A stretch of DNA of 63,991 nucleotides, counting the filler, from Dirinaria sp. TL-2023a (Eukaryota): NCBI GenBank assembly GCA_051941275.1. It is 5 parts of 5 records of this genome, joined end to end, with 100 filler letters (N's around TTAATTAATTAA, not from the genome) between each part and the next. Parts side by side here need not be neighbours in the genome. Positions count along the whole stretch, not along the records: positions 39,224 to 52,183 come from JAVEBF010000725.1; 4 more parts are not named here. One strand, given 5' to 3'. The translations under genes and the position numbers were made by a program. Under the pieces are notes generated by a model. It worked only from the letters and a program-made list of their open reading frames with translations, searched no databases and was not told where the DNA came from. Below, piece by piece: positions 1-63,991 of the stretch. Positions within the stretch are counted from its first letter, which is position 1. Each line of letters starts with the position of its first letter.

Positions 1-1260
1 CCCTCCCCCACGAAAAGAAAACGGCGGAATTTTTTTGGGAGTTTGAGATTCTACGTACTGAATGTGCTAACGTGATATGGGGATAATAGGAACGGAGCCA
101 AATACGTTTCGCCCAGCGACGGGATCATGAGTCCGTGCACGCAGAAACTGAGCGCGTTGAAGGGGCGCCATTTTGGGAAGTATGTATAATATTCATTTCT
201 CGTCTTTCTTTCCCCCACGCTCTTTCCCTCCTTCCCCCTTTTTAAGGCGGGCTAATGCAGACGTTCATGTTCCTTGTAACAGGGCGAAACCGAAATCCTT
301 GTTTGCGCAAACGCAGATGGCGGCTGCGAAGCAGAATGGGAATGGGAATACTGTTGAGGGTGAAGAGAATCGGGAGGGGACAGGGTTGGGGAAGGAGGAG
401 TAGGGGTTTTCTGATGCTGGAGAGGGCGTGACATGGCATGTGGATGTTGGTTCTTTTTTTTTTCCTTTTGGCCCTTTCCATTGAGTGGGCGTAAAGCATC
501 TGTTTCAGGGAGAGAATGGCATGCATGGTGGCGTACGGCTCGAGGCGAATGGTATATACAATCAATGGTTAGGGATGAACATTGCATGCATTGATAATGT
601 CTGAAATCGTTCTTTGCTCTTGTAAGAACCGATGAACGCTTTGGAAAGTAAGTGAGATTGACGATATTGAGAGGACTTCCATCCTTCATCCAGACAGTAT
701 AAGAAGAGTAAGGTATAGTAACACCCGCTCTGCGCAACTGTCGCACAGCTAAGCCGGACGGAGTACTCCGTAGTTGTCTTTGGTGTTGGAGGATTCCGGA
801 AGGATTCCCGTTAACCGGGGGTGCCTTAGGCGGACTGAGTCGAGGTGGTAAGCGGCCTTCCTTAAACCAGCTTCATAAATGATGTACGAGCATCTGGCTA
901 TCGCTTCTACGGGCTTGACTGAGTCGTTCAAAAAGCATTGAAGATAGTGCTGGGCCACCTTTGCAGGCTAGGAACTGTTTGTAGAAGCGCAGCCTTGAGG
1001 GAGCTTGTGACCTGCCCATAATGCATGTATTTTTGCTGTTGACAGCTATCGCTGCATTCGTGGCTACTTCCACCACATGGGCCCCAAGGGCATTGGCCTG
1101 GGATGAGACTGGTGTCACCTTTTTGCAGATGTCCGTCGCTGCGACGAGCTGGGGAAAACGGTCTCCCCATGGAACCAAGCAACGCGACGGCGCATCGTGT
1201 TCGTAGCGCAGGCTGCTGCGCTGCATGGGGACTTCTTCCAAGGCAGACTTCAGGCTTCTG

Positions 1261-2576
1261 CTATCCCGAGCATATATTCTCCTCGGCATATCGCCTGTAC
1301 CGTTCAAGAACGTCTGTGTTTTCTAAACCTCGGTGATGCGGGTTGTTCTTCGCCGAATTAGATTGATATCCGTAATGGGCAGCTAATCCGCGGCCGTCAA
1401 AAATTACATCTGCTTCGTGTCATTTAAAGCTCTCAGCTGTGGGTGGTAAATAAAGGATAGCACTTACGTCTGCCCGTCTTCTTCGGCCAATCCATGGTTA
1501 TCGCTTGTTCGTCCGCCGCAGGCATCGGCATCATGTCCACGATGTCATCTCCAGATATGGCAATGAGGTTGATGCTGATCCGATCGTATATGCTGTCCCA
1601 TAAATCGAACTCGTACCTTCCCAACTCCTGTTTCTCGAGATTCTCGAAGAAGGAATAATGCTGCTGTGCGACAGCCAACCAACCAATATCCTTGCGAATC
1701 CAATTTGATCCTGCGTACTCAGCGGTTGCCATGGGTGTCAAGTCGTTACGATTGTTCCCTCGCTGATCAACTGGTAATGGAAGGAAACGGACTCGCTCTG
1801 GTGCTTGCCAATCCGTCCAATTCCAGTCAGGAGGCCCTATCCACTGAGGAAGTTCAGACGGTCGCCAGCCTACTGTCAAATCATTCAACGGAGCTAGGTC
1901 CGGCAGATAGGGATGAACAGCTCCCAGGTGATAATGAACCCACGAAATCCCGAAGTTGTTCACGATGTTTGCCGAGACAGCGAAGTATTCAGGATGCTCC
2001 ACCTTACGCTTAACCATCGAGGGGATCGTCCGGTCGTCGATGAAGAGAATGTCGTCGTCTATCTTGACGTACATATTTCCACGCACGCAACTTTTATACA
2101 TCTGGCTGAAGTTTAGACCTGTGGAATTCACGCGGTACGAAGAGTATAGTGGCTCGCTAGCGAGAAGGCCGTCCAGAAAGTTCAAGTCTTCATCATCGTC
2201 TGTTTTTGCTACGAAGACCACCTCGTCAAGTAGACCACCATTTTTGGCCAAATTCCTCTGCGCGCACACCCGTCAATGGGCTTACTTGATCATGGTCATG
2301 GTTTGAGTGGTGTACCTTCAAATAGCAGTCAAGGACTGAGACAAATCGCCGGCGACCATAGAAGACTAGGCCTACGACTTTCATACCAGCAGGCTTCTGC
2401 CATTGAACAATATTCTCAGTCTCCAAAGGGTTGGAATTGAGATTCCCGCTTTGATTATTCTCGAGGCTCGGAATCGATGGCCTCGATATCCATGCCGTAC
2501 CCAACCGGCGCCCAAAGGTAAGGAAACAGACAAACGCAAAGGCAAAAAGAGCGATAGCCAAAGTCACACCCCTCAT
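1261..2576 (-). CDS. Conserved fungal type II membrane protein, glycosyltransferase (GT-A/DxD)-like; 3 exons (2576-2316, 2257-1468, 1409-1261)
   Basis: N-terminal TM anchor, VGLVFYGRRRFVSVLDCYLK|RNL, YVKIDDDILFID motif. GT-AG introns restore the frame, and the last exon reads HVIFDGRGLAAHY...YRRYAEENICSG*. Confidence 0.7.
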
Positions 2577-4042
2577 AGTTAACGATTATCCCATCTCTAG
2601 CAAAATTCGCTTGAAAGTAGCGAAGGATCGCGATCAGGAGTGCTCGATGGGGGAAGATCCATTATTGTTGATGCTCTACGAAGCTCCTTTTCGTGCGAGA
2701 CTTATATGGTGCGACAACAGCGGAAAAGGGAACCCGCCGTCTTCCCTTGATAGAGGATAATCAAATACCCAAATACAAGGCAAGAACAGGCCATGCATGA
2801 TCGGCATGCAAGGTATCTTGGAAACCCAGAATTCCGGAATCCCCATTGCACGTTGCTCCATTAAGGAATGCTACAGGGTAACAGGTGGGTAGTGTCCAGA
2901 CGGCGATGCCGCTAATGACCGAGAAGTACAGACGAAAGCCGGCTTTAAATTTTGATTGGGACAGATATTAATACCCCTGATGGTCCGACACCGATCTTAC
3001 GGTGTTTCACGCTTCGCAGTTGCTTAATTCATTTGAAAAGTGCACTGGAACCCATCGAGAAAACTGGACACTTTTTCATAATGATACCACCAATTCATCA
3101 GTCCTGGTTGACAGTGTTATTATTTATCAACGTTATGATGGGTAGGGATAAGATATCTACTTACATGTACTTGAGTTATGCTTTGTGGGTGGCGCTCTCG
3201 TGGTCGGTTAGAGCACGTTCATTGGACTGGATTTGGCGACCCGAGTCCCCACCCTGTTTCTCGAAAGCCAGTAAAGCCAGTACTCTACATACAGGTACGT
3301 ACCGTTACCATCAGGGGCTGTAGATACACGAGGTACTGTATTCAAATAATGCAGCGTTAAAGTAGCTTGTCAATCTGCTGCAAAACCTCGTATGGGTCGA
3401 TGTTGATAGGAACATTCGGCATCGTTCCGATTCCGAGCTGGACTCGAGCCAGCGCTTTTGATCTTTCGACTTCCAAGCTGCCCTTGCGAGCCCATTGTGT
3501 ATCTTGGGGAAGATAAGATTAGTATCGTACATCGTGCATCAATCTAAGGTTGCTTTCATTCGTACTAGACAGAGCAGTGAATGCCAGACTGTCTGGTCGG
3601 TATATAAGGTACATAGTAGTAGGTAGTGGTCACCGAGCTTCTCTGGCCGTTGCTTTAGTCACCCACCGACAGTAGTGTACGGTCTTACCTTAAGGTACCT
3701 TATCTCTCGAGTCAAATCGGTTGCGATTGGCAGGTAGAGAAACCTCCGATGCAGCAATGCTTGTTCGTACATTCAGCCTATCGGGGACTGTCATACCTGC
3801 TTCCGCGCCAACCTCGCATGACTAAGTCCGACTATTACCCGACAATCTATCAGGGAATGACTCAAGTAGCAATAATGCGCAATATTTTCTGATGATGTGT
3901 TGCCTCTCCCATATCCCAATGCCCTTTCATTATCATTAAAGTTTCCCGGTGCATCTATTAAGCGGCATGTGATAGCTCTTCAAATCATGAGCACCTCCCA
4001 GTCGTAACTATCTGAATGCCTACAAGACTTGGGCCTGATCGA

Positions 4043-7000
4043 ATGTTCGCGACTTGCGCTGGGTCGATTTGGACGTATGATGACTTCTCCGCCTGTTTTC
4101 AACGGGAGTGAGTGAAATTCACATGCATCTAGACGGGAATTGGCTCTCGCTGATAGCTGCATAGCTTCCTAAGGACACTTTTTCCACTCCTAGCCTCAGG
4201 CGCTTCCTTACTTTATGTCCTGACATCATGGTCTGTTCGAGTAGGCTTTATCCACAGGACCCACGATCGAACGACCGATGAAGCCGTAAAGCACGCGCGC
4301 ATCGACGGTAGCGAACCTGAAGGTCAGTCTGACCTGCCAGACCGGGCACGAAGCAATGGCGACCTTAGGGTAGAGGACCTATCAATATCATGCAACACCG
4401 ATAAATCGATAGGAAAACCCTTCGTGAAGGTAGATCATCCGAGTGGCGCGAAGGTGGTTGCAGCTGCAGAGGTCATAGCGGTTGCGGGTGAAGTGAGCAT
4501 TCACCTGACAGCCCTGTTGACGCGCGCTGGAATCAGTGACGGGAATGTTCCGGCTATCGCAGAGCTGTCGGCTTGGACTTACATCGCAGCCTTGATTGTG
4601 CTAAGACACCTACTTGCAAAATGCCGGCTACCAAGCACACCGAATCTATGGAACCAGACTGCAGTACTTTACGGACTTCAATGGGTGTTAAAAGCGCTCT
4701 TATTTCGGTCTGCCATCATATATCCTCGTTCTCCTATGCTACAAGGACTGATCATAACCGATTTTGCTTTCGCGACGTTACTATTGCTCCTTACAATAGG
4801 TTCGAGAAAGGGCAATCGGCCTCTCGTCCTGCGATATGAAGATAACTTACCTCCCTCTAAGGAACCACTAGCCAGTTTATTTTCCATTGCAACCTTTACA
4901 TGGGTAGATGCAATCGTTTGGCACGGTTACAAGAACACATATGAACTGGCTGACGTATGGAACCTGGCCCCGAGGGATAAAGCTGTTGCAGTTCTGGCAA
5001 ATTATCGGCAACTAAGAAAGACCACCAGCCTCGCTTTGCATTTGTCGATGTATTTCAAGCGCGAGCTCTTGGTCCAAGGTATCTGGGCTATCCTCGTTGG
5101 TCTCCTGACCTTCGTTCCCACCCTTCTGCTTAAAGCAATACTGGAGTTCGTTGAGAGCCCTCAAGACAGCTCCATCAATGCGGCATGGTTCTATGTGATC
5201 CTTTTGGCCTGCTCCTCAATTGCTGAGGGCATCGCTAATGGACAAGCGCTCTGGCGAGGTCGTAAAATATGTATTCGTTTACATGCCATTGTCCTCGGTG
5301 AGGTCTATGCAAAAACGTTGAAGCGAAAGGCTGCGGCGACAACGGAAAAGGTATTGGGTGAAAAGCAGGTCAGCAGCGACGAAGGATCCAACCCAGATCA
5401 GGGATTCATATATAAATTCCTCTGTTTCTGGAGGAGAAAGAAGCAAAAGAATCCCCGAAGTATTGATGAGTCTAAGAAAGACTCTAGCGACTCCACGGTC
5501 AACACTGGAACCATTATCAATTTAATGGCTGTGGACTCGTTTAAACTCAGTGAGATATGCGCCTATTTGCACTTTCTTTGGGCAGAATCCCCAGTGCAAC
5601 TAACAGTTTGTATCTTACTACTTTACCGTGTTCTTGGGTACACCTCGCTGGTGAGCGTTCTCATTATGATATTAGCCATGCCATTAAATTACTACATTGC
5701 GCAACAATTTTCGCGCACCCAGAAAAGAGTAATGGCAGCCACGGATGCGCGAATCAATACCACCAATGAGGTACTACAGAATATCCGGATCATCAAATAC
5801 TTTGCCTGGGAGCAACGTTTTAGTGCAATCGTCGACGATAAACGAAGGGCCGAACTTCGAGCGCTTCGTAGCAGATTCATAGTCTGGACACTGGCAGCAG
5901 GTTTTTGGTTTGGCATGCCATTGCTTATTGCATTCTTCTCTTTCATGCTTTATACTATAGTCGAGAAGAAGCCGTTGATACCGTCCGTTGCATTTACAGC
6001 CCTTTCATTATTTAGCATCCTTCGAATACCGTTAGATCAGTTAGCAGACATGATCGCCCGTGTCCAAGAATCAAAGGTTTCCGTGGACCGCATTGAGGAA
6101 TTCCTGTCTGAAGACGAGACAGAGAAATACGAACAATTAGCGGTTCACGATCAAGACGAAAACGGGGAACCAATGATCGCCCTGAAGAATGCGACACTGA
6201 GCTGGGGTAGCAAAAATCAAGCAGATTCAGACCCCACGTCAGCCTTTCGGCTCATCGGAATCAACGTTCATTTTTGTGTTGGTGGCCTTAATATAATAGC
6301 TGGTGCTACAGGGTCTGGGAAGACATCCCTACTCATGGCTTTGCTAGGAGAGATGACCCTCCTCAACGGTTCAGTGTCTTTACCAGGTGGTCGCAGTCGA
6401 GAGGACCTCGCCGTAAGCCAAGAAAATGGCATGACAGAGAGTGTCGCATATTGCGCACAACAGGCATGGCTCGTCAACGACAACATTAAACAAAACATCC
6501 TATTCGCAACCCCATACGATGCAAAGCGGTACGAAGATGTTATCAAAGCGTGTGCACTCGAGAAAGATCTTGAGATCCTCCATGACGGTGACGCCACGCT
6601 CGTAGGAGAAAAAGGCATCGCTCTATCTGGAGGTCAAAAGCAGCGGATATCACTTGCTAGAGCACTCTACTGTAATGCAAAGCACGTTCTGCTAGACGAC
6701 TGCTTGAGCGCCGTAGATTCGCACACAGCAAAGCATATTTTTGAGCACTGCATTTTGGGGCCACTGATGTTCGGAAGGACGTGTATCCTCGTGACACACA
6801 ATGTAGCACTCTGTGTGCCGTTCTCTCAACACGTTGTCGTTCTCAAAAAGGGAAAAGTTGCTACTCAAGGCCCACCTGTTGAGGTGATGTCGTCGGGAAT
6901 GCTAGGTGAAGAAGTCTCTCAACCGAAGCCTGGTTCAAGTAGCACGACAAGGCACCATTCGCGTATCCACTCTTCTACCGGCATTGAGGAGGAAGACAGC

Positions 7001-9244
7001 AAAGCCATGAATGGCCATGTGGACCAACCTAACAGTCACGCGCAGGACGCTGGCAAGGCTACCACCTACGTTGCAGGTGAGGACAACAAGGCCAACATCA
7101 GGACTGAGGGTAAGACTACTGGACGAGTCAAGATTCCGGTGATCAAAATGTATCTCGCCGCAATGGGTCCTTGGTATTTCTGGATGATTGCTTTCGTGTT
7201 TTTTGTGGGCCAGCAGATCTCGTCTGTCGCTACTACGGTTTGGATACGACAATGGGCAAATTCGTATTCTCTGCGGAGGGTCACTTATGAAGGGCTTTTT
7301 GGATATGCGTCGGCTACGCACCAAAATCTCCCTAATGTGCACTCCTTACAATCGAATCATTGGACAAAAAGCATTTACAGTGAATGGCGACTGACGCCCA
7401 TTTCAGGCCAGCTGAACCGAAGCCATGAGGCTTCAGAAACAGTCCCTAGCATCATGATTTCCGAGGTCAATGCTACTTACTACCTTGCTGTATATGCACT
7501 CCTCGGAATCGTCTATATAGGAGTGTCCATGGCCAGGGAAGGCTTTCTCTTCTATGGTTCTCTTGCCGCATCCCGGAAGCTGCACTCACGCTTACTAGTC
7601 TCTGTGACGAGAGCAAAATTCAAATTTTTTGATTCTACCCCGTTAGGTCAATTAATGAATAGGTTCTCTAAAGACCTTGAGGCCGTTGACCAAGAAGTTG
7701 CACCCATTGCGGTTGGCCTCCTTGGTGATATAGCAACAATCGTATCCATTGTTATACTGATCTCCATCATCACTCCCCGGTTCCTGATCGCTGCTATTTT
7801 CATCTCCATCACGTACTTTGCAATCGCGAAATTCTACCTCAGTTCCTCCACCGATCTCAAGCGTCTAGAATCGGTACAAAGAAGCCCGCTGTACCAGCAT
7901 TTTGGAGAGACTTTGAGTGGCGTTACCACTATTCGAGCCTATGGTGACGAGAGAAGATTTATCCGAGACAACCAGCGCAGAGTTGATACACAACACAGGC
8001 CGTTCATATATCTCTGGGCGGCTAACAGATGGCTTGCTCTACGAGTTGACGTCACTGGGGCTATGGTCTCATTCTTTGCTGGAGTATTCATTATCCTGAG
8101 CGTGGGAAAGCTCGATGCTGGCGCCGCGGGTCTATCATTGACCTATGCGGTCACTTTCACGGAGAACGTTCTTTGGCTTGTGCGTCTCTATTCCGCTAAT
8201 GAGCAGAATATGAACTCGGTTGAACGGGTCAAGGAATACCTTGAGGTCGACCAGGAAGCAAACGCCATCATTTCTGATTCCAGGCCCGATGGCGACTGGC
8301 CTCAGCATGGGAACATTGACTTCATCAACTACTCAACCCGCTACCGGGCCGACCTCAAGCCGGTCCTCAAGCACGTTACTTTCAACGTCCGCGGTGGGGA
8401 GAGGGTTGGGGTGGTTGGCCGTACGGGTGCAGGCAAGAGCTCGCTCACGTTGGCTCTCTTCCGCGGTCTCGAAGCCGATGAAGGCAAAATAATTATTGAT
8501 GGCGTTGATATTGCCTCGATCGGTCTTCAAGATCTGCGAGAAGCCATTACTATAGTACCCCAAGATCCGACGCTGTTCACAGGCACAATCCGAAGCAATC
8601 TTGATCCTTTCGGGCTATTTACGGATGAAGAGGTCCTGGCCATCCTCCGACAGGTGCAATTGATAGATGCCCCTGGGTCTACCGTACCTTTAGTACCAAC
8701 AACCCCGCCTGCAACCACAGCAGCGACGGCTACAGCACCGGACACTCCACCTACTTCAGAGGATACTGATGATCGTGGCAGCGATGAGTTGGATCTCTCG
8801 AGGAAGATGACCAATACAGGCGAGAACGCGAATCTATTTACGGATCTCTCTACTGCAGTCGCCGAGTCTGGCTCCAATCTGTCGCAAGGGCAACGCCAAC
8901 TGCTGTGTCTCGCTCGGGCTCTGCTCAAAGCCCCTCGAGTCTTGGTAATGGACGAAGCAACTGCATCTATCGACTACGCAACGGACGCCAAGATCCAAGA
9001 TACGCTGAGGACCGTCAAAGGCAGCACGATTATTACAATCGCGCATCGACTTCAGACTATTATTGACTATGACAAAGTTTTGGTCCTGGACAAGGGCGCA
9101 GTCGTTGAATACGACTCACCCTGGGCTCTTTTGTCCCGTGAAAACAGTATCTTCCATGGCATGTGTAAGATGAGCGGCGATCTGGAGAATTTGCTAGACG
9201 GCGCGAGAATAGCAGAGGATAAGAAGAAACTCATCGAGGTCTGA
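4043..9244 (+). CDS. YBT1: ABCC/MRP-type vacuolar ABC transporter (bile acid transporter-like); exon 1 4043-4107, intron 4108-4164
   Basis: Two TMD-NBD halves with Walker A motifs GATGSGKT and GRTGAGKS and signatures LSGGQKQR and LSQGQRQ. The upstream exon MFATCAGSIWTYDDFSACFQRD splices in frame to the 1606-aa ORF. Confidence 0.9.
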
Positions 9245-9813
9245 TCAGTCCCCACAAGGGTCATTTCTCGGGTGCACATGATGTGTTGGGGGGAAAGCTT
9301 CGAGGCTCATGGCTTTCCTGTGCATAGCGCGGCGTATTACCGTTGGTATACATTTTACACTAGATTAGAGAGTCTTCCCATTGTACCTATAGTCCAAGTC
9401 CTCCCAATTTCATTACCTCGATCAGCACTCTTTGGCGTAAAAGCCAGGAGTGAACGAGACTCTGCAGAAAGTAATCTTCCCTTACCCTACATTAGGGTTG
9501 CGCTGCCGAAGAAAGGCCGAGGAATGGGCATGTCGGCATGTGTAGCCACTAGCCAAGTGCTATGATTGGACAGGTGGCGACTCTTTTTCTCCGGCTGTAC
9601 TTGACTCTCCGAACTACAAACTTTACTGTACTGCTACTAAATAGGAATGTATCGTACGAGGTACATGCCAGCCTTATGATGCTCATATCTCGTACCTTGA
9701 TCATGCGCCGGTTCTACATTTGAACGCGATTTGACAAAAGGCCACGGAAGACTCTGACGAAAGTTCTCATGTAGACCTAGCAGTGTCTCGACCTTTTCGA
9801 AAATGTATAGAAG

Positions 9814-12621
9814 ATGCGTCAGGCGAGCCGAGGTGTATTTGGGTGGCTGTCCGTACTCGGATTGCTCGCAGAAGCTGCATTAGACGCAGCGAACAAGCCC
9901 GTGGAGGCAGAGATCGGAACACAACCCTCGTTACCGCCTACATGTCCCGCACGGAGTGTGAACTACATCACAGAGAGCCTGCCGCAGCAGTGTCTCAAGA
10001 CCCCGTGGCCGAAGTCAGAAAATGTCGTGCAGCCGACCAGCGCCATCTTACTTCCGGCGAGCGGAAAACTCGAGCTTGTCCATACGAACACTCAACTTAC
10101 GACGGTTACAGCTACATTGGTCTCACAGAACGATAGTCCGCCAATACCGCTAGATAGTGCAACCTTTTCCTTGGTGCACGCAAGTTTTCCGAGCGCTCAA
10201 TCGCAGATCGTGCCGAGCCCCTCGACTCCAGGAATCTCTCCGCAAAAGCTCCCTGCGCACGAGGATGAGTCTGATGGCGATCATGAGTCTCCGTTGGACA
10301 ATGCCAATTTCCTATCTTTCGAGGATTGGAAGAGGCAGAACCTAGCCAAGGCGGGTCAGTCTCCAGATAATGTTGGCAGCAGGGATGGACAAAGCGACGG
10401 TGAAATCCGGCGTAGGCCAGGCAGTATCAATAACGCTCTCGATTCACTTGGTGAGGATACAGAGATTGAGATAGACTTTGACGGTTTCGCGAACCTCAAT
10501 ACGGTATCTGGCTCAGTGCCGGCCCAAGAACATAGTGAGAGTAAGGAAGATCTAGGCGGCGATGATGGAGCACACAAGGTCATGCCTAATGGAGGCTCAC
10601 GAGGAGTACATCCAAGGGGAAAGGATGCCGGCAAGACCTGCAAGGAGCGCTTCAATCATGCCTCTTTCGACTGCGCGGCCACAGTGCTGAAAACAAATAC
10701 TGAGTGCAAGGGATCTACGTCGGTCCTGGTCGAGAACAAGGACAGCTACATGCTGAATGAATGCTCGGCCAAGAACAAATTCTTCATAGTCGAGCTATGC
10801 AACGACATCCTTGTCGACACCGTTGTGCTAGCGAACTTCGAGTTCTTTAGTTCTATGTTCCGTACTTTCAGAGTCAGCGTCTCGGATAGGTATCCTGTGA
10901 AGCTGGAAAAGTGGAGAGAGCTTGGGACCTTCGAAGCCAGGAATTCTCGAGAAGTGCAGGCTTTCCTTGTGGAAACCCCCCTGATATGGGCACGATATCT
11001 GCGCATCGAGTTCCTAACGCATTTTGGCAATGAATACTTCTGCCCCGTTAGTTTATTGAGGGTCCACGGCACTACGATGATGGAGGAATTCAACCACGAC
11101 GTGAAAGGCTCGAAGAGCGAGGACGATCCTGAGAGCGACCTTGAGGAAAGTGAGATACAGGGTGGCAGAGCTTCAGATATTGTCACTGCAGAGAATCTCA
11201 AGCGCAACCCATCAAGCTCACCGGCAGACTCTACGAATGCAGCCCAAGCTACGCCTACACCCTCCGAAGCACCGCCTCCGATGCCGATATCCAAGGTTCA
11301 GGATGTACCGGCGACTGACCCAGTGAAGACTGCACCAAGCGTGCATACGTCCCTGAACCCACTTTTGCGTACGCAGATGGATTTGATATTCTTATCGAAC
11401 CACACCGCTGGTTTGGTGTGTGATATCAGGGAGAGCACTGCACCATTGGCATCACCCGCGGCGCCCTCAGTCACCTCTCGAAAGCTACCGGAACAATCGG
11501 TAGCAAATGAACGACCTCCTTCTACCTCAATCTCTTCGGTTGTCTCTCGAGTCACGCATACAAGTCAGCCAGCCTCCGAGAGTGGGACCCCCTCGGGTGC
11601 ACGGTCTGGGGCAGTAGATCCCACTGAGCCCATTGCTAGAGGCTCAGTAGGACTTTCAGACCAGCAGAACGAGTCTACTTCTTCATCATTATCCACAAAT
11701 CGGAGTTCACCTTCCGCTTCTCGAACATCGACGTCTGCGACTGGGCCGCCCCCCTCCAACCCTACCACTCAGGAGTCGTTCTTCAAATCTGTTCACAAGC
11801 GTCTTCAACTTCTCGAATCCAATTCGACTTTATCTCTGCAGTACATTGAAGAGCAATCTCGCATTCTCCGGGACGCCTTCACAAAAGTCGAGAAGCGCCA
11901 GCTGTCCAAGACAACAACCTTTCTTGAATCTCTCAACACTACTGTGCTGACGGAGATGCGAGATTTCCGAAATCAGTACGACCAGCTTTGGCAGTCTACA
12001 GTGCTGGAGCTGAGCTCCCAGAGAGCGCAGAATCAGCAGGAAATTGTCGCCCTAAGCAGCCGGCTGACTGTGTTGGCGAACGAAGTAGTCTTCCAGAAAC
12101 GGATCGCTATTCTCCAATTCCTCCTCATCCTGGTCTGCCTCGGATTAGTGCTCTTCTCACGATCATCTTCACCGGCAGCAGCGACGTTCCTCGAGCTACC
12201 GCCGGTGGTGCAGAACGCCCTCAACAAATCCTCCACCAGCCTTTCTCGGTACGCGCCACACTTTGACACGCCGCCGGCGAGCCCATCATCCTCCACGCGT
12301 CCACCTTCCAGATACGGGCTCTTCCACCGTGGTAGCCGAGGCCATGATCGGGGCTTATCGGACGGCTCGGCGCTCTCGGCCGACGAGGGAAGGAAAAGCC
12401 CGGGCATCGAATACTCCCCGCCTACGCCGGTCTCACAGCACTCCAGTGATACCGACAACCTTGCCTTACCTAGTAGTAGTCGTACAGACCACCTCGGTGA
12501 CGAGTCACCCGAGGAGGCACAGGATGCTAGGCAGACGAGAAGTAGTCCAGCCACGCCCAGTGGTACGAGGGAGGAAAAGCGGACGGAGACGGTCAAATCG
12601 GATTATCTGAGGCCGGACTGA
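9814..12621 (+). CDS. SLP1: SUN (Sad1/UNC-like) domain ER membrane protein, Slp1-like
   Basis: FLSFEDWK, KERFNHASFDCAATVLK, VLANFEFFSS and RYLRIEFLTHFGNEYFCPVSLLRVHG motifs; coiled coil QESFFKSVHKRLQLLESNSTLSLQYIEEQS; C-terminal TM segment. Confidence 0.9.
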   Translation: MRQASRGVFGWLSVLGLLAEAALDAANKPVEAEIGTQPSLPPTCPARSVNYITESLPQQCLKTPWPKSENVVQPTSAILLPASGKLELVHTNTQLTTVTATLVSQNDSPPIPLDSATFSLVHASFPSAQSQIVPSPSTPGISPQKLPAHEDESDGDHESPLDNANFLSFEDWKRQNLAKAGQSPDNVGSRDGQSDGEIRRRPGSINNALDSLGEDTEIEIDFDGFANLNTVSGSVPAQEHSESKEDLGGDDGAHKVMPNGGSRGVHPRGKDAGKTCKERFNHASFDCAATVLKTNTECKGSTSVLVENKDSYMLNECSAKNKFFIVELCNDILVDTVVLANFEFFSSMFRTFRVSVSDRYPVKLEKWRELGTFEARNSREVQAFLVETPLIWARYLRIEFLTHFGNEYFCPVSLLRVHGTTMMEEFNHDVKGSKSEDDPESDLEESEIQGGRASDIVTAENLKRNPSSSPADSTNAAQATPTPSEAPPPMPISKVQDVPATDPVKTAPSVHTSLNPLLRTQMDLIFLSNHTAGLVCDIRESTAPLASPAAPSVTSRKLPEQSVANERPPSTSISSVVSRVTHTSQPASESGTPSGARSGAVDPTEPIARGSVGLSDQQNESTSSSLSTNRSSPSASRTSTSATGPPPSNPTTQESFFKSVHKRLQLLESNSTLSLQYIEEQSRILRDAFTKVEKRQLSKTTTFLESLNTTVLTEMRDFRNQYDQLWQSTVLELSSQRAQNQQEIVALSSRLTVLANEVVFQKRIAILQFLLILVCLGLVLFSRSSSPAAATFLELPPVVQNALNKSSTSLSRYAPHFDTPPASPSSSTRPPSRYGLFHRGSRGHDRGLSDGSALSADEGRKSPGIEYSPPTPVSQHSSDTDNLALPSSSRTDHLGDESPEEAQDARQTRSSPATPSGTREEKRTETVKSDYLRPD

Positions 12622-12984
12622 TCCTACGTCTTGTTTCCTACCTACCCAAACCATCTTATGTGTATTACTATTGGACAGTTGGCGGCCAGCGTTTCCATCG
12701 GTATCAATTATCGATTTGCTGAAAAGAAAGCAAAAGTTTTTGGTGGCCCTTTCGCGGCTCCGGAATGGCAATAGCCTAGGTATGGCGAGGCGTTGGATTA
12801 TTACATTATTACCTACCTAGATCTACCTTACCTTGCATGTAAGATACTTTCTCGAAAGGTTCGCTTTTTGCAATAGTGTTACCACAGACACTACCTACCT
12901 AACATGTAGATACCTTATCTTAATTCTCTTCCCCTCTCTGAGAGGGTGATAAAATTTAAATACGAAGGGAATAACAGCAGTACC

Positions 12985-13084
12985 NNNNNNNNNNNNNNNN
13001 NNNNNNNNNNNNNNNNNNNNNNNNNNNNTTAATTAATTAANNNNNNNNNNNNNNNNNNNNNNNNNNNNNNNNNNNNNNNNNNNN
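12985..13084. other. Artificial contig linker (N44-TTAATTAATTAA-N44)
   Basis: 100-nt spacer with a stop-in-all-frames core, identical at four positions in the window. Confidence 0.98.
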
Positions 13085-13899
13085 ATGCCCCTCTTCCCTC
13101 CTCCTCCTCCTCCTCCTCCTCCTCTTCCCCCCTTTCCCGCTGAAGAACTCGATTGATTCCGTCGCAGGCGTAAGCGCGAAAAGCGGCGTTTGAGCTGGCC
13201 CAGGTGTTCAAAGCATCCCATTGTGTACTGGCGTAGCGATTTCATACATCTAAACCCCCCTCAGATTTCGGATTCGGATTGGCGGAGATTTTTTTTGTGA
13301 ATGGGTACTGCGTGTGTGTATGGATGGATAAATGGATGGATGCAATGGATAATGATGATGATGCAGCAGCAGCAGAGGAGAGTGGACTAAAATGCTCAAC
13401 AAATAAACCGAAACTAAAAACAAATAATGAGAAACCTAAGCAACGCTCAACACTTCAAACGTAACGAACCAAAAAGCAATGGCGAGAGGACGAGGTGAGA
13501 TGAATACAGATTTTTTCATATGGACGGATGGATGGAGGCTTTGTTTCTTTTTTTCCTTTTCGGCTTGGGAGCCATATAGATAGATAAGTGAAGCTCATAT
13601 TGGAAGGGCAACGCATCCGAAATGAAGTAAAGTGGGACCTGAAATTGTGCGATGTGGCCAGATTTGTGGGAACTTTTCCACTGAAGATTCGTCACAACCC
13701 ACGCGAGAGCGCTAGTACGAGCTGGTAAAAGGGTAAGCTTGGAGCTCAGGAATGTCAGCATCGGAACTGCTTCATATTCGTCCCTTGCATTCCTAGCAAC
13801 ATTCTCTCCTTCCACGGAGATTGAAAAGCATTCCGTCTTTCAATGGAGCCGTGAGTCGGATATAGATGATTAGTCGCTTGATGATTTCGAAACAAAACC

Positions 13900-15418
13900 T
13901 CACTTCGGATAATCCTTGACGTGGAAGCTCTTTAAATGGACGAATTGTTCAAAGCCGAATTTGCTCAATGTCACTCCCTTTCCGGAGTTCTTCCAACCGG
14001 TCCACGCAAGGTCCTGCCAACTCGTCAGGCTGATGGACTTGGGATTGAAGGGCTTCTCCGACTTACAGGGCTAGGGTAGTCGCATCGATTCACGAACACA
14101 GTTCCTGCCTCAACTTGATCCGCCAACTCCTCGCCTTTCGCGGTATCTTTAGTCCAAATGCTTGCCGTCAACCCGAATTCACTGTCATTCATCAGGCGAA
14201 TCGCCTCTTCGTCGCTACCAACCTTCATGACCGGGATAACAGGCCCGAAAGTCTCTTCATTCATAACGTCCATCTCGTGAGAGACGTTGACCAAGAGCGT
14301 TGGCTTGACATAGTTGCCTTCTGGGGGGAGATTGGCAAAGCTCTCGTTTTCTGGAGTCTCGTCAACAGCCCCTTTAGCTAGAGCGTCTTCGATATGGCCA
14401 TGAATCGTGTTGAGCGCTTTCTGTGATACCACGGGGCCAACAGTAGTCGTAGGATCGAAGGGGTTGCCGAGCTTGTATCCCTTCAAGACCTCTTGAACTG
14501 AAGCCACGAATTCGTCATGGATCGTGTCGGCCACGTAAACCCGTTCGATGCTGCAGCAGCTTTGCCCGGAATTGAACACCGCGCCATCGACCACCTCTTC
14601 CGCTGCCCATTTCACATCGACGTCGGACCGGACGTAGGCTGGATCTTTGCCCCCTAACTCGAGGCCTACGGGAACCACTCGATCCGCGGCTGCGCGCTGC
14701 ACTTGCACACCCCCCGCAACTGAGCCCGTGAAGCATATCAGACGTATTTGAGGTGATCGTACTATACCCTCTAGACGGGCCAATGAACCGCAGTGAAAGT
14801 ACTGAATGACATTTTCGGGTAGCCCTGCTTCGAGAAAAATGTTTTGTACCTGTTCCGCGATGGTTGGAGTTTGAGGAGATGGCTTGAGTATGACCGAATT
14901 ACCAGCCAGCAGAGCCGGTATCAAGGAGTTGACAAGGATGAGGTATGGGTACTGGACGTTCAGGTCAATCCTTCAGCAAGCATTATCCCAAGTTTCTTCA
15001 GAGAGCACCTTACGTTCCAGGCAAACAAGATCAAGACGGGGCCCAGAGGCAGCTTTCGGATATATCTCTTGAAAGACTTTTCTGGCTCTCCCTCGGTATC
15101 CTGGAGCACGTCACCGCTGATCTTGAGCAGGTACTCGCCGCGAGCCACGGCCGTGCTGATTTCTTTCCCCGCGTACGAAATCGGTCGACCCATCTGTTCC
15201 GTGAGCTCCCTAGCCAGAACATCCTGCTTGGCGCTGATCGCTTTCAATGCTTTGCTGACAATCTCCTGGCGTTGCTTCAAGGGAGTGAGGCGGTATGTAT
15301 TGAAGGCTTGCGTAGCGGTCGCCGGCAACAGGGCGAGGTCTGAATCGGCCAGGCCATTGCGTGTGAGGACTGGCTTGTTAGATGCGGGCGATATTGTTGT
15401 GAGCACTTCAGCAGACAT
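13900..15418 (-). CDS. NAD(P)-dependent aldehyde dehydrogenase, 3 exons
   Basis: AWNYP, FTGS, catalytic LELGGKDP, FNSGQSCC and EETFGPV motifs; last exon DLAWTGWKNSGKG...HVKDYPK*. Confidence 0.92.
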
Positions 15419-15875
15419 AGTGCTGGTTCATGGGTTTGAAAGATCTTAGGAGCAGCATTGAGAGCAATCGCTCTAGCTTACTCATGCATTAAGTATCATT
15501 GCCTTACGGTATGTTAAAGTATGTTGGGGCGGAAGGCTCAATGGACTCTAAGGTAGTATGTAGTAGTGTACTTAATCGATATAAACAAACCTCAAACGAA
15601 TGCGGGCCTCCATCATTCTTTACATTAAATCCACAACTCGTTCCTATGCTACTTATATCCGATGAACAGCTATCTATACACATGCGCTCACCCTGAGCGA
15701 AAAGTTGAACACATCGCAAACCTCCGCCCTTCGAAGGCAGATCTGACCCTTAACTCCACGCTAGCCAGGGTATAATGTAATACACGTGATGCGATCACCG
15801 CGTGGCGATATGCTGCTCTATGCTGCACAAATACACTTACTCTTGTGATACTATTCGCAGAGGGAGGGGAGTGAG

Positions 15876-18800
15876 CTATGAGAAGAAATATTGGCTCTTC
15901 TTGAGCCTGGAAACGTCGAAGTCGCCCTAGTTGAATGTTAACAAATACTAGCGCACAGCAAATGACCATGCATACCTTCTTGGGGACAGGTGGAAAGGTC
16001 AACGGTAGCCAAAGCCAAACGTTATTCATCCTTTTCCGAGTGGTCTTTTTAGCCTTGACACTTTTAGAGGCATCACATTGTATCTCTTCGCTCTCTTCAA
16101 GACCGCCTGAAACTTCATCGAGCTTTGCCTCACCACTGGGGACTGTATAGTGATCTTCCGTATCCGGGTCGAGCGATTGTGCATTACCGTGGTCGCCGAC
16201 CTCCAGTTGCTCGTTCACCTGCAACTTTGCAGTCCTTAAAGTTGGAATCTCGCCAATGCCGGCACCTTGTAGACTTTCCTCGGGCGAAAGCTTGGTCTCG
16301 TCGGCGATTGTCTGGAACATTTGCGCAGGAGTTACCATCGACAGTCCCCTCTCTCTTTCCTTTGGGTCCTGAGAAGCAATGAGATCCAACCGTTGCTTCT
16401 CCATTTGCAATTCCCGAAGTTTCATACTCTTGGTCTTGAGTGCTTCGTCCGTCCGGATCGATCGGCGCCATGACAGGATTCTGTTGCCAATGGCGGTTCC
16501 GACCTTCACAGTCGTAAGATAGAAATAGCCCTTGTATCTTGTTGCAAATTCAGTGGCCAGGCGGCCAACAATATCTTCAGAGTGCATCCTCACAAACTCA
16601 TTGCGGATGATGGTGTTCATTGTGTCTACGTCTGCAGCGTGTGTCCAAAATGAGTCATGTACCGACGCGAATGTCAAGCCCATTTCATTGCACTTGAGCG
16701 CCGTTAGGATCATATGAGAGGCATCGAGTGAATGAATGAAGTTAGGAGGAAAGGCTTGAAGTTGTTTTCGCTTACTGACTGGATCGTTGGAGGAATGGAC
16801 CTGGATACTGATTGCTTGGAGATTTGTTGATACTTTCTTTGCGCTCGATGTTCGATACGGCTGGACTACAGGCATTCTCAGCGGATTGGTCCAGATCACA
16901 GGTGTGGTGAATGTCATTGCTCGAGCAGCTGCCTTGCTCGCCTTGCCCCCTCTTGGGACCCTTGTGAATACTGAATCCGCCTTGCCTTTTGCGTGGACTA
17001 AGGCGGCATCAAGCTGCTCGGGGCTCACTGACTGCGCTATTCTGCCCGCGCAAGCGCCAAGCCAGTGTTGTATGTCATGTGCCCCATTGAACATATGGGA
17101 AAGTGCCTCGAAGATCTTTTTGGCTACATACTGAGCCATGTCCTCCACACTCACACGATGTGGACTAAGAGAATCAGCGAAGATTTGGTCAAGTTGTTTG
17201 CGAACCTGTAGCTTTGCGCCTATAAACGTGACCCCGTATACGTTAGTCATAACTGTCTGCTTCACAACCTTTCTCGTCACCCGGCCCTCTAGCGAGAGCG
17301 CACAGAGATTGCCATGAGCAGCGTCTTTGACAACTTCTGCTTTGACAATCTCCGCCACTGCAGTGTATATGTCCGAGGGACGGTCAGAAGGCTCTAGGTT
17401 AACCTGCTTGGCACCAATTGCATCGCCTCCAAGCGCAGCGTAGTGCTGTAGACCGTTGCACGTGCCATCCTGATGGATAGCAAGATGTGACACGAAGTGC
17501 TGCGGGTCTGGCGAGTCCAGTGCGTTCTTGAGCTCAATACAAGCACTCAAGCACTGCCATGGATCTTCAGCTTTTAGCCACCACCTCTTTCCACGCATTG
17601 GATTGGCGGCGGAGTCGTATATGTCAGGGAGGTGTTCCATGGTGAATTCCTCCCTCTCTCTGAAACTCGCTTTATCGTAACCATACAAGTTGGCCAGGTG
17701 GATTTTCAGCCAAGAAAGCCCTACGGATCCAAGTTCTTTACCACAAGCGAAGAGAAGGAGCCCACGGCAGTTATCAGCGCCGATATGATTGAAGAATGGA
17801 ACCATTGGGTACGCTCTGCCGCGAAAGTCCACATTATGGGGAAAGTAAAAAGTTTCGTTAGCAAACGCGCGAGCGACCTCTAATTGAAAATTTTGGAAGC
17901 ACCTGTTGCTTTTTTGCCCTGCCTTGAAGTTTTCTATGGTCTTGAGCTGCCTCAACCAATCTATTCGCTTCTGAGGATCTTCAGACGGAGATGGCTCCGG
18001 AGGTAACTCAACCACCGGATCCTCCGGTGGCATATCGGCAAATTTCTCCCCCGTATTCCACGCCTCGATCATAACTTCGAGGACAGCTCGGTTGATGCGC
18101 CACGGAGTCTTCCCAAGCACGTCCAGCCCGGCAAATGTATGAGCCATGTCACCATTTGAGCATGCCGTGACAGAGTACCGCCTTCCGACATCCATACTCT
18201 TGAGCCGTACTACTGGTATAAAGTGCTCTAAAAATCCACCTTCTCGAAAATCGGACCACGGCTTCGGTTCAATGACCATAGGTAGATTTTTCGACAATAC
18301 GCTACTGACCGGCTCCTTTGCAATCTTGGATGCCACAGCTTTGTGCAAACGGACGATGCCGATCTTCCTTCCTTTTTGATACTGAAAGGTGTGGAAGAAA
18401 ATGGGCTGACGCTCTGTCATTTCTTGACCCGTTTCCGGATGCGTGGAAACAACGTCAATATTCGAAACTTCCATTAGATGCCATAGAAGCAATGTCCCAA
18501 CCCTTACCTTGATGGCTAAGCTCCACTGTAGGTTCTCCATTGTGTCTGTCATGCTTTCTCCAAGGCGAAGCATTTTCGCGAAAGAACTGCGTGGATTGCG
18601 CCGCTTTATGAACGCCCTTAATTTTGCAAGACGATCCGAATGTCCGTGGACCTTGTGCATCCGTGTGCTGTTGAGCTTAACTGTCTCAGCGATACTCTCA
18701 TCCTGCACGGATTCTCCGATCTTCGCAACTACGTGAGATAGCTTACTACCTTCGTCAAGACGGCCCTCGGTACTGAGTTTAGACACGGTAGTAAGAATAG

Positions 18801-20175
18801 TTACTGCCGACAGGGTCTCTGGTGGAAGATACTGGAGGAAAGGACCAAACCGGCAACGTTCTTTATCCGCAGCATTTTTGAAATCCTTTCCCTCAGCCTC
18901 ATTAGCTCTCTCTATTTCTTGGCGTATTAACGGCACAAGTTTCTCATGCCAGCCCCACATTAGCGCTCCGATAGGTGAAGCTCCCAGACTCGAATTTATG
19001 CCCATCTTCTTCTGGTGCATGCTTTCCTCGCGCCAGCGTTTAAGAGCCGACCTAAAGGTGTCCTGTTCTAAAGCGCGTTGCCGCGCTATGGCATTTTGAG
19101 GACTTCCACCCTTCACGACCTCTTTCGAACTGTCTTTGGGTGTTGAGCTAGCGTCTGCAAAAATCGAAAGAGATTGGCGTAGCGATTGGAGTCCAAGCCC
19201 TTTGACAAGCATAGGTTTCACTTCTGGTATTTTATCGGACTCTTCAGGACGAATGGTGGTAATCGGAGGTAGAACGACTTCAGATTTTTGATTGATTTTA
19301 TCAAAGATATCGAGCTCTTTTTCAGATGAGAGGCCTGTCAAGACGTGTTGCGTTTCTTCAGAAACACCATCCTCCCCTGCCAGCTTTAGATACCTTCGAG
19401 TTTCTTGGCTTACTTCCTCTCTATCAGGTACTTGGAGACTCGAATGTAACATTAAAGCATATGTCGTAGCATCAGGAGGAACCCTCTTCCCCCGTAGCTC
19501 AATCTCGAACCAATTTTGAATCTGCGTAAGCAATGTCTTGTCGTGTGTTATGCTGAGGTGGTAAATGAGCTCGCGCAAGTAGTCATTATGAGCAGCTATA
19601 AGCCCTGGAGCATCTGCTTTGTACAGCACATTGAGTCTACGCATCAGTGCTGCAGCTCGATCGAGACGGCCAACTTGAAGGCAGGCGTGGAGAGTCTGGT
19701 GGATTTCGGCAAGATCACCACTGATGCCATCGTGTGACCTGAAGATTGCGGCGGTAGTCGTAGGAGATTGATCTATAACGATTGCGGTTTTCGGGTCGAA
19801 AACGCCCGGGCCAGGGGGACCAGCCTCCACTGGACGCCATGTGCCGTCGGCGGTGCCGGAATGACTGAAGATACCGTTTGGAGGCTCAAAAGGAACAAAA
19901 CCACCGTCCAGGGGGCTTGGCTCTGCAATAGCGGCAAACGCATGCCCGCGACGAGTGGGTCGTTTTCGTGACGAAGCTAGCTCTGACGAAATGGTGCTCG
20001 ATCGATTCGATTTCCAAAACGCTTGATCTCGATTGGAACTCAGGGTATATCTTTGACGAGGGATCGGTGTGTAGAGGGCCGGGCAGAGCCATGGCAAATG
20101 AAAGTCCGTGCACGAAGCCTGGAGACTTCTCTGAGAGACTGATGGCAATGGTTTTCTCGAAGCCCGTACTAGCAT
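15876..20175 (-). CDS. RPO41: Mitochondrial T7-like DNA-directed RNA polymerase; 49-nt intron 15927-15975
   Basis: HNVDFRGRAYP, HQDGTCNGLQHY, RKVVKQTVMTNVYG, PPNFIHSLDASH and SVHDSFWTH motifs. Splicing restores the conserved C-terminus GDFDVSRLKKSQYFFS*. Likely start MLVRASRK resembles a mitochondrial presequence. Confidence 0.95.
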
Positions 20176-20795
20176 ATTAGGGCCAAGTGCTCGTAGGGCT
20201 TTGGAAAGGCCGGTCAGCACAACGGTCAAAGGAAAAGGGAGGAGGGGAGCGGAGAACGCAACGAGAAGCAGTGCATGCCTGAGCAGATGGCTGCCCAAGC
20301 TCAAGGATTAAGGTGGGTAGAAGCTACAGGGAAGTCAAGCTCGAGAGGTGGATGGCAAAAAAGTTTCACAGTGCATCATTTCGCTCCTGATTTTGAATGA
20401 CTAATCATATGCTAGCGGCGTGCTAGCGTGCCACTGCAAAAGACACCCTCGAAGCCTTTAGCAATCCAAGATTATGAAGTCTTTATCCATCATTCGTCGT
20501 CTGCTCAACTGCATCATAATAAATGCTGAATGCAAATGTCGTGAAGTCAGATCCTTCCCGATCTGCATTCTATAGCTTCTGTTCATACTTGTGTCGGACG
20601 GAGAATATTCGTTCTGTTACTGCTAGAGACGCGCTGCTAGAGAATTCGACTATGGACATCAATAGGCGCATCTCGTTCTCATTCTGATAAAGCATTCACA
20701 TGATTTAAATGAAGTCCTTTGTCTGGCTGCACACCTTTTCTTTTTCAAGTCTTGCCCTCCCACATGATCCACAAAGCAGTCAACGAGAGAACATA

Positions 20796-21558
20796 ATGTC
20801 ATTGTCCCAGCCTCTTTGTCTCTACAACATGGGCCACTTACTTAAGTCGCTGTGCATCGCACCGTGACCCTTCTAACATGACCTATAGGAATCACAGCTG
20901 TGCTGAATCAACATTAAAAATGGACGCTTCGGAAGATCAGGTTACCCGCGCGGCACACCGTGCTTTTGACCAGATTCTTGAGGACCGCGACAACCTTGCG
21001 ACTGAGAATTACCATCTGAAGAGTTGCTTGGCTGCTCAGCAACTTCAACTTCAAAGATACGAGGAGCTGCTTCGGGTTGCACGCGGCGAGCAACCCGAAA
21101 CCCCCGCCCCTGTTCGAGGAGATGTAGGTGTTTGGGCCGCTGGGACTTTCCTCTACCTTCCATCCGAGGATGGACATCTAGCGTCCGTCGTTACAGTACT
21201 CCAACAAACAAATGGCAAACAACGCGCATTAGCCTTATTGACCATTCTGCTTGGCCGAGAACTCACCGACGCCCGACGCATAAGCGGCCTTCTGCTGCTG
21301 TCTACAGTTCTAAGAGGATCCTCTCAAGACGTCAAGGAAGAACTACTGCAGAAGGCACTGGCCAGTGCAGATCAAGCGCTAGAGCTGGCTTTCCAACTCC
21401 AAAATCCAAAGCTGGTAGGTAGGTCGCACTTTCACCGAGCTGTCTGCTTGCTTCACCTCAATCGCTTTGCAGACGCACGCTGGAGTTTAGCCTTGGCTTC
21501 AAACACAGATCCAGCCTACGCTGAAGCAGTGTCAGCTACCTGGAGTGTGTTGGAATAA
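20796..21558 (+). CDS. Hypothetical protein with coiled coil and C-terminal TPR-like helices; probable intron 20846-20888
   Basis: 226-aa ORF; the upstream exon MSLSQPLCLYNMGHLLK splices in frame (CTAAC branch point, TAG acceptor). The segment ALELAFQLQNPKLVGRSHFHRAVCLLHLNRFADA is TPR-like. Confidence 0.55.
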
Positions 21559-22198
21559 TTACTTAACTCACAGAATTGCTTGAAGATTTCTTATGCTTCC
21601 ACTCCTGGTTTTCACCAGGTTGTTGCCTTATTGGAAATGTGATGTCTCCAGCGTGTGCGCAATCCCATCAAGGTTCTGTACAGTCAGTGCCTGTCGTTCA
21701 AAAATGGAATGATGATGAATAGAGATTTCTTGCAGTGATTACGAGATAACATAACAGATTTTTGCTACGATGAAACTTGACACTTGAAATCAACCTCGGC
21801 GAAGCTAGGATACCACGCAAATGAAAAAGATGATTGGGTAAGCGAGTTGCGAATATGATGTATCAGATTTCTATGTTACGCCCGCAAAAAGAGTATAGAT
21901 AGACCACTTATTCATCAAATTTTCCAAGAGGTGCCATATCCATAATGCAGAGCGTCTGTCGGACAAGTAATAGCCGGTGTCCGAGGCTAATGCTTTATTG
22001 TAACTAAGGCGAATACTAATCAATATATCACTCTCGGCTCGGCAAGTTCTGTTCAGTCATCAAATTTAACGGTCCAGAGCGGAACCTCAACATATAAGAT
22101 GAGACATTCTACCATGTATTTGGGATCCCCAAGTTTCTAATCCCTCCCTGACGAAGCGCCTCCAGTAGAAGATACCTTCACCAAGGCAATTGGCAACA

Positions 22199-22898
22199 AT
22201 GGCAGACACCAATTCCAAAATCAAAGCTCTCCTCGAGAGCAACCGCAAGTTTGCAGAAACATGGGAGACTCCACCGACTATGCGTCAAATGCGTGCGGCG
22301 CAGTCGGAAACCGGCGGTGCACCTGTCGTTTGTGCGTTTTCCTTGTGCCGAGTTCTCAAGACCTAATTAAGCATCTTATAGCATCATACTAACATTTTGA
22401 TGCCTCAGTGACGTGCCTTGACCCTCGTTGTGTGCCTGAGCAGTTCTTTGGCCCTGTTGCGCGTGTGCCTGTGATTCGAAACGCCGGTGGACGTGCAACG
22501 AAAGACGCTATTGCCAGTATCACCGTACTTCGAGCTTTAGCAAGGTCGTCAACGGTGCTCGTGGTTCATCATACTGGTAAGAATATCTTCATACTTAGCA
22601 GGAAGGAATGCAATGGACTGATAGACAATGAGTAGACTGCGGCATGACGCATTTGACGGAGGAAAGTCTGCGTCAGGAAGCCAAAACCCGGACCCCAGAT
22701 GCAGCAGCAGAGATCGATACTGTAGATGACTATGGCTGTTTCGAGGCGGCTGATTTCGAGAAGACAATCGAAGAGGACGTGCTAACCCTTCGGCGTGCTA
22801 AAGTGTTGGCCGGCATCGATGTCCGAGGATTGGCCCTGGATACAGTGACGGGTATCGTCACTGAGCTGGAGATTGATACGCCGTTAGCAATCCTTTAA
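22199..22898 (+). CDS. Beta-class carbonic anhydrase (clade D-like), 3 exons
   Basis: Zinc-ligand motifs TCLDPR and HHTDCG are assembled across introns; VIRNAGGRA motif; N-terminal LLESNRKFA. Confidence 0.88.
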
Positions 22899-24564
22899 TT
22901 TAGTAAATACAGCACATTAGAGACTTTGATCTGCCACTCTAGAAGTTCTGTATCGCGTGGACAGTCCAAGGATTCAAAGTATAAGGGGATGAAGTTAGTC
23001 ACGCTCCCTTCTTACCTTGTTTGATGGTGGAATAATCAATTTGATGAATAATCATCTCGAGCAATATGTAGGAGGCTTATTTCATGATAGAAGCACGTAG
23101 CCACCATTCACGCAGCGTTTCTACAACGAGTGATTGGCCGGCATGCCTTGCCTTTTCCGGTTGTCATTCCACGCTCTGGCAAGGATAGGTGCTTGTCCCT
23201 TGGGCTAGCCATGAGCGTATTAATTCTTTACTTCTCCTCAACCGTGGTTTTCACGAATGTATATATTTGGCACTGGCTCTTTATGGGCGAAATACTCCAT
23301 GAATGTCTTGATTATCGGCTTCGTCGTTGGCAGCTCATCACCCAGAAATTGGGTGCTAGACAAAGTGCTAAGGTAGATTATGATAAAGGCACGTGATGGG
23401 AGGTTGGGGTCAGGGTTACGCTACCCTAAAACGCCGCGCGCATTGCATCCTGTTCTTCGGCCTTTCATCTCATCGCATGTATCATAATGACAGTATTTGG
23501 TATTGGACAGGTCAAACGCCAGAGATAGATTGGAGAGATATGCAACAAGACCCCAGTATCTTTGAGGAGAGTCTTTGTTTACGGTGAGTACAATCACTCC
23601 AATACGCAGTTTGAAGAAATTAGTAGGCGGAGTGTACTTCGGCAAAGTTATCAAACGACTACTCCGTACTTTCCACCTCAATAGCTCTTGCAGACCGTCT
23701 TCGAAGTTCGCCTAGACTTCACATACAAATACAGTTCGAGCTGATGCCGCGCAAGCCCAGAAATCAGCGTTGCGTTCGCCATTTCCCCCTTTTCGACAAG
23801 CCTCTATAGCTGCGTATCTACTATGTCCATGGCTGATTTTCCGAGATCGGTCACGTTATTGGATATTACCAAAAACGTCCGGCAGAGGTTCAAGTTCAAA
23901 TTCCATATCAATTTACATACCTGTTGTATGATGGCTGTTCTTTGTCCGAGTTGCGAATGTATTTACCTTATCTTACCGGATCCGGCTTTCGAGCATCATT
24001 CCTGAGCATTCATGGGTTTTCCCAATTCAATCCAACGCGTCCGTGGAAGTAGAGAGTCTGTTACCCTGCTCGTATTGGAGAAACAATGTGTAGCTCGGTA
24101 TTAATCTTTTCTGACACGGCCCTTTTTCAGAGTCGTAAACAGCGCGAGTCTTCTTTTGTTCTTTAGTCAGCTGGAAGAGAATTCACGCTTTTTGGAAAAT
24201 TGATCAACCTAGAATCTTGGTCTGAAGAATGTTGCGAAGCTACTGCTCTGGATTTCGCTTCTCCATTTACTAACGTCCAAGATATCCCGACCAAAGTAAC
24301 AAAGGCTTGCTAACCACAAATTCTTGAGTGTTACCAAGTGCTTCCAATCAAGCACATTGTACGCTGAATTTCTAACACTTCCAAGGGTCAAAACCTCCAT
24401 TCAAGCAGAAGCCCTGGTCAACCCTAACAAGGACTCTGAAAGGTCCAAATATCTCGCAGATCTTACATGACCGAGGACTCTGACTCTGGAGATATTCAGA
24501 GAAAGCTCTGACACGCTCGTAAAAGCTTCATCTAGGACGGAATCGTCGGGACTGCCTATTTTCT

Positions 24565-25695
24565 GTGCGACCCAACATGTCAGACATGCATGGTATATTA
24601 ATTGATCCTTCGAAAATAACGGCTGGTCTGGTACTTCGTCGTGGGAAATTAACGGAACCGACTCTCCATGGCGGTCAGAACGGGTATCAATACCTGTATG
24701 ACTACATGCCTGACCAGTTGAGGCAGACCAGTGTGGAGGTTCTGATCCGGAGGGCCAGAACGGCAATGGTGCTGGAGGACTGGAGGGGAATGTGTGTGGC
24801 CGCGACAAAAGCCGATGAAGCTGCCAAAATGCTCGAGTACGAGCCGCTGAACGCTCGATGTCGTTTCTACAAGGGAATATCCCTTTACAACCTCCGAGAA
24901 TACTGGAACGCTCTCGAAGACCTGACATTTGCACGGGCATGCATCAATATCTACGAGGAGGAAGAGGAGGTCGAAACATGGATTAGTAGGGCCCGAATCG
25001 CTACAACAAAGTCACCGAGTCGCCGACAATTCAGCCACGAGCCCCGCACTCCAGATACTACTACGACGACTCCAATCACTCCTGCCTCTTCGAATGCGCA
25101 GGTCGCTCAAGCGCTGGCGGACGACCTAGGTTCTGCACTGCGGTCCGGCCGGTGGAGTTCTCTATCAAGTCGTCCTGGCAGCTCTGCTGGCCCATCGGGA
25201 AGCACCAATATCCACGACCCCTATCGCGAGCCTTCTGATGGTTTCAAGGACATTAACTGGCTAGAAAACCCACCTTCTACTACGCAACCTATCCAACCCC
25301 ACGGCCAAGTTCCGGTACCTTCGATCGGACCAGTCCCCGGAGAACGGACGCGTCGCTCACAACCACCCGGCTCCGAACAAACGGGACCAGTAGCCCCCAA
25401 TACGTCTAGCAAGCCCTCGGTCCGGTTCGAAGATCCATCAGGTATGGGGGGAAGGCGGGCGACGGTCGCGGCGCAGAACGCAAAATACGTGCAACCACCA
25501 CGACCCGCCAATCCGCTGCGGGGACACTCCCTGAGAGAACGCACCATGGTACGAGCCGCCTCGAGGCTTCGTTCACAGACCGCGGCTCCGGAAATAGAGG
25601 AGGTTCAAGGTTTGGAAGCGCTGGAGGATGAGATGCAGAAGAGTGATGAGCCGCCTGTCGATGGTACAGAAGAGAAGGATGGAGACTCGGAATAG
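24565..25695 (+). CDS. Hypothetical protein with TPR-like region and disordered Ser/Pro-rich tail; 5' end uncertain
   Basis: 376-aa ORF; AAKMLEYEPLNARCRFYKGISLYNLREYWNALEDL is TPR-like. Confidence 0.55.
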   Translation: MRPNMSDMHGILIDPSKITAGLVLRRGKLTEPTLHGGQNGYQYLYDYMPDQLRQTSVEVLIRRARTAMVLEDWRGMCVAATKADEAAKMLEYEPLNARCRFYKGISLYNLREYWNALEDLTFARACINIYEEEEEVETWISRARIATTKSPSRRQFSHEPRTPDTTTTTPITPASSNAQVAQALADDLGSALRSGRWSSLSSRPGSSAGPSGSTNIHDPYREPSDGFKDINWLENPPSTTQPIQPHGQVPVPSIGPVPGERTRRSQPPGSEQTGPVAPNTSSKPSVRFEDPSGMGGRRATVAAQNAKYVQPPRPANPLRGHSLRERTMVRAASRLRSQTAAPEIEEVQGLEALEDEMQKSDEPPVDGTEEKDGDSE

Positions 25696-26027
25696 ATGAG
25701 AGGCTATGTAGTCTGCAGAGTGGTTTCCATGGTTAAGAAATAGAATGCAGCAAATTCAAATCCTGGCCTTGAACTATGTTTTTTTGTGAAAGAGAGGTAG
25801 GATGGAGAGTTTTACCCTATCAAAAAAATTTTCTTCACCACCAGGCCCCCTGAAGCCCCCCTACGGTCTGACTACTGTACAGTCCCCAATCAGTCCGCAC
25901 ATCCGCACATCAGTCAGTAACAACCATAATCTCCTCTCTCTCTCTACGTCTCTCAATCAATTCCATTCTTCCCCATGCGTCCTTTCTTCCTCTCTTCCTA
26001 TTCCTCTCTTTCCATTCTTTCTCTCTA

Positions 26028-26059
<32 letters not shown>

Positions 26060-26063
26060 AAAA

Positions 26064-26163
26064 NNNNNNNNNNNNNNNNNNNNNNNNNNNNNNNNNNNNN
26101 NNNNNNNTTAATTAATTAANNNNNNNNNNNNNNNNNNNNNNNNNNNNNNNNNNNNNNNNNNNN
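26064..26163. other. Artificial contig linker
   Basis: N44-TTAATTAATTAA-N44. Confidence 0.98.
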
Positions 26164-26452
26164 CTTCTTTCTGGCAACAGCCCCCGTGTCGGGAAAGAAC
26201 ATTTTCCCCGTATTTCGGCGCCACGCTTGAAATTAATAAACCTTTTATTATCGACCGGATGGAACTATTATCCTCATGGCAAGGCAGCGTGATGCAAGTC
26301 ACAAGTAGAACACTGCTGAGCCAAAAATGGCTCCAGAATCAAACTGTAACCTCTCGTTTGCAGCAAGTCGAAGTTTGCCGGAGAGGGGGGGAATCGAAAA
26401 GGGAAGTCGTGAGAAGTCGTCGAAGAATGTATGTCTTGGGTGGGCGCCATGA

Positions 26453-27728
26453 TCATAGCAAAATCAGGTAGTTGCTAGGAGCAATTCCTGAAATCTGGAA
26501 TTAGCATCTTGTTCCGCCTGTTTCAGTAGTTACGAGCAGTCCTTACCAGTCTCTCCGTTCTCTTTCTTCGCCTGCCACCATCTACCGCTTACATCTGACA
26601 CCTCCAGTATCTCGTGCTTTGAGAAGCTGATCTCGTTGGCATCGTCCGGATTGGCTTCGTACGAGTATATGGCTTTAGCGCGATATGGGTATTCAGTGGC
26701 CGAGACAACTTCGTTACGGTTCGTCTCGTGATGATCTCCACCCATAACCCCCATAGGAGCTGCGGCTGTGGGCGTTTGGGCCGGCGATTGCGAGGCCAGA
26801 GGTCCGCCAAAGCGCGATTGTGATGCGTTGCGATTGTCGTGACCTACGGGCCCTCCTGGGTAGCCTGACACTGGTGACGACGTTTCGAAGCCGTTTAACT
26901 GGGCGGAGGTGTACATTTGTGGTTGGTGGTTTCCGGAGACTGTGGTCTCTGGTCTCCCTTGATAGTGCGGACTCATTGGTCGGCTATTGCGCATCGAGCC
27001 GCGCTGTTCCTTGTGTAGAGCGAAAGAATCGATGTAGCCTCGGTGGGCTGCCTGTGGAGTCGAGCCAAAGTAGAAGATCCATACAATCTGCGCCGTGTCA
27101 GACACTGTCCCACAGACCCAATTGATTTTCGCAATCTTACCGCAACCATTGAAAGCAAGATGAAACCAGCTGCCGCAGCTTCCTTTGCACCGTCTGATGA
27201 ATATACTAGGGCATTAACCACCGAGCTCGTAAATACTAGCCCTGCCGATAAGAATCCCACAATCTGCCACAATCAGTCATGCCATCACCAAGAGGATGAA
27301 CAACGACGTACGGCGACATGATAGTTATGTGTCGAGTCCGAAGCTACGACAACCAACACGCCAACTATGCAACAGAGCATGTATGCAATCGCCCACCACG
27401 CAAAATTCGGAAAATCGGATCTGATGTCGGAAATGAGGGAGGCGACAAATGCTATGAGCCACGCCAGCTATTTGGACAACGTCAGCGGATTGTTTCTCCA
27501 CCTCGGCTTGTGGGTCGGGTAGACGTACGTATGCTATGGATATTGTCGCAAGAGCAAATGGGTCGCCAACAATATGGCCTACACATATCAGCGACCGACG
27601 TTGGACTCTCTTGATTCGGGATCCATACTAAAGCTAAAAGCGCTTCCAAATCCGCGCCGGGAGCCCCCGTCAATGTTTCCGTTCATTTTGGAAAGCGATG
27701 GCGAGTGAAGACTGCCGTACGATGGCAT
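26453..27728 (-). CDS. SHO1: High-osmolarity signalling protein Sho1 (4 TM + SH3), multi-exon
   Basis: Start [41 protein letters not shown]3 domain [59 protein letters not shown]. Confidence 0.95.
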
Positions 27729-30043
27729 AGAGATCTCTCAAAGCACGTGAATAGGATCGTCGTCAAGAGGACATGCAGTGTCGGGAGAAGTTGCAAAGTT
27801 GATTGTACGTATTAAGTGTCTTGTCACCGAAACCGGGATGAAGGATGCGGCGGTCAGTTTTCGACGAGGTGAAAGGATGTGGAGTCGAGCGAGCCTTCCA
27901 GGGCAGTTGGCGAGTGGTGAAACACGAGGGTAAGGACCGTGGTGCACCGGTTGAAGAGGTGCCAATTGCTGCAGCTAGTGGTTGAGAAGGCCGGACAATT
28001 TGAAGCGGAGGGAGAAAGAGAGTGGTGGTTGAATGAGAGACTGAGTGGATGAGAGGTTGAGAGGGGTTGAATGGATGCGACGGAAGTGTGTGAGTGAGGT
28101 GAGGTGAGGTGGTCAGGGTAGTGGGTGGATTTCAGGAGTTGGTCGGGATGTGGCAGTGGCAGGGTAAGACCACGACAGGCGAGAGAAAGGGAAAGGACAA
28201 AGTGCCCAAGTGAGTCTGTGAGTGACAAGGGCATAAAGAACCTACAGCAAGCTAAGCTAAGGTAAGCGGAATAGCGGATGCTGACTGGATTAGGTTTCAC
28301 GGCTCAGTAGGTAATTAATTGTTACGCGCGCCCCGATAATAATAATAAGTCCAGGCAAACCGGGGAAATTGGCACGCGCGTACTGAAGCAAGAATTCAGG
28401 GAGTCGGGACTGCAGCAACTCGTACTGTACCCTATCATCTATGGCTCTGTTGGTTCCGTTCGAACTCGGAAGGGCGCTTGTTTGATGGCTGATGAATATT
28501 GATGAGCCCCCCCAGAAATGCCCAAAGTAGCAGGAAGTAGCAGGAAGTAGCAGTCCCAGACTCCCAAGGCAAGCCGAAGAGTCTGCTCTGCTCTGGGCGT
28601 AAGGTAAGGTTATCCTATCCTTTGTGCACGACGGGCGAGCCCGGGGTCGAGGGGGTCTTGGCTTCAGGCTTTTTCAGCTTGAGAGGTTCTCCTTCATCCG
28701 ATCTGCGTCCGCTACTGCGATCGCCATCCACTAAGCCCAGATGGAGCCTCAGTGCCTCACTTCATTCACCAACCCCACTTTGCATTGATTTCGCAACCGG
28801 ACAGAGGCAGCCAAACGAAAGGAGGCTAACCCGCGAACGGTCCACTATCAAGACGAGAGCCTGAAGAATAATGTAGTGAGGACAATGGAATAATGATCAT
28901 CGTATAGGAGTAATAAAATGTACCTCGCTCTACCGCATTCCAGATTCTCAACTTTCAAAGATTCCGTTACAGTTAGAGGAATCACACTGCACCTGCGGGT
29001 AATGATTGGACATAGTCGCTAGATGAGCGCTTGAGCACAGTGAAAATACGTACTCCAGAGCTAGCGACAGGTTACGAGATTGTGCAGTACAGTATATTCT
29101 GCATGCAGCCCAACATACATACTCTAGAGATTACGCTAAGTGCCGAATCTGCCCCTCCAAGCCATAGGTATGTTTCTTTGTCCCGCCCTCCAGTATACGT
29201 GCAGGGCCCAGAAGCCGTTATGTGTTTCCTTTGAGCAAACAATCTACCATACTGAGAACCACGTAATGAGCAACCTTCGATGCTCACACATGGCTCAAGT
29301 CGTGATACTCAAGAAGCAATGGGAATCAACCATTCCGAACCATGCAGCCTTGTAGACTTTGCCACGACCACAGAGATATGGAACGGTACCGTACTTTACC
29401 TCTACAACCATTCGGCTATCCGTTACAATGGTTGGCGGTGCGGGCCAATGTAGGCAGGTACCCGGTTCTCATCCGGCCGTCAACCATTGAATGCATGCTT
29501 GCATGATGGAATCATGCTTTCATCCTTAATTTTCGGGAAACATGGCGAGGTAAATCAAAGGCCGTCGAGGTGAAGCGAATAACAGCTAGAAAGCCAATCA
29601 ATCACTCTCCCCGATGAGCAAAAAGCGTCAGCTTGTACTGCTGATATACAATGACCCCCAAAGCAGTAATGGAGGGCCGAATCGTCGTAGCTTACAATTG
29701 ATGCATGAAGCTGGAATCTCTTCAGTCAGGCCCACTATGGGCTTTTGTATCCGCTAGGCTTAGCGGCAATCAACTATCCCTTAGGAATCCTCCGGAACTC
29801 AGGGTTTGCCTTTACTGTTACACTCTTGTAATTTGGATAGTACCTAGATTGTATTATCCCTGTTTTGGACACGACACCTTCGGTCTGAGACGAGTTCTTT
29901 CCAAGATCAGGATTTGGGAACTGGAGATGGCCAGCCACGGTATGTTCATGCAGCTGCCTTGCGGGCCGTGGGAGATGCTGCGATATCCACGAAATATCAT
30001 GTTCGAAAGCGAGGCGTTGGGAACGGAAGTGAACTTTACCCTT

Positions 30044-30739
30044 TCAAGATGCGTACGCTTCTTCGGTCTTCACATCACGTGCTATACGCCCTTCTTGACG
30101 ACGAACTTGCTTCTCGACGGCAGTCATCCTCTTTTCCCACTCGGTCCAGCACTCGCTCGCACCAAGAACGCTCAGCTCGTACCATCTTTTGATGAGCGAC
30201 GCACTGCGATGCCGCAATGCCGCCAATTCACGGCCTTGCGACTCTTGTAGCAGCTGAACACGAGCGATGCGGGGCTGTAAATCGATCAGAGCCGCGGATG
30301 ATTCCGCAGAGGGGACCGGAAGGTCTTTAACAGATGTCAGTCGAGAGGCAGTGGTCGGATATGATGTTGCATTAGAGTTGATTGTGGCAAGGAGCTCGGG
30401 AGGTGACAATGTGGTTGGGATTTGATTTGGGCCCACAGCGTGGAAGAGGTCTGGAAAAGCAGCATCTGGCCGATCATTATCATCACACTCTCACAGTCGG
30501 ATCATTAACTCACGAAGTGTCAGGAGATCATTGACCGCAGGTAATTGTGAAGCCAGCCTGGCCAGGTTGCTCTCTATTTTAGCAAGTCGTGTAGCCAGGG
30601 TATCATCGCGTGTATGTATATTCAGCCTGTCCGATTGCTCTTGGCCCTCATCATAGCCTGTGAGAAGGAACTCGATCCTTCGAAGACGGTACTGCAGGAG
30701 ATTGATGGTCTCGAACGCGGTTCTGTTGGTAGCCTCCAT
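30044..30739 (-). CDS. ro-10: Nuclear distribution protein RO10 / dynactin p24-like subunit, 2 exons
   Basis: TINLLQYRLRRIEFLLTG, YPTTASRLTSVKDLPVP and RWYELSVLGASECWTEWEKRM motifs typical of fungal RO10. Confidence 0.75.
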
Positions 30740-31381
30740 CGTCATCGTCATCGTCAGCCTCTGCGGCCGCCTGAGGAATGGAAAGGTGAGATGTGTTGTT
30801 TGTTCCTGACAGGATTTTAGCGTCCCGAGGTGAGCGGCGTCAATGTGTTTCACTACTCCGTACTGGCAGGCTGCAGGAACGGACGCTTCCCACCAACCAC
30901 AATTTGCCAAAGCAGCGTTTGAACAGTCGCTCGCAGGTAATTGAGTCTACGTTTCACCACGTTGCTCGTTCCGAATGGTCTACGGCGCACATTAATGGTC
31001 GAAGGCCTACGTAAGCGGTGGAGCTTGTTTCGGCCCTTCGCTCTCAGCTCATCTTCAGCTACATGTATACTAGACCAGAGTACTGCGGCGCTGGGCCTTC
31101 CAACACAAATTCGACCCCCAAATGGCCCATATCGCTTCGCGCCGCCATCAGAACAGGATTCCTGACATGCTGACCGGCGTCCTTGGGCGACCCTTGGCTG
31201 ATTTCTTCGCCGCATTTGCTCCCCGAGTATGAGCTTCTCTCTTCGAAACAGTTTGCTTTCGTTCCTTGGTGCTCATACAAAATGGATGACCATCGCCCTC
31301 TCCACATTTCTTTTCTTAATCTGAATTCGCTCTCTTCGTACGGTCATACTCTCGCACTGGTTGCTTCTTGAGATACCCAAT

Positions 31382-32514
31382 ATGTTGAGCATCTCGCTCG
31401 CTCTCTTTGCCTCTCTTTTCTCGCTCCGAACCCTTGCTGCTCCGCGAGCGCAATATTACGGAGAACGGTATAGACACCACACTGGCAGCATCATTCAATC
31501 TCCTGCTGGGAGTGTGGCGGTTACGACAGTTGTGGTCACGACTACCGCCCCCTTCTTTCCGCCAGGCACCGCACCTACAGGTACCGGAGTGACCGGCAAC
31601 CCAGCAAGTGGATTAGCTCCAGTCTCGTCTCCATTTTCGGCTCCTGTCTCGCCTTCAGTCTCAGCACCAAGCTCTACTCCAAGCTCAGGAGGTTCGACAG
31701 GTAGTGGTGGTGGCAGGCGAGGCTTGGCCTACAATTCCTCATCTCCATCTTTGGACATCTTCAACGGAGCTTCCGACATTGGCTGGGGTTTGGACTGGTC
31801 CTCAAGTCGTGGCCAACTACCGGGTAAATACAAGTTTGTGCCTCAACTGTGGAGCGATAATCCATCGCACACCGGTTCGTGGGACACGGATGTTAAAAAC
31901 GCGCAAGCATCCAATCTGTTGTCATTCAATGAGCCCGACATCCCTAGTCAGGCCAACATGCCGGTGGCAAGTGCTGTCGCATCGCATATAAAGTGGATGA
32001 ATAGCTATGCCAGCGATTCCGTCAAGATTGGATCTGTGAGCGTCAGCAACGGGGTCAGCCAAGACCCAAACGCTCCAATGGGCCTCGACTATCTCAAGCA
32101 GTGGCTTGCTCAGTGTAAGCAAGCAACACCTGCACCCTGCGTTGTCGATTTCTTATCGGTCCACTGGTAAGTCTACCCCCTTTTGGTCTGCATCGTTTCC
32201 ACCTGCGTGCGCAGCGTTAACATTTTCCTAGGTATGGCTGTACAAATGGTTGCGCCGTAGCGGACGATCTAGCTGCATTCAAGCAGCACGTATCTGATGC
32301 CTTAGGAGTCGCAAATGGACTACCACTATGGATAACAGAATTCCAGCACATCGGATCTGAATCAGATCAACAGTCATTCCTTTCCCAAGCATTGACCTGG
32401 TTGGACGAGCCGGCTCAGTCCGGCGTGGCGAAGTATGCGTATTTCATGGTGATAGATGGTTATATGACGACCGGAGGTAGTCTGAATTCTGTAGGAAATG
32501 CGTATGCATCATGA
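31382..32514 (+). CDS. Secreted glycoside hydrolase family 128 (ASL1-like beta-1,3-glucanase); intron 32167-32231
   Basis: Signal peptide, Ser/Thr/Pro linker, RRGLAY, FVPQLW, catalytic FNEPD and WITEF, VHWY and YAYF motifs. Confidence 0.88.
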
Positions 32515-34617
32515 CCTCGTCATGGAGTATGATATATGTATATACAGGTTAGGTAGACGGTATCCAATGCTAGACCAAGTGCCTTGACGGGTGTTACATG
32601 CAGTTCATCGGATACCATAGACGTTTTGAATGTGATTCCAGGAGCGAAGACGGCAGTGTTTCGGCTTCAAGTACGGGTTTCTTTTGGTGATGCGAAGATA
32701 GGGTCTTCTTCTGTTGCGACTTCGGCGACCAACGCAAAAATTCAGTGAGCATTGGGACGAGCATGACTAGGGTGTGGTCACCAGAGCGGAGTCTGAGGCG
32801 AACTACCCTGCTTCAATAAGAATATCTCTTGCACAATGGCATCAAGATGAGTCATTTCATCCTGAAATAAATATCTTCGGCTGGAAAGGTCGCAGCCTAG
32901 GAGATCTCTATCATATGAATGGGAACTGTTTCAAATGGTTTGATCGGGACGGCTTGCAGAGAGATCAGTCAACAGTCTTAGTTTAGAAAACTTCGACGAC
33001 TTATGAGACAGACATTTTGCCAGTGCGATCGTCAGGACCCTACTCCATGCTCTGGCCGGATGCTAATTTCAGGTACACCAGCAACTCATAGCAACCACAC
33101 GTCAATGAAAGGACAATGGGCTGGGCCACACATTTGGAGCGCCATTGTTCAACTGGTAAATCATTAATTTGTTACAACATTGAGACAACCTGGAGACAGT
33201 GGAGAGAGAGTTCACGAACGAGTATCCATTCATGCTAGCGCGTACTTTACCTTAGGATAGCCCAGGATAAAAAGGAGTCTCCTCGGCTGCGTGGGGGTGG
33301 TGGGGGGAGAGGGCCCAGAGAGGGCGAGGGGTCTAACTGGGCCAGCCCTGAGAATCCCGTGACAGCGCTTGGCATCAAACCGGGAAAATCTCGAAATAGA
33401 CCAGGCGCCCTAACTTCGAATGTCTATTAATGTTTTTGCAGAAGCCTTCATGACAACTCCTCAAAAGTGCGGCTCACTACTCTATCACAATGTTGGGGGA
33501 AGATTTCGATGAGACTTGGAGACTGACACAGGATGCAGCCATTTCGGAGGTAATCCTTGCCCAGGATGGCTACATTCCAACAGTTATGCCGTCCCGTGCT
33601 AAGGCATCCCCACCGATGTTGATCTCTCGGTATTTGGAGGCTTCTCTTTTCTCCTATTCATGCGCATCTCGCGGATGGCTCTCTCTCTCTCTCTCTCTCT
33701 CCCTCCCACGCCTCCACGCTTCCTTTGCAAACATCCCACGGCTACGTCGACCTCTTGAGAACCATGGCCCGTGCGATCTAGGAGCTAGACCTAGTGTCAA
33801 TTATTCTCCGAGATCTTCGTTCAGTGATTCAGGTACCTGAATTACCACCCTTTACGGCCTTCAGCCATATGAGGCTATGTGAGACGGCTTCAATTCCCGC
33901 TGTAGTATCGTGTGGTGTTTTGAGGCTCTTGAGAACACCACCTTTGGGTCTACCATAAACTTCTATAGGGGACTCACAATGGCCGTTCCTTATTAGATTT
34001 TCTAATAAAAGTTACGAAACTTCATTCGATGCCATGAAGGTGCTGGCGTTTCTCATTCCGTTTCTCATTCCGTTTCTCATCGCTGCCTCAAATGCTCGCT
34101 GATACATACTGGACCATTTTACCCCTGGGTTACTCGATGGTGATCCTCCAAGGGGCCAGCCCGAGCTGCTTTTTCCCGAAAATTACGAATCATAAGTAGC
34201 AGGGATGGCGAATCCCTTGCAATACCACGAGTAAAGATGCCGCCTCCCTTGACAACGGCCGGCGTTGCTATCACAGCCATTTTCATCCTTCTTGAGTTAG
34301 GCCAGACCGTACGGAACCCTGCCACAAAGGTTTTCAAGGTCAAAGATCCTCATAGACGGGCTCGGAATGTTTTCACGAAACTGTCCCACTGCCCTCAATG
34401 TTCCACATTTCTTGTTTATTCTTAGAAATCAAGTAGAACTCTGAAAACCATGGGTTGTATGAAATTGCATATAAGAAGCCGGATCTCTCACCTTGAGAGA
34501 GCATCAATAACGCTATCTCTCCAATCCTCTGAAATCTCAAATAAGCCAGCTCTAGATATCAAATTTTCAAGCCCCAAAACCTCGATTCCTTACAGACCTA
34601 CCCTGAAGCTTTCGCAA

Positions 34618-35440
34618 ATGCATCACTCTGTCATTTTTGCCATTGTTGGGGCCAGCGTCTCCCTGGTCTCTGCAAGTCCACTAATAGCAGTGGGATCGCC
34701 TTCTGTCCCCGGTGTCGCCACTTTTAACAATTACACGCAACAAGGACAAAGTGTCTGTCTGGGTAAAGGAGGATCACAAAAGCCTTGTCAGTCTGTACTG
34801 GAAGATATGGTTTATTCATAACTGACATCTATTTCCAGCGAACCCAGCATACTTTGGCACCGCAATTGGAGACATCAGTAAAGATATTTCAGGCGGCCTG
34901 TGTGATGGATCCCATGGTGGACCGGATCAGTCTCCTCAGAGTTACGACGCTAGCCAATGGTAAGACCCATGCTTTTCTGAAGAACGACACACCCACAGCC
35001 ATGATTCGCTGACCAATGCCAGCGTCGCCGATGGAGGTCAACAACCAGATTTCTCGACTTATCAGGGGCCTGCCTGCCCTATCCCCCAAGGGTCAACCTG
35101 CGGTCTCTGTTTCAAAGTCGACAATCTTGGCAATATTGCCAACGCTCCCCTTCAGACACCTATCGGTACCGTGACAGTGCAAGTCATTGACGCCTGCCCT
35201 GCAGGCAATGCCCAGAATTACTGCAAGACCGACGAGGCGCCCAATCAACGGTGTCAAGATCCCACCACGAACAGCTTAGATATTGATATGGACGCCTATC
35301 AGCAGCTTACTGGGGCGGCTTATAACGATGTTGCGCAGGTGAGTCTTTTCTGAATGATAGTACCGGATGCAAAACTCATGGAACTGTAGAACAACGGACA
35401 CCCCAACCTGAACATTCAAATCACGCCCGTGGCTTGCTGA
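34618..35440 (+). CDS. Small secreted Cys-rich DPBB-fold protein (expansin/barwin/GH45-like), multi-exon
   Basis: Signal peptide MHHSVIFAIVGASVSLVSA; ATFNNY, CGLCFKV, VQVIDACP and SLDID motifs; final exon NLNIQITPVAC*. Confidence 0.7.
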
Positions 35441-36210
35441 ACATGGGGCGTAATGAAGCCTCATTCAATGACATAGTGGCTTGTAAATACTGTTGCATTG
35501 TCGGACTTGGGGCATCTGATCGTTTGTTCCGGTCATACCGGCGTTTTATTTCTCATAAGAGCTTAGGTATATTAGCCGCACATCTGGAACATAGTAACTG
35601 AATACTTCTCTTATTACATTATTATAGAAACCACTGTTTCCCTCCGAGTCCTGAGACTGTTGCCAAGACGAGATTCCCCCCATCCCTGTTCTATTACAGA
35701 CTTGTACTTTCTTTACGTCAGATATCGACACATGTTTGCATTTCACGTCTCTGGCCCCCTGCATACAATGGCAACGAGATTGCGAATGATCGCAATATAC
35801 CTACCGCCAATAGAGACGTGATTTATCACCAGAGAGAATAGTACTTGTTTCATTAGCAAGGATATCTATCATCTCTTTATATGCGTGCGTCGCGTAGTTT
35901 ATAGGACTTGATAGTAGTAGTTCTGCGCATGACATGACAAAAAAGCGGTTTGTCAAAATCCCCCTATTCTGAATCACTGGGATTTGGACTTTGGCAAGAC
36001 CGAGCTATCTCGTAAAGGTCCTTTTCGAGAGTCATTCTGAGGTGGAGTCTGGATTGAAGATTGTGTCTCGTAGAACGCAGTCTGCGATTGAATGGGAATA
36101 TTGAGAATCGATGGAAAGATCATTGAGGATGAGAGTAATCAGATTATGGTTGGAAGTTGATTGTTTTTATGATATTATTTATGTTAATATGCTGAAGCAC
36201 GGTTATGATT

Positions 36211-36282
36211 GCGCTATTGGTCCAAGGGTCAGGATTCCACCCTTCCAAGGTGGAGGTCGGCGTTCGAGTCGCCGATAGCGCA
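36211..36282 (+). tRNA. tRNA-Gly (anticodon TCC), intronless
   Basis: Acceptor stem GCGCTAT/ATAGCGC, anticodon arm CCACC-CT-TCC-AA-GGTGG, T arm CGGCG-TTCGAGT-CGCCG, and a downstream T-run Pol III terminator. Confidence 0.93.
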
Positions 36283-37270
36283 GATATGATTTTTCTTTTT
36301 TCAACATCGCGAACTGTTCTTAGCTTGTATAGATGAGATCTCTAATCTGCTCCATAAGGGTACCCATATATCCCTAGTAGAGCTTAGATATGAGGGTAGA
36401 ATCTGTACCTTACCCGAAAAGCCTCTTTACAGAATGCTAGGGTTATCTTAGGTCTTATCGACCCGACAGGATAGCAGGGCCGATTAGCGAGGCCCAGAAT
36501 GCCGATATGCTTAAGTTTCAGGAGGTTTAGGATTCTAAAATTGGTGTTTAGGTTTTCACTTCCTGGGTCTTCCTGGTCTGATCAGGTACCCATCAGGTAG
36601 CCTTTGGCAGGGGTCATGATACTGTTCAATATCACATCCAAATTTCAAGGCGGTGTCAATCCCATTGGTCATTTCTCAAAAGTTTTTTTTCCTCGGAAGC
36701 TGGCCCGCCGCTCGCGGAGCCACTACTGTTCTTTCGGAAACGGATTCTTCGACCAGCTGGCCGAGTCTCAAACTAACTCTCCCAGGACGAATGACATGAT
36801 TCAGTTTTCTGCCTGACACGAGCCTCTAACCCATTTGACTTTGAGTGACGTACCTAAAAGAGAAAAGCTCGACTCGCTCGCTAAGATGGGTCACCAATTC
36901 AGGGTTTGACAGGTTTGCTGGCAGGATGAGATGAAGATGTAGCAAGATATTACTGGAAGAGGATGAACAAAATACGCACGAATGCTATCTTGGTCCTGCC
37001 CGATTCCGCGAGCCTCTGAGATCTCATTAAAACTTGGAAAAGGCTTTACAAATCCCCAAGATAGTGATCACACGGGCAAAATGACTTTTTTCTCATAGCG
37101 TGGTGTGCGTCATCAACGTCTTTCTCTTAGATTGTCATTCGAAATGATTAAAATACCCTTACATAAGGCCTTTCGGCTCTTATGTTCATTTCACTTTGTC
37201 AAACAGATTCTAAGCCTACAGAATCCCTTTTTCCATATTCCACCCACTTCTCCATCGTTGTATTGCCAAG

Positions 37271-38621
37271 ATGGCTCCTCAAAGCAGTATACCGGTAGCG
37301 GCTAACGTGCTCGGAACAATGGGCACTGTGCTATGGTGTGTTCAGCTAGTACCTCAAATCTGGTACAATTGGAAGCAGAAAAAGACAGATGGTCTACCAG
37401 GCATAATGATGTTCACCTGGGCCACATGTATGTCCCATGCCCACTTGTCACCCCGTCAATACTCATGAAATCAACAGCCGCTGTACCCTTTGGCGTTTAC
37501 GCCGTGGTTCAGGTCAGAACCCCATCAAAAAAAGCCATTCATGCGGATAGTAGGGAAGATATTGACCTTTTGAAGAACTTCAACATCCCGATCCAAGTGC
37601 AGCCGCAGGTTTTCGGCACCTTGTCCCTCGTCAGCTGGGCTCAGATCCTGATATATCATAAGTGATACTGACTCTACCGTTTCCCCACCTGTTTTATTAA
37701 CATATTTCCAGTGGTTGGAAAGTATGGACAGCAACACTGCTGGCTAGCTGCCTTGGAGCTGCATACGGTGGCATCGAAGCTCTTCTGATCCTGACGCTGA
37801 GGGCATGACTTTCGTTTAAACCAGAATCTAAAAGTAGGGCTAATGTCGTTCCAGGGTCCTTATATCAGAGGGGTCTCATGGCCTGTGACCTTGATCGGAA
37901 TCATCGCCGCGATACTGCTCGCTGCGGGACTGATCCCGCCCTACTTCGAATTCTGGAAACGGGGCGGTAGAGTCGTTGGCATCAGTACGTCAACCTACAT
38001 CGGAATCATCAAACCATACTCTAACCAAAATAAATCAGACTGGTTCTTTCTAGGTATTGACTTCTTGGGAGCCTTTTTCTCACTCATGGCACTCGGTCCG
38101 TAGATACATATCCCCTCCTTCCCCCCCCTCCCCAATAAAAAAGGCAGGAAACGCTTGCCATATGCAGCATGTAGCTAAACCCCAGTCCCGCACAGTGGCC
38201 CAATCCACCTTCGACGTGCTCGGAGGAATCCTCTACATCATCGTGTAAGTTCCCCCCCCAACCCCCTCCTTAATCCAAAATCCAAAATCAACTAAAAAAA
38301 AACCCTCAAATCTCTCCCAGCCTCCTCCTCGAACTCGGCATCTTCGCCTCGCACCTCGCATGGCGTTTCCGCACCCGCAAGCTGCACCAGCAAGCCAAGC
38401 TCCAGGGACGAAATTTCGATGACCTGCCCGAAGCAAAGAAATACCAAATTTCGACGGATAGAGGCGCGAAGTCTGTGCAAGGGGATCTGGAGAAGGGAGG
38501 TTCTGAGGGAGGTAATGTTGGGACCTCTCCCTCTCAGGATCGGAGCGCCGCGGGGAGTCTTGGTGGTGATGGAGAGAGGGAGAAGGGGGGGAAGAAGAAT
38601 AGGTGGTGGTTTCATTTCTAA
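37271..38621 (+). CDS. PQ-loop repeat membrane transporter, multi-exon
   Basis: ANVLGTMGTVLWCVQLVPQIWYNWKQKKTDGL, IQVQPQVFG, GLIPPYFEFWKRGGRVVGI and FLGIDFLGAFFSLMAL segments. Confidence 0.88.
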
Positions 38622-39123
38622 TAAAAAAGAAAAGGGTAAAAAGCTCTCTAAATCGGTGGTTGTGGTTGGGGGGCGGAGGAACACGTCCTAGGATTTCCGT
38701 GCACACTTTATACCGTATTCTATTATATTTCCTTAGTATATAAGCCCAAAAAATCCCCCTATTGAAAGTTAGCCACAGATACAAATAGAGAAGAAAAAAT
38801 TCTTCTATATATACAAACCTATACAAATAGAAAAGAAAAGAAATCAGTACACCATCCTCGAAAGTCGAAATCCCTGATCCACGGTCACGTACCCCAAACT
38901 TTTTTCTTCCTTTTTTCTTTCCCCACTTGTGTTTGTAAAATCTTCCTGCATACATACTCTTTCTCTCCCCAACTTCTACGCAATAAAACCAGCTGCGCAG
39001 CCTGTTCCCTATTTTCTTTAAAAAAAAAAAAAAGGTAAGCAAGATCTGCCGCACAGCAAATAGATACTGTACAAACCCACTACACCAAATACTTAATTTC
39101 TAATTTAATAACGGTCGGCGCCA

Positions 39124-39223
39124 NNNNNNNNNNNNNNNNNNNNNNNNNNNNNNNNNNNNNNNNNNNNTTAATTAATTAANNNNNNNNNNNNNNNNNNNNN
39201 NNNNNNNNNNNNNNNNNNNNNNN
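39124..39223. other. Artificial contig linker
   Basis: N44-TTAATTAATTAA-N44. Confidence 0.98.
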
Positions 39224-39633
39224 GCTATTGGGTTTTTTGAATATATGTGGGTGGTTTGGGGGGGGAGATTGGATTTAGATGAGGGAAATTTCTTTCGGCA
39301 TTTTTTATTCTGCCTTTTCAAAGTTCCAAAATTTGTCGGGGCTCCTTTTGTGTGAAATAACGTCTACCATGAAATTTTATAGAAATTTTGAAACCCTGAA
39401 TTTCGACTTCGAGCCTTAAGTGCATATATATACCTTATGCAATAAATAGATTGTGCTCAGCAAGACACAGCGCAAACACTACCTGGACTTTGCCCTCAAA
39501 GAAGGCTTTAAAGAAGATTTAACCTTCACGACATGCCGCTTTGTAGACGGACAACTAATCAGTAAAAGCTATCGAGAACGGAGCTCCGCATCCTTGCCGC
39601 CTGTTTTCAGCTAGACACTTTGGTTGAAGTGAA

Positions 39634-41650
39634 CTAAGAGGCCATTCTGGGCGAAGTTGTTCCGTCGATTCGCGAATGGTTGCTTTGCATGATCGCAGTG
39701 GACTCTGTTAGTCGATTTGCAAGGCAGACTCCTGGTAAAAGCATGCTATCTACTAATGCCGCGGACATATCAGCCAAATGCAACGGTGACGCAGATGAGA
39801 CTCGGTCTGACGATCCACGCTGTCGTACTAGATCAGCATTCCTCGCTCGCGCCTCGACGCCCGCGGCTTTGGCAAGGCGGCAATGATTATAGTATGATTC
39901 GACCTAATTATCAGTTAGGGTCCACATATTACTCTGGGTTGTTCGCAATGTGTAAAAGCTTACCTGGGTCGCCGATTTAGTGCCCATTCTCTCCGACATC
40001 AATTGCCAATTAGTACCAGTCGTACTTATCAAATTATGGAATGCTGTTCTCTCTTCACGTGACCAGAAGTCGGTGATTCTCGGTTCTTCACTAGTGAAGG
40101 TTTCGGAGTAAACCGCTTTCTCGACTTCATTCGGTAGATAGGTGTATACAAGTTGGACGCGTCGGAATTGGACAACAAGAGGACTTGTGCTATAGCGGTC
40201 TCTTCTCCGTCCATTAATTACGGAGAAGTATTCAGCAGGCCTTATAACTCTTGACTCGTTTTCCGAGGGTCTGAGGATACGTTCTTGTACCCGCCGATAG
40301 TAAAGACCGCACCGAGCGCTATTGCATTATGAAAAGATTAGCTAGTGAATCTGAAAACAACATTGATCCTATCAATAGGTCAACAGTATTTTCTGCTTCG
40401 AAAGAAGCGCCGAATGGTATTCCAATTATCGTAAGCACTTCAGTTGATGACGTATCGAATGATCCCGTACACTACTCGATTGGATTGTAACGTTATGAGA
40501 AGAATGCCTCATCCGGTCGGATCGAGCTTTAGTTCAAAGAGAGGCTGGGGTGGAGCACGTGACCTACCATTCTGTTTGCGATTCGAAATCAACCTCATTT
40601 TCCAGTCGACAGCCGGGACATATGTTCCAAGGGACTCCACGGTGGAAGATCATGCTCATGTCGATCTTTTGGCCGGGTTTCATGATTTGCGACCACGGTT
40701 TGGCCAGATCCAGCTTACCTTTGAAGTCTTCAAGAACGAACTGAGAGTCATCCAGCATCTGAAGTCCGCGGTCTTGGACTCCATGCTGCTGAAAACGAAT
40801 CTTGAGCACGGCTAGTAAAGCCTGGGCACAGCTGACGAAGTCCAGGTGAAAAGCGCATACGTTCCCACACGCGTCAAGCAATGTGACTGGCTTTTGGAGA
40901 GCGACCTGCGGCGGTATATCATAGTGAAGCTGTACAGCACCACGAATTTGCTGCAGTTCATAAGCGATAAGCTCATTTGCTTGTATAAGTTGGCGGTTGC
41001 TCTCGAGAAGGGACAGGAACATTTGTCTTTGGTCTAGAGTCAGATCCCTCAGCAACGAAGTTGTCTGATCGAAGTGCATGTCTTGTTTTTGGTCGCGCAG
41101 TTCCATTGTGTTTGGATGTTGGGGTGCTTGCGGAGTACATTGCTCGAAGGACTGGCTGCTGTAAACCATTTGAGCGACACGAAAAGTGTGGTAGAGGCAC
41201 TGCGGCGTACACTTGGAGGGTCACCAGTAACATACTGATAGACGAGCTATGGCGCTCGAGCTGAGCTCTGAACCGATTGACATCGTCCTGTTTACACAAA
41301 GCCCATTGAATTTTCTTCAGATTGGCTTTCCAGGTCGCGCGTGCGGGGATCTTCGTCCGGAAACATGGCTGGTACTTGGCAATTGTTGACAAGAAGGTCT
41401 CAATGCATTGCCGGCAGCGTGAGACTGCCTGCCGGATCGCAACAGCTTGCTTGGATTTAGGTCCAAACTGTTGATCAAGCTTCAAATCTTCCACAGCTTC
41501 CAATCCATCTCTCAGGCTATCGATTTCATGCGTAAGTGCCCTGAAGTCAGCGCTCGATCCCTTTGTATCTTGAAGTGCCTCTATGGATTGCTTGATGAGC
41601 TTGAGACCTATCACGATATCGCTTACCGAGAAGCCGAATCCGACGGACAT
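39634..41650 (-). CDS. HeLo-like/fungal STAND N-terminal domain + ubiquitin-like domain + CxxC..CxxC + SANT/Myb protein; exons 41650-41211, 41159-40568, 40318-39964, 39903-39634 (3' end less certain)
   Basis: MSVGFGFSVSDIV...KIQWAL...FRAQL (HeLo-like); QKPVTLLDACG..FHLDFV..LLAVLKIRF (ULD); CPGC..CARCG; FWSREERTAFHNLISTTGTNWQLMSERMGTKSATQVESYY (SANT). All three GT-AG introns are phase-consistent. Confidence 0.75.
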
Positions 41651-43533
41651 GCTGGGCTTTCTTTCGGTTTATTTTCCTGTCATTTTCTTCTCGTATTCAG
41701 AGACATCCTAGTCCCGTACGTACCAGCCGCGACCGGGGAATATTATGATTACATTAGATGATCCAAAAGATGTTGTCGGTCTCCAAGAGGACAAAGTAGC
41801 CTGCGATGGCATCGGGCGATGGCATGACCTTGACGATACCGGAGGCGATAACCAGCGGCCCCCAATTGTAGTCGCTGTACAGTAGGAGCCAAGGAGCCCT
41901 ACTTAGCCGAACCGGTCTGCTTTCTTCAGTCCAGGCCCCAAGGCCCCCAGTGACAGTTAGAATCAGGTCATGGGGGTAATTTCCTTCGCCTTTCATTGGC
42001 CTCGAGCAAGTAGCTGCGTGACACTAAACTGGGGGAGCCCTCCTAAGGTAAGGTAGGCTGCTCCCCTCCCTCCCTCCCCTCCCCCCAAAAGTATCGCACC
42101 GTACCGTACCGCACCTGAGATTGCCCTTGGCGCCAAGATTTTCATGTTCTATCTGTATCAGGGACTTCGGTCCAAGGAGTCCTTCGGGAATGAAAAGTTA
42201 TCGCCTTAAGTACTCGAGGCTCTCTTAAATTGAGTCCAGAGGGTTCATTATGCAACTACGCACCAAGGTATCACTCAGCCACGCCTAATGTTGTCCATAA
42301 ACCCAGAAATTTGATTGTCCCCTTTTCTTGCACGGGTCAGACGACACAGCACAAGAAGGGGGAAAAATAGAACGAAATTGAGTTGACGTAAGATTACATA
42401 TTCTCACTCTCTCACGGAACTATCAAATCATGGAGGAAAATTGCCGCGATGACAACGACAGGAGAATTAAAGTAGTGATGAAATTTCGCTAGTATAATCA
42501 ATCGAGGTTTTTTTCCTCTCCATACGGTTGACCTATTGCTCTCTCTGCGCCTTTGTCACAGACCTTACCCATGCTCCTTTGAGAACTTCATCGCATTTTT
42601 TCTGTCGTTCCTTACGCACGCTTGTAGTCTCAAAAGTATGCAGATTCTGTCGACACTCCTTGGTAGCTCCGGTTGCGTATATATACGAGACAGAACACCT
42701 GAGGCGCTAAAGCATAGCAAAACGAGAAATCATGCACGGTTCCTAGAGGAATTATCGAAGGACCCGGAGAACGCTTAGTCTCTTTTTGATTCTGTCTTGT
42801 TTTTGGGCACGGTGGAAAAGGGGTCTGAAGCTGGCGTTTTTCTCCCTTCTCTTACTCTGGTGCTCCACTCGACCTCTCTCTTATCGAATGACTGGTGATT
42901 CTGGCGCCAGCTGCCAATCCAATACCAGTACAGAACACAGAGATTTTTCTGATTTCGCAGATTTGGCGGCTTTGAACGTTACCGATAGTAATCAAACTAG
43001 GATGTTACACCTTACAGTACACCTTAGAAGGCTGCTGCGAGAAAAAGAATCGATACTACGGGTTAGCCTTCTTTATCTCTTCTTGGGATAGATCTTGGCC
43101 GATAGGAGAATCGGTAAAGAATCATTCATGGAAAACTCTCAGCCGACATCGTCCCAAAAAGGGCAAATCACATGACTTTGGCCTAACGGTATGTTTGCTT
43201 CCTTGGAACAAATTAGGCACCAATTGGTAGGAAGACTTGCTAGGTATGCTTTGTATTCCGAGGGACAGGTGAATTTGGGTTGGTATGCAATCGGGGAGCC
43301 GTTCTCAGCGAGCCAACTGGTTTGCCTCTCGGCATTGCTTGCTCGCTCCTCTCCAATTTGAAAAACAACCGCAAACAATTTGAGCCAAGAGTTAAGGGCG
43401 GCTCGAGTCACACTACGCGTGCAAACCTTTGCCCATAAATAATCGGGCAACCTAGATTCCCGTTCATGATGTTTCCTCCTCTCTCTCCACTTCCAATCTT
43501 ATTCCCATTAACTTTAACAAAAGTTTGTCAACA

Positions 43534-44104
43534 ATGCAGAACCTCAAGCTCAGTTCTCCGAAACCTATCCAATCCACTTCCCAAGGGCCTCTCAGCTTTG
43601 CTGAATCGAAGGCACAACGTCGCTCAGACGGGGCGCAAGGGGCCGAGCGGAAGACACGGAAGGCCAGATCTTACGATCCTCAGGATCCGATTCGCCTAGA
43701 CAAGCAGATGGGGAGAGAATACCGTTCTCAGCGCGAGGGCAAAATCGGCGAGGAAAGAAAAAGATCTGAAGCTGCTGGAAAGAGTCGCGTCTGACACCCT
43801 GGCCGTGCATCATGACGCAATCAAAGCTTGGGAGCAGAGTTTCAAGGAAATCGTTGGCAATCAGAAAGATAAATCGTACAAAATTGAGGCCGCTGTGAGG
43901 GAGAAGTTGGACTCGCAGCGGAGCGAATGGGCTACCGATTTCTATATTGGGAAGATGAGGGACACCTTAAAAGGTGCTGAGAGTGAGGTTGTGGAGAAGG
44001 AGATGAAAGAGATGAGAGAGGCTTTGAGACATGTTTTCAAAGAGAAGGCGAAGACGACGCAGAAGGAGGTGCATAGGATGTTGCTAGATGAGGAAGGAGG
44101 GTAG
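43534..44104 (+). pseudogene. Possible frameshifted hypothetical charged/coiled-coil protein
   Basis: Two offset reading frames (MQNLKLSS...GKIGEE and KDLKLLERVASDTLAVHHDAIK...EEGG*) overlap at an A-rich run near 43750-43765; no intron is evident. Confidence 0.3.
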
Positions 44105-44341
44105 GGCCTGCTTGAACAAAGCTAGCTGCTACAGCACGTTCGACCGTTCTCAACGCTAGGACCTAGCAGGTTTGCGAATGGGAAGAATGGCTCCCCATGG
44201 CTGCTTTTGAGAGAATCTTCCTGTAAATTCTTTTTAAGCTGCGGCAAATAGCTCTCCAAGCTGTGGTTCGCGTGTAGCTTTTGGATCCAAGAACCGGCAA
44301 GCTGTCCCCCCAACGAAATCCGAAAGTCGAGATTTCCAGAA

Positions 44342-45997
44342 TTACTCGTGCATTACCCTTTTCTGCATTCCCAGACCGTTCCTAATCTCGTCCTCGCGCT
44401 TCACCACTCCGATTGGCAGGGCACTACCAACGCCACTCAGCACGAATAATGCCCACTTCCAACGGAATGGATTGATCGCGACACAAAACACAAACCAGTA
44501 CGTCAACTCTGAATACGTGAAAAAATCGAATGCACCTGCCGGAGCCTTGGACTTCACCCATTCAGTCATGCTGATCCATCTTTTCATCCAGTACTCCGTT
44601 GGCCGCGCAAGCGGGTCGACGAGGAACATGAGCAGCAGCCGCGTGTAAATCCCGATGTGATAGTTACCAACCGTGCCTATGGCATTTACATACGTTGCAT
44701 TGATAGCACATATAGACATATGTTTGGGCGGGAAAACTTGAACAAACCACTTAGGAGGCTGGTAATCTGGTTCGAAGCAATCTGGGGGAAGAAAGGAGAG
44801 CGAAGGGCGTTGAAATCCGGTAGCAAGGATGACCATGTCACCTTTGATTTCTTCCTCGCGGCCTGGGCCACCTTTTGGGACGCCCTGAGCGCGGTGATTG
44901 AATAGAATCCCATTTTCCGTGAAACTGATAATGTCTCCACGGAGCCAGGCTGCTTTGTGGGCACGGATTTGATGAAATATATCAGAATTTACCATGGGTG
45001 TTCCGGTAAAAAGGCCTTCAGATGGTGGTGCAATGTCTTCAAGATCGCGATAGAAGAATGTTTTGAGAATTCTCTCCGGGATCCAGGAGAAGATCGTTTC
45101 TTGACCGAATATATTCAGTGCGAGAAGCACATCAACGAATGCATTGCGTGGAATGATCCATTTCTCAGAGCGAGCGAGCACAGATGTGCTTGCAGCGCCG
45201 GTATTGACGACGAATTCGAGAGCCTCAACAGCGGATGCACCGCCGCCAATGATCAAGACTTTCTTGCCCTGGGCAGTCTTGCCATCTAGCATCGATGAAT
45301 GGTAAACCTCACCTTTGAAAGCTTCTTGATTGGGCAAGTGGGGCATTTTTGCCTGCCCATGTGAGTCTTATGCAATGCCTGCCGAGGGGAAAAAACACAT
45401 ACATCTCCACAGCTGCCAATTGCAGGAATGACGCCGTCAAAGCGGCCGTTGGAAGGGTCATTGATGATCCAGCGCCCTTGCTTATCCTGAGTGACGGAAT
45501 TGACTCGGGCATTGAACTTTGTGCGCTCTTGCAGCCCATATCGCCTCCAAAGCTGTACGATTTGGGAGACGATTTGCTGACGATCTGGATAGCCTTCGCT
45601 CCATTGAATTGAAGGGTGAAAGCGATACATGATGCTGTGGATCTGCAACCCGGATGTATTGTTGACCCGCTTTTGATAGTCAGAATGGTATTCTTCTCCC
45701 CAACAGCTCTACTGAAGCATGTATGAAGCGGAGAACGACGTGCTTGCAGCACCGATAAGAGCAACTTACGCTCCATATCCCTCCAAGATTCTTTTCATCT
45801 CCGGCTTCGAAGATGGTTACATCGAAGCCATGACCTACACAGTGAGATGCTGCTGATACACCGGTCAGTCCAGCACCAATGACTGCAATTCGAGGTCTGC
45901 CCAGGCGGGCATGCGGCGGAGGTGGGTTGGGTGAAAGAAGCCTGCCAAGCAACCACTGAAGCCATGAGTACAACCAGAGGACAGGGTGAAAATCCAT
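44342..45997 (-). CDS. Flavin-binding monooxygenase-like protein, multi-exon
   Basis: FAD motif IAVIGAGLTG, GGIWS, LQIHSIMYRF, YHSS, NADPH motif IIGGGASA and ILATGF. Confidence 0.9.
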
Positions 45998-46402
45998 GAT
46001 CGAAGGCTGAATATAGTATATCTCAATTTAGTATATCTCAATTGATTAAGAAGCCTCGGCCATTTTGGAATTCCTCGCATTTATTCATCTCACACCACCC
46101 TCCTGACGTAATTGCAGTAAGTTGGATGCATTAAAGTTCGGTGCATGTGAAAGCCCGGCACAATTGACGGACCGGAGTTCGAGGGCTGTCCTAGGGTTAT
46201 GGATATAATTAACACCTCAAGGTACCTCATGCAAGGGCACTCCAAAGCCGGGATACTCCTCCAAAGAATATGAACTTATATTATGAGGGCATCAATACTA
46301 GGTGTCATATTCATGATACACCAAGGATAGCGCGAAGGTTCCCTCTACGTAGCAACGAACGCACAATGACATGCTAGTATCTAAGCCGTGGACCTTGCAA
46401 AT

Positions 46403-48174
46403 ATGACCACAGCTACGACTGACAATTTTCTACGCGAGCTGGCACGTATTTTGCAGGAAAAGAATGGCGCACAATTACAGGACTACATGATCCTGGAGCC
46501 GCCCTTACCACCATTGTACAACCAGATTGTGTCCGAACTGAAGCAGACTTATCCCATCTTTAATCAAGCGCCGCTGGAAAGCAAGGTCAAAGACTTCATA
46601 CCCGAATATGAAGAAGGTGATGACGGGGCTTCCAATGCATCTTTCATTACCTTCGTCCTGAAATACCTTTCTTTCCTCCGGGATGTCGATGTTGAGCAAC
46701 TCGTCGAGACTCATGACATGCTGAAGTCGCTTCTGAAGTCCGTTCCAATCGAAGTGGAAGTCCAAAGGAAGATGCTGCTGACTACGGGACTAGCCAGTGT
46801 ATCCTTGCGCTGAGCGCGTCGAATGGGCTAGTGGTCCTGCCGACTGTGATCTCCTTTTCGCGCACGTTGGCCAGACTGGCCATCGGACTGGATAAGAGAC
46901 CGGACCTGATCGCGCATCTTACGAGACGAGAATCCAGCGCCGGGAATGAGGAGGCCACTGAACGGGTAACGCTGGTCGAAAGCTCAGCAAACGTAATCCG
47001 AGAAGCCTTCAAGAAGTGTCTCAGCGAAAGGAGCGGAAATGCTTCTGGTATCGATAGCGATGGCAAGCCAGAAGGGAGGCGTATTGGGATCTATCTGACT
47101 GCCAATCTCTGCCTGAAACTATTCTTCCATTGTAGGAAATTAAGAAGTGCAGAGCAGATATTTGGCAATATCTACCAACAGTCTCCTCCACTGGCGCTTT
47201 ATCCAGCATCCCAACGCGTCACCTTTCTGTACTATCTTGGTCGATACCAGTTTGCGAACAATCACTTCTATCGGGCGCAACGAGCGCTCCAAGCTGCCTA
47301 TGACCAGTGCCATGCCCAGTGTCCCAAACAGCGTCGTCTTATTTTAATCTACTTAATCGCTTCAAACCTCATCCTTGGACGGTTTCCAACCCCTGGCCTG
47401 CTCAAGCGCACAGAAGCCCACGGGCTGGGCCAAAAGTTCCAGCCGATCTGCTCGTGTATCGTCAAGGGAGACCTGGCCTCCTTTCGGCGGTTGATGGACT
47501 TGAACAACAACGACGTTGAATGGTTCTTGAATAAGCGCATCTTGCTCCAATTCGCCAATCGGTGTGAGGTCCTCGTCTGGCGTTCTCTAGCTCGGAGGAC
47601 TTTCCTTCTCAGTGGCACCCAAGGCAATGCCAGCAACAAGCGAGCGCCGACACTCGATCTCCAAGACATGCACATTCTAGCCACGTATCTGGAACGCAGA
47701 GCTCTGAACACCGACAAACCGCAACCCAATGGCCGTACTCCTCATACGAATTCCATCTTCATGGTCCCTGACGCAAAGAGAGCTAAATCCGGAGATCCGC
47801 AAGGCTACACAGATCCAGATCTGGCGGGTGTCGTAGAGCCATCAGGGCCTGATCTACCTACTATGGAAAGCGTCGAATCGATGGTCGCTTCGCTGGTAGA
47901 ACAAGACCTTTTGCATGGATTTATCAGTCATAAGTCCCTGCGATTCGCCATCACCGGCGCGAAGACAGCGGGCGCTCTAGCCGCAGGGTTCCCCAATGTG
48001 TGGGAGATCATCAGGGGTAGGGTAAGTAGCGATGACGAGGTGCCAGGATGGGTTCAGGAAAGGAAGTCTAATGGCCCGTTTGGTCCAAGAGGGTTAGCAG
48101 GATTGGCTCGCGGAGCTGGACCGGGAATGGTGGTCAACTTAAGCGGTGCGAGACCCGCGGGAGCTGGTCCATAG
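46403..48174 (+). CDS. CSN12: PCI-domain protein CSN12/PCID2-like; one intron near 46738-46793
   Basis: IREAFKKCLSER, GIYLTANLCLKLFF, QRVTFLYYLGRY, RLILIYLIASNLILGRFP and VASLVEQDLLHGFISH motifs. Confidence 0.8.
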
Positions 48175-48244
48175 TACAACGTCCCTCTAAATTATCCAGC
48201 AACAACCGTCCAAAAATCCTCCGTTGTTCATCCTTGAATCCGCT

Positions 48245-49216
48245 CTATTTGCCCTTCCTCCTCTTCCCCAACCCTCTGCGTTTCCTCTTCTCCCACGCCT
48301 CTCCAACCCTCACTGCCTCCCCACCAGAAACCTTCTTCCTCTTCTTCGCGCCCTTCACAAGCTCGTTCAACTCGCCTCCAAACCCCAGATCGTCCTCCCC
48401 AAAACCCTCACCCACATCTCTCCTGCGCTTGCCACCTACCTTCCCCTCCCTCGGCAGTCTCACAAGCCTCTCTTCCTCGTATCTCCTCCTATCCGCCTCT
48501 TTGTCCGCCGTCCTCCCTCTCAGTCCAGAGCCAGCACCAATCGACGGCTCAGCAAGCGGAGCATCCTCAAGCTCTTCACTCACAAATTCATTCAGCGCAT
48601 GGGACTTGCGAGGTCGGCGATCCTTTCTCGCGTCAGGCGGCGCCACGGGTGTGACTTGCGGGGGCCGATACACGCCCGGTTTTCGAGATGGCGATGGTGA
48701 GCGGCGGTCGGGGAGACGGAAGGCGGAAGGGTTAGGGCGGTATGACAGGTCGGAGATTTTGGGAGGGGCGCTGTTCGCAACCTCTTCCTCTGAGGCTGAT
48801 CCTGTTGCCGCCGCCTTCGTCGTGGTGGTGTTGGTACCATTGGCGCCGTTGACGATGGCTTTCGAAGCGCTGTCATCGGCAGCAGCGAGGAGCAGCTTGT
48901 CGATTTGGTATTTCAGGCGCGTTTCGAGCGGGCGCACCCCTTTCTCAAGGTAGACTCGTAGGGCGACCAGATTCTGCACGACGGCATCGTCGGAAAGGGG
49001 TTCGGCAGGTTGAGGACCTTGCTGCCGCAGCTTGTGGATTATGAAGAAGACTAGGTTTTGCAGGTAGGAGAGGAGAAGTTCGTTCTTGATGTCCAGCAGG
49101 GATATCCCCTCGGGTGGTGGGGCAAGGGCTGATGGCTCGAGGAGAGAGGTGGAAGCTGATGTGAGAGAGTCTGTGAGGGTAGCGCAGAGCTCGGAAAGTG
49201 ATACTGCTGCTGCCAT
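48245..49216 (-). CDS. LCP5: U3 snoRNP / SSU processome component Lcp5 (Sas10/Utp3/C1D family)
   Basis: GISLLDIKNELLLSYLQNL, RVYLEKGVRPLETRLKYQIDKLL, LSYRPNP, GVYRPP and YEEERLVRLP motifs. Confidence 0.88.
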   Translation of the reverse strand: MAAAVSLSELCATLTDSLTSASTSLLEPSALAPPPEGISLLDIKNELLLSYLQNLVFFIIHKLRQQGPQPAEPLSDDAVVQNLVALRVYLEKGVRPLETRLKYQIDKLLLAAADDSASKAIVNGANGTNTTTTKAAATGSASEEEVANSAPPKISDLSYRPNPSAFRLPDRRSPSPSRKPGVYRPPQVTPVAPPDARKDRRPRKSHALNEFVSEELEDAPLAEPSIGAGSGLRGRTADKEADRRRYEEERLVRLPREGKVGGKRRRDVGEGFGEDDLGFGGELNELVKGAKKRKKVSGGEAVRVGEAWEKRKRRGLGKRRKGK

Positions 49217-49962
49217 TACTATTTTTGGGGTTTGTATCTTGTCTGGACATTTGGAGCATTGGGGTGAAATTTTTCCTTGTGTTTGAAGTTGACATGCGGA
49301 ATCGCAGAAGGCAATTTTACGCGAGCGAGTGCCGGCTGGGGGGTCCTCCCTTGATTTCCACCATCCCATCCGTCCTTCCAGAGCCGAGGGAGCCGATTCC
49401 CTCAGGATGAGATCTAAGATCCCATTACTTTAGCTTGACACCTTTAGTCAATCAACTACAACAGTAACAACACGCCCATCGCTAAACCGTCGAGCCTCCG
49501 ATGTAAAACCAGGAACGATGCACTACGATACGGCATGGTAAGCTGGGTCCTCCAAAGCTTACCAATCGAAGCCACCGACGATGTCTCGTCGTATTAGTTG
49601 CACCACCGCGCCTGTTGAGGATTCGTCCGAAATCAGGCGTACTCCATAGGGCGGACGATGACGTGAATCTACCTTGGATTGGGGACATGTTGCGGCTGTG
49701 TCAGACGCGGGGTCACCTTACCTCAATGGACTTAGGTTCTAACGTACCAATTAGTAAGAGTAAGGTAGGTATGTAAGCTGATGCCAATGGAATAATATCA
49801 AAGTTGCATGGAAAGAATCGCAATTACAAAGCTTTGAAAGTGGGCTTCTCCTGATCTCCTCTCTAAATTTCTCCATAGATACTGCTTCATCTGCTCCTCA
49901 TCTGTAGTCGAAGCACGAGTTCGCGTCTACCATTTTTATTTGACAGATCTTTTCTGCCCACC

Positions 49963-50982
49963 ATGTCCAGTAACACTGCAGCCATTCTCAAAGAGGCCAG
50001 AGCCCAGATCACGGTCGAGCAGCGGCCCATACCAACTCCCAAGGCAGGCGAATTGCTCGTCAAGAACTCTGCCGTGGCTATCAATCCCGTCGACTGGAAG
50101 ATCCAGCAGGGAGGTTACATTATCACCCAATACCCAAACGTCCTCGGTAGCGATGTGGCTGGGACTGTGGAAGCCATTGGCCCAGATGTGAAGCATTTCA
50201 AGAAAGGTGATCGCGTCACTGGCTTCACCGGAGTAATCGGCACGAACAACATCGACGAGGGCGCGTTCCAGAAGTACTCCATTCTAAGGGAGCATTGCGC
50301 AGCGAAGCTGCCTCAAGGTATAAGCTTTGAGGAAGGCGCGACGCTGCCCATGTCTGTTGCCACAGCCGGTGTGGGGATGTGGCAGTCGCTGGGTCTACCG
50401 AAGCCAGAGCAAGGCAAGCAAAACGGAGGCTTCCTCGTTTGGGGAGCCTCGTCCAGTGTGGGTGCCAGCGTGGTCCAGATGGCCGCGCAGCTGGGATATA
50501 CGGTGTTCGGCGTCTGCAGCCCGCACAATCACGAAGACGTGAAGAAGCTCGGTTGCGCCGACGTTTTTGACTACAAGACGAAGGATGTAGCCAAGAACAT
50601 CATCGCTCGTGCTGAGTCGGGCCGAACGCCGATCACGGTGGCATACGATGCCATTTCCGAACACGGTAGCCCAGCTCAGTGCGCGGAAATCTTGGAGGCG
50701 TTCGGTGGCGGTAAACTCTGCTTGACTCTTCCCTGGCCGGAAGATGCAAAGAAGCCAGACAATGTCGAGATTGCCAATACTCTCGCTTTCGCAGTTGTCG
50801 AGAGTGCTAAGGACTTAGCAGCCTGGCTGTTCAACGACTGGCTGGAGGGAGCACTGGAAAATGGTTCGTACAAAATCTATCCAACCGTTCAGGCGGTTGA
50901 GGGTGGATTCGATGGTGTACAGAACGCATTCGAAGTACAGAAAAAGGGCGTCAGCGGGAAGAAGGTGGTGGTGCCAGTGTAA
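49963..50982 (+). CDS. Zinc-type alcohol dehydrogenase / enoyl-reductase-like MDR protein (CipB-like), intronless
   Basis: AVAINPVDWK, LGSDVAGTVEAIG, GAFQKY, LVWGASSSVG, VFDYK and VSGKKVVV motifs. Confidence 0.9.
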   Translation: MSSNTAAILKEARAQITVEQRPIPTPKAGELLVKNSAVAINPVDWKIQQGGYIITQYPNVLGSDVAGTVEAIGPDVKHFKKGDRVTGFTGVIGTNNIDEGAFQKYSILREHCAAKLPQGISFEEGATLPMSVATAGVGMWQSLGLPKPEQGKQNGGFLVWGASSSVGASVVQMAAQLGYTVFGVCSPHNHEDVKKLGCADVFDYKTKDVAKNIIARAESGRTPITVAYDAISEHGSPAQCAEILEAFGGGKLCLTLPWPEDAKKPDNVEIANTLAFAVVESAKDLAAWLFNDWLEGALENGSYKIYPTVQAVEGGFDGVQNAFEVQKKGVSGKKVVVPV

Positions 50983-51127
50983 ATAGTTCAGAGCCGTGCA
51001 AGGTCCATCGACAAGGAAAACCCTTATTTCAGAGAAGAAGCCAAGGCGTGTAAGCAAGAAGGTTTTTGGATTATCCTAAATCTCGCTCTGCCTGGAATGT
51101 GACTTGTTTGAAATGTCTCCCCGTGGA

Positions 51128-51970
51128 TCACTCCTCATCTGGATCGTACAGATCTAACCCACCAAATACCTTGGGCTTTTCCTCCTCCCTCGGGGCCTCT
51201 CTCACCATCGTGGAACCTTGCTGTGGGTGCCTGGTTGAGTACTCGTGTGATACTGCGTCATCTTTGCGCTGCTCCTCTTTCCGGTCATCTTCAATTCCTC
51301 CCTCCACCTTTTGTTCCCCTTCGATCTGAATCGTTGTCGGATCAACACCCTGCTCTAACATAGCTTGTATCTGGCCCAATGCGCCCTGCCGAATGACCTC
51401 CTCGCTGGGCCACGGCACGAAGCCGCTCTCACCCGGCAAAACAGGTGCCTGTGCCTGTACCTCTGCTTCCTTCGCCGGATCCGCTTCAGCGCCAACACCA
51501 TTCACCTCACCCTTACCCGGCGCCTCAGCGACCTCCTCGCCCGCCTTCGTTTCCAACGACTGTCGCGCGGCGGTGGCGGCCGGATACGTAGTGCGGGGCG
51601 CGGTATACCGACTGATGCGCTGGGCGAAATCAAGGAGCTCGCCGCAGGGCACCTGCTGAGGAGCATCATCATCATCGTCCGGGACGGGAGTGATTTTCTG
51701 GGTCAGGATCTCGGAGCGCAGGGTCGCGAGGGACGTCAGTTTGGCGGTGATGGTCGCGTTGAGCGTGGCGATCTCGGAGCGCAGGGAGGTGATGCGGCTG
51801 TGGTTGCGCTGGTGGGTCACGAGCTGCTGGACGCCTTGGTTCAGCTCGTCGTCGGCCGCGAGCAGCTCCTGCGCCGCTGGGATGGAGGGGTTGTAGGATG
51901 CGATGGAGTCGATGAGGGTGCTGAGGGAGGCGTCGATGCGGTCCAGGCGGGTTTGAATGGTTTGGTTCAT
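51128..51970 (-). CDS. MED4: Mediator complex subunit 4 (start may be an upstream in-frame ATG)
   Basis: RLDRIDASLSTLIDSIASYNPS, LLAADDELNQG, ELLDFAQRISRYT, FVPWPSEEVIRQGALGQIQ and C-terminal FGGLDLYDPDEE. Confidence 0.85.
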   Translation of the reverse strand: MNQTIQTRLDRIDASLSTLIDSIASYNPSIPAAQELLAADDELNQGVQQLVTHQRNHSRITSLRSEIATLNATITAKLTSLATLRSEILTQKITPVPDDDDDAPQQVPCGELLDFAQRISRYTAPRTTYPAATAARQSLETKAGEEVAEAPGKGEVNGVGAEADPAKEAEVQAQAPVLPGESGFVPWPSEEVIRQGALGQIQAMLEQGVDPTTIQIEGEQKVEGGIEDDRKEEQRKDDAVSHEYSTRHPQQGSTMVREAPREEEKPKVFGGLDLYDPDEE

Positions 51971-52183
51971 TTGATTCATTCTTGGGACTGTTGGGACAGG
52001 AGCCATTGCGTTATCCAAGATTCAAGTATCTCAAGGTATGTAAAGCTATGGAGTGTAGAGGTATGTACGGTATGTACCTTTTACAATAATGAAGAGCAAG
52101 TACCTTAGATAGGGGGGTAAACCCTAGAAAGGCTCATGCATGTCAGGCACGAAGTCAAGACTGGCTGACTGGGACCATTGAGG

Positions 52184-52283
52184 NNNNNNNNNNNNNNNNN
52201 NNNNNNNNNNNNNNNNNNNNNNNNNNNTTAATTAATTAANNNNNNNNNNNNNNNNNNNNNNNNNNNNNNNNNNNNNNNNNNNN
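52184..52283. other. Artificial contig linker
   Basis: N44-TTAATTAATTAA-N44. Confidence 0.98.
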
Positions 52284-52842
52284 GAACATCACCAAACCAA
52301 ATAAATCTTAGACACAAAAGAAAAAGGGGGTTGAACGAATTCATGTACAATCCCGTTCATGTCTGATCTGTCATGCTAATCTGAAGCGCCTCCTCTCGTC
52401 AAGGAGGAAAAAAAGAAGTGCATCGCTATACGTCATTTAGAATTTTACCATGTTGCTCTTCCCTCCTCTCTCTGCTCGAGGTTTTTGAGCAGGAAATTAT
52501 TGAAAGCTTTCTAACTCAAATCTTGACTCACATATCTCACTCCTTATCTTGTTTTCTTCTCTCTCTCTCGTGTACTAACAAAAAGCACCTCGGATTCAAT
52601 TCTGCCAACAAAGAAACTGAAGAAAACAAAGGATTGGCGGAGATTAGGCTAGAGACGGGAGGGAAAGGGGCGAGCGGAGTTTTATCGAGAGCTGATTTAG
52701 AGGGAATAAGAAAAAAATGGAGGAAAAGTAAATTAGTAAAAGAAGAAAGCAGGAGTTCCGAACGATCTCGACCAGCGATTTTGCCTGCTTTTGATTTTCC
52801 AGTTTCATCGAACTTTTTCTGTGGGATTGGCCGCTCGAAGAG

Positions 52843-54291
52843 TTACTGGCTCTTGATCCGGGCCGCTTCACCGCCGTAGCGGCTCGTAGTCATGCAGAAC
52901 ATGACATTCCCAACAGCTGCCAACCCCACCGCCTCCAGAAACCACCAGTCCTCGTTACTCAGCCCTTGCGATTGAAGACTCTTGATCTGGACCATCATAT
53001 CCTCCTCGACCTGCAACTGCAGCGACCACGCAACACGTTTTGCATCGTCGGTGGCCCGTAACGAGGTTACATTCTTTAAAACGTCAACAATATTGATCAT
53101 GATCCCACCACCGTTTTCCAGAGCCTGAAGCTCTTTGTCGTAGGAGGCCAGATCGTTGGCTAGAATCCCGTGGTCGGCGATGAGAGACAGGTAGCGTTGG
53201 AAGCGAGCATCATTGACACATACGCTAGATTCGACGCTGAATTTTGCGGCCGCGATCATGAACCTGGTAGAAAATCGACGTTAGTAAAATCTCTTGAGAT
53301 AATCAACTTACTTGTCTGAATGACTGGATTCACGCTGCGCCGACGTTTATACGCCGGAAATGAAGGTATTCGTCCACGCTCTGAAAAACCCTCGCGGGAC
53401 GAACATGGTGGAAGGCGTCGCGCAGGCCATGCAACATCTCTTTACCGCCGTCTCCGCCGGCTAGGTCTTCCAGTTCGATACATTGAAGAATCTCGTTCAT
53501 ATGGCTTTGGAAAGAATTGGGCTGTGGATCAGGGCTTAGGTTCCCATCGAGACATGGCAGGAGATTATCCCGGAATGCCTTGAGCTATAATCCCAATCAA
53601 TGATGACAGAAGAGACCATCAGCAAACATCTTCAATATACCTCCTCATTTGGAATCGCCTCGAACTTATCTAGAGGTCGGATCAGCGGTACATATCGGTC
53701 GAAACAGACTCTAGACGCACCATCAAACACAAAGAGAATTATCATTAAGGCAGATATCATTTTGATCCGTTGTCGATTGGCGCAGGGAAACATATAATGT
53801 GCGGCGAGTGCCATATGATGCTCCTGTCCCCGCTGAAGTGCCTTCTTCGCCAATTGCGACAGGGTAACTCCATGGTTGAGCTCGATGTCACGCGCCGAGG
53901 TGTCCGAGGCAAGCAGCTTCAGTAGCGTGACCGCTTCACTCAGATTCTGCTCATAGAACTTGCTGGCGTAAACATGGTAAAGACTTGATCGATACGGTAA
54001 TCCGGCCGCCAGTGGATGAAGTTCGACTGAGTTGTCTAATAAGAATGGGCTCTTTGCTGTTGCGCCGCTGGGTAGAGAAAATGGACCCCGTTGAATATGT
54101 AGAGGCAGAGCTGGTAGTGGGTCATATACGTAGCCAATAGAAGGCAGATAAGCGTTATCTGAACAGCCAGCTAGCTTGCTGAGATCTATGTTTTGACTGT
54201 GGCTGCTATCGGAGATTGTGTCAGAAACATTGAAGATGGTGCTAACGTACGTGCGTAAAGCGCTGAGCCGAGACGTATTCGAGGGGGCCAT
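52843..54291 (-). CDS. Class I terpene synthase/cyclase; exons 54291-53721, 53669-53641, 53584-53334, 53263-52843
   Basis: Spliced DDKFE metal-binding motif, EYLHFRRINVGA (effector Arg), NSE/DTE motif NDLASYDKE and C-terminal RY pair. Confidence 0.85.
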
Positions 54292-55959
54292 AATGGCTCA
54301 AAGAACAAAGCAATATTTCTTTCCAATCGTTGCAGCTTTTCAATATGCTAAACAGAAACTGCCTGTAATCGGTCTCGTTTGACGACAGTCAATGCCAAAC
54401 ATCGGCACACAAAAAACCTCAGATGTGAAAGACTTTTAAGTTCGGCTGTTTAAGTAACACTGGTCCAAAAAGATAGATGCAGAACTTTGGAATGCCTCAG
54501 TATTGTAGAGTGGACAGCGGCCAGTATCGACTCAATTTTTTTATGCGTGCGTTCCAAAAAGGTAGGACGTTTGCAGTACATGAACTTGATCGGTTTTCCA
54601 TCTCCCTTAATACCCGATTCACACCGCTAATATTCAATCAGCAGATACTTAGCGTATCGCGTACCTCCGTACGCTAGGAAATTCCGTATCCGGACGACGG
54701 CCTGATCGTGGTGTAGTCGTCGACAAGGGAACTCTGCGCCTTGAAGACGACCAGATGGTAATCTATAGATTAAGTCAATAATGTTGAAATCTAGAATCGC
54801 ATGTCTGCAGGGTGCTAGATATATAGTCTGACATTGCCACACAGTCCTAAGGCCAAGATGGCATCGCGATCACGTAATCCGGAAGTTTAACGCCACAAGC
54901 CAAAGTATGCCAAATTAAGCGCGATCGCTACCACCAGTAAGAACCAGAGGAGGTCAAACGAAATTTCCGTGTTATACGACAATAATATTAATGCCATAGG
55001 TGGCCATGCGTATGATTTGGTGGATCATAATCACGTAAAAGCTATGGAATCAAGAGATTCCTGGAATACAAAAACGGATACGTGTGGGAGGTACGGGTCT
55101 AATCCCGATTAAGCAGTGCCTCCACAAACACACTAAGACTAACTAGGCACAAATAGTCATCCTCCACTTGTATAGACCCTACCCTAGGGAAATTCCATAA
55201 CAGTACAATACGAGTCGCCCAGACCATTTAGCCCCCAGTCTTAAGGTAAAATACCTTCACAAGATAATTTGCACCTATACTCGCCAAAATGCACTTACAG
55301 TCATAGTTCGAATGCACTGATGAGGCTTCACGGCGCTGCTGCTATGCCTCAATCATGCGACAGTGCCGAGGTATATGGCATGAGTAAGTCTAGCATGCAA
55401 TCAAATGACCATGAGACTGCCTATATGCGGCGAGGTTAATGCGAGGCAGACATACACCGGCGCCATCCAGACTGTCTCCTTCAAGTACCCCAGTCAAGCT
55501 AGGGTACTTTGAACAGCGACCGATAACGCAGGGAGCAGCTTTCTGGGTCAGTGTGCGCAAGACCTAAAGACGCATAATGCCACGGACTCAACTTATTCCA
55601 AACCACAAGAACGGAAGTGATTGGTCTCTTGATGATCTGACGGCGTATGAGGTCCATGGACTGTTGGAGACCGCTCCTCGACCCAGCGGATAATAGGCCA
55701 ATGGTAATGTGTGACTAATCAAGGGCAGATCTTGCCCCCTGAGTCGCAGTAGATTATGTTTCGAGTCGGTATATCGGTGAGATTCTTTGTCTACTGCACA
55801 ATGAGAAGAGAAAATGGTATATGATCAACGGAAAGGCTTCAGAGGATATGCTGAAATCGACTGATCATGGTTCTAATACTCATGTTGGTCCGCCAGGTTA
55901 ATCCGCAGAGCCCAATTTGCCAGCCTGGTTGCCGTCAATGCCGTACAACCGAAGCAGTA

Positions 55960-58249
55960 TCATGCCACTCTTGCATGCTTTAGAAACTCAGTGGGCTCCT
56001 TCCTTGGATTGAATGTCGCCTCCCATGCATTCATCACTTTTATCAGAGTCGAGTCCTTGTGGCGCGGGGCCATCACCAGCAAGCCGACTGGTCGACCATT
56101 GAAGTCCAGATAAGACATGGGCAGAGTCCCAATTGGAAATTTTGGATATACCATGTGTTAGACGATGTGCCAGAGAAATGGAAATGTAACCGAAGAGGCT
56201 TGAAAGCAAGATCAATGATATGAACGAAGAGAAAGGAGCCTTACCGCCAGCTGCTGCATACTCACTGAGTATGCAGTCCCCCGGGGCAATCAGAACATCA
56301 ATGTCGTATTTCTTGACCATATCATCAAAGTTTGCAGCGACTGCTTTCGCATGGGCAACCAGCTTCTCACGAGTTTCGACGGAATTGGCGGAGTTGGCAA
56401 AGGCAAGACCTTGTTCAAGCAGCTCTTGATTCGGATACTCTGTGTTATCGTGTCATTAGTTGGTTCAAAGATCATGCAATTCGCCGTACCTTTTGTGAGC
56501 GCTTCTTCCGCATGGGCGGAGTTCCAATCAACGAGCTCTTGCAGGCTCTTGACCTTACTCGTACGGAGACTTCCAAGATAGTTGTCCATATTGTGTTTTA
56601 GGTCTGCGGCTGCGAAGCATTAGGTACATCAGGAGCATGGGATTTGCGAGCCTCACTCATCAGGAATTCAACTGCATTTTTCCCATCACATTCAAAAGCT
56701 GATAGTGGAAGGAGTGGAACATTCTCATGGAAACTTTTTGCAAGGCTTTTGATTTTGGCGTAAGCAGCCCTGGTATCATCAAGCTAACAGAATCAGTAAT
56801 TTAGACCCCATGTGGAATATAGTCTGACTGGGCGACGTACTATCTGTTTCGTAGCGTTAGGAACGGGTTTGACGAACCAACCAGGCAGTTGCCAGTTTTC
56901 CGGATCCAAGGTGCCGACTTTGAGACCAGACCAAGTGGTAGTCATTGCAGACGCATAGCTGCCGTCAGGTACATTGGTCTTCCAATGGTCAACTAGAATA
57001 TCAAGGAGCATGGCAATATCCTCGGCTGTTTTGCCAAGCGGTCCTGCTGTGTCAAAACGTGCGGTGATCGGCACAATGTTGGATGGATCCACGAGTCCAT
57101 GAGTTGGTTTTATAGTATACAACGAAGCTCTTGTTGCGGGAGCGACGAGAGAACCAATAGTCTCCGTTCCCAAAGCTATTGGGGCCAGGCCTGCGCTGAC
57201 AGCGATAGCGCTTCCGGACGAGGAGCCGAGAGGGTTCTGTTTTGCTATCAGTGATAGAAGATTTCGGGGTATGCATTCGGGACCGGTACGCTATGACCTC
57301 CAATACTGTCACTCCAGTCCAACCCTCCGCGGACGTACGCTGACTGCGCCTGACCAGCTGCTGCGGACCACGCACAGCGAATGTTCTTACGCCTTGGACG
57401 GTTAGCTTTAACTTGGAATCACCAGTACAGGAAGATTGAAATACTTGTGGAAGCCCAGCTCCTAAACGACAGTCAGCCTTAGAGCGTTTGGGAGAGCAAG
57501 GGAGGGAGACTGACGGATAGAGTTGTTGTACCAAGTACGATTGCGCCAGCGTCCAGCAGCTAAAACCGCAGTCAATGAAAAAGTCCAGCCTTCAACGTAA
57601 AAGATCCACCCAGAAATGATAGCTGATTATCCTGCTACCTCACGGTGACGAAAGACTATGCTTGAAATGCTGCTGAATTGCAAGTAGCCTGTCGTAATAT
57701 GAATGGCTGCCACCGCAGCTCCAGAAATACATTATGGCTCTACTCAACACTTGACGACAAGAGTGAACGGACTTACCTTGTCTATAACTGGAGCACCATT
57801 TGACTTCGATCCTATCAAAGCCACGGCTCCGGCGTTGGTCTCCATGCTGAGAGCTTCACTCGTGGCGATATTTCCCTAGCCAATTTCAATGAGAAGTCAC
57901 TCGACTGTAGCATTGTACCAACCTTGACAAGAATCGGTATGCCATGTAATGCTCCCAGAATCTTACCATCTTGCCGCAGTGTATCCAGCTGACGTGCCCG
58001 ATCCATGGCACCCGGAGCAAGCTGATACACGGCCCCGAGCCATTCATTGTACAAGCAGATCGAGCGCTGGTACTCTTCCACGAGCTGGGTACTTTGGAGG
58101 CATCCAGTGCCAAGAGCCTCTTGAAGAAAGTGCACAGTGGCTGTCATTGTATCGAAGCTCGGAGTGTGGCTGGCGAGATCGGCAAAATGAGGTACCCAAC
58201 CTGCAAGCTTCTGCTTTGACAGGAGTTGAGAGACGGGTGTGGAAGCCAT
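55960..58249 (-). CDS. Amidase-signature family amidase, many introns
   Basis: GALHGIPILVK (catalytic Lys), LLDAGAIVLG, WSAAAGQAQSAYV, NPLGSSSGSA, LGTETIGS, FDTAGP and GRPVGL motifs. Confidence 0.88.
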
Positions 58250-58659
58250 GGTCAAGGCAAGATAAAGTATAGGGAATGTTTTTGTTGTGGTGCAAGGCAA
58301 GATCTGTGGTTGATGTTGGACAGTCGATGAGGCAAGTTGGAAGCGATGGAGGGCAACTGCTGTCGTCGTGTATCAGGCTCTCTCAGCATAAAGATGGAGT
58401 ATCACATCGAAACTCACGCTGTGTCTCACACAACCCCTAGGAGCATAGGAGCGATGTCTCAGGACTTGTCACTCGCGCTATATCCGTAACGACCTGTGAT
58501 AAAGTGGAAATACTGTCAACTTTTCAAGCCAGTACAGTAAATGGATAGTGTCAAAAAGTCTTTATATTTGGTCGAGCTTTAAGAAGGAGTAGTTAAGTTG
58601 GGGGTTAGAAACGAAGGTGGGTGAGATTGTTCAAATCATATCGTGAGTTGGGGACTCTA

Positions 58660-59185
58660 TATTCCACGGGCATTGCCAGCAGGAAGAAGGAGCTCTCAAC
58701 TTCATTTACTGTTCCTACGGTTTTTCTTCATCGGCATTGCAACCATAGGAGATGAAGCTCCTAGCTTCATTGGTGATTCCTACATTTCTTCTTCATCCGC
58801 GTTGCAACTGGAGAAGATGAACCTCCCGGTTTCATATATTGTTTCTACGCTTGTGCTTCATATGCATGGCAAACAGAGGATCTGAAGCCTCCAGCTGCAT
58901 TTTCCGCTCCAACGCTTGTGCTTCCTATGCATGGCAAACAGAGGATATGAAACCCTCGACTTAATTTGTTGTTGCTACACTCCTTCTTCACAGACACTGC
59001 AAAGGTAGGGGGCGAAGCCCCCAGCTTCATCTGCTGTTTCTACTCCCTTCTTCACAGACATTACAAACGGAAAGGATGAAGTACCCGACTTCATTCGCTG
59101 TTCTTCAACTGCTTCTTCACGAACATTACGAATCCAGGAGATGAAGCGCCCAACTTCATTTCCTGTTCCTACGCTCTGTTCCCAC
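58660..59185. repeat. Degenerate tandem array, 8 units of ~65 bp with an ATGAAG-N7-CTTCAT palindromic core
   Basis: TTCAT-type anchors at 58701, 58766, 58831, 58896, 58961, 59026, 59090 and 59155 (spacing 64-65 bp). Confidence 0.85.
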
Positions 59186-59288
59186 CAGGGTTTCACAATG
59201 GTGCCGGCTTCCGATCCAGCGTCTATATATCCCCCCCTCTGTCCCCTCTCAGTGCCCGAATCTCAGAAGGCAAGCTCTCTCACTTACA

Positions 59289-59690
59289 CACCCACTCTCC
59301 CATTTGTCGACAACCAAGCACAGAACCGACTGCACCCATTCTCTGATCTGTCGATAACCTAGCATAGAATCGACTGCACTCACGCTTCTCTCTGTTCATA
59401 ACCAAACATCCGCTACTTTTTGTCTTCCATACCCCATACTTCAGAAAACAGGCTCTTTCATTCTTGCACTCACCCTCTTGTCTGTCGGCGACCAAGCAAA
59501 GAACCAACTGCACCCACTCTCTAATCTATCAACAATCAAGGATAGAACCGACTACACCCGCTCTTCAATCTGTCGACAGCGAAGCATAGAAACGACTACA
59601 CTCACTCTTTAATCTATCGCCAACCAGTCATAGAGCCGACTACACCCACCCTCTTATCTATCCATAGCCAGACATCGAACCCACTACACC
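59289..59690. repeat. Degenerate tandem array of 44-bp units (3 + 5 units) abutting the M20 start codon
   Basis: Consensus approximately CACCCACTCTYYNATCTGTCGACAACCAAGCATAGAACCGACTR, with units starting at 59289, 59333, 59377, 59467, 59511, 59555, 59599 and 59643. Confidence 0.88.
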
Positions 59691-60959
59691 ATGAGCAATC
59701 CCAGCAAGACCCACCAACTTGACTCCATAGTCACCGGTCACTTCCCGGACCTCAAGCCTTTCTCGGATATCTACAGAGATATCCATCAAAACCCAGAGCT
59801 GGGCACGTACGAGGTACGAACCGCTAGTATTGCGGCCAAGCATCTCAAGGATCTTGGCTTCAAAGTTGCCGAGCGGATCGGGGGTTACGGAACAGTCGGC
59901 GTCTTAAGCAATGGCACAGGCAGTACGGTCCTTCTTCGCGCAGATATGGACGCCCTTCCCATCCTCGAGAAGACGAAGCTTCCTTACGCGAGCACCAAAG
60001 TCTTCAAGACTAGAGAAGGCAAGGAAACACCAGTCATGCACGCCTGCGGTCACGACATGAACGTGACAAACCTCATGGCTACGGCCTAGCTTCTTTCTGA
60101 AGCGAAATCGAAGTGGTCAGGAACGCTAATATGCCTGTTCCAGCCTAACGAGGAGAATGGTGCGGGAGCTATGGCGATGGTTAAGGATGGCCTTTACAAC
60201 CACATACCCAGGCCCGACTATTGCCTAGCACAGCACTGCGATTACCGGAGAAGTGGCAACATCGCGATTCGCTCTGGACCATGCGAATCTGCGGCGGACT
60301 CGTTCTTGGTCACAATATACGGGCACGCAGGCCACGCTAGCAAGCCAGAGAGCTGCATAGATCCCATCGTCATGGCGAGCTATGTGATTGTGAGGCTGCA
60401 GGGTATCGTCAGCAGAGTGGTTCCCCCACAAGAGACAGTCGTGGTCACCTGTGGAAGTATCCATGGTGGAGACGCTCACAACAACATACCACCGAGCGTC
60501 GAATTCAAGCTCAATATCCGGACATACAACGACGAAGTCCGCGCCAAAGTGTTGGCGTCGATGAGACGCATAATTGAGGCCGAATGTGAAGCTGCTGGGG
60601 CACCTAGGAAGCCCGATATCAAGCGCACTCACGAGTACCCCTTGACGGATAACGATGCCAAGATGTCAGCAGAGCTTCGAAGTCTTTTCGAAGAATCGTT
60701 CGGTGAGGATCACGTCGAAACAATGGAGCAATTGGCAGGCAGCGAAGACTTTCCGAATTTGGCGCTGCCACACAACACCCCATATGTGATATGGTTTCAA
60801 GGCGCCACTGCCGTCGAGAGGTACGATGAAGCCGTGAGAGCCGGACAAGTAGATCTTTTGCCACAGATACATTCAGATGGGTTTGCTCCAAGCATCAATA
60901 CAACGATGAAGACCGGCGTCCGGGCGTTCTCATTGGCGGCACTGTACTATTTAGCGTAG
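59691..60959 (+). pseudogene. M20D amidohydrolase (hippurate hydrolase-like), intronless, with one in-frame TAG at 60087-60089; pseudogene or recoded gene
   Basis: HQNPELG, LRADMDALP, MHACGHD, FQPNEE, GHAGHAS, GSEDF and IHS motifs. The two ORFs (59691 and 60171) share a frame and the linker between them is fully homologous. Confidence 0.75.
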
Positions 60960-62320
60960 GGTGACGGAAAGTGCTTCACTAGGCCAGACAGGATCCAAGG
61001 TTAACTCTTTTCATAGTGATGAATATAAGTTTACTTGATGGCTCAATAAATTCATTTCCTCATGGTTTAGTAGCTTGCCTGGAGGAAAGAGTGTCTATAT
61101 CGACCACTAATCGAGCTCGAGTTGCATAGGTGCAGTCCCATGGCGCTGTAAACTCAGAAACGTGCGGTCACTGTGGCAGTTCAATGGCAATCTCTACTCC
61201 CTTGACATCTCGCACACGGCTTTTTTTTGAGTTCCTTATCCGTACTGTTCTGCCTGCACAGCCCATTGATCTTTACCCGCAGGTCGGAGTTATGTTTACC
61301 CGAGCAGAAGCCGAAGATGCACTTTAACTAAATCGGCTAGCTCCTCCCTTGTCAAGCCTGCAACTTTCTCTATAGAACAGTCTCCATCACAGAATATTGA
61401 GAGCGACATGGATGAGACTTCATAGTATTCAGCATGTTCATCAAATATCTCTAGTTTCGCTGCTCCTTTCTACTCATCCGTCCCAATAATCGGCCTACTG
61501 TCATCAGCACCATGCTTTGATCAATTCTGTGAGCCAAGAGCATTCTCGTTTTCAGTCCGTAATAATTGTCATTTATGATCACTCTCTTGTACACCAGCAT
61601 TTCACCGACACCGCTATGATTTTGCTTCAATGGTAGTGTATGGAGCAGAACAATCGCCTGGCAAAGCTTTGTTGAGACCGTCTTCCTCCGAATCCATAAT
61701 GGATGAGTCTCTTCCAGCAAGCGGTGAGCAAGACGTCACGAATTTCTTGTTGCTTGTTTCCAAGCCATATGAAATCTCAACGACAACGAACACTATTTTC
61801 TCGCATTCTTTTCTGGCTTGTATTGCCTCTAAATTTCTGTGAAGGTTATGTCTGGTTTTTAAATCCTTCTATGTTCGCTTTGAACGTAGCACCAGGCAAA
61901 GTCTCTATTTCTCTTTATTCTTGGTATCCCGATGCCATACGAACTCTATCATTTTTGGCAATTTTCATTCTTATAGTATGGCAATCTGCTCAGATCAGCA
62001 TTGTTGGTGACTTCCATACATAGCGCACCACGGTACTAACAATGACTTTTCTATGCGTAAGGTCCAAGCAAAGAAGAGTTCAAAGCGCATTCGCCGCATC
62101 GCGTTCAAGTTATCCAGGATGAATTTTATGATGTCTAGCGGGCCAGTCAATTTCGAGATCCGAACGTCATCCATACGGGTACCGCCCGTCGCATCTACGC
62201 CAAATCATTCGTTAGAGCCGCAAAGCTACGTACCTTAGGAGCTTAGCTAATCTATTTAATTGGTATGTCTCCGCCTACGGTACTGAGATTTTGTAGACCT
62301 CGGTTGCATCTCACTCCGCC

Positions 62321-63271
62321 ATGAAACTCCCATACCAAGTCTTGGCACTCACGACCTGTTTTACCTTAATCAGCCATTCCACTGGCGTCACATCCGCCGC
62401 CCTTGTTAACGCCGGCTCTACGACTACTTCATTTCCATCTTTCAACACCACGTCCGTGGGCTTGCCCATCGTCCCCGTCGATCGGTACTTCGCCGTAGAA
62501 TCTGAATTCAGTGACGCCCCCATTGACGAGCTATCATGCCTCATGTTCGGCGTCAATGTCATGGCCGATCTCGCTTTAAAGAACTGGATCGACAGCACAC
62601 CCGCATTCCGTAGTGATCTCCTACCAAAGTACCCTTTAGCCTACGTCGATGTGCAGCCCGAGCCCCCACATACAGATATCCCAAACCGCTTCCTCATCTG
62701 GGGCTTCGAGATGGCATTACGCGAGTACATCATCAGACCCGAATTCGACGAAGCACAATTCCATCTGATGTATAGGAATAAGAGAGTCGGCACTATTAAA
62801 TTCCTTAGCACGCTAGTTCCTTCCCGGGAAACCGCCGAGAATTCAACCTTCGCTCATAGATCTGTTAATAATACATCAAGTACCCCTTTCCTAGCCGCCT
62901 CAAGCGAAAAACCCCACATCATTATCGACTATTTTGCCAGCGCCCGAGTCCTCGATCGCGACAGTGTTTTCCTCGCAGTCTACGCCACGCTCAAAGCCGT
63001 CGCGTTCCCTCGTGCTTCTTCGATCAGCACGGTGCCATTCCAGATACGGCCTGGTGCGGGCCGGAACATCAAGATTGGGTTCTCGTCGAACGATTTCGCG
63101 GGTCAATCGCCCGAACTGCAGTATCGGTGGATCATTGAGGCGCTGCGAGAGGTTCCTGATTGGATGGTCGAGAATGTGTTCAAGGAGGTGATGATGTATG
63201 TCTATTTTGAGAATCTGCTGGTGGGCAGCGGGTCTGTGGATATGCTTGTCGCGCAGGCTTCGACCTCTTAG
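62321..63271 (+). CDS. Secreted hypothetical protein, intronless
   Basis: 316-aa ORF with a signal peptide, several N-glycosylation sequons and a globular amino-acid composition. Confidence 0.7.
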   Translation: MKLPYQVLALTTCFTLISHSTGVTSAALVNAGSTTTSFPSFNTTSVGLPIVPVDRYFAVESEFSDAPIDELSCLMFGVNVMADLALKNWIDSTPAFRSDLLPKYPLAYVDVQPEPPHTDIPNRFLIWGFEMALREYIIRPEFDEAQFHLMYRNKRVGTIKFLSTLVPSRETAENSTFAHRSVNNTSSTPFLAASSEKPHIIIDYFASARVLDRDSVFLAVYATLKAVAFPRASSISTVPFQIRPGAGRNIKIGFSSNDFAGQSPELQYRWIIEALREVPDWMVENVFKEVMMYVYFENLLVGSGSVDMLVAQASTS

Positions 63272-63991
63272 CAGCAATCTGAGATACTGAGATACGAACT
63301 CGCTTTCCTCTCGGTTTCGTCAAGCGCGATTTGCATGTTGCTTTACGCCTCTTTACGCCTAATTACGCCTAGGCGCCGTTTCAAACGCTAATCAAGGCGC
63401 TCACTTGAGACATTCAATCAGAGTAAGTTGAATAAGACTGCCCAAAGGACCGAAAAGAACACAGAGGAAATCGTCATCATCAGACTGCTTCCAGATCCGT
63501 CACTAATCCTCCATCAAGTGACTCGTGCATGTACATGCTCTTCCTTTTCTCCCTCCCGAGATCTGAACAGTTTTTCTAACGTCAATCAGTGCATAAAAGC
63601 GGTGGATCTGCACGAGTAGGTGAACTCTAGAATAAAAATCGCTCAGCGGTCACCGATCACTCGAAGCTGTCTATCCAACCAGAACAAGAACTTCTAAAGC
63701 GCAGACGAACGAATTTTCGTCTTTCTTCACAGGAACAGAGATGAGGGGTGGAGCGAAAAACAGAAAGAGAAAAAAAAGGACCATGCCTGACCAATTCACC
63801 TCACTAGCACACTTTTAAGGAAGCAAGAAACCCCCAGCACTTACGCAGTTCCCTATCCATAAGCGAGAGAAAAAAAAGCCGAAGAAAAAGAAAACACGAT
63901 ACTCTTTCCTCAAAAAGAAAGCATATGAAAAATTATTTGAAACATTCTTTAACATCGAGAATCGTCACCGCACTCTTTTTTTTTTTTTTTT

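Follow-up and report, generated by a model that had tools for sequence, protein, structure and literature searches.

The protein encoded on the minus strand between positions 41650 and 39634 of the window, i.e. the whole analysed stretch of 63,991 nucleotides, carries a SANT/Myb domain close to its C-terminus, and comparison with its relatives suggests that this domain has been exchanged for a Forkhead domain in the slot between a FRRVQLV strand and a conserved tail motif. This apparent SANT-for-Forkhead exchange is the main new point of our analysis. We have hardly any doubt about the anatomy of the gene itself, which is an apparently expressed gene with four exons from a lichen-forming ascomycete (Dirinaria MAG) and encodes, in this order, a HeLo-like (PF17111) bundle, a two-helix hairpin, a ubiquitin-like domain (PF22893), a four-Cys zinc ribbon, the FRRVQLV strand, the SANT/Myb domain and the tail motif. 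With respect to its meaning, we tentatively favour, at slightly less than an even chance, that the C-terminus represents a swappable cassette which targets the protein to the nucleus or to chromatin, attached to an N-terminal core that stays constant.

Gene structure and transcript evidence

The four exons comprise 551 codons (CDS of 1656 nt, 551 aa) and are separated by introns of 52, 249 and 60 nt; all features described in the following lie on the minus strand. The frame has its first ATG at 41650, downstream of a stop codon at 41669-41671, and the 5' untranslated region covers at least 41651-41859, judged from the RNA contig of a relative, which extends to 41859. Exon 1 (41211-41650; codons 1-146 plus 2 nt) encodes the HeLo-like or PigL_N-type helical bundle and is followed by intron 1 (41159-41210; 52 nt, GTACGC..CAG), across which the deposited P0001 protein continues as ...LQVSQSF.... 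Exon 2 (40568-41158) codes for the long helical hairpin as well as for the ubiquitin-like domain and the zinc ribbon up to its first CxxC. Intron 2 (40319-40567; 249 nt, GTAGGT..TAG) divides the codon of Cys344, with TG before and C after the intron, and the spliced product reads ...QTE-C-ARCGLYYRRVQE; if the intron is retained, its donor is read as TGG TAG, i.e. a tryptophan followed by a stop. Exon 3 (39964-40318) contributes the second zinc knuckle (C344..C347), a YRRVQE strand, a linker, the FRRVQLVY strand (40144-40167) and, from about 40077 onwards, SANT helices 1 and 2. The SANT domain is interrupted between ...KSATQ and VESYY... by intron 3 (39904-39963; 60 nt, GTAAGC..CTAAC..TAG), of which donor, branch point and acceptor are canonical. 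Finally, exon 4 (39634-39903) supplies SANT helix 3 (39868-39903), one more helix behind it, the tail motif SPLHLADMSAALVDSMLL (39736-39789), which is conserved, and the stop codon TAG (39634-39636).

An earlier note, which was made from the sequence of the window, had added the two exons 40318-39964 and 39903-39634 to the open reading frame through GT-AG introns of 249 and 60 nt, and all its coordinates and sequences for the gene could be reproduced. Indeed, RNA contigs of a lichen metatranscriptome contain joints at which exactly 60, 249 and 53 bases are missing, the last of which corresponds to the 52-nt intron 1 plus one substituted base, and each of the three joints occurs in three of three runs. 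A single RNA contig of 1719 nt covers 41859 to 39758 and spans all three joints at the predicted bases, which places the SANT exons in the same transcript as the rest of the gene. These contigs are 90-95% identical to the window and therefore stem not from this strain but from a close relative, in one sample of one study; as they are assembled, strand and expression level cannot be read from them.

It could be argued that the SANT exons stem from another gene, that the chimeric transcript is an assembly error or that the gene is decaying, as the RNA support consists of assembled contigs of a relative from one study, and as the gene models of several relatives are plainly merged or truncated. 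However, all three runs agree exactly in the three joints, which have GT..AG ends, the signals of intron 3 are canonical and at least 14 named species show the same order of parts in an open frame. In addition, P0002, which originates from another run collection and is 81% identical to the window protein, provides an independent, uninterrupted ORF of 563 aa on a contig that is no longer than 2131 nt; because so large an ORF is located on so short a contig, we regard it as intron-free. An artefact is thus very improbable.

The SANT domain had been described as hidden, which is correct for exon 4, the only part absent from public annotation, but not for exon 3, which is already contained, together with exons 1 and 2, in the deposited model P0001 (462 aa, marked partial; Dirinaria sp. 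MAG). Intron 2 shortens many public gene models of the family with HeLo-like bundle, ubiquitin-like domain and zinc ribbon: at the intron-2 site, 27 of the 150 best family representatives (out of 1501) terminate in ...W, and 10 further ones read through. Since a conserved intron that is read as "W-stop" shortens the public models, surveys of deposited proteins under-count C-terminal domains. Some of the C-terminal domains of relatives may also be products of merged gene models, as exemplified by P0005, the model of which is fused with ZPR1.

The constant core and its family

The Pfam family PF17111, formerly HeLo-like or Helo_like_N, is named PigL_N in the Pfam copy used. Exon 1 matches this family with an E-value of 3.2e-5 and 23.8 bits and P0001 with 21.3 bits, both below the cut-off of 27.2; SesA is matched by exon 1 with an E-value of 1.7e-3. 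P0012, which shares 50% identity with P0002 (E 8.7e-89), reaches 33.3 bits for PF17111, and the cut-off is reached by 23 of 62 long relatives, 35 of which have an E-value of up to 1e-3. As close relatives score above the cut-off, which the window protein itself fails to reach, its membership in PF17111 is established by transitive homology, in agreement with the HeLo-like N-terminus that had been assigned in the earlier note.

In the AF2 model of P0002 (mean pLDDT 79), the bundle, the hairpin, the ubiquitin-like domain, strand 399-404 and the SANT domain are predicted with confidence, and the helices encoded by exon 1 comprise residues 9-27, 34-62, 67-91, 105-118 and 121-145. The bundle fold matches MLKL (4btf_A; Z 9.1-9.3, rmsd 2.6-2.9 Å over 100 residues, 15% identity) as well as the plant domains MLA13 CC (Z 9.0-9.1), Rx CC (Z 8.1-8.2), NRG1.1 CC-R (Z 7.6-8.3) and AtMLKL3 (Z 7.3-7.6), but with the CBL four-helix domain as top match (Z 10.4-10.6) all these values (Z 7.3-9.3) fall within the range of generic bundles. 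HET-s (2wvq_A) was matched by Foldseek with an E-value of 0.53, and neither the full P0002 model nor the exon-1 model gave a Foldseek match at E ≤ 0.001. Conservation is highest in the N-terminal part of the protein: P0002 and the window protein share 85% identity over residues 1-147, 81% over residues 148-343 and 65% over the C-terminal part. Within its extreme N-terminus, a motif F5-G6-x-S8-x-G10-D11 is near-invariant, the five named residues being kept in 74-80 of 83 relatives, and residues 1-19 show a Kyte-Doolittle mean of 1.45-1.59, a proxy that indicates borderline transmembrane propensity.

The ubiquitin-like domain (residues 235-319; 40642-40896) was likewise recovered. It scores 38.8 bits on PF22893 (ULD_2; cut-off 24.5), its top Foldseek matches are the beta-grasp folds of SUMO, ISG15 and ubiquitin (probability 0.99-1.0, E 0.04-0.1, TM by target 0.55-0.68) and VIA-align gave Z 6.8 for ISG15 and Z 6.9 for UBX. 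The claimed zinc ribbon is reflected in two CxxC pairs, which are conserved among 83 aligned relatives: C327 and C330 of the first knuckle (C327-P-G-C330; 40609-40620) are present in 72 and 74 of them, respectively, and C344 and C347 in 44 each, the remainder being mostly gaps from models that end at intron 2. The four cysteines form a predicted metal site. When the family profile was compared with solved structures, nothing was significant; the best match, at E 0.21, aligned the zinc-ribbon region with the zinc finger of a nuclear receptor.

At an E-value of up to 1e-3, the core family comprises 1501 Pezizomycotina representatives, nearly all of which align just to residues 1-357 or 1-405. 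The constant core thus delimited consists of the HeLo-like bundle with its near-invariant N-terminal helix, the two-helix hairpin, the beta-grasp, the four-Cys ribbon, an acidic patch and the FRRVxL strand. The earlier note had stated that such N-termini normally precede a NACHT domain and that a P-loop is lacking here. The latter was confirmed, the motif G....GK[ST] being absent from all five family proteins tested, and Pfam detected neither NACHT nor NB-ARC in P0001, P0002 and P0004. The former does not apply to this family: as none of the 150 best of the 1501 representatives carries a NACHT or NB-ARC domain, being "NACHT-less" is the rule here. The uncharacterised proteins with PF17111 and PF22893, annotated as "Fungal N-terminal domain-containing" or "Ubiquitin-like domain-containing", constitute the protein's own family and share its core through the FRRV strand, to which the window protein adds the SANT and tail cassette. 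Literature searches for this subfamily, including those for PF22893, for Helo_like_N or HeLo-like combined with ubiquitin-like (also with NLR) and for HeLo-like with forkhead in fungi, returned no paper.

Several known systems resemble the window protein in part. Fungal "all-in-one" STAND NLRs have the same type of N-terminal domain, as indicated by the SesA and PF17111 matches, but their NACHT or NB-ARC domain, P-loop and repeat domain are absent from the window protein. HELLP, HELLF and HET-S (HeLo) share the PF17111-homologous bundle and a conserved N-terminal helix with borderline transmembrane propensity, whereas their C-terminal amyloid motif and nearby NLR gene are not seen here, and the window protein instead ends in the SANT domain and a helical tail, after hairpin, ubiquitin-like domain and zinc ribbon. 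MLKL shows a similar layout, with an N-terminal four-helix bundle, two long connecting helices and a regulatory C-terminal part; however, its pseudokinase domain is lacking, unrelated bundles give fold matches at least as good, and nothing significant was recovered when solved structures were searched by sequence. In plant NLRs with integrated domains, e.g. the WRKY domain on RRS1, a variable nuclear-type domain is fused to a constant module containing a CC/4HB-like bundle. The window protein is no NLR, and this likeness may be drawn as an analogy only.

The genes adjoining the locus are housekeeping genes, and a scan of 25 large ORFs of the window detected no NLR (NACHT or NB-ARC). Synteny with ZPR1, which the fused model P0005 had brought up, was rejected, as the window contains no match to ZPR1.

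According to the literature, the HeLo-like domains of HELLP-type proteins are membrane-targeting and cytotoxic, with a required N-terminal helix (PMC12881547, PMC10197012), and HeLo-like bundles are held to be the killing part of fungal NLR pathways (PMC12881547, PMC10197012, PMC9815663). The window protein could be imagined, along the lines of the earlier note, as a death switch with an integrated decoy: the SANT or Forkhead domain would act as a bait resembling a host protein of the nucleus, its binding or modification by a foreign factor would free the bundle, and the N-terminal helix would enter the membrane and kill the cell without any NOD. The homology to PF17111, the near-invariant residues F5 to D11, the borderline transmembrane propensity of residues 1-19 and the existence of a large paralogous family with variable C-terminal domains are consistent with such a switch. 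However, a receptor part is missing, with neither an NLR in the window nor an amyloid-type C-terminus, the orthologues are well conserved and keep SANT domain and tail within the clade, unlike a fast-evolving bait, the neighbourhood is one of housekeeping genes, and the structural matches to MLKL and HET-s do not rise above background. We consider this explanation unlikely. The same holds for its extension to the whole family, which would then consist of NOD-independent death or immune switches built like MLKL, in which the slot collects nuclear or signalling-hub baits (SANT, Forkhead, Myb, Clr5, RGS, MIT, EVH1); this is equally doubtful. If the bait reading were true, the exchange of SANT for Forkhead in Teloschistaceae would represent the replacement of one bait by another, observed between sister lineages among the lichen fungi.

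The C-terminal slot

Exon 3 alone matches PF00249 with 20.9 bits (E 4e-4) over profile positions 4-37 of 46; the match is partial because intron 3 cuts the SANT domain. As expected, full-length orthologues pass the cut-off of 24.4 (P0002, 26.3 bits; P0004, 25.9 bits), and the closest solved fold to the SANT domain of P0002 is CoREST SANT2 (6vyp_N; Z 8.8, rmsd 1.7 Å over 60 residues, 27% identity), which together substantiate the SANT/Myb repeat that had been proposed. Its suggested likeness to Snt1/NCoR-type repeats was not recovered among solved structures: CoREST SANT2 is nearest by fold, and by sequence WER Myb and CoREST rank best for P0002 with a non-significant E-value of 0.2 (SANT matches, E 0.2-0.9), with NCoR, SMRT and Snt1 not being among its matches at E ≤ 1. 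The window protein thus has the three-helix fold in common with CoREST SANT2 and other SANT/Myb domains, from which it differs in having a single repeat, located terminally on an unrelated scaffold. The tail of P0002 is modelled with low confidence (pLDDT 35-47), and a search of the ESM Atlas with residues 380-563 of P0002 yielded no usable match.

In seven named species, the SANT domain is located between an invariant QFRRVQLV strand and the tail motif, and within the searches run this cassette of SANT and tail was found only in Caliciaceae and Teloschistaceae. Seven named species of Teloschistaceae carry a Forkhead domain in the identical slot (PF00250, 57-64 bits where scanned), and the tail motif occurs in 14 fetched proteins, which comprise SANT as well as Forkhead forms. 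No species with both forms was seen. In the tree, the Forkhead forms are nested within a clade of nine rows with an SH-aLRT of 100. Searches for donors of the SANT or the Forkhead cassette returned family members alone (6 and 5 proteins, respectively) and thus none outside the family. The survey of proteins with HeLo-like bundle and ubiquitin-like domain for variable C-terminal domains, which the earlier note had called for, was positive beyond SANT and Forkhead, as the C-termini of other clades contain, at or above Pfam cut-offs, Myb (twice), Clr5, RGS, MIT and EVH1; most relatives have other C-termini, or none recognised by Pfam.

The replacement of one DNA- or chromatin-type fold by another in a single slot, with retention of the tail, would also fit an ordinary transcription or chromatin regulator, in which the SANT or Forkhead domain binds DNA or chromatin, the acidic-hydrophobic tail serves as an activation or co-factor motif, and the N-terminal helices merely dimerise or interact, their likeness to HeLo being functionally meaningless. 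The Myb (twice), Clr5 and PHD-like domains of other clades point in the same direction, as do the current Pfam name of PF17111, from which HeLo-like has been dropped, and the presence of the gene as a conserved single copy amid housekeeping genes. However, conservation that peaks in the N-terminal part and approaches invariance at its extreme N-terminus is unusual for a mere dimerisation helix, and the domains of relatives also include RGS, MIT, Hpt-like and EVH1, none of which binds DNA. Moreover, the SANT domain is not basic, its net charge being -1, and the recognition helix of the Forkhead forms departs at several positions from that of FOXO1 and FOXK1 and is not constant among species, which would rather suit a bait. 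The charge of the SANT domain and the variable recognition helix together make sequence-specific DNA binding doubtful, and an ordinary regulator appears rather improbable to us.

Under the favoured reading, i.e. that of a targeting cassette, the C-terminus would be a swappable module that recruits the protein to DNA, to chromatin or to some partner in the nucleus. The core of bundle, hairpin, ubiquitin-like domain and zinc ribbon would be the constant, regulated working part, in a possibly MLKL-like layout of bundle, brace helices and regulatory domain, and engagement of the cassette or the tail may alter self-association or exposure of the bundle. The output could be membrane attack or a non-lethal nuclear function. 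Several observations also weigh against this reading: the MLKL match of the bundle within the generic range, the PF17111 score of the window protein below the cut-off, the doubtful DNA binding by SANT and Forkhead domains, the low model confidence of the tail, the presence of an NLS-like cluster in a minority of relatives, the possible merging of gene models and the origin of the RNA contigs from a relative in one study.

The family therefore deserves attention in two respects. It is a large family in which a bundle of the HeLo-like type occurs without a NOD, joined to a ubiquitin-like fold, a zinc ribbon and an exchangeable C-terminal domain. Furthermore, a single lichen family appears to offer a natural experiment, with SANT in one lineage, Forkhead in the other and identical flanks, and this exchange could serve as a testable handle on the role of the slot in targeting or sensing and on non-lethal nuclear roles of HeLo-like bundles.

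Two minor observations concern the surroundings of the slot and the distribution of SANT domains. A basic, NLS-like cluster ahead of the FRRV strand occurs in merely 15 of 44 relatives and was therefore rejected as a general feature of the family. The SANT domain of P0112 is weakly similar to that of the window protein (30% identity, E 7e-4 in a set of 162 proteins), and because of this weak likeness and the position of P0112 in a distant clade, we treat it as a putative independent gain.

One transcript joins the SANT exons to the N-terminal exons

As read from the window sequence, the gene is a four-exon gene on the minus strand (41650-39634), whose exons E1 (41650-41211), E2 (41158-40568), E3 (40318-39964) and E4 (39903-39634) are separated by introns of 52 nt (intron 1, GTACGC..CAG), 249 nt (intron 2, 40319-40567, GTAGGT..TAG) and 60 nt (intron 3, GTAAGC..CTAAC..TAG) and give a coding sequence of 1656 nt, i.e. 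551 codons. The third zinc ligand is a Cys whose codon is interrupted by intron 2 (TG, then C); since the unspliced frame of exon 2 reads TGG TAG (W, stop), the open frame seems to close near 40564. Intron 3 interrupts the SANT domain.

The RNA contigs come from a single study, in which one lichen metatranscriptome sample was sequenced in three runs; they inform on neither strand nor level. Aligned to the window, their joints leave out exactly 60, 249 and 53 bases, the last representing the 52-nt intron 1 plus one substituted base, and a single 1719-nt contig spans 41859 to 39758 with all three joints included. Within the coding sequence, a +1 and a -1 indel separated by three bases offset each other and no others occur, which preserves the frame. 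Exons E3 and E4 with their 249-nt and 60-nt GT-AG introns, as proposed in the earlier note together with an RNA check of the junctions, are thus matched exactly, in RNA of a close relative: at 90-95% identity to the window, the contigs show the spliced form there and not in this strain. Second, independent support comes from the ortholog P0002, an uninterrupted 563-aa ORF with 81% identity to the window protein; its contig measures no more than 2131 nt, so the ORF must be intron-free. From this we conclude that the SANT exons and the N-terminal exons are on one transcript; that the arrangement is an artefact is highly improbable. The deposited window protein P0001 (462 aa, marked partial, from a Dirinaria sp. 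MAG) includes E1-E3 and ends ...SATQ, so the public model lacks E4 only; the earlier note calls the SANT domain hidden, which holds for E4 but not for E3.

A run of N at about 39100-39180, reported as an assembly gap and visible as X in ORF translations, follows the stop codon at a distance of about 450 bases. Just past it, the minus-strand open frame at 38233-39099 (288 aa) is long and of low complexity, with many F, L, K, G and R residues, and is probably non-coding. The G-rich stretch GGGGGGAGGGGAGGGAGGGAGGGGAG (minus strand) is located at 42065-42095, upstream of the gene, with about 420 bases between it and the start codon, and past the RNA contig end at 41859.

Order of folds in the encoded protein

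In the AlphaFold2 model of P0002 (83 aligned relatives, mean pLDDT 79), a bundle (helices 9-26, 33-62, 67-97, 103-119) is followed by a long hairpin (121-184, 188-227), a beta-grasp domain (238-319), the zinc-ribbon region, strands at 350-355 and 399-404 (the second with pLDDT of about 91 and disordered linkers on either side), a three-helix SANT domain (427-474), a helix at 480-499 and a tail of low confidence. The ubiquitin-like domain proposed earlier is borne out by ULD_2 (38.8 bits in the window protein; Pfam cut-off 24.5) and by fold matches of the beta-grasp domain to SUMO, ISG15 and ubiquitin (prob 0.99-1.0, E 0.04-0.1). The SANT/Myb domain likewise stands: Myb_DNA-binding (PF00249) reaches E 4e-4 on window exon 3 alone and exceeds its cut-off of 24.4 bits in the full-length orthologues P0002 (26.3) and P0004 (25.9), and the fold matches CoREST SANT2 (Z 8.8, rmsd 1.7 A over 60 residues, 27% identity).

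The HeLo-like N-terminus holds by sequence homology through relatives, but not by the window's own Pfam scores, which are under cut-off for PF17111 (PigL_N, formerly Helo_like_N; E 3.2e-5) and SesA (E 1.7e-3). The relative P0012 (E 8.7e-89 to P0002) scores 33.3 bits on PF17111, and 23 of the 62 long relatives reach its cut-off. The bundle matches MLKL (Z 9.1-9.3), MLA13 CC, NRG1.1 CC-R, Rx CC, AtMLKL3 and, weakly, HET-s; since unrelated helical bundles match at least as well, the call rests on homology and not on fold. Residues F5, G6, S8, G10 and D11 are kept in 74-80 of the 83 aligned relatives, the Kyte-Doolittle value averaged over the first 19 residues is 1.45-1.59, and the N-terminal part is the most conserved of the protein (P0002 vs window, N- to C-terminal: 85%, 81% and 65% identity).

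Exchange of SANT and Forkhead behind a common core

The PF17111 + PF22893 family to which the window protein belongs was already known and is uncharacterised; new are its SANT-bearing form and a Forkhead counterpart. In a literature search that took in PMC9815663, PMC12881547 and PMC10197012, no publication on the HeLo-like/PF17111 + PF22893 + SANT architecture came up. In the searches run, SANT plus tail was seen in lichen fungi only, namely in Dirinaria (Caliciaceae), in Teloschistes flavicans, T. exilis, Villophora, Wetmoreana, Fulgogasparrea and Ikaeria (Teloschistaceae) and in the sequences P0002 and P0076. Xanthocarpia lactea, X. ochracea, Gyalolechia marmorata, Calogaya, Xanthoria, Squamulea and Polycauliona carry Forkhead in place of SANT (PF00250: 57-64 bits in the proteins scanned, precomputed hits for the remainder). 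Both forms have in common the N-terminus, the ULD, the zinc ribbon, the invariant QFRRVQLV strand and the tail motif SP[LF]HLFxMSAALL..., so that only the slot between strand and tail is exchanged.

By NCBI taxonomy, the Forkhead form belongs to Xanthorioideae and Caloplacoideae and the SANT form to Teloschistoideae and Caliciaceae, the single exception being SANT-form Fulgogasparrea (Xanthorioideae), which is identical to the Wetmoreana sequence over the shared part. No species was seen with both forms, the genomes being incomplete MAGs. In a quick, unrooted maximum-likelihood tree of the core, nine clade members group at SH-aLRT 100 and the Forkhead trio nests among SANT forms (supports 90 and 80, branches not starred). 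The simplest reading is that Forkhead replaced SANT, a direction that we infer; Dirinaria is placed among Teloschistaceae sequences, which leaves room for an old paralogy.

The proposed survey of variable C-termini thus yielded SANT, Forkhead and, in distant clades, further domains at or above Pfam cut-offs: two Myb repeats (P0085), Clr5 (P0091), RGS (P0111), MIT (P0126) and EVH1_PP4R3 (P0061, P0081); Hpt, PHD and single Myb hits fell under cut-off. An extra C-terminal domain was hit in 11 of the 62 long relatives (cut-off reached in seven), some of which may reflect merged gene models. Apparent merged models are P0005 (Teloschistes exilis), with the tail motif followed by a full ZPR1 protein, for which the window holds no match, and P0006 (Wetmoreana), which starts in the linker and continues into a C2H2 zinc-finger region.

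Family context and possible function

A full phmmer scan with P0002 returned 1501 representatives at E<=1e-3 (530 at <=1e-10, 96 at <=1e-30), with named members in Lecanoromycetes, Geoglossomycetes, Dothideomycetes, Leotiomycetes and Eurotiomycetes and nearly all alignments confined to residues 1-357 or 1-405, i.e. the core to the zinc ribbon or FRRV strand. The claimed absence of a P-loop was confirmed by a motif search of five family proteins, and NACHT or NB-ARC occurred in none of the best 150 of the 1501 representatives (62 scanned at E<=1e-3, 88 at E<=1e-5). The gene is indeed NACHT-less, but this is the family norm and no peculiarity. We rejected an NLR identity (no P-loop, no NACHT/NB-ARC) and, for the window protein, a HELLP/HET-S-type two-gene module. 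The 25 large window ORFs scanned included no NLR; those at 4157-20307 and 44342-52021 are ordinary housekeeping genes, and the neighbours comprise an ABC transporter, a Sad1/UNC (SUN) protein, an aldehyde dehydrogenase, a mitochondrial-type RNA polymerase, an FMO-like monooxygenase, Sas10/Utp3, a zinc ADH and Med4.

Two unlike chromatin/DNA-type folds in one slot with kept flanks suggest that the cassette may serve to target chromatin or the nucleus, or to bind a partner there. The core would be the constant working part, with an inferred layout resembling that of MLKL (bundle, brace helices, regulatory domain), and C-terminal engagement could govern self-association or exposure of the bundle. 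We tentatively favour such a targeting cassette with C-terminal control. A strict decoy coupled to a death switch appears rather improbable. An ordinary transcription or chromatin regulator, in which the HeLo likeness is irrelevant, would fit the nature of both folds and is unlikely. Sequence-specific DNA binding is made doubtful by the SANT net charge of -1 and by a Forkhead recognition helix that diverges in alignment (GWQSSVRRNLK vs GWKNSIRHNLS of FOXO1) and differs among species. Only 15 of 44 relatives have a basic cluster ahead of the FRRV strand, which speaks against a general nuclear signal.

P0002 contains two alike short strands, YRRVQE (350-355) and FRRVQLVY (397-404; window 40144-40167), flanking a disordered acidic linker. 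The latter strand is modelled at high confidence, and most relatives have acidic residues just ahead of it; it resembles a SUMO-interaction-type strand and might dock on the protein's own ubiquitin-like domain.

The intron interrupting the third zinc ligand is kept across the family (relatives include P0010, P0017 and P0021). Both CxxC pairs are present in only 46 of the 150 representatives; 27 stop in ...W at the intron-2 position and 10 more run on into intron-like sequence. Like the window's raw ORF, many of the deposited models that measure about 320-370 aa are therefore probably cut short at this intron.
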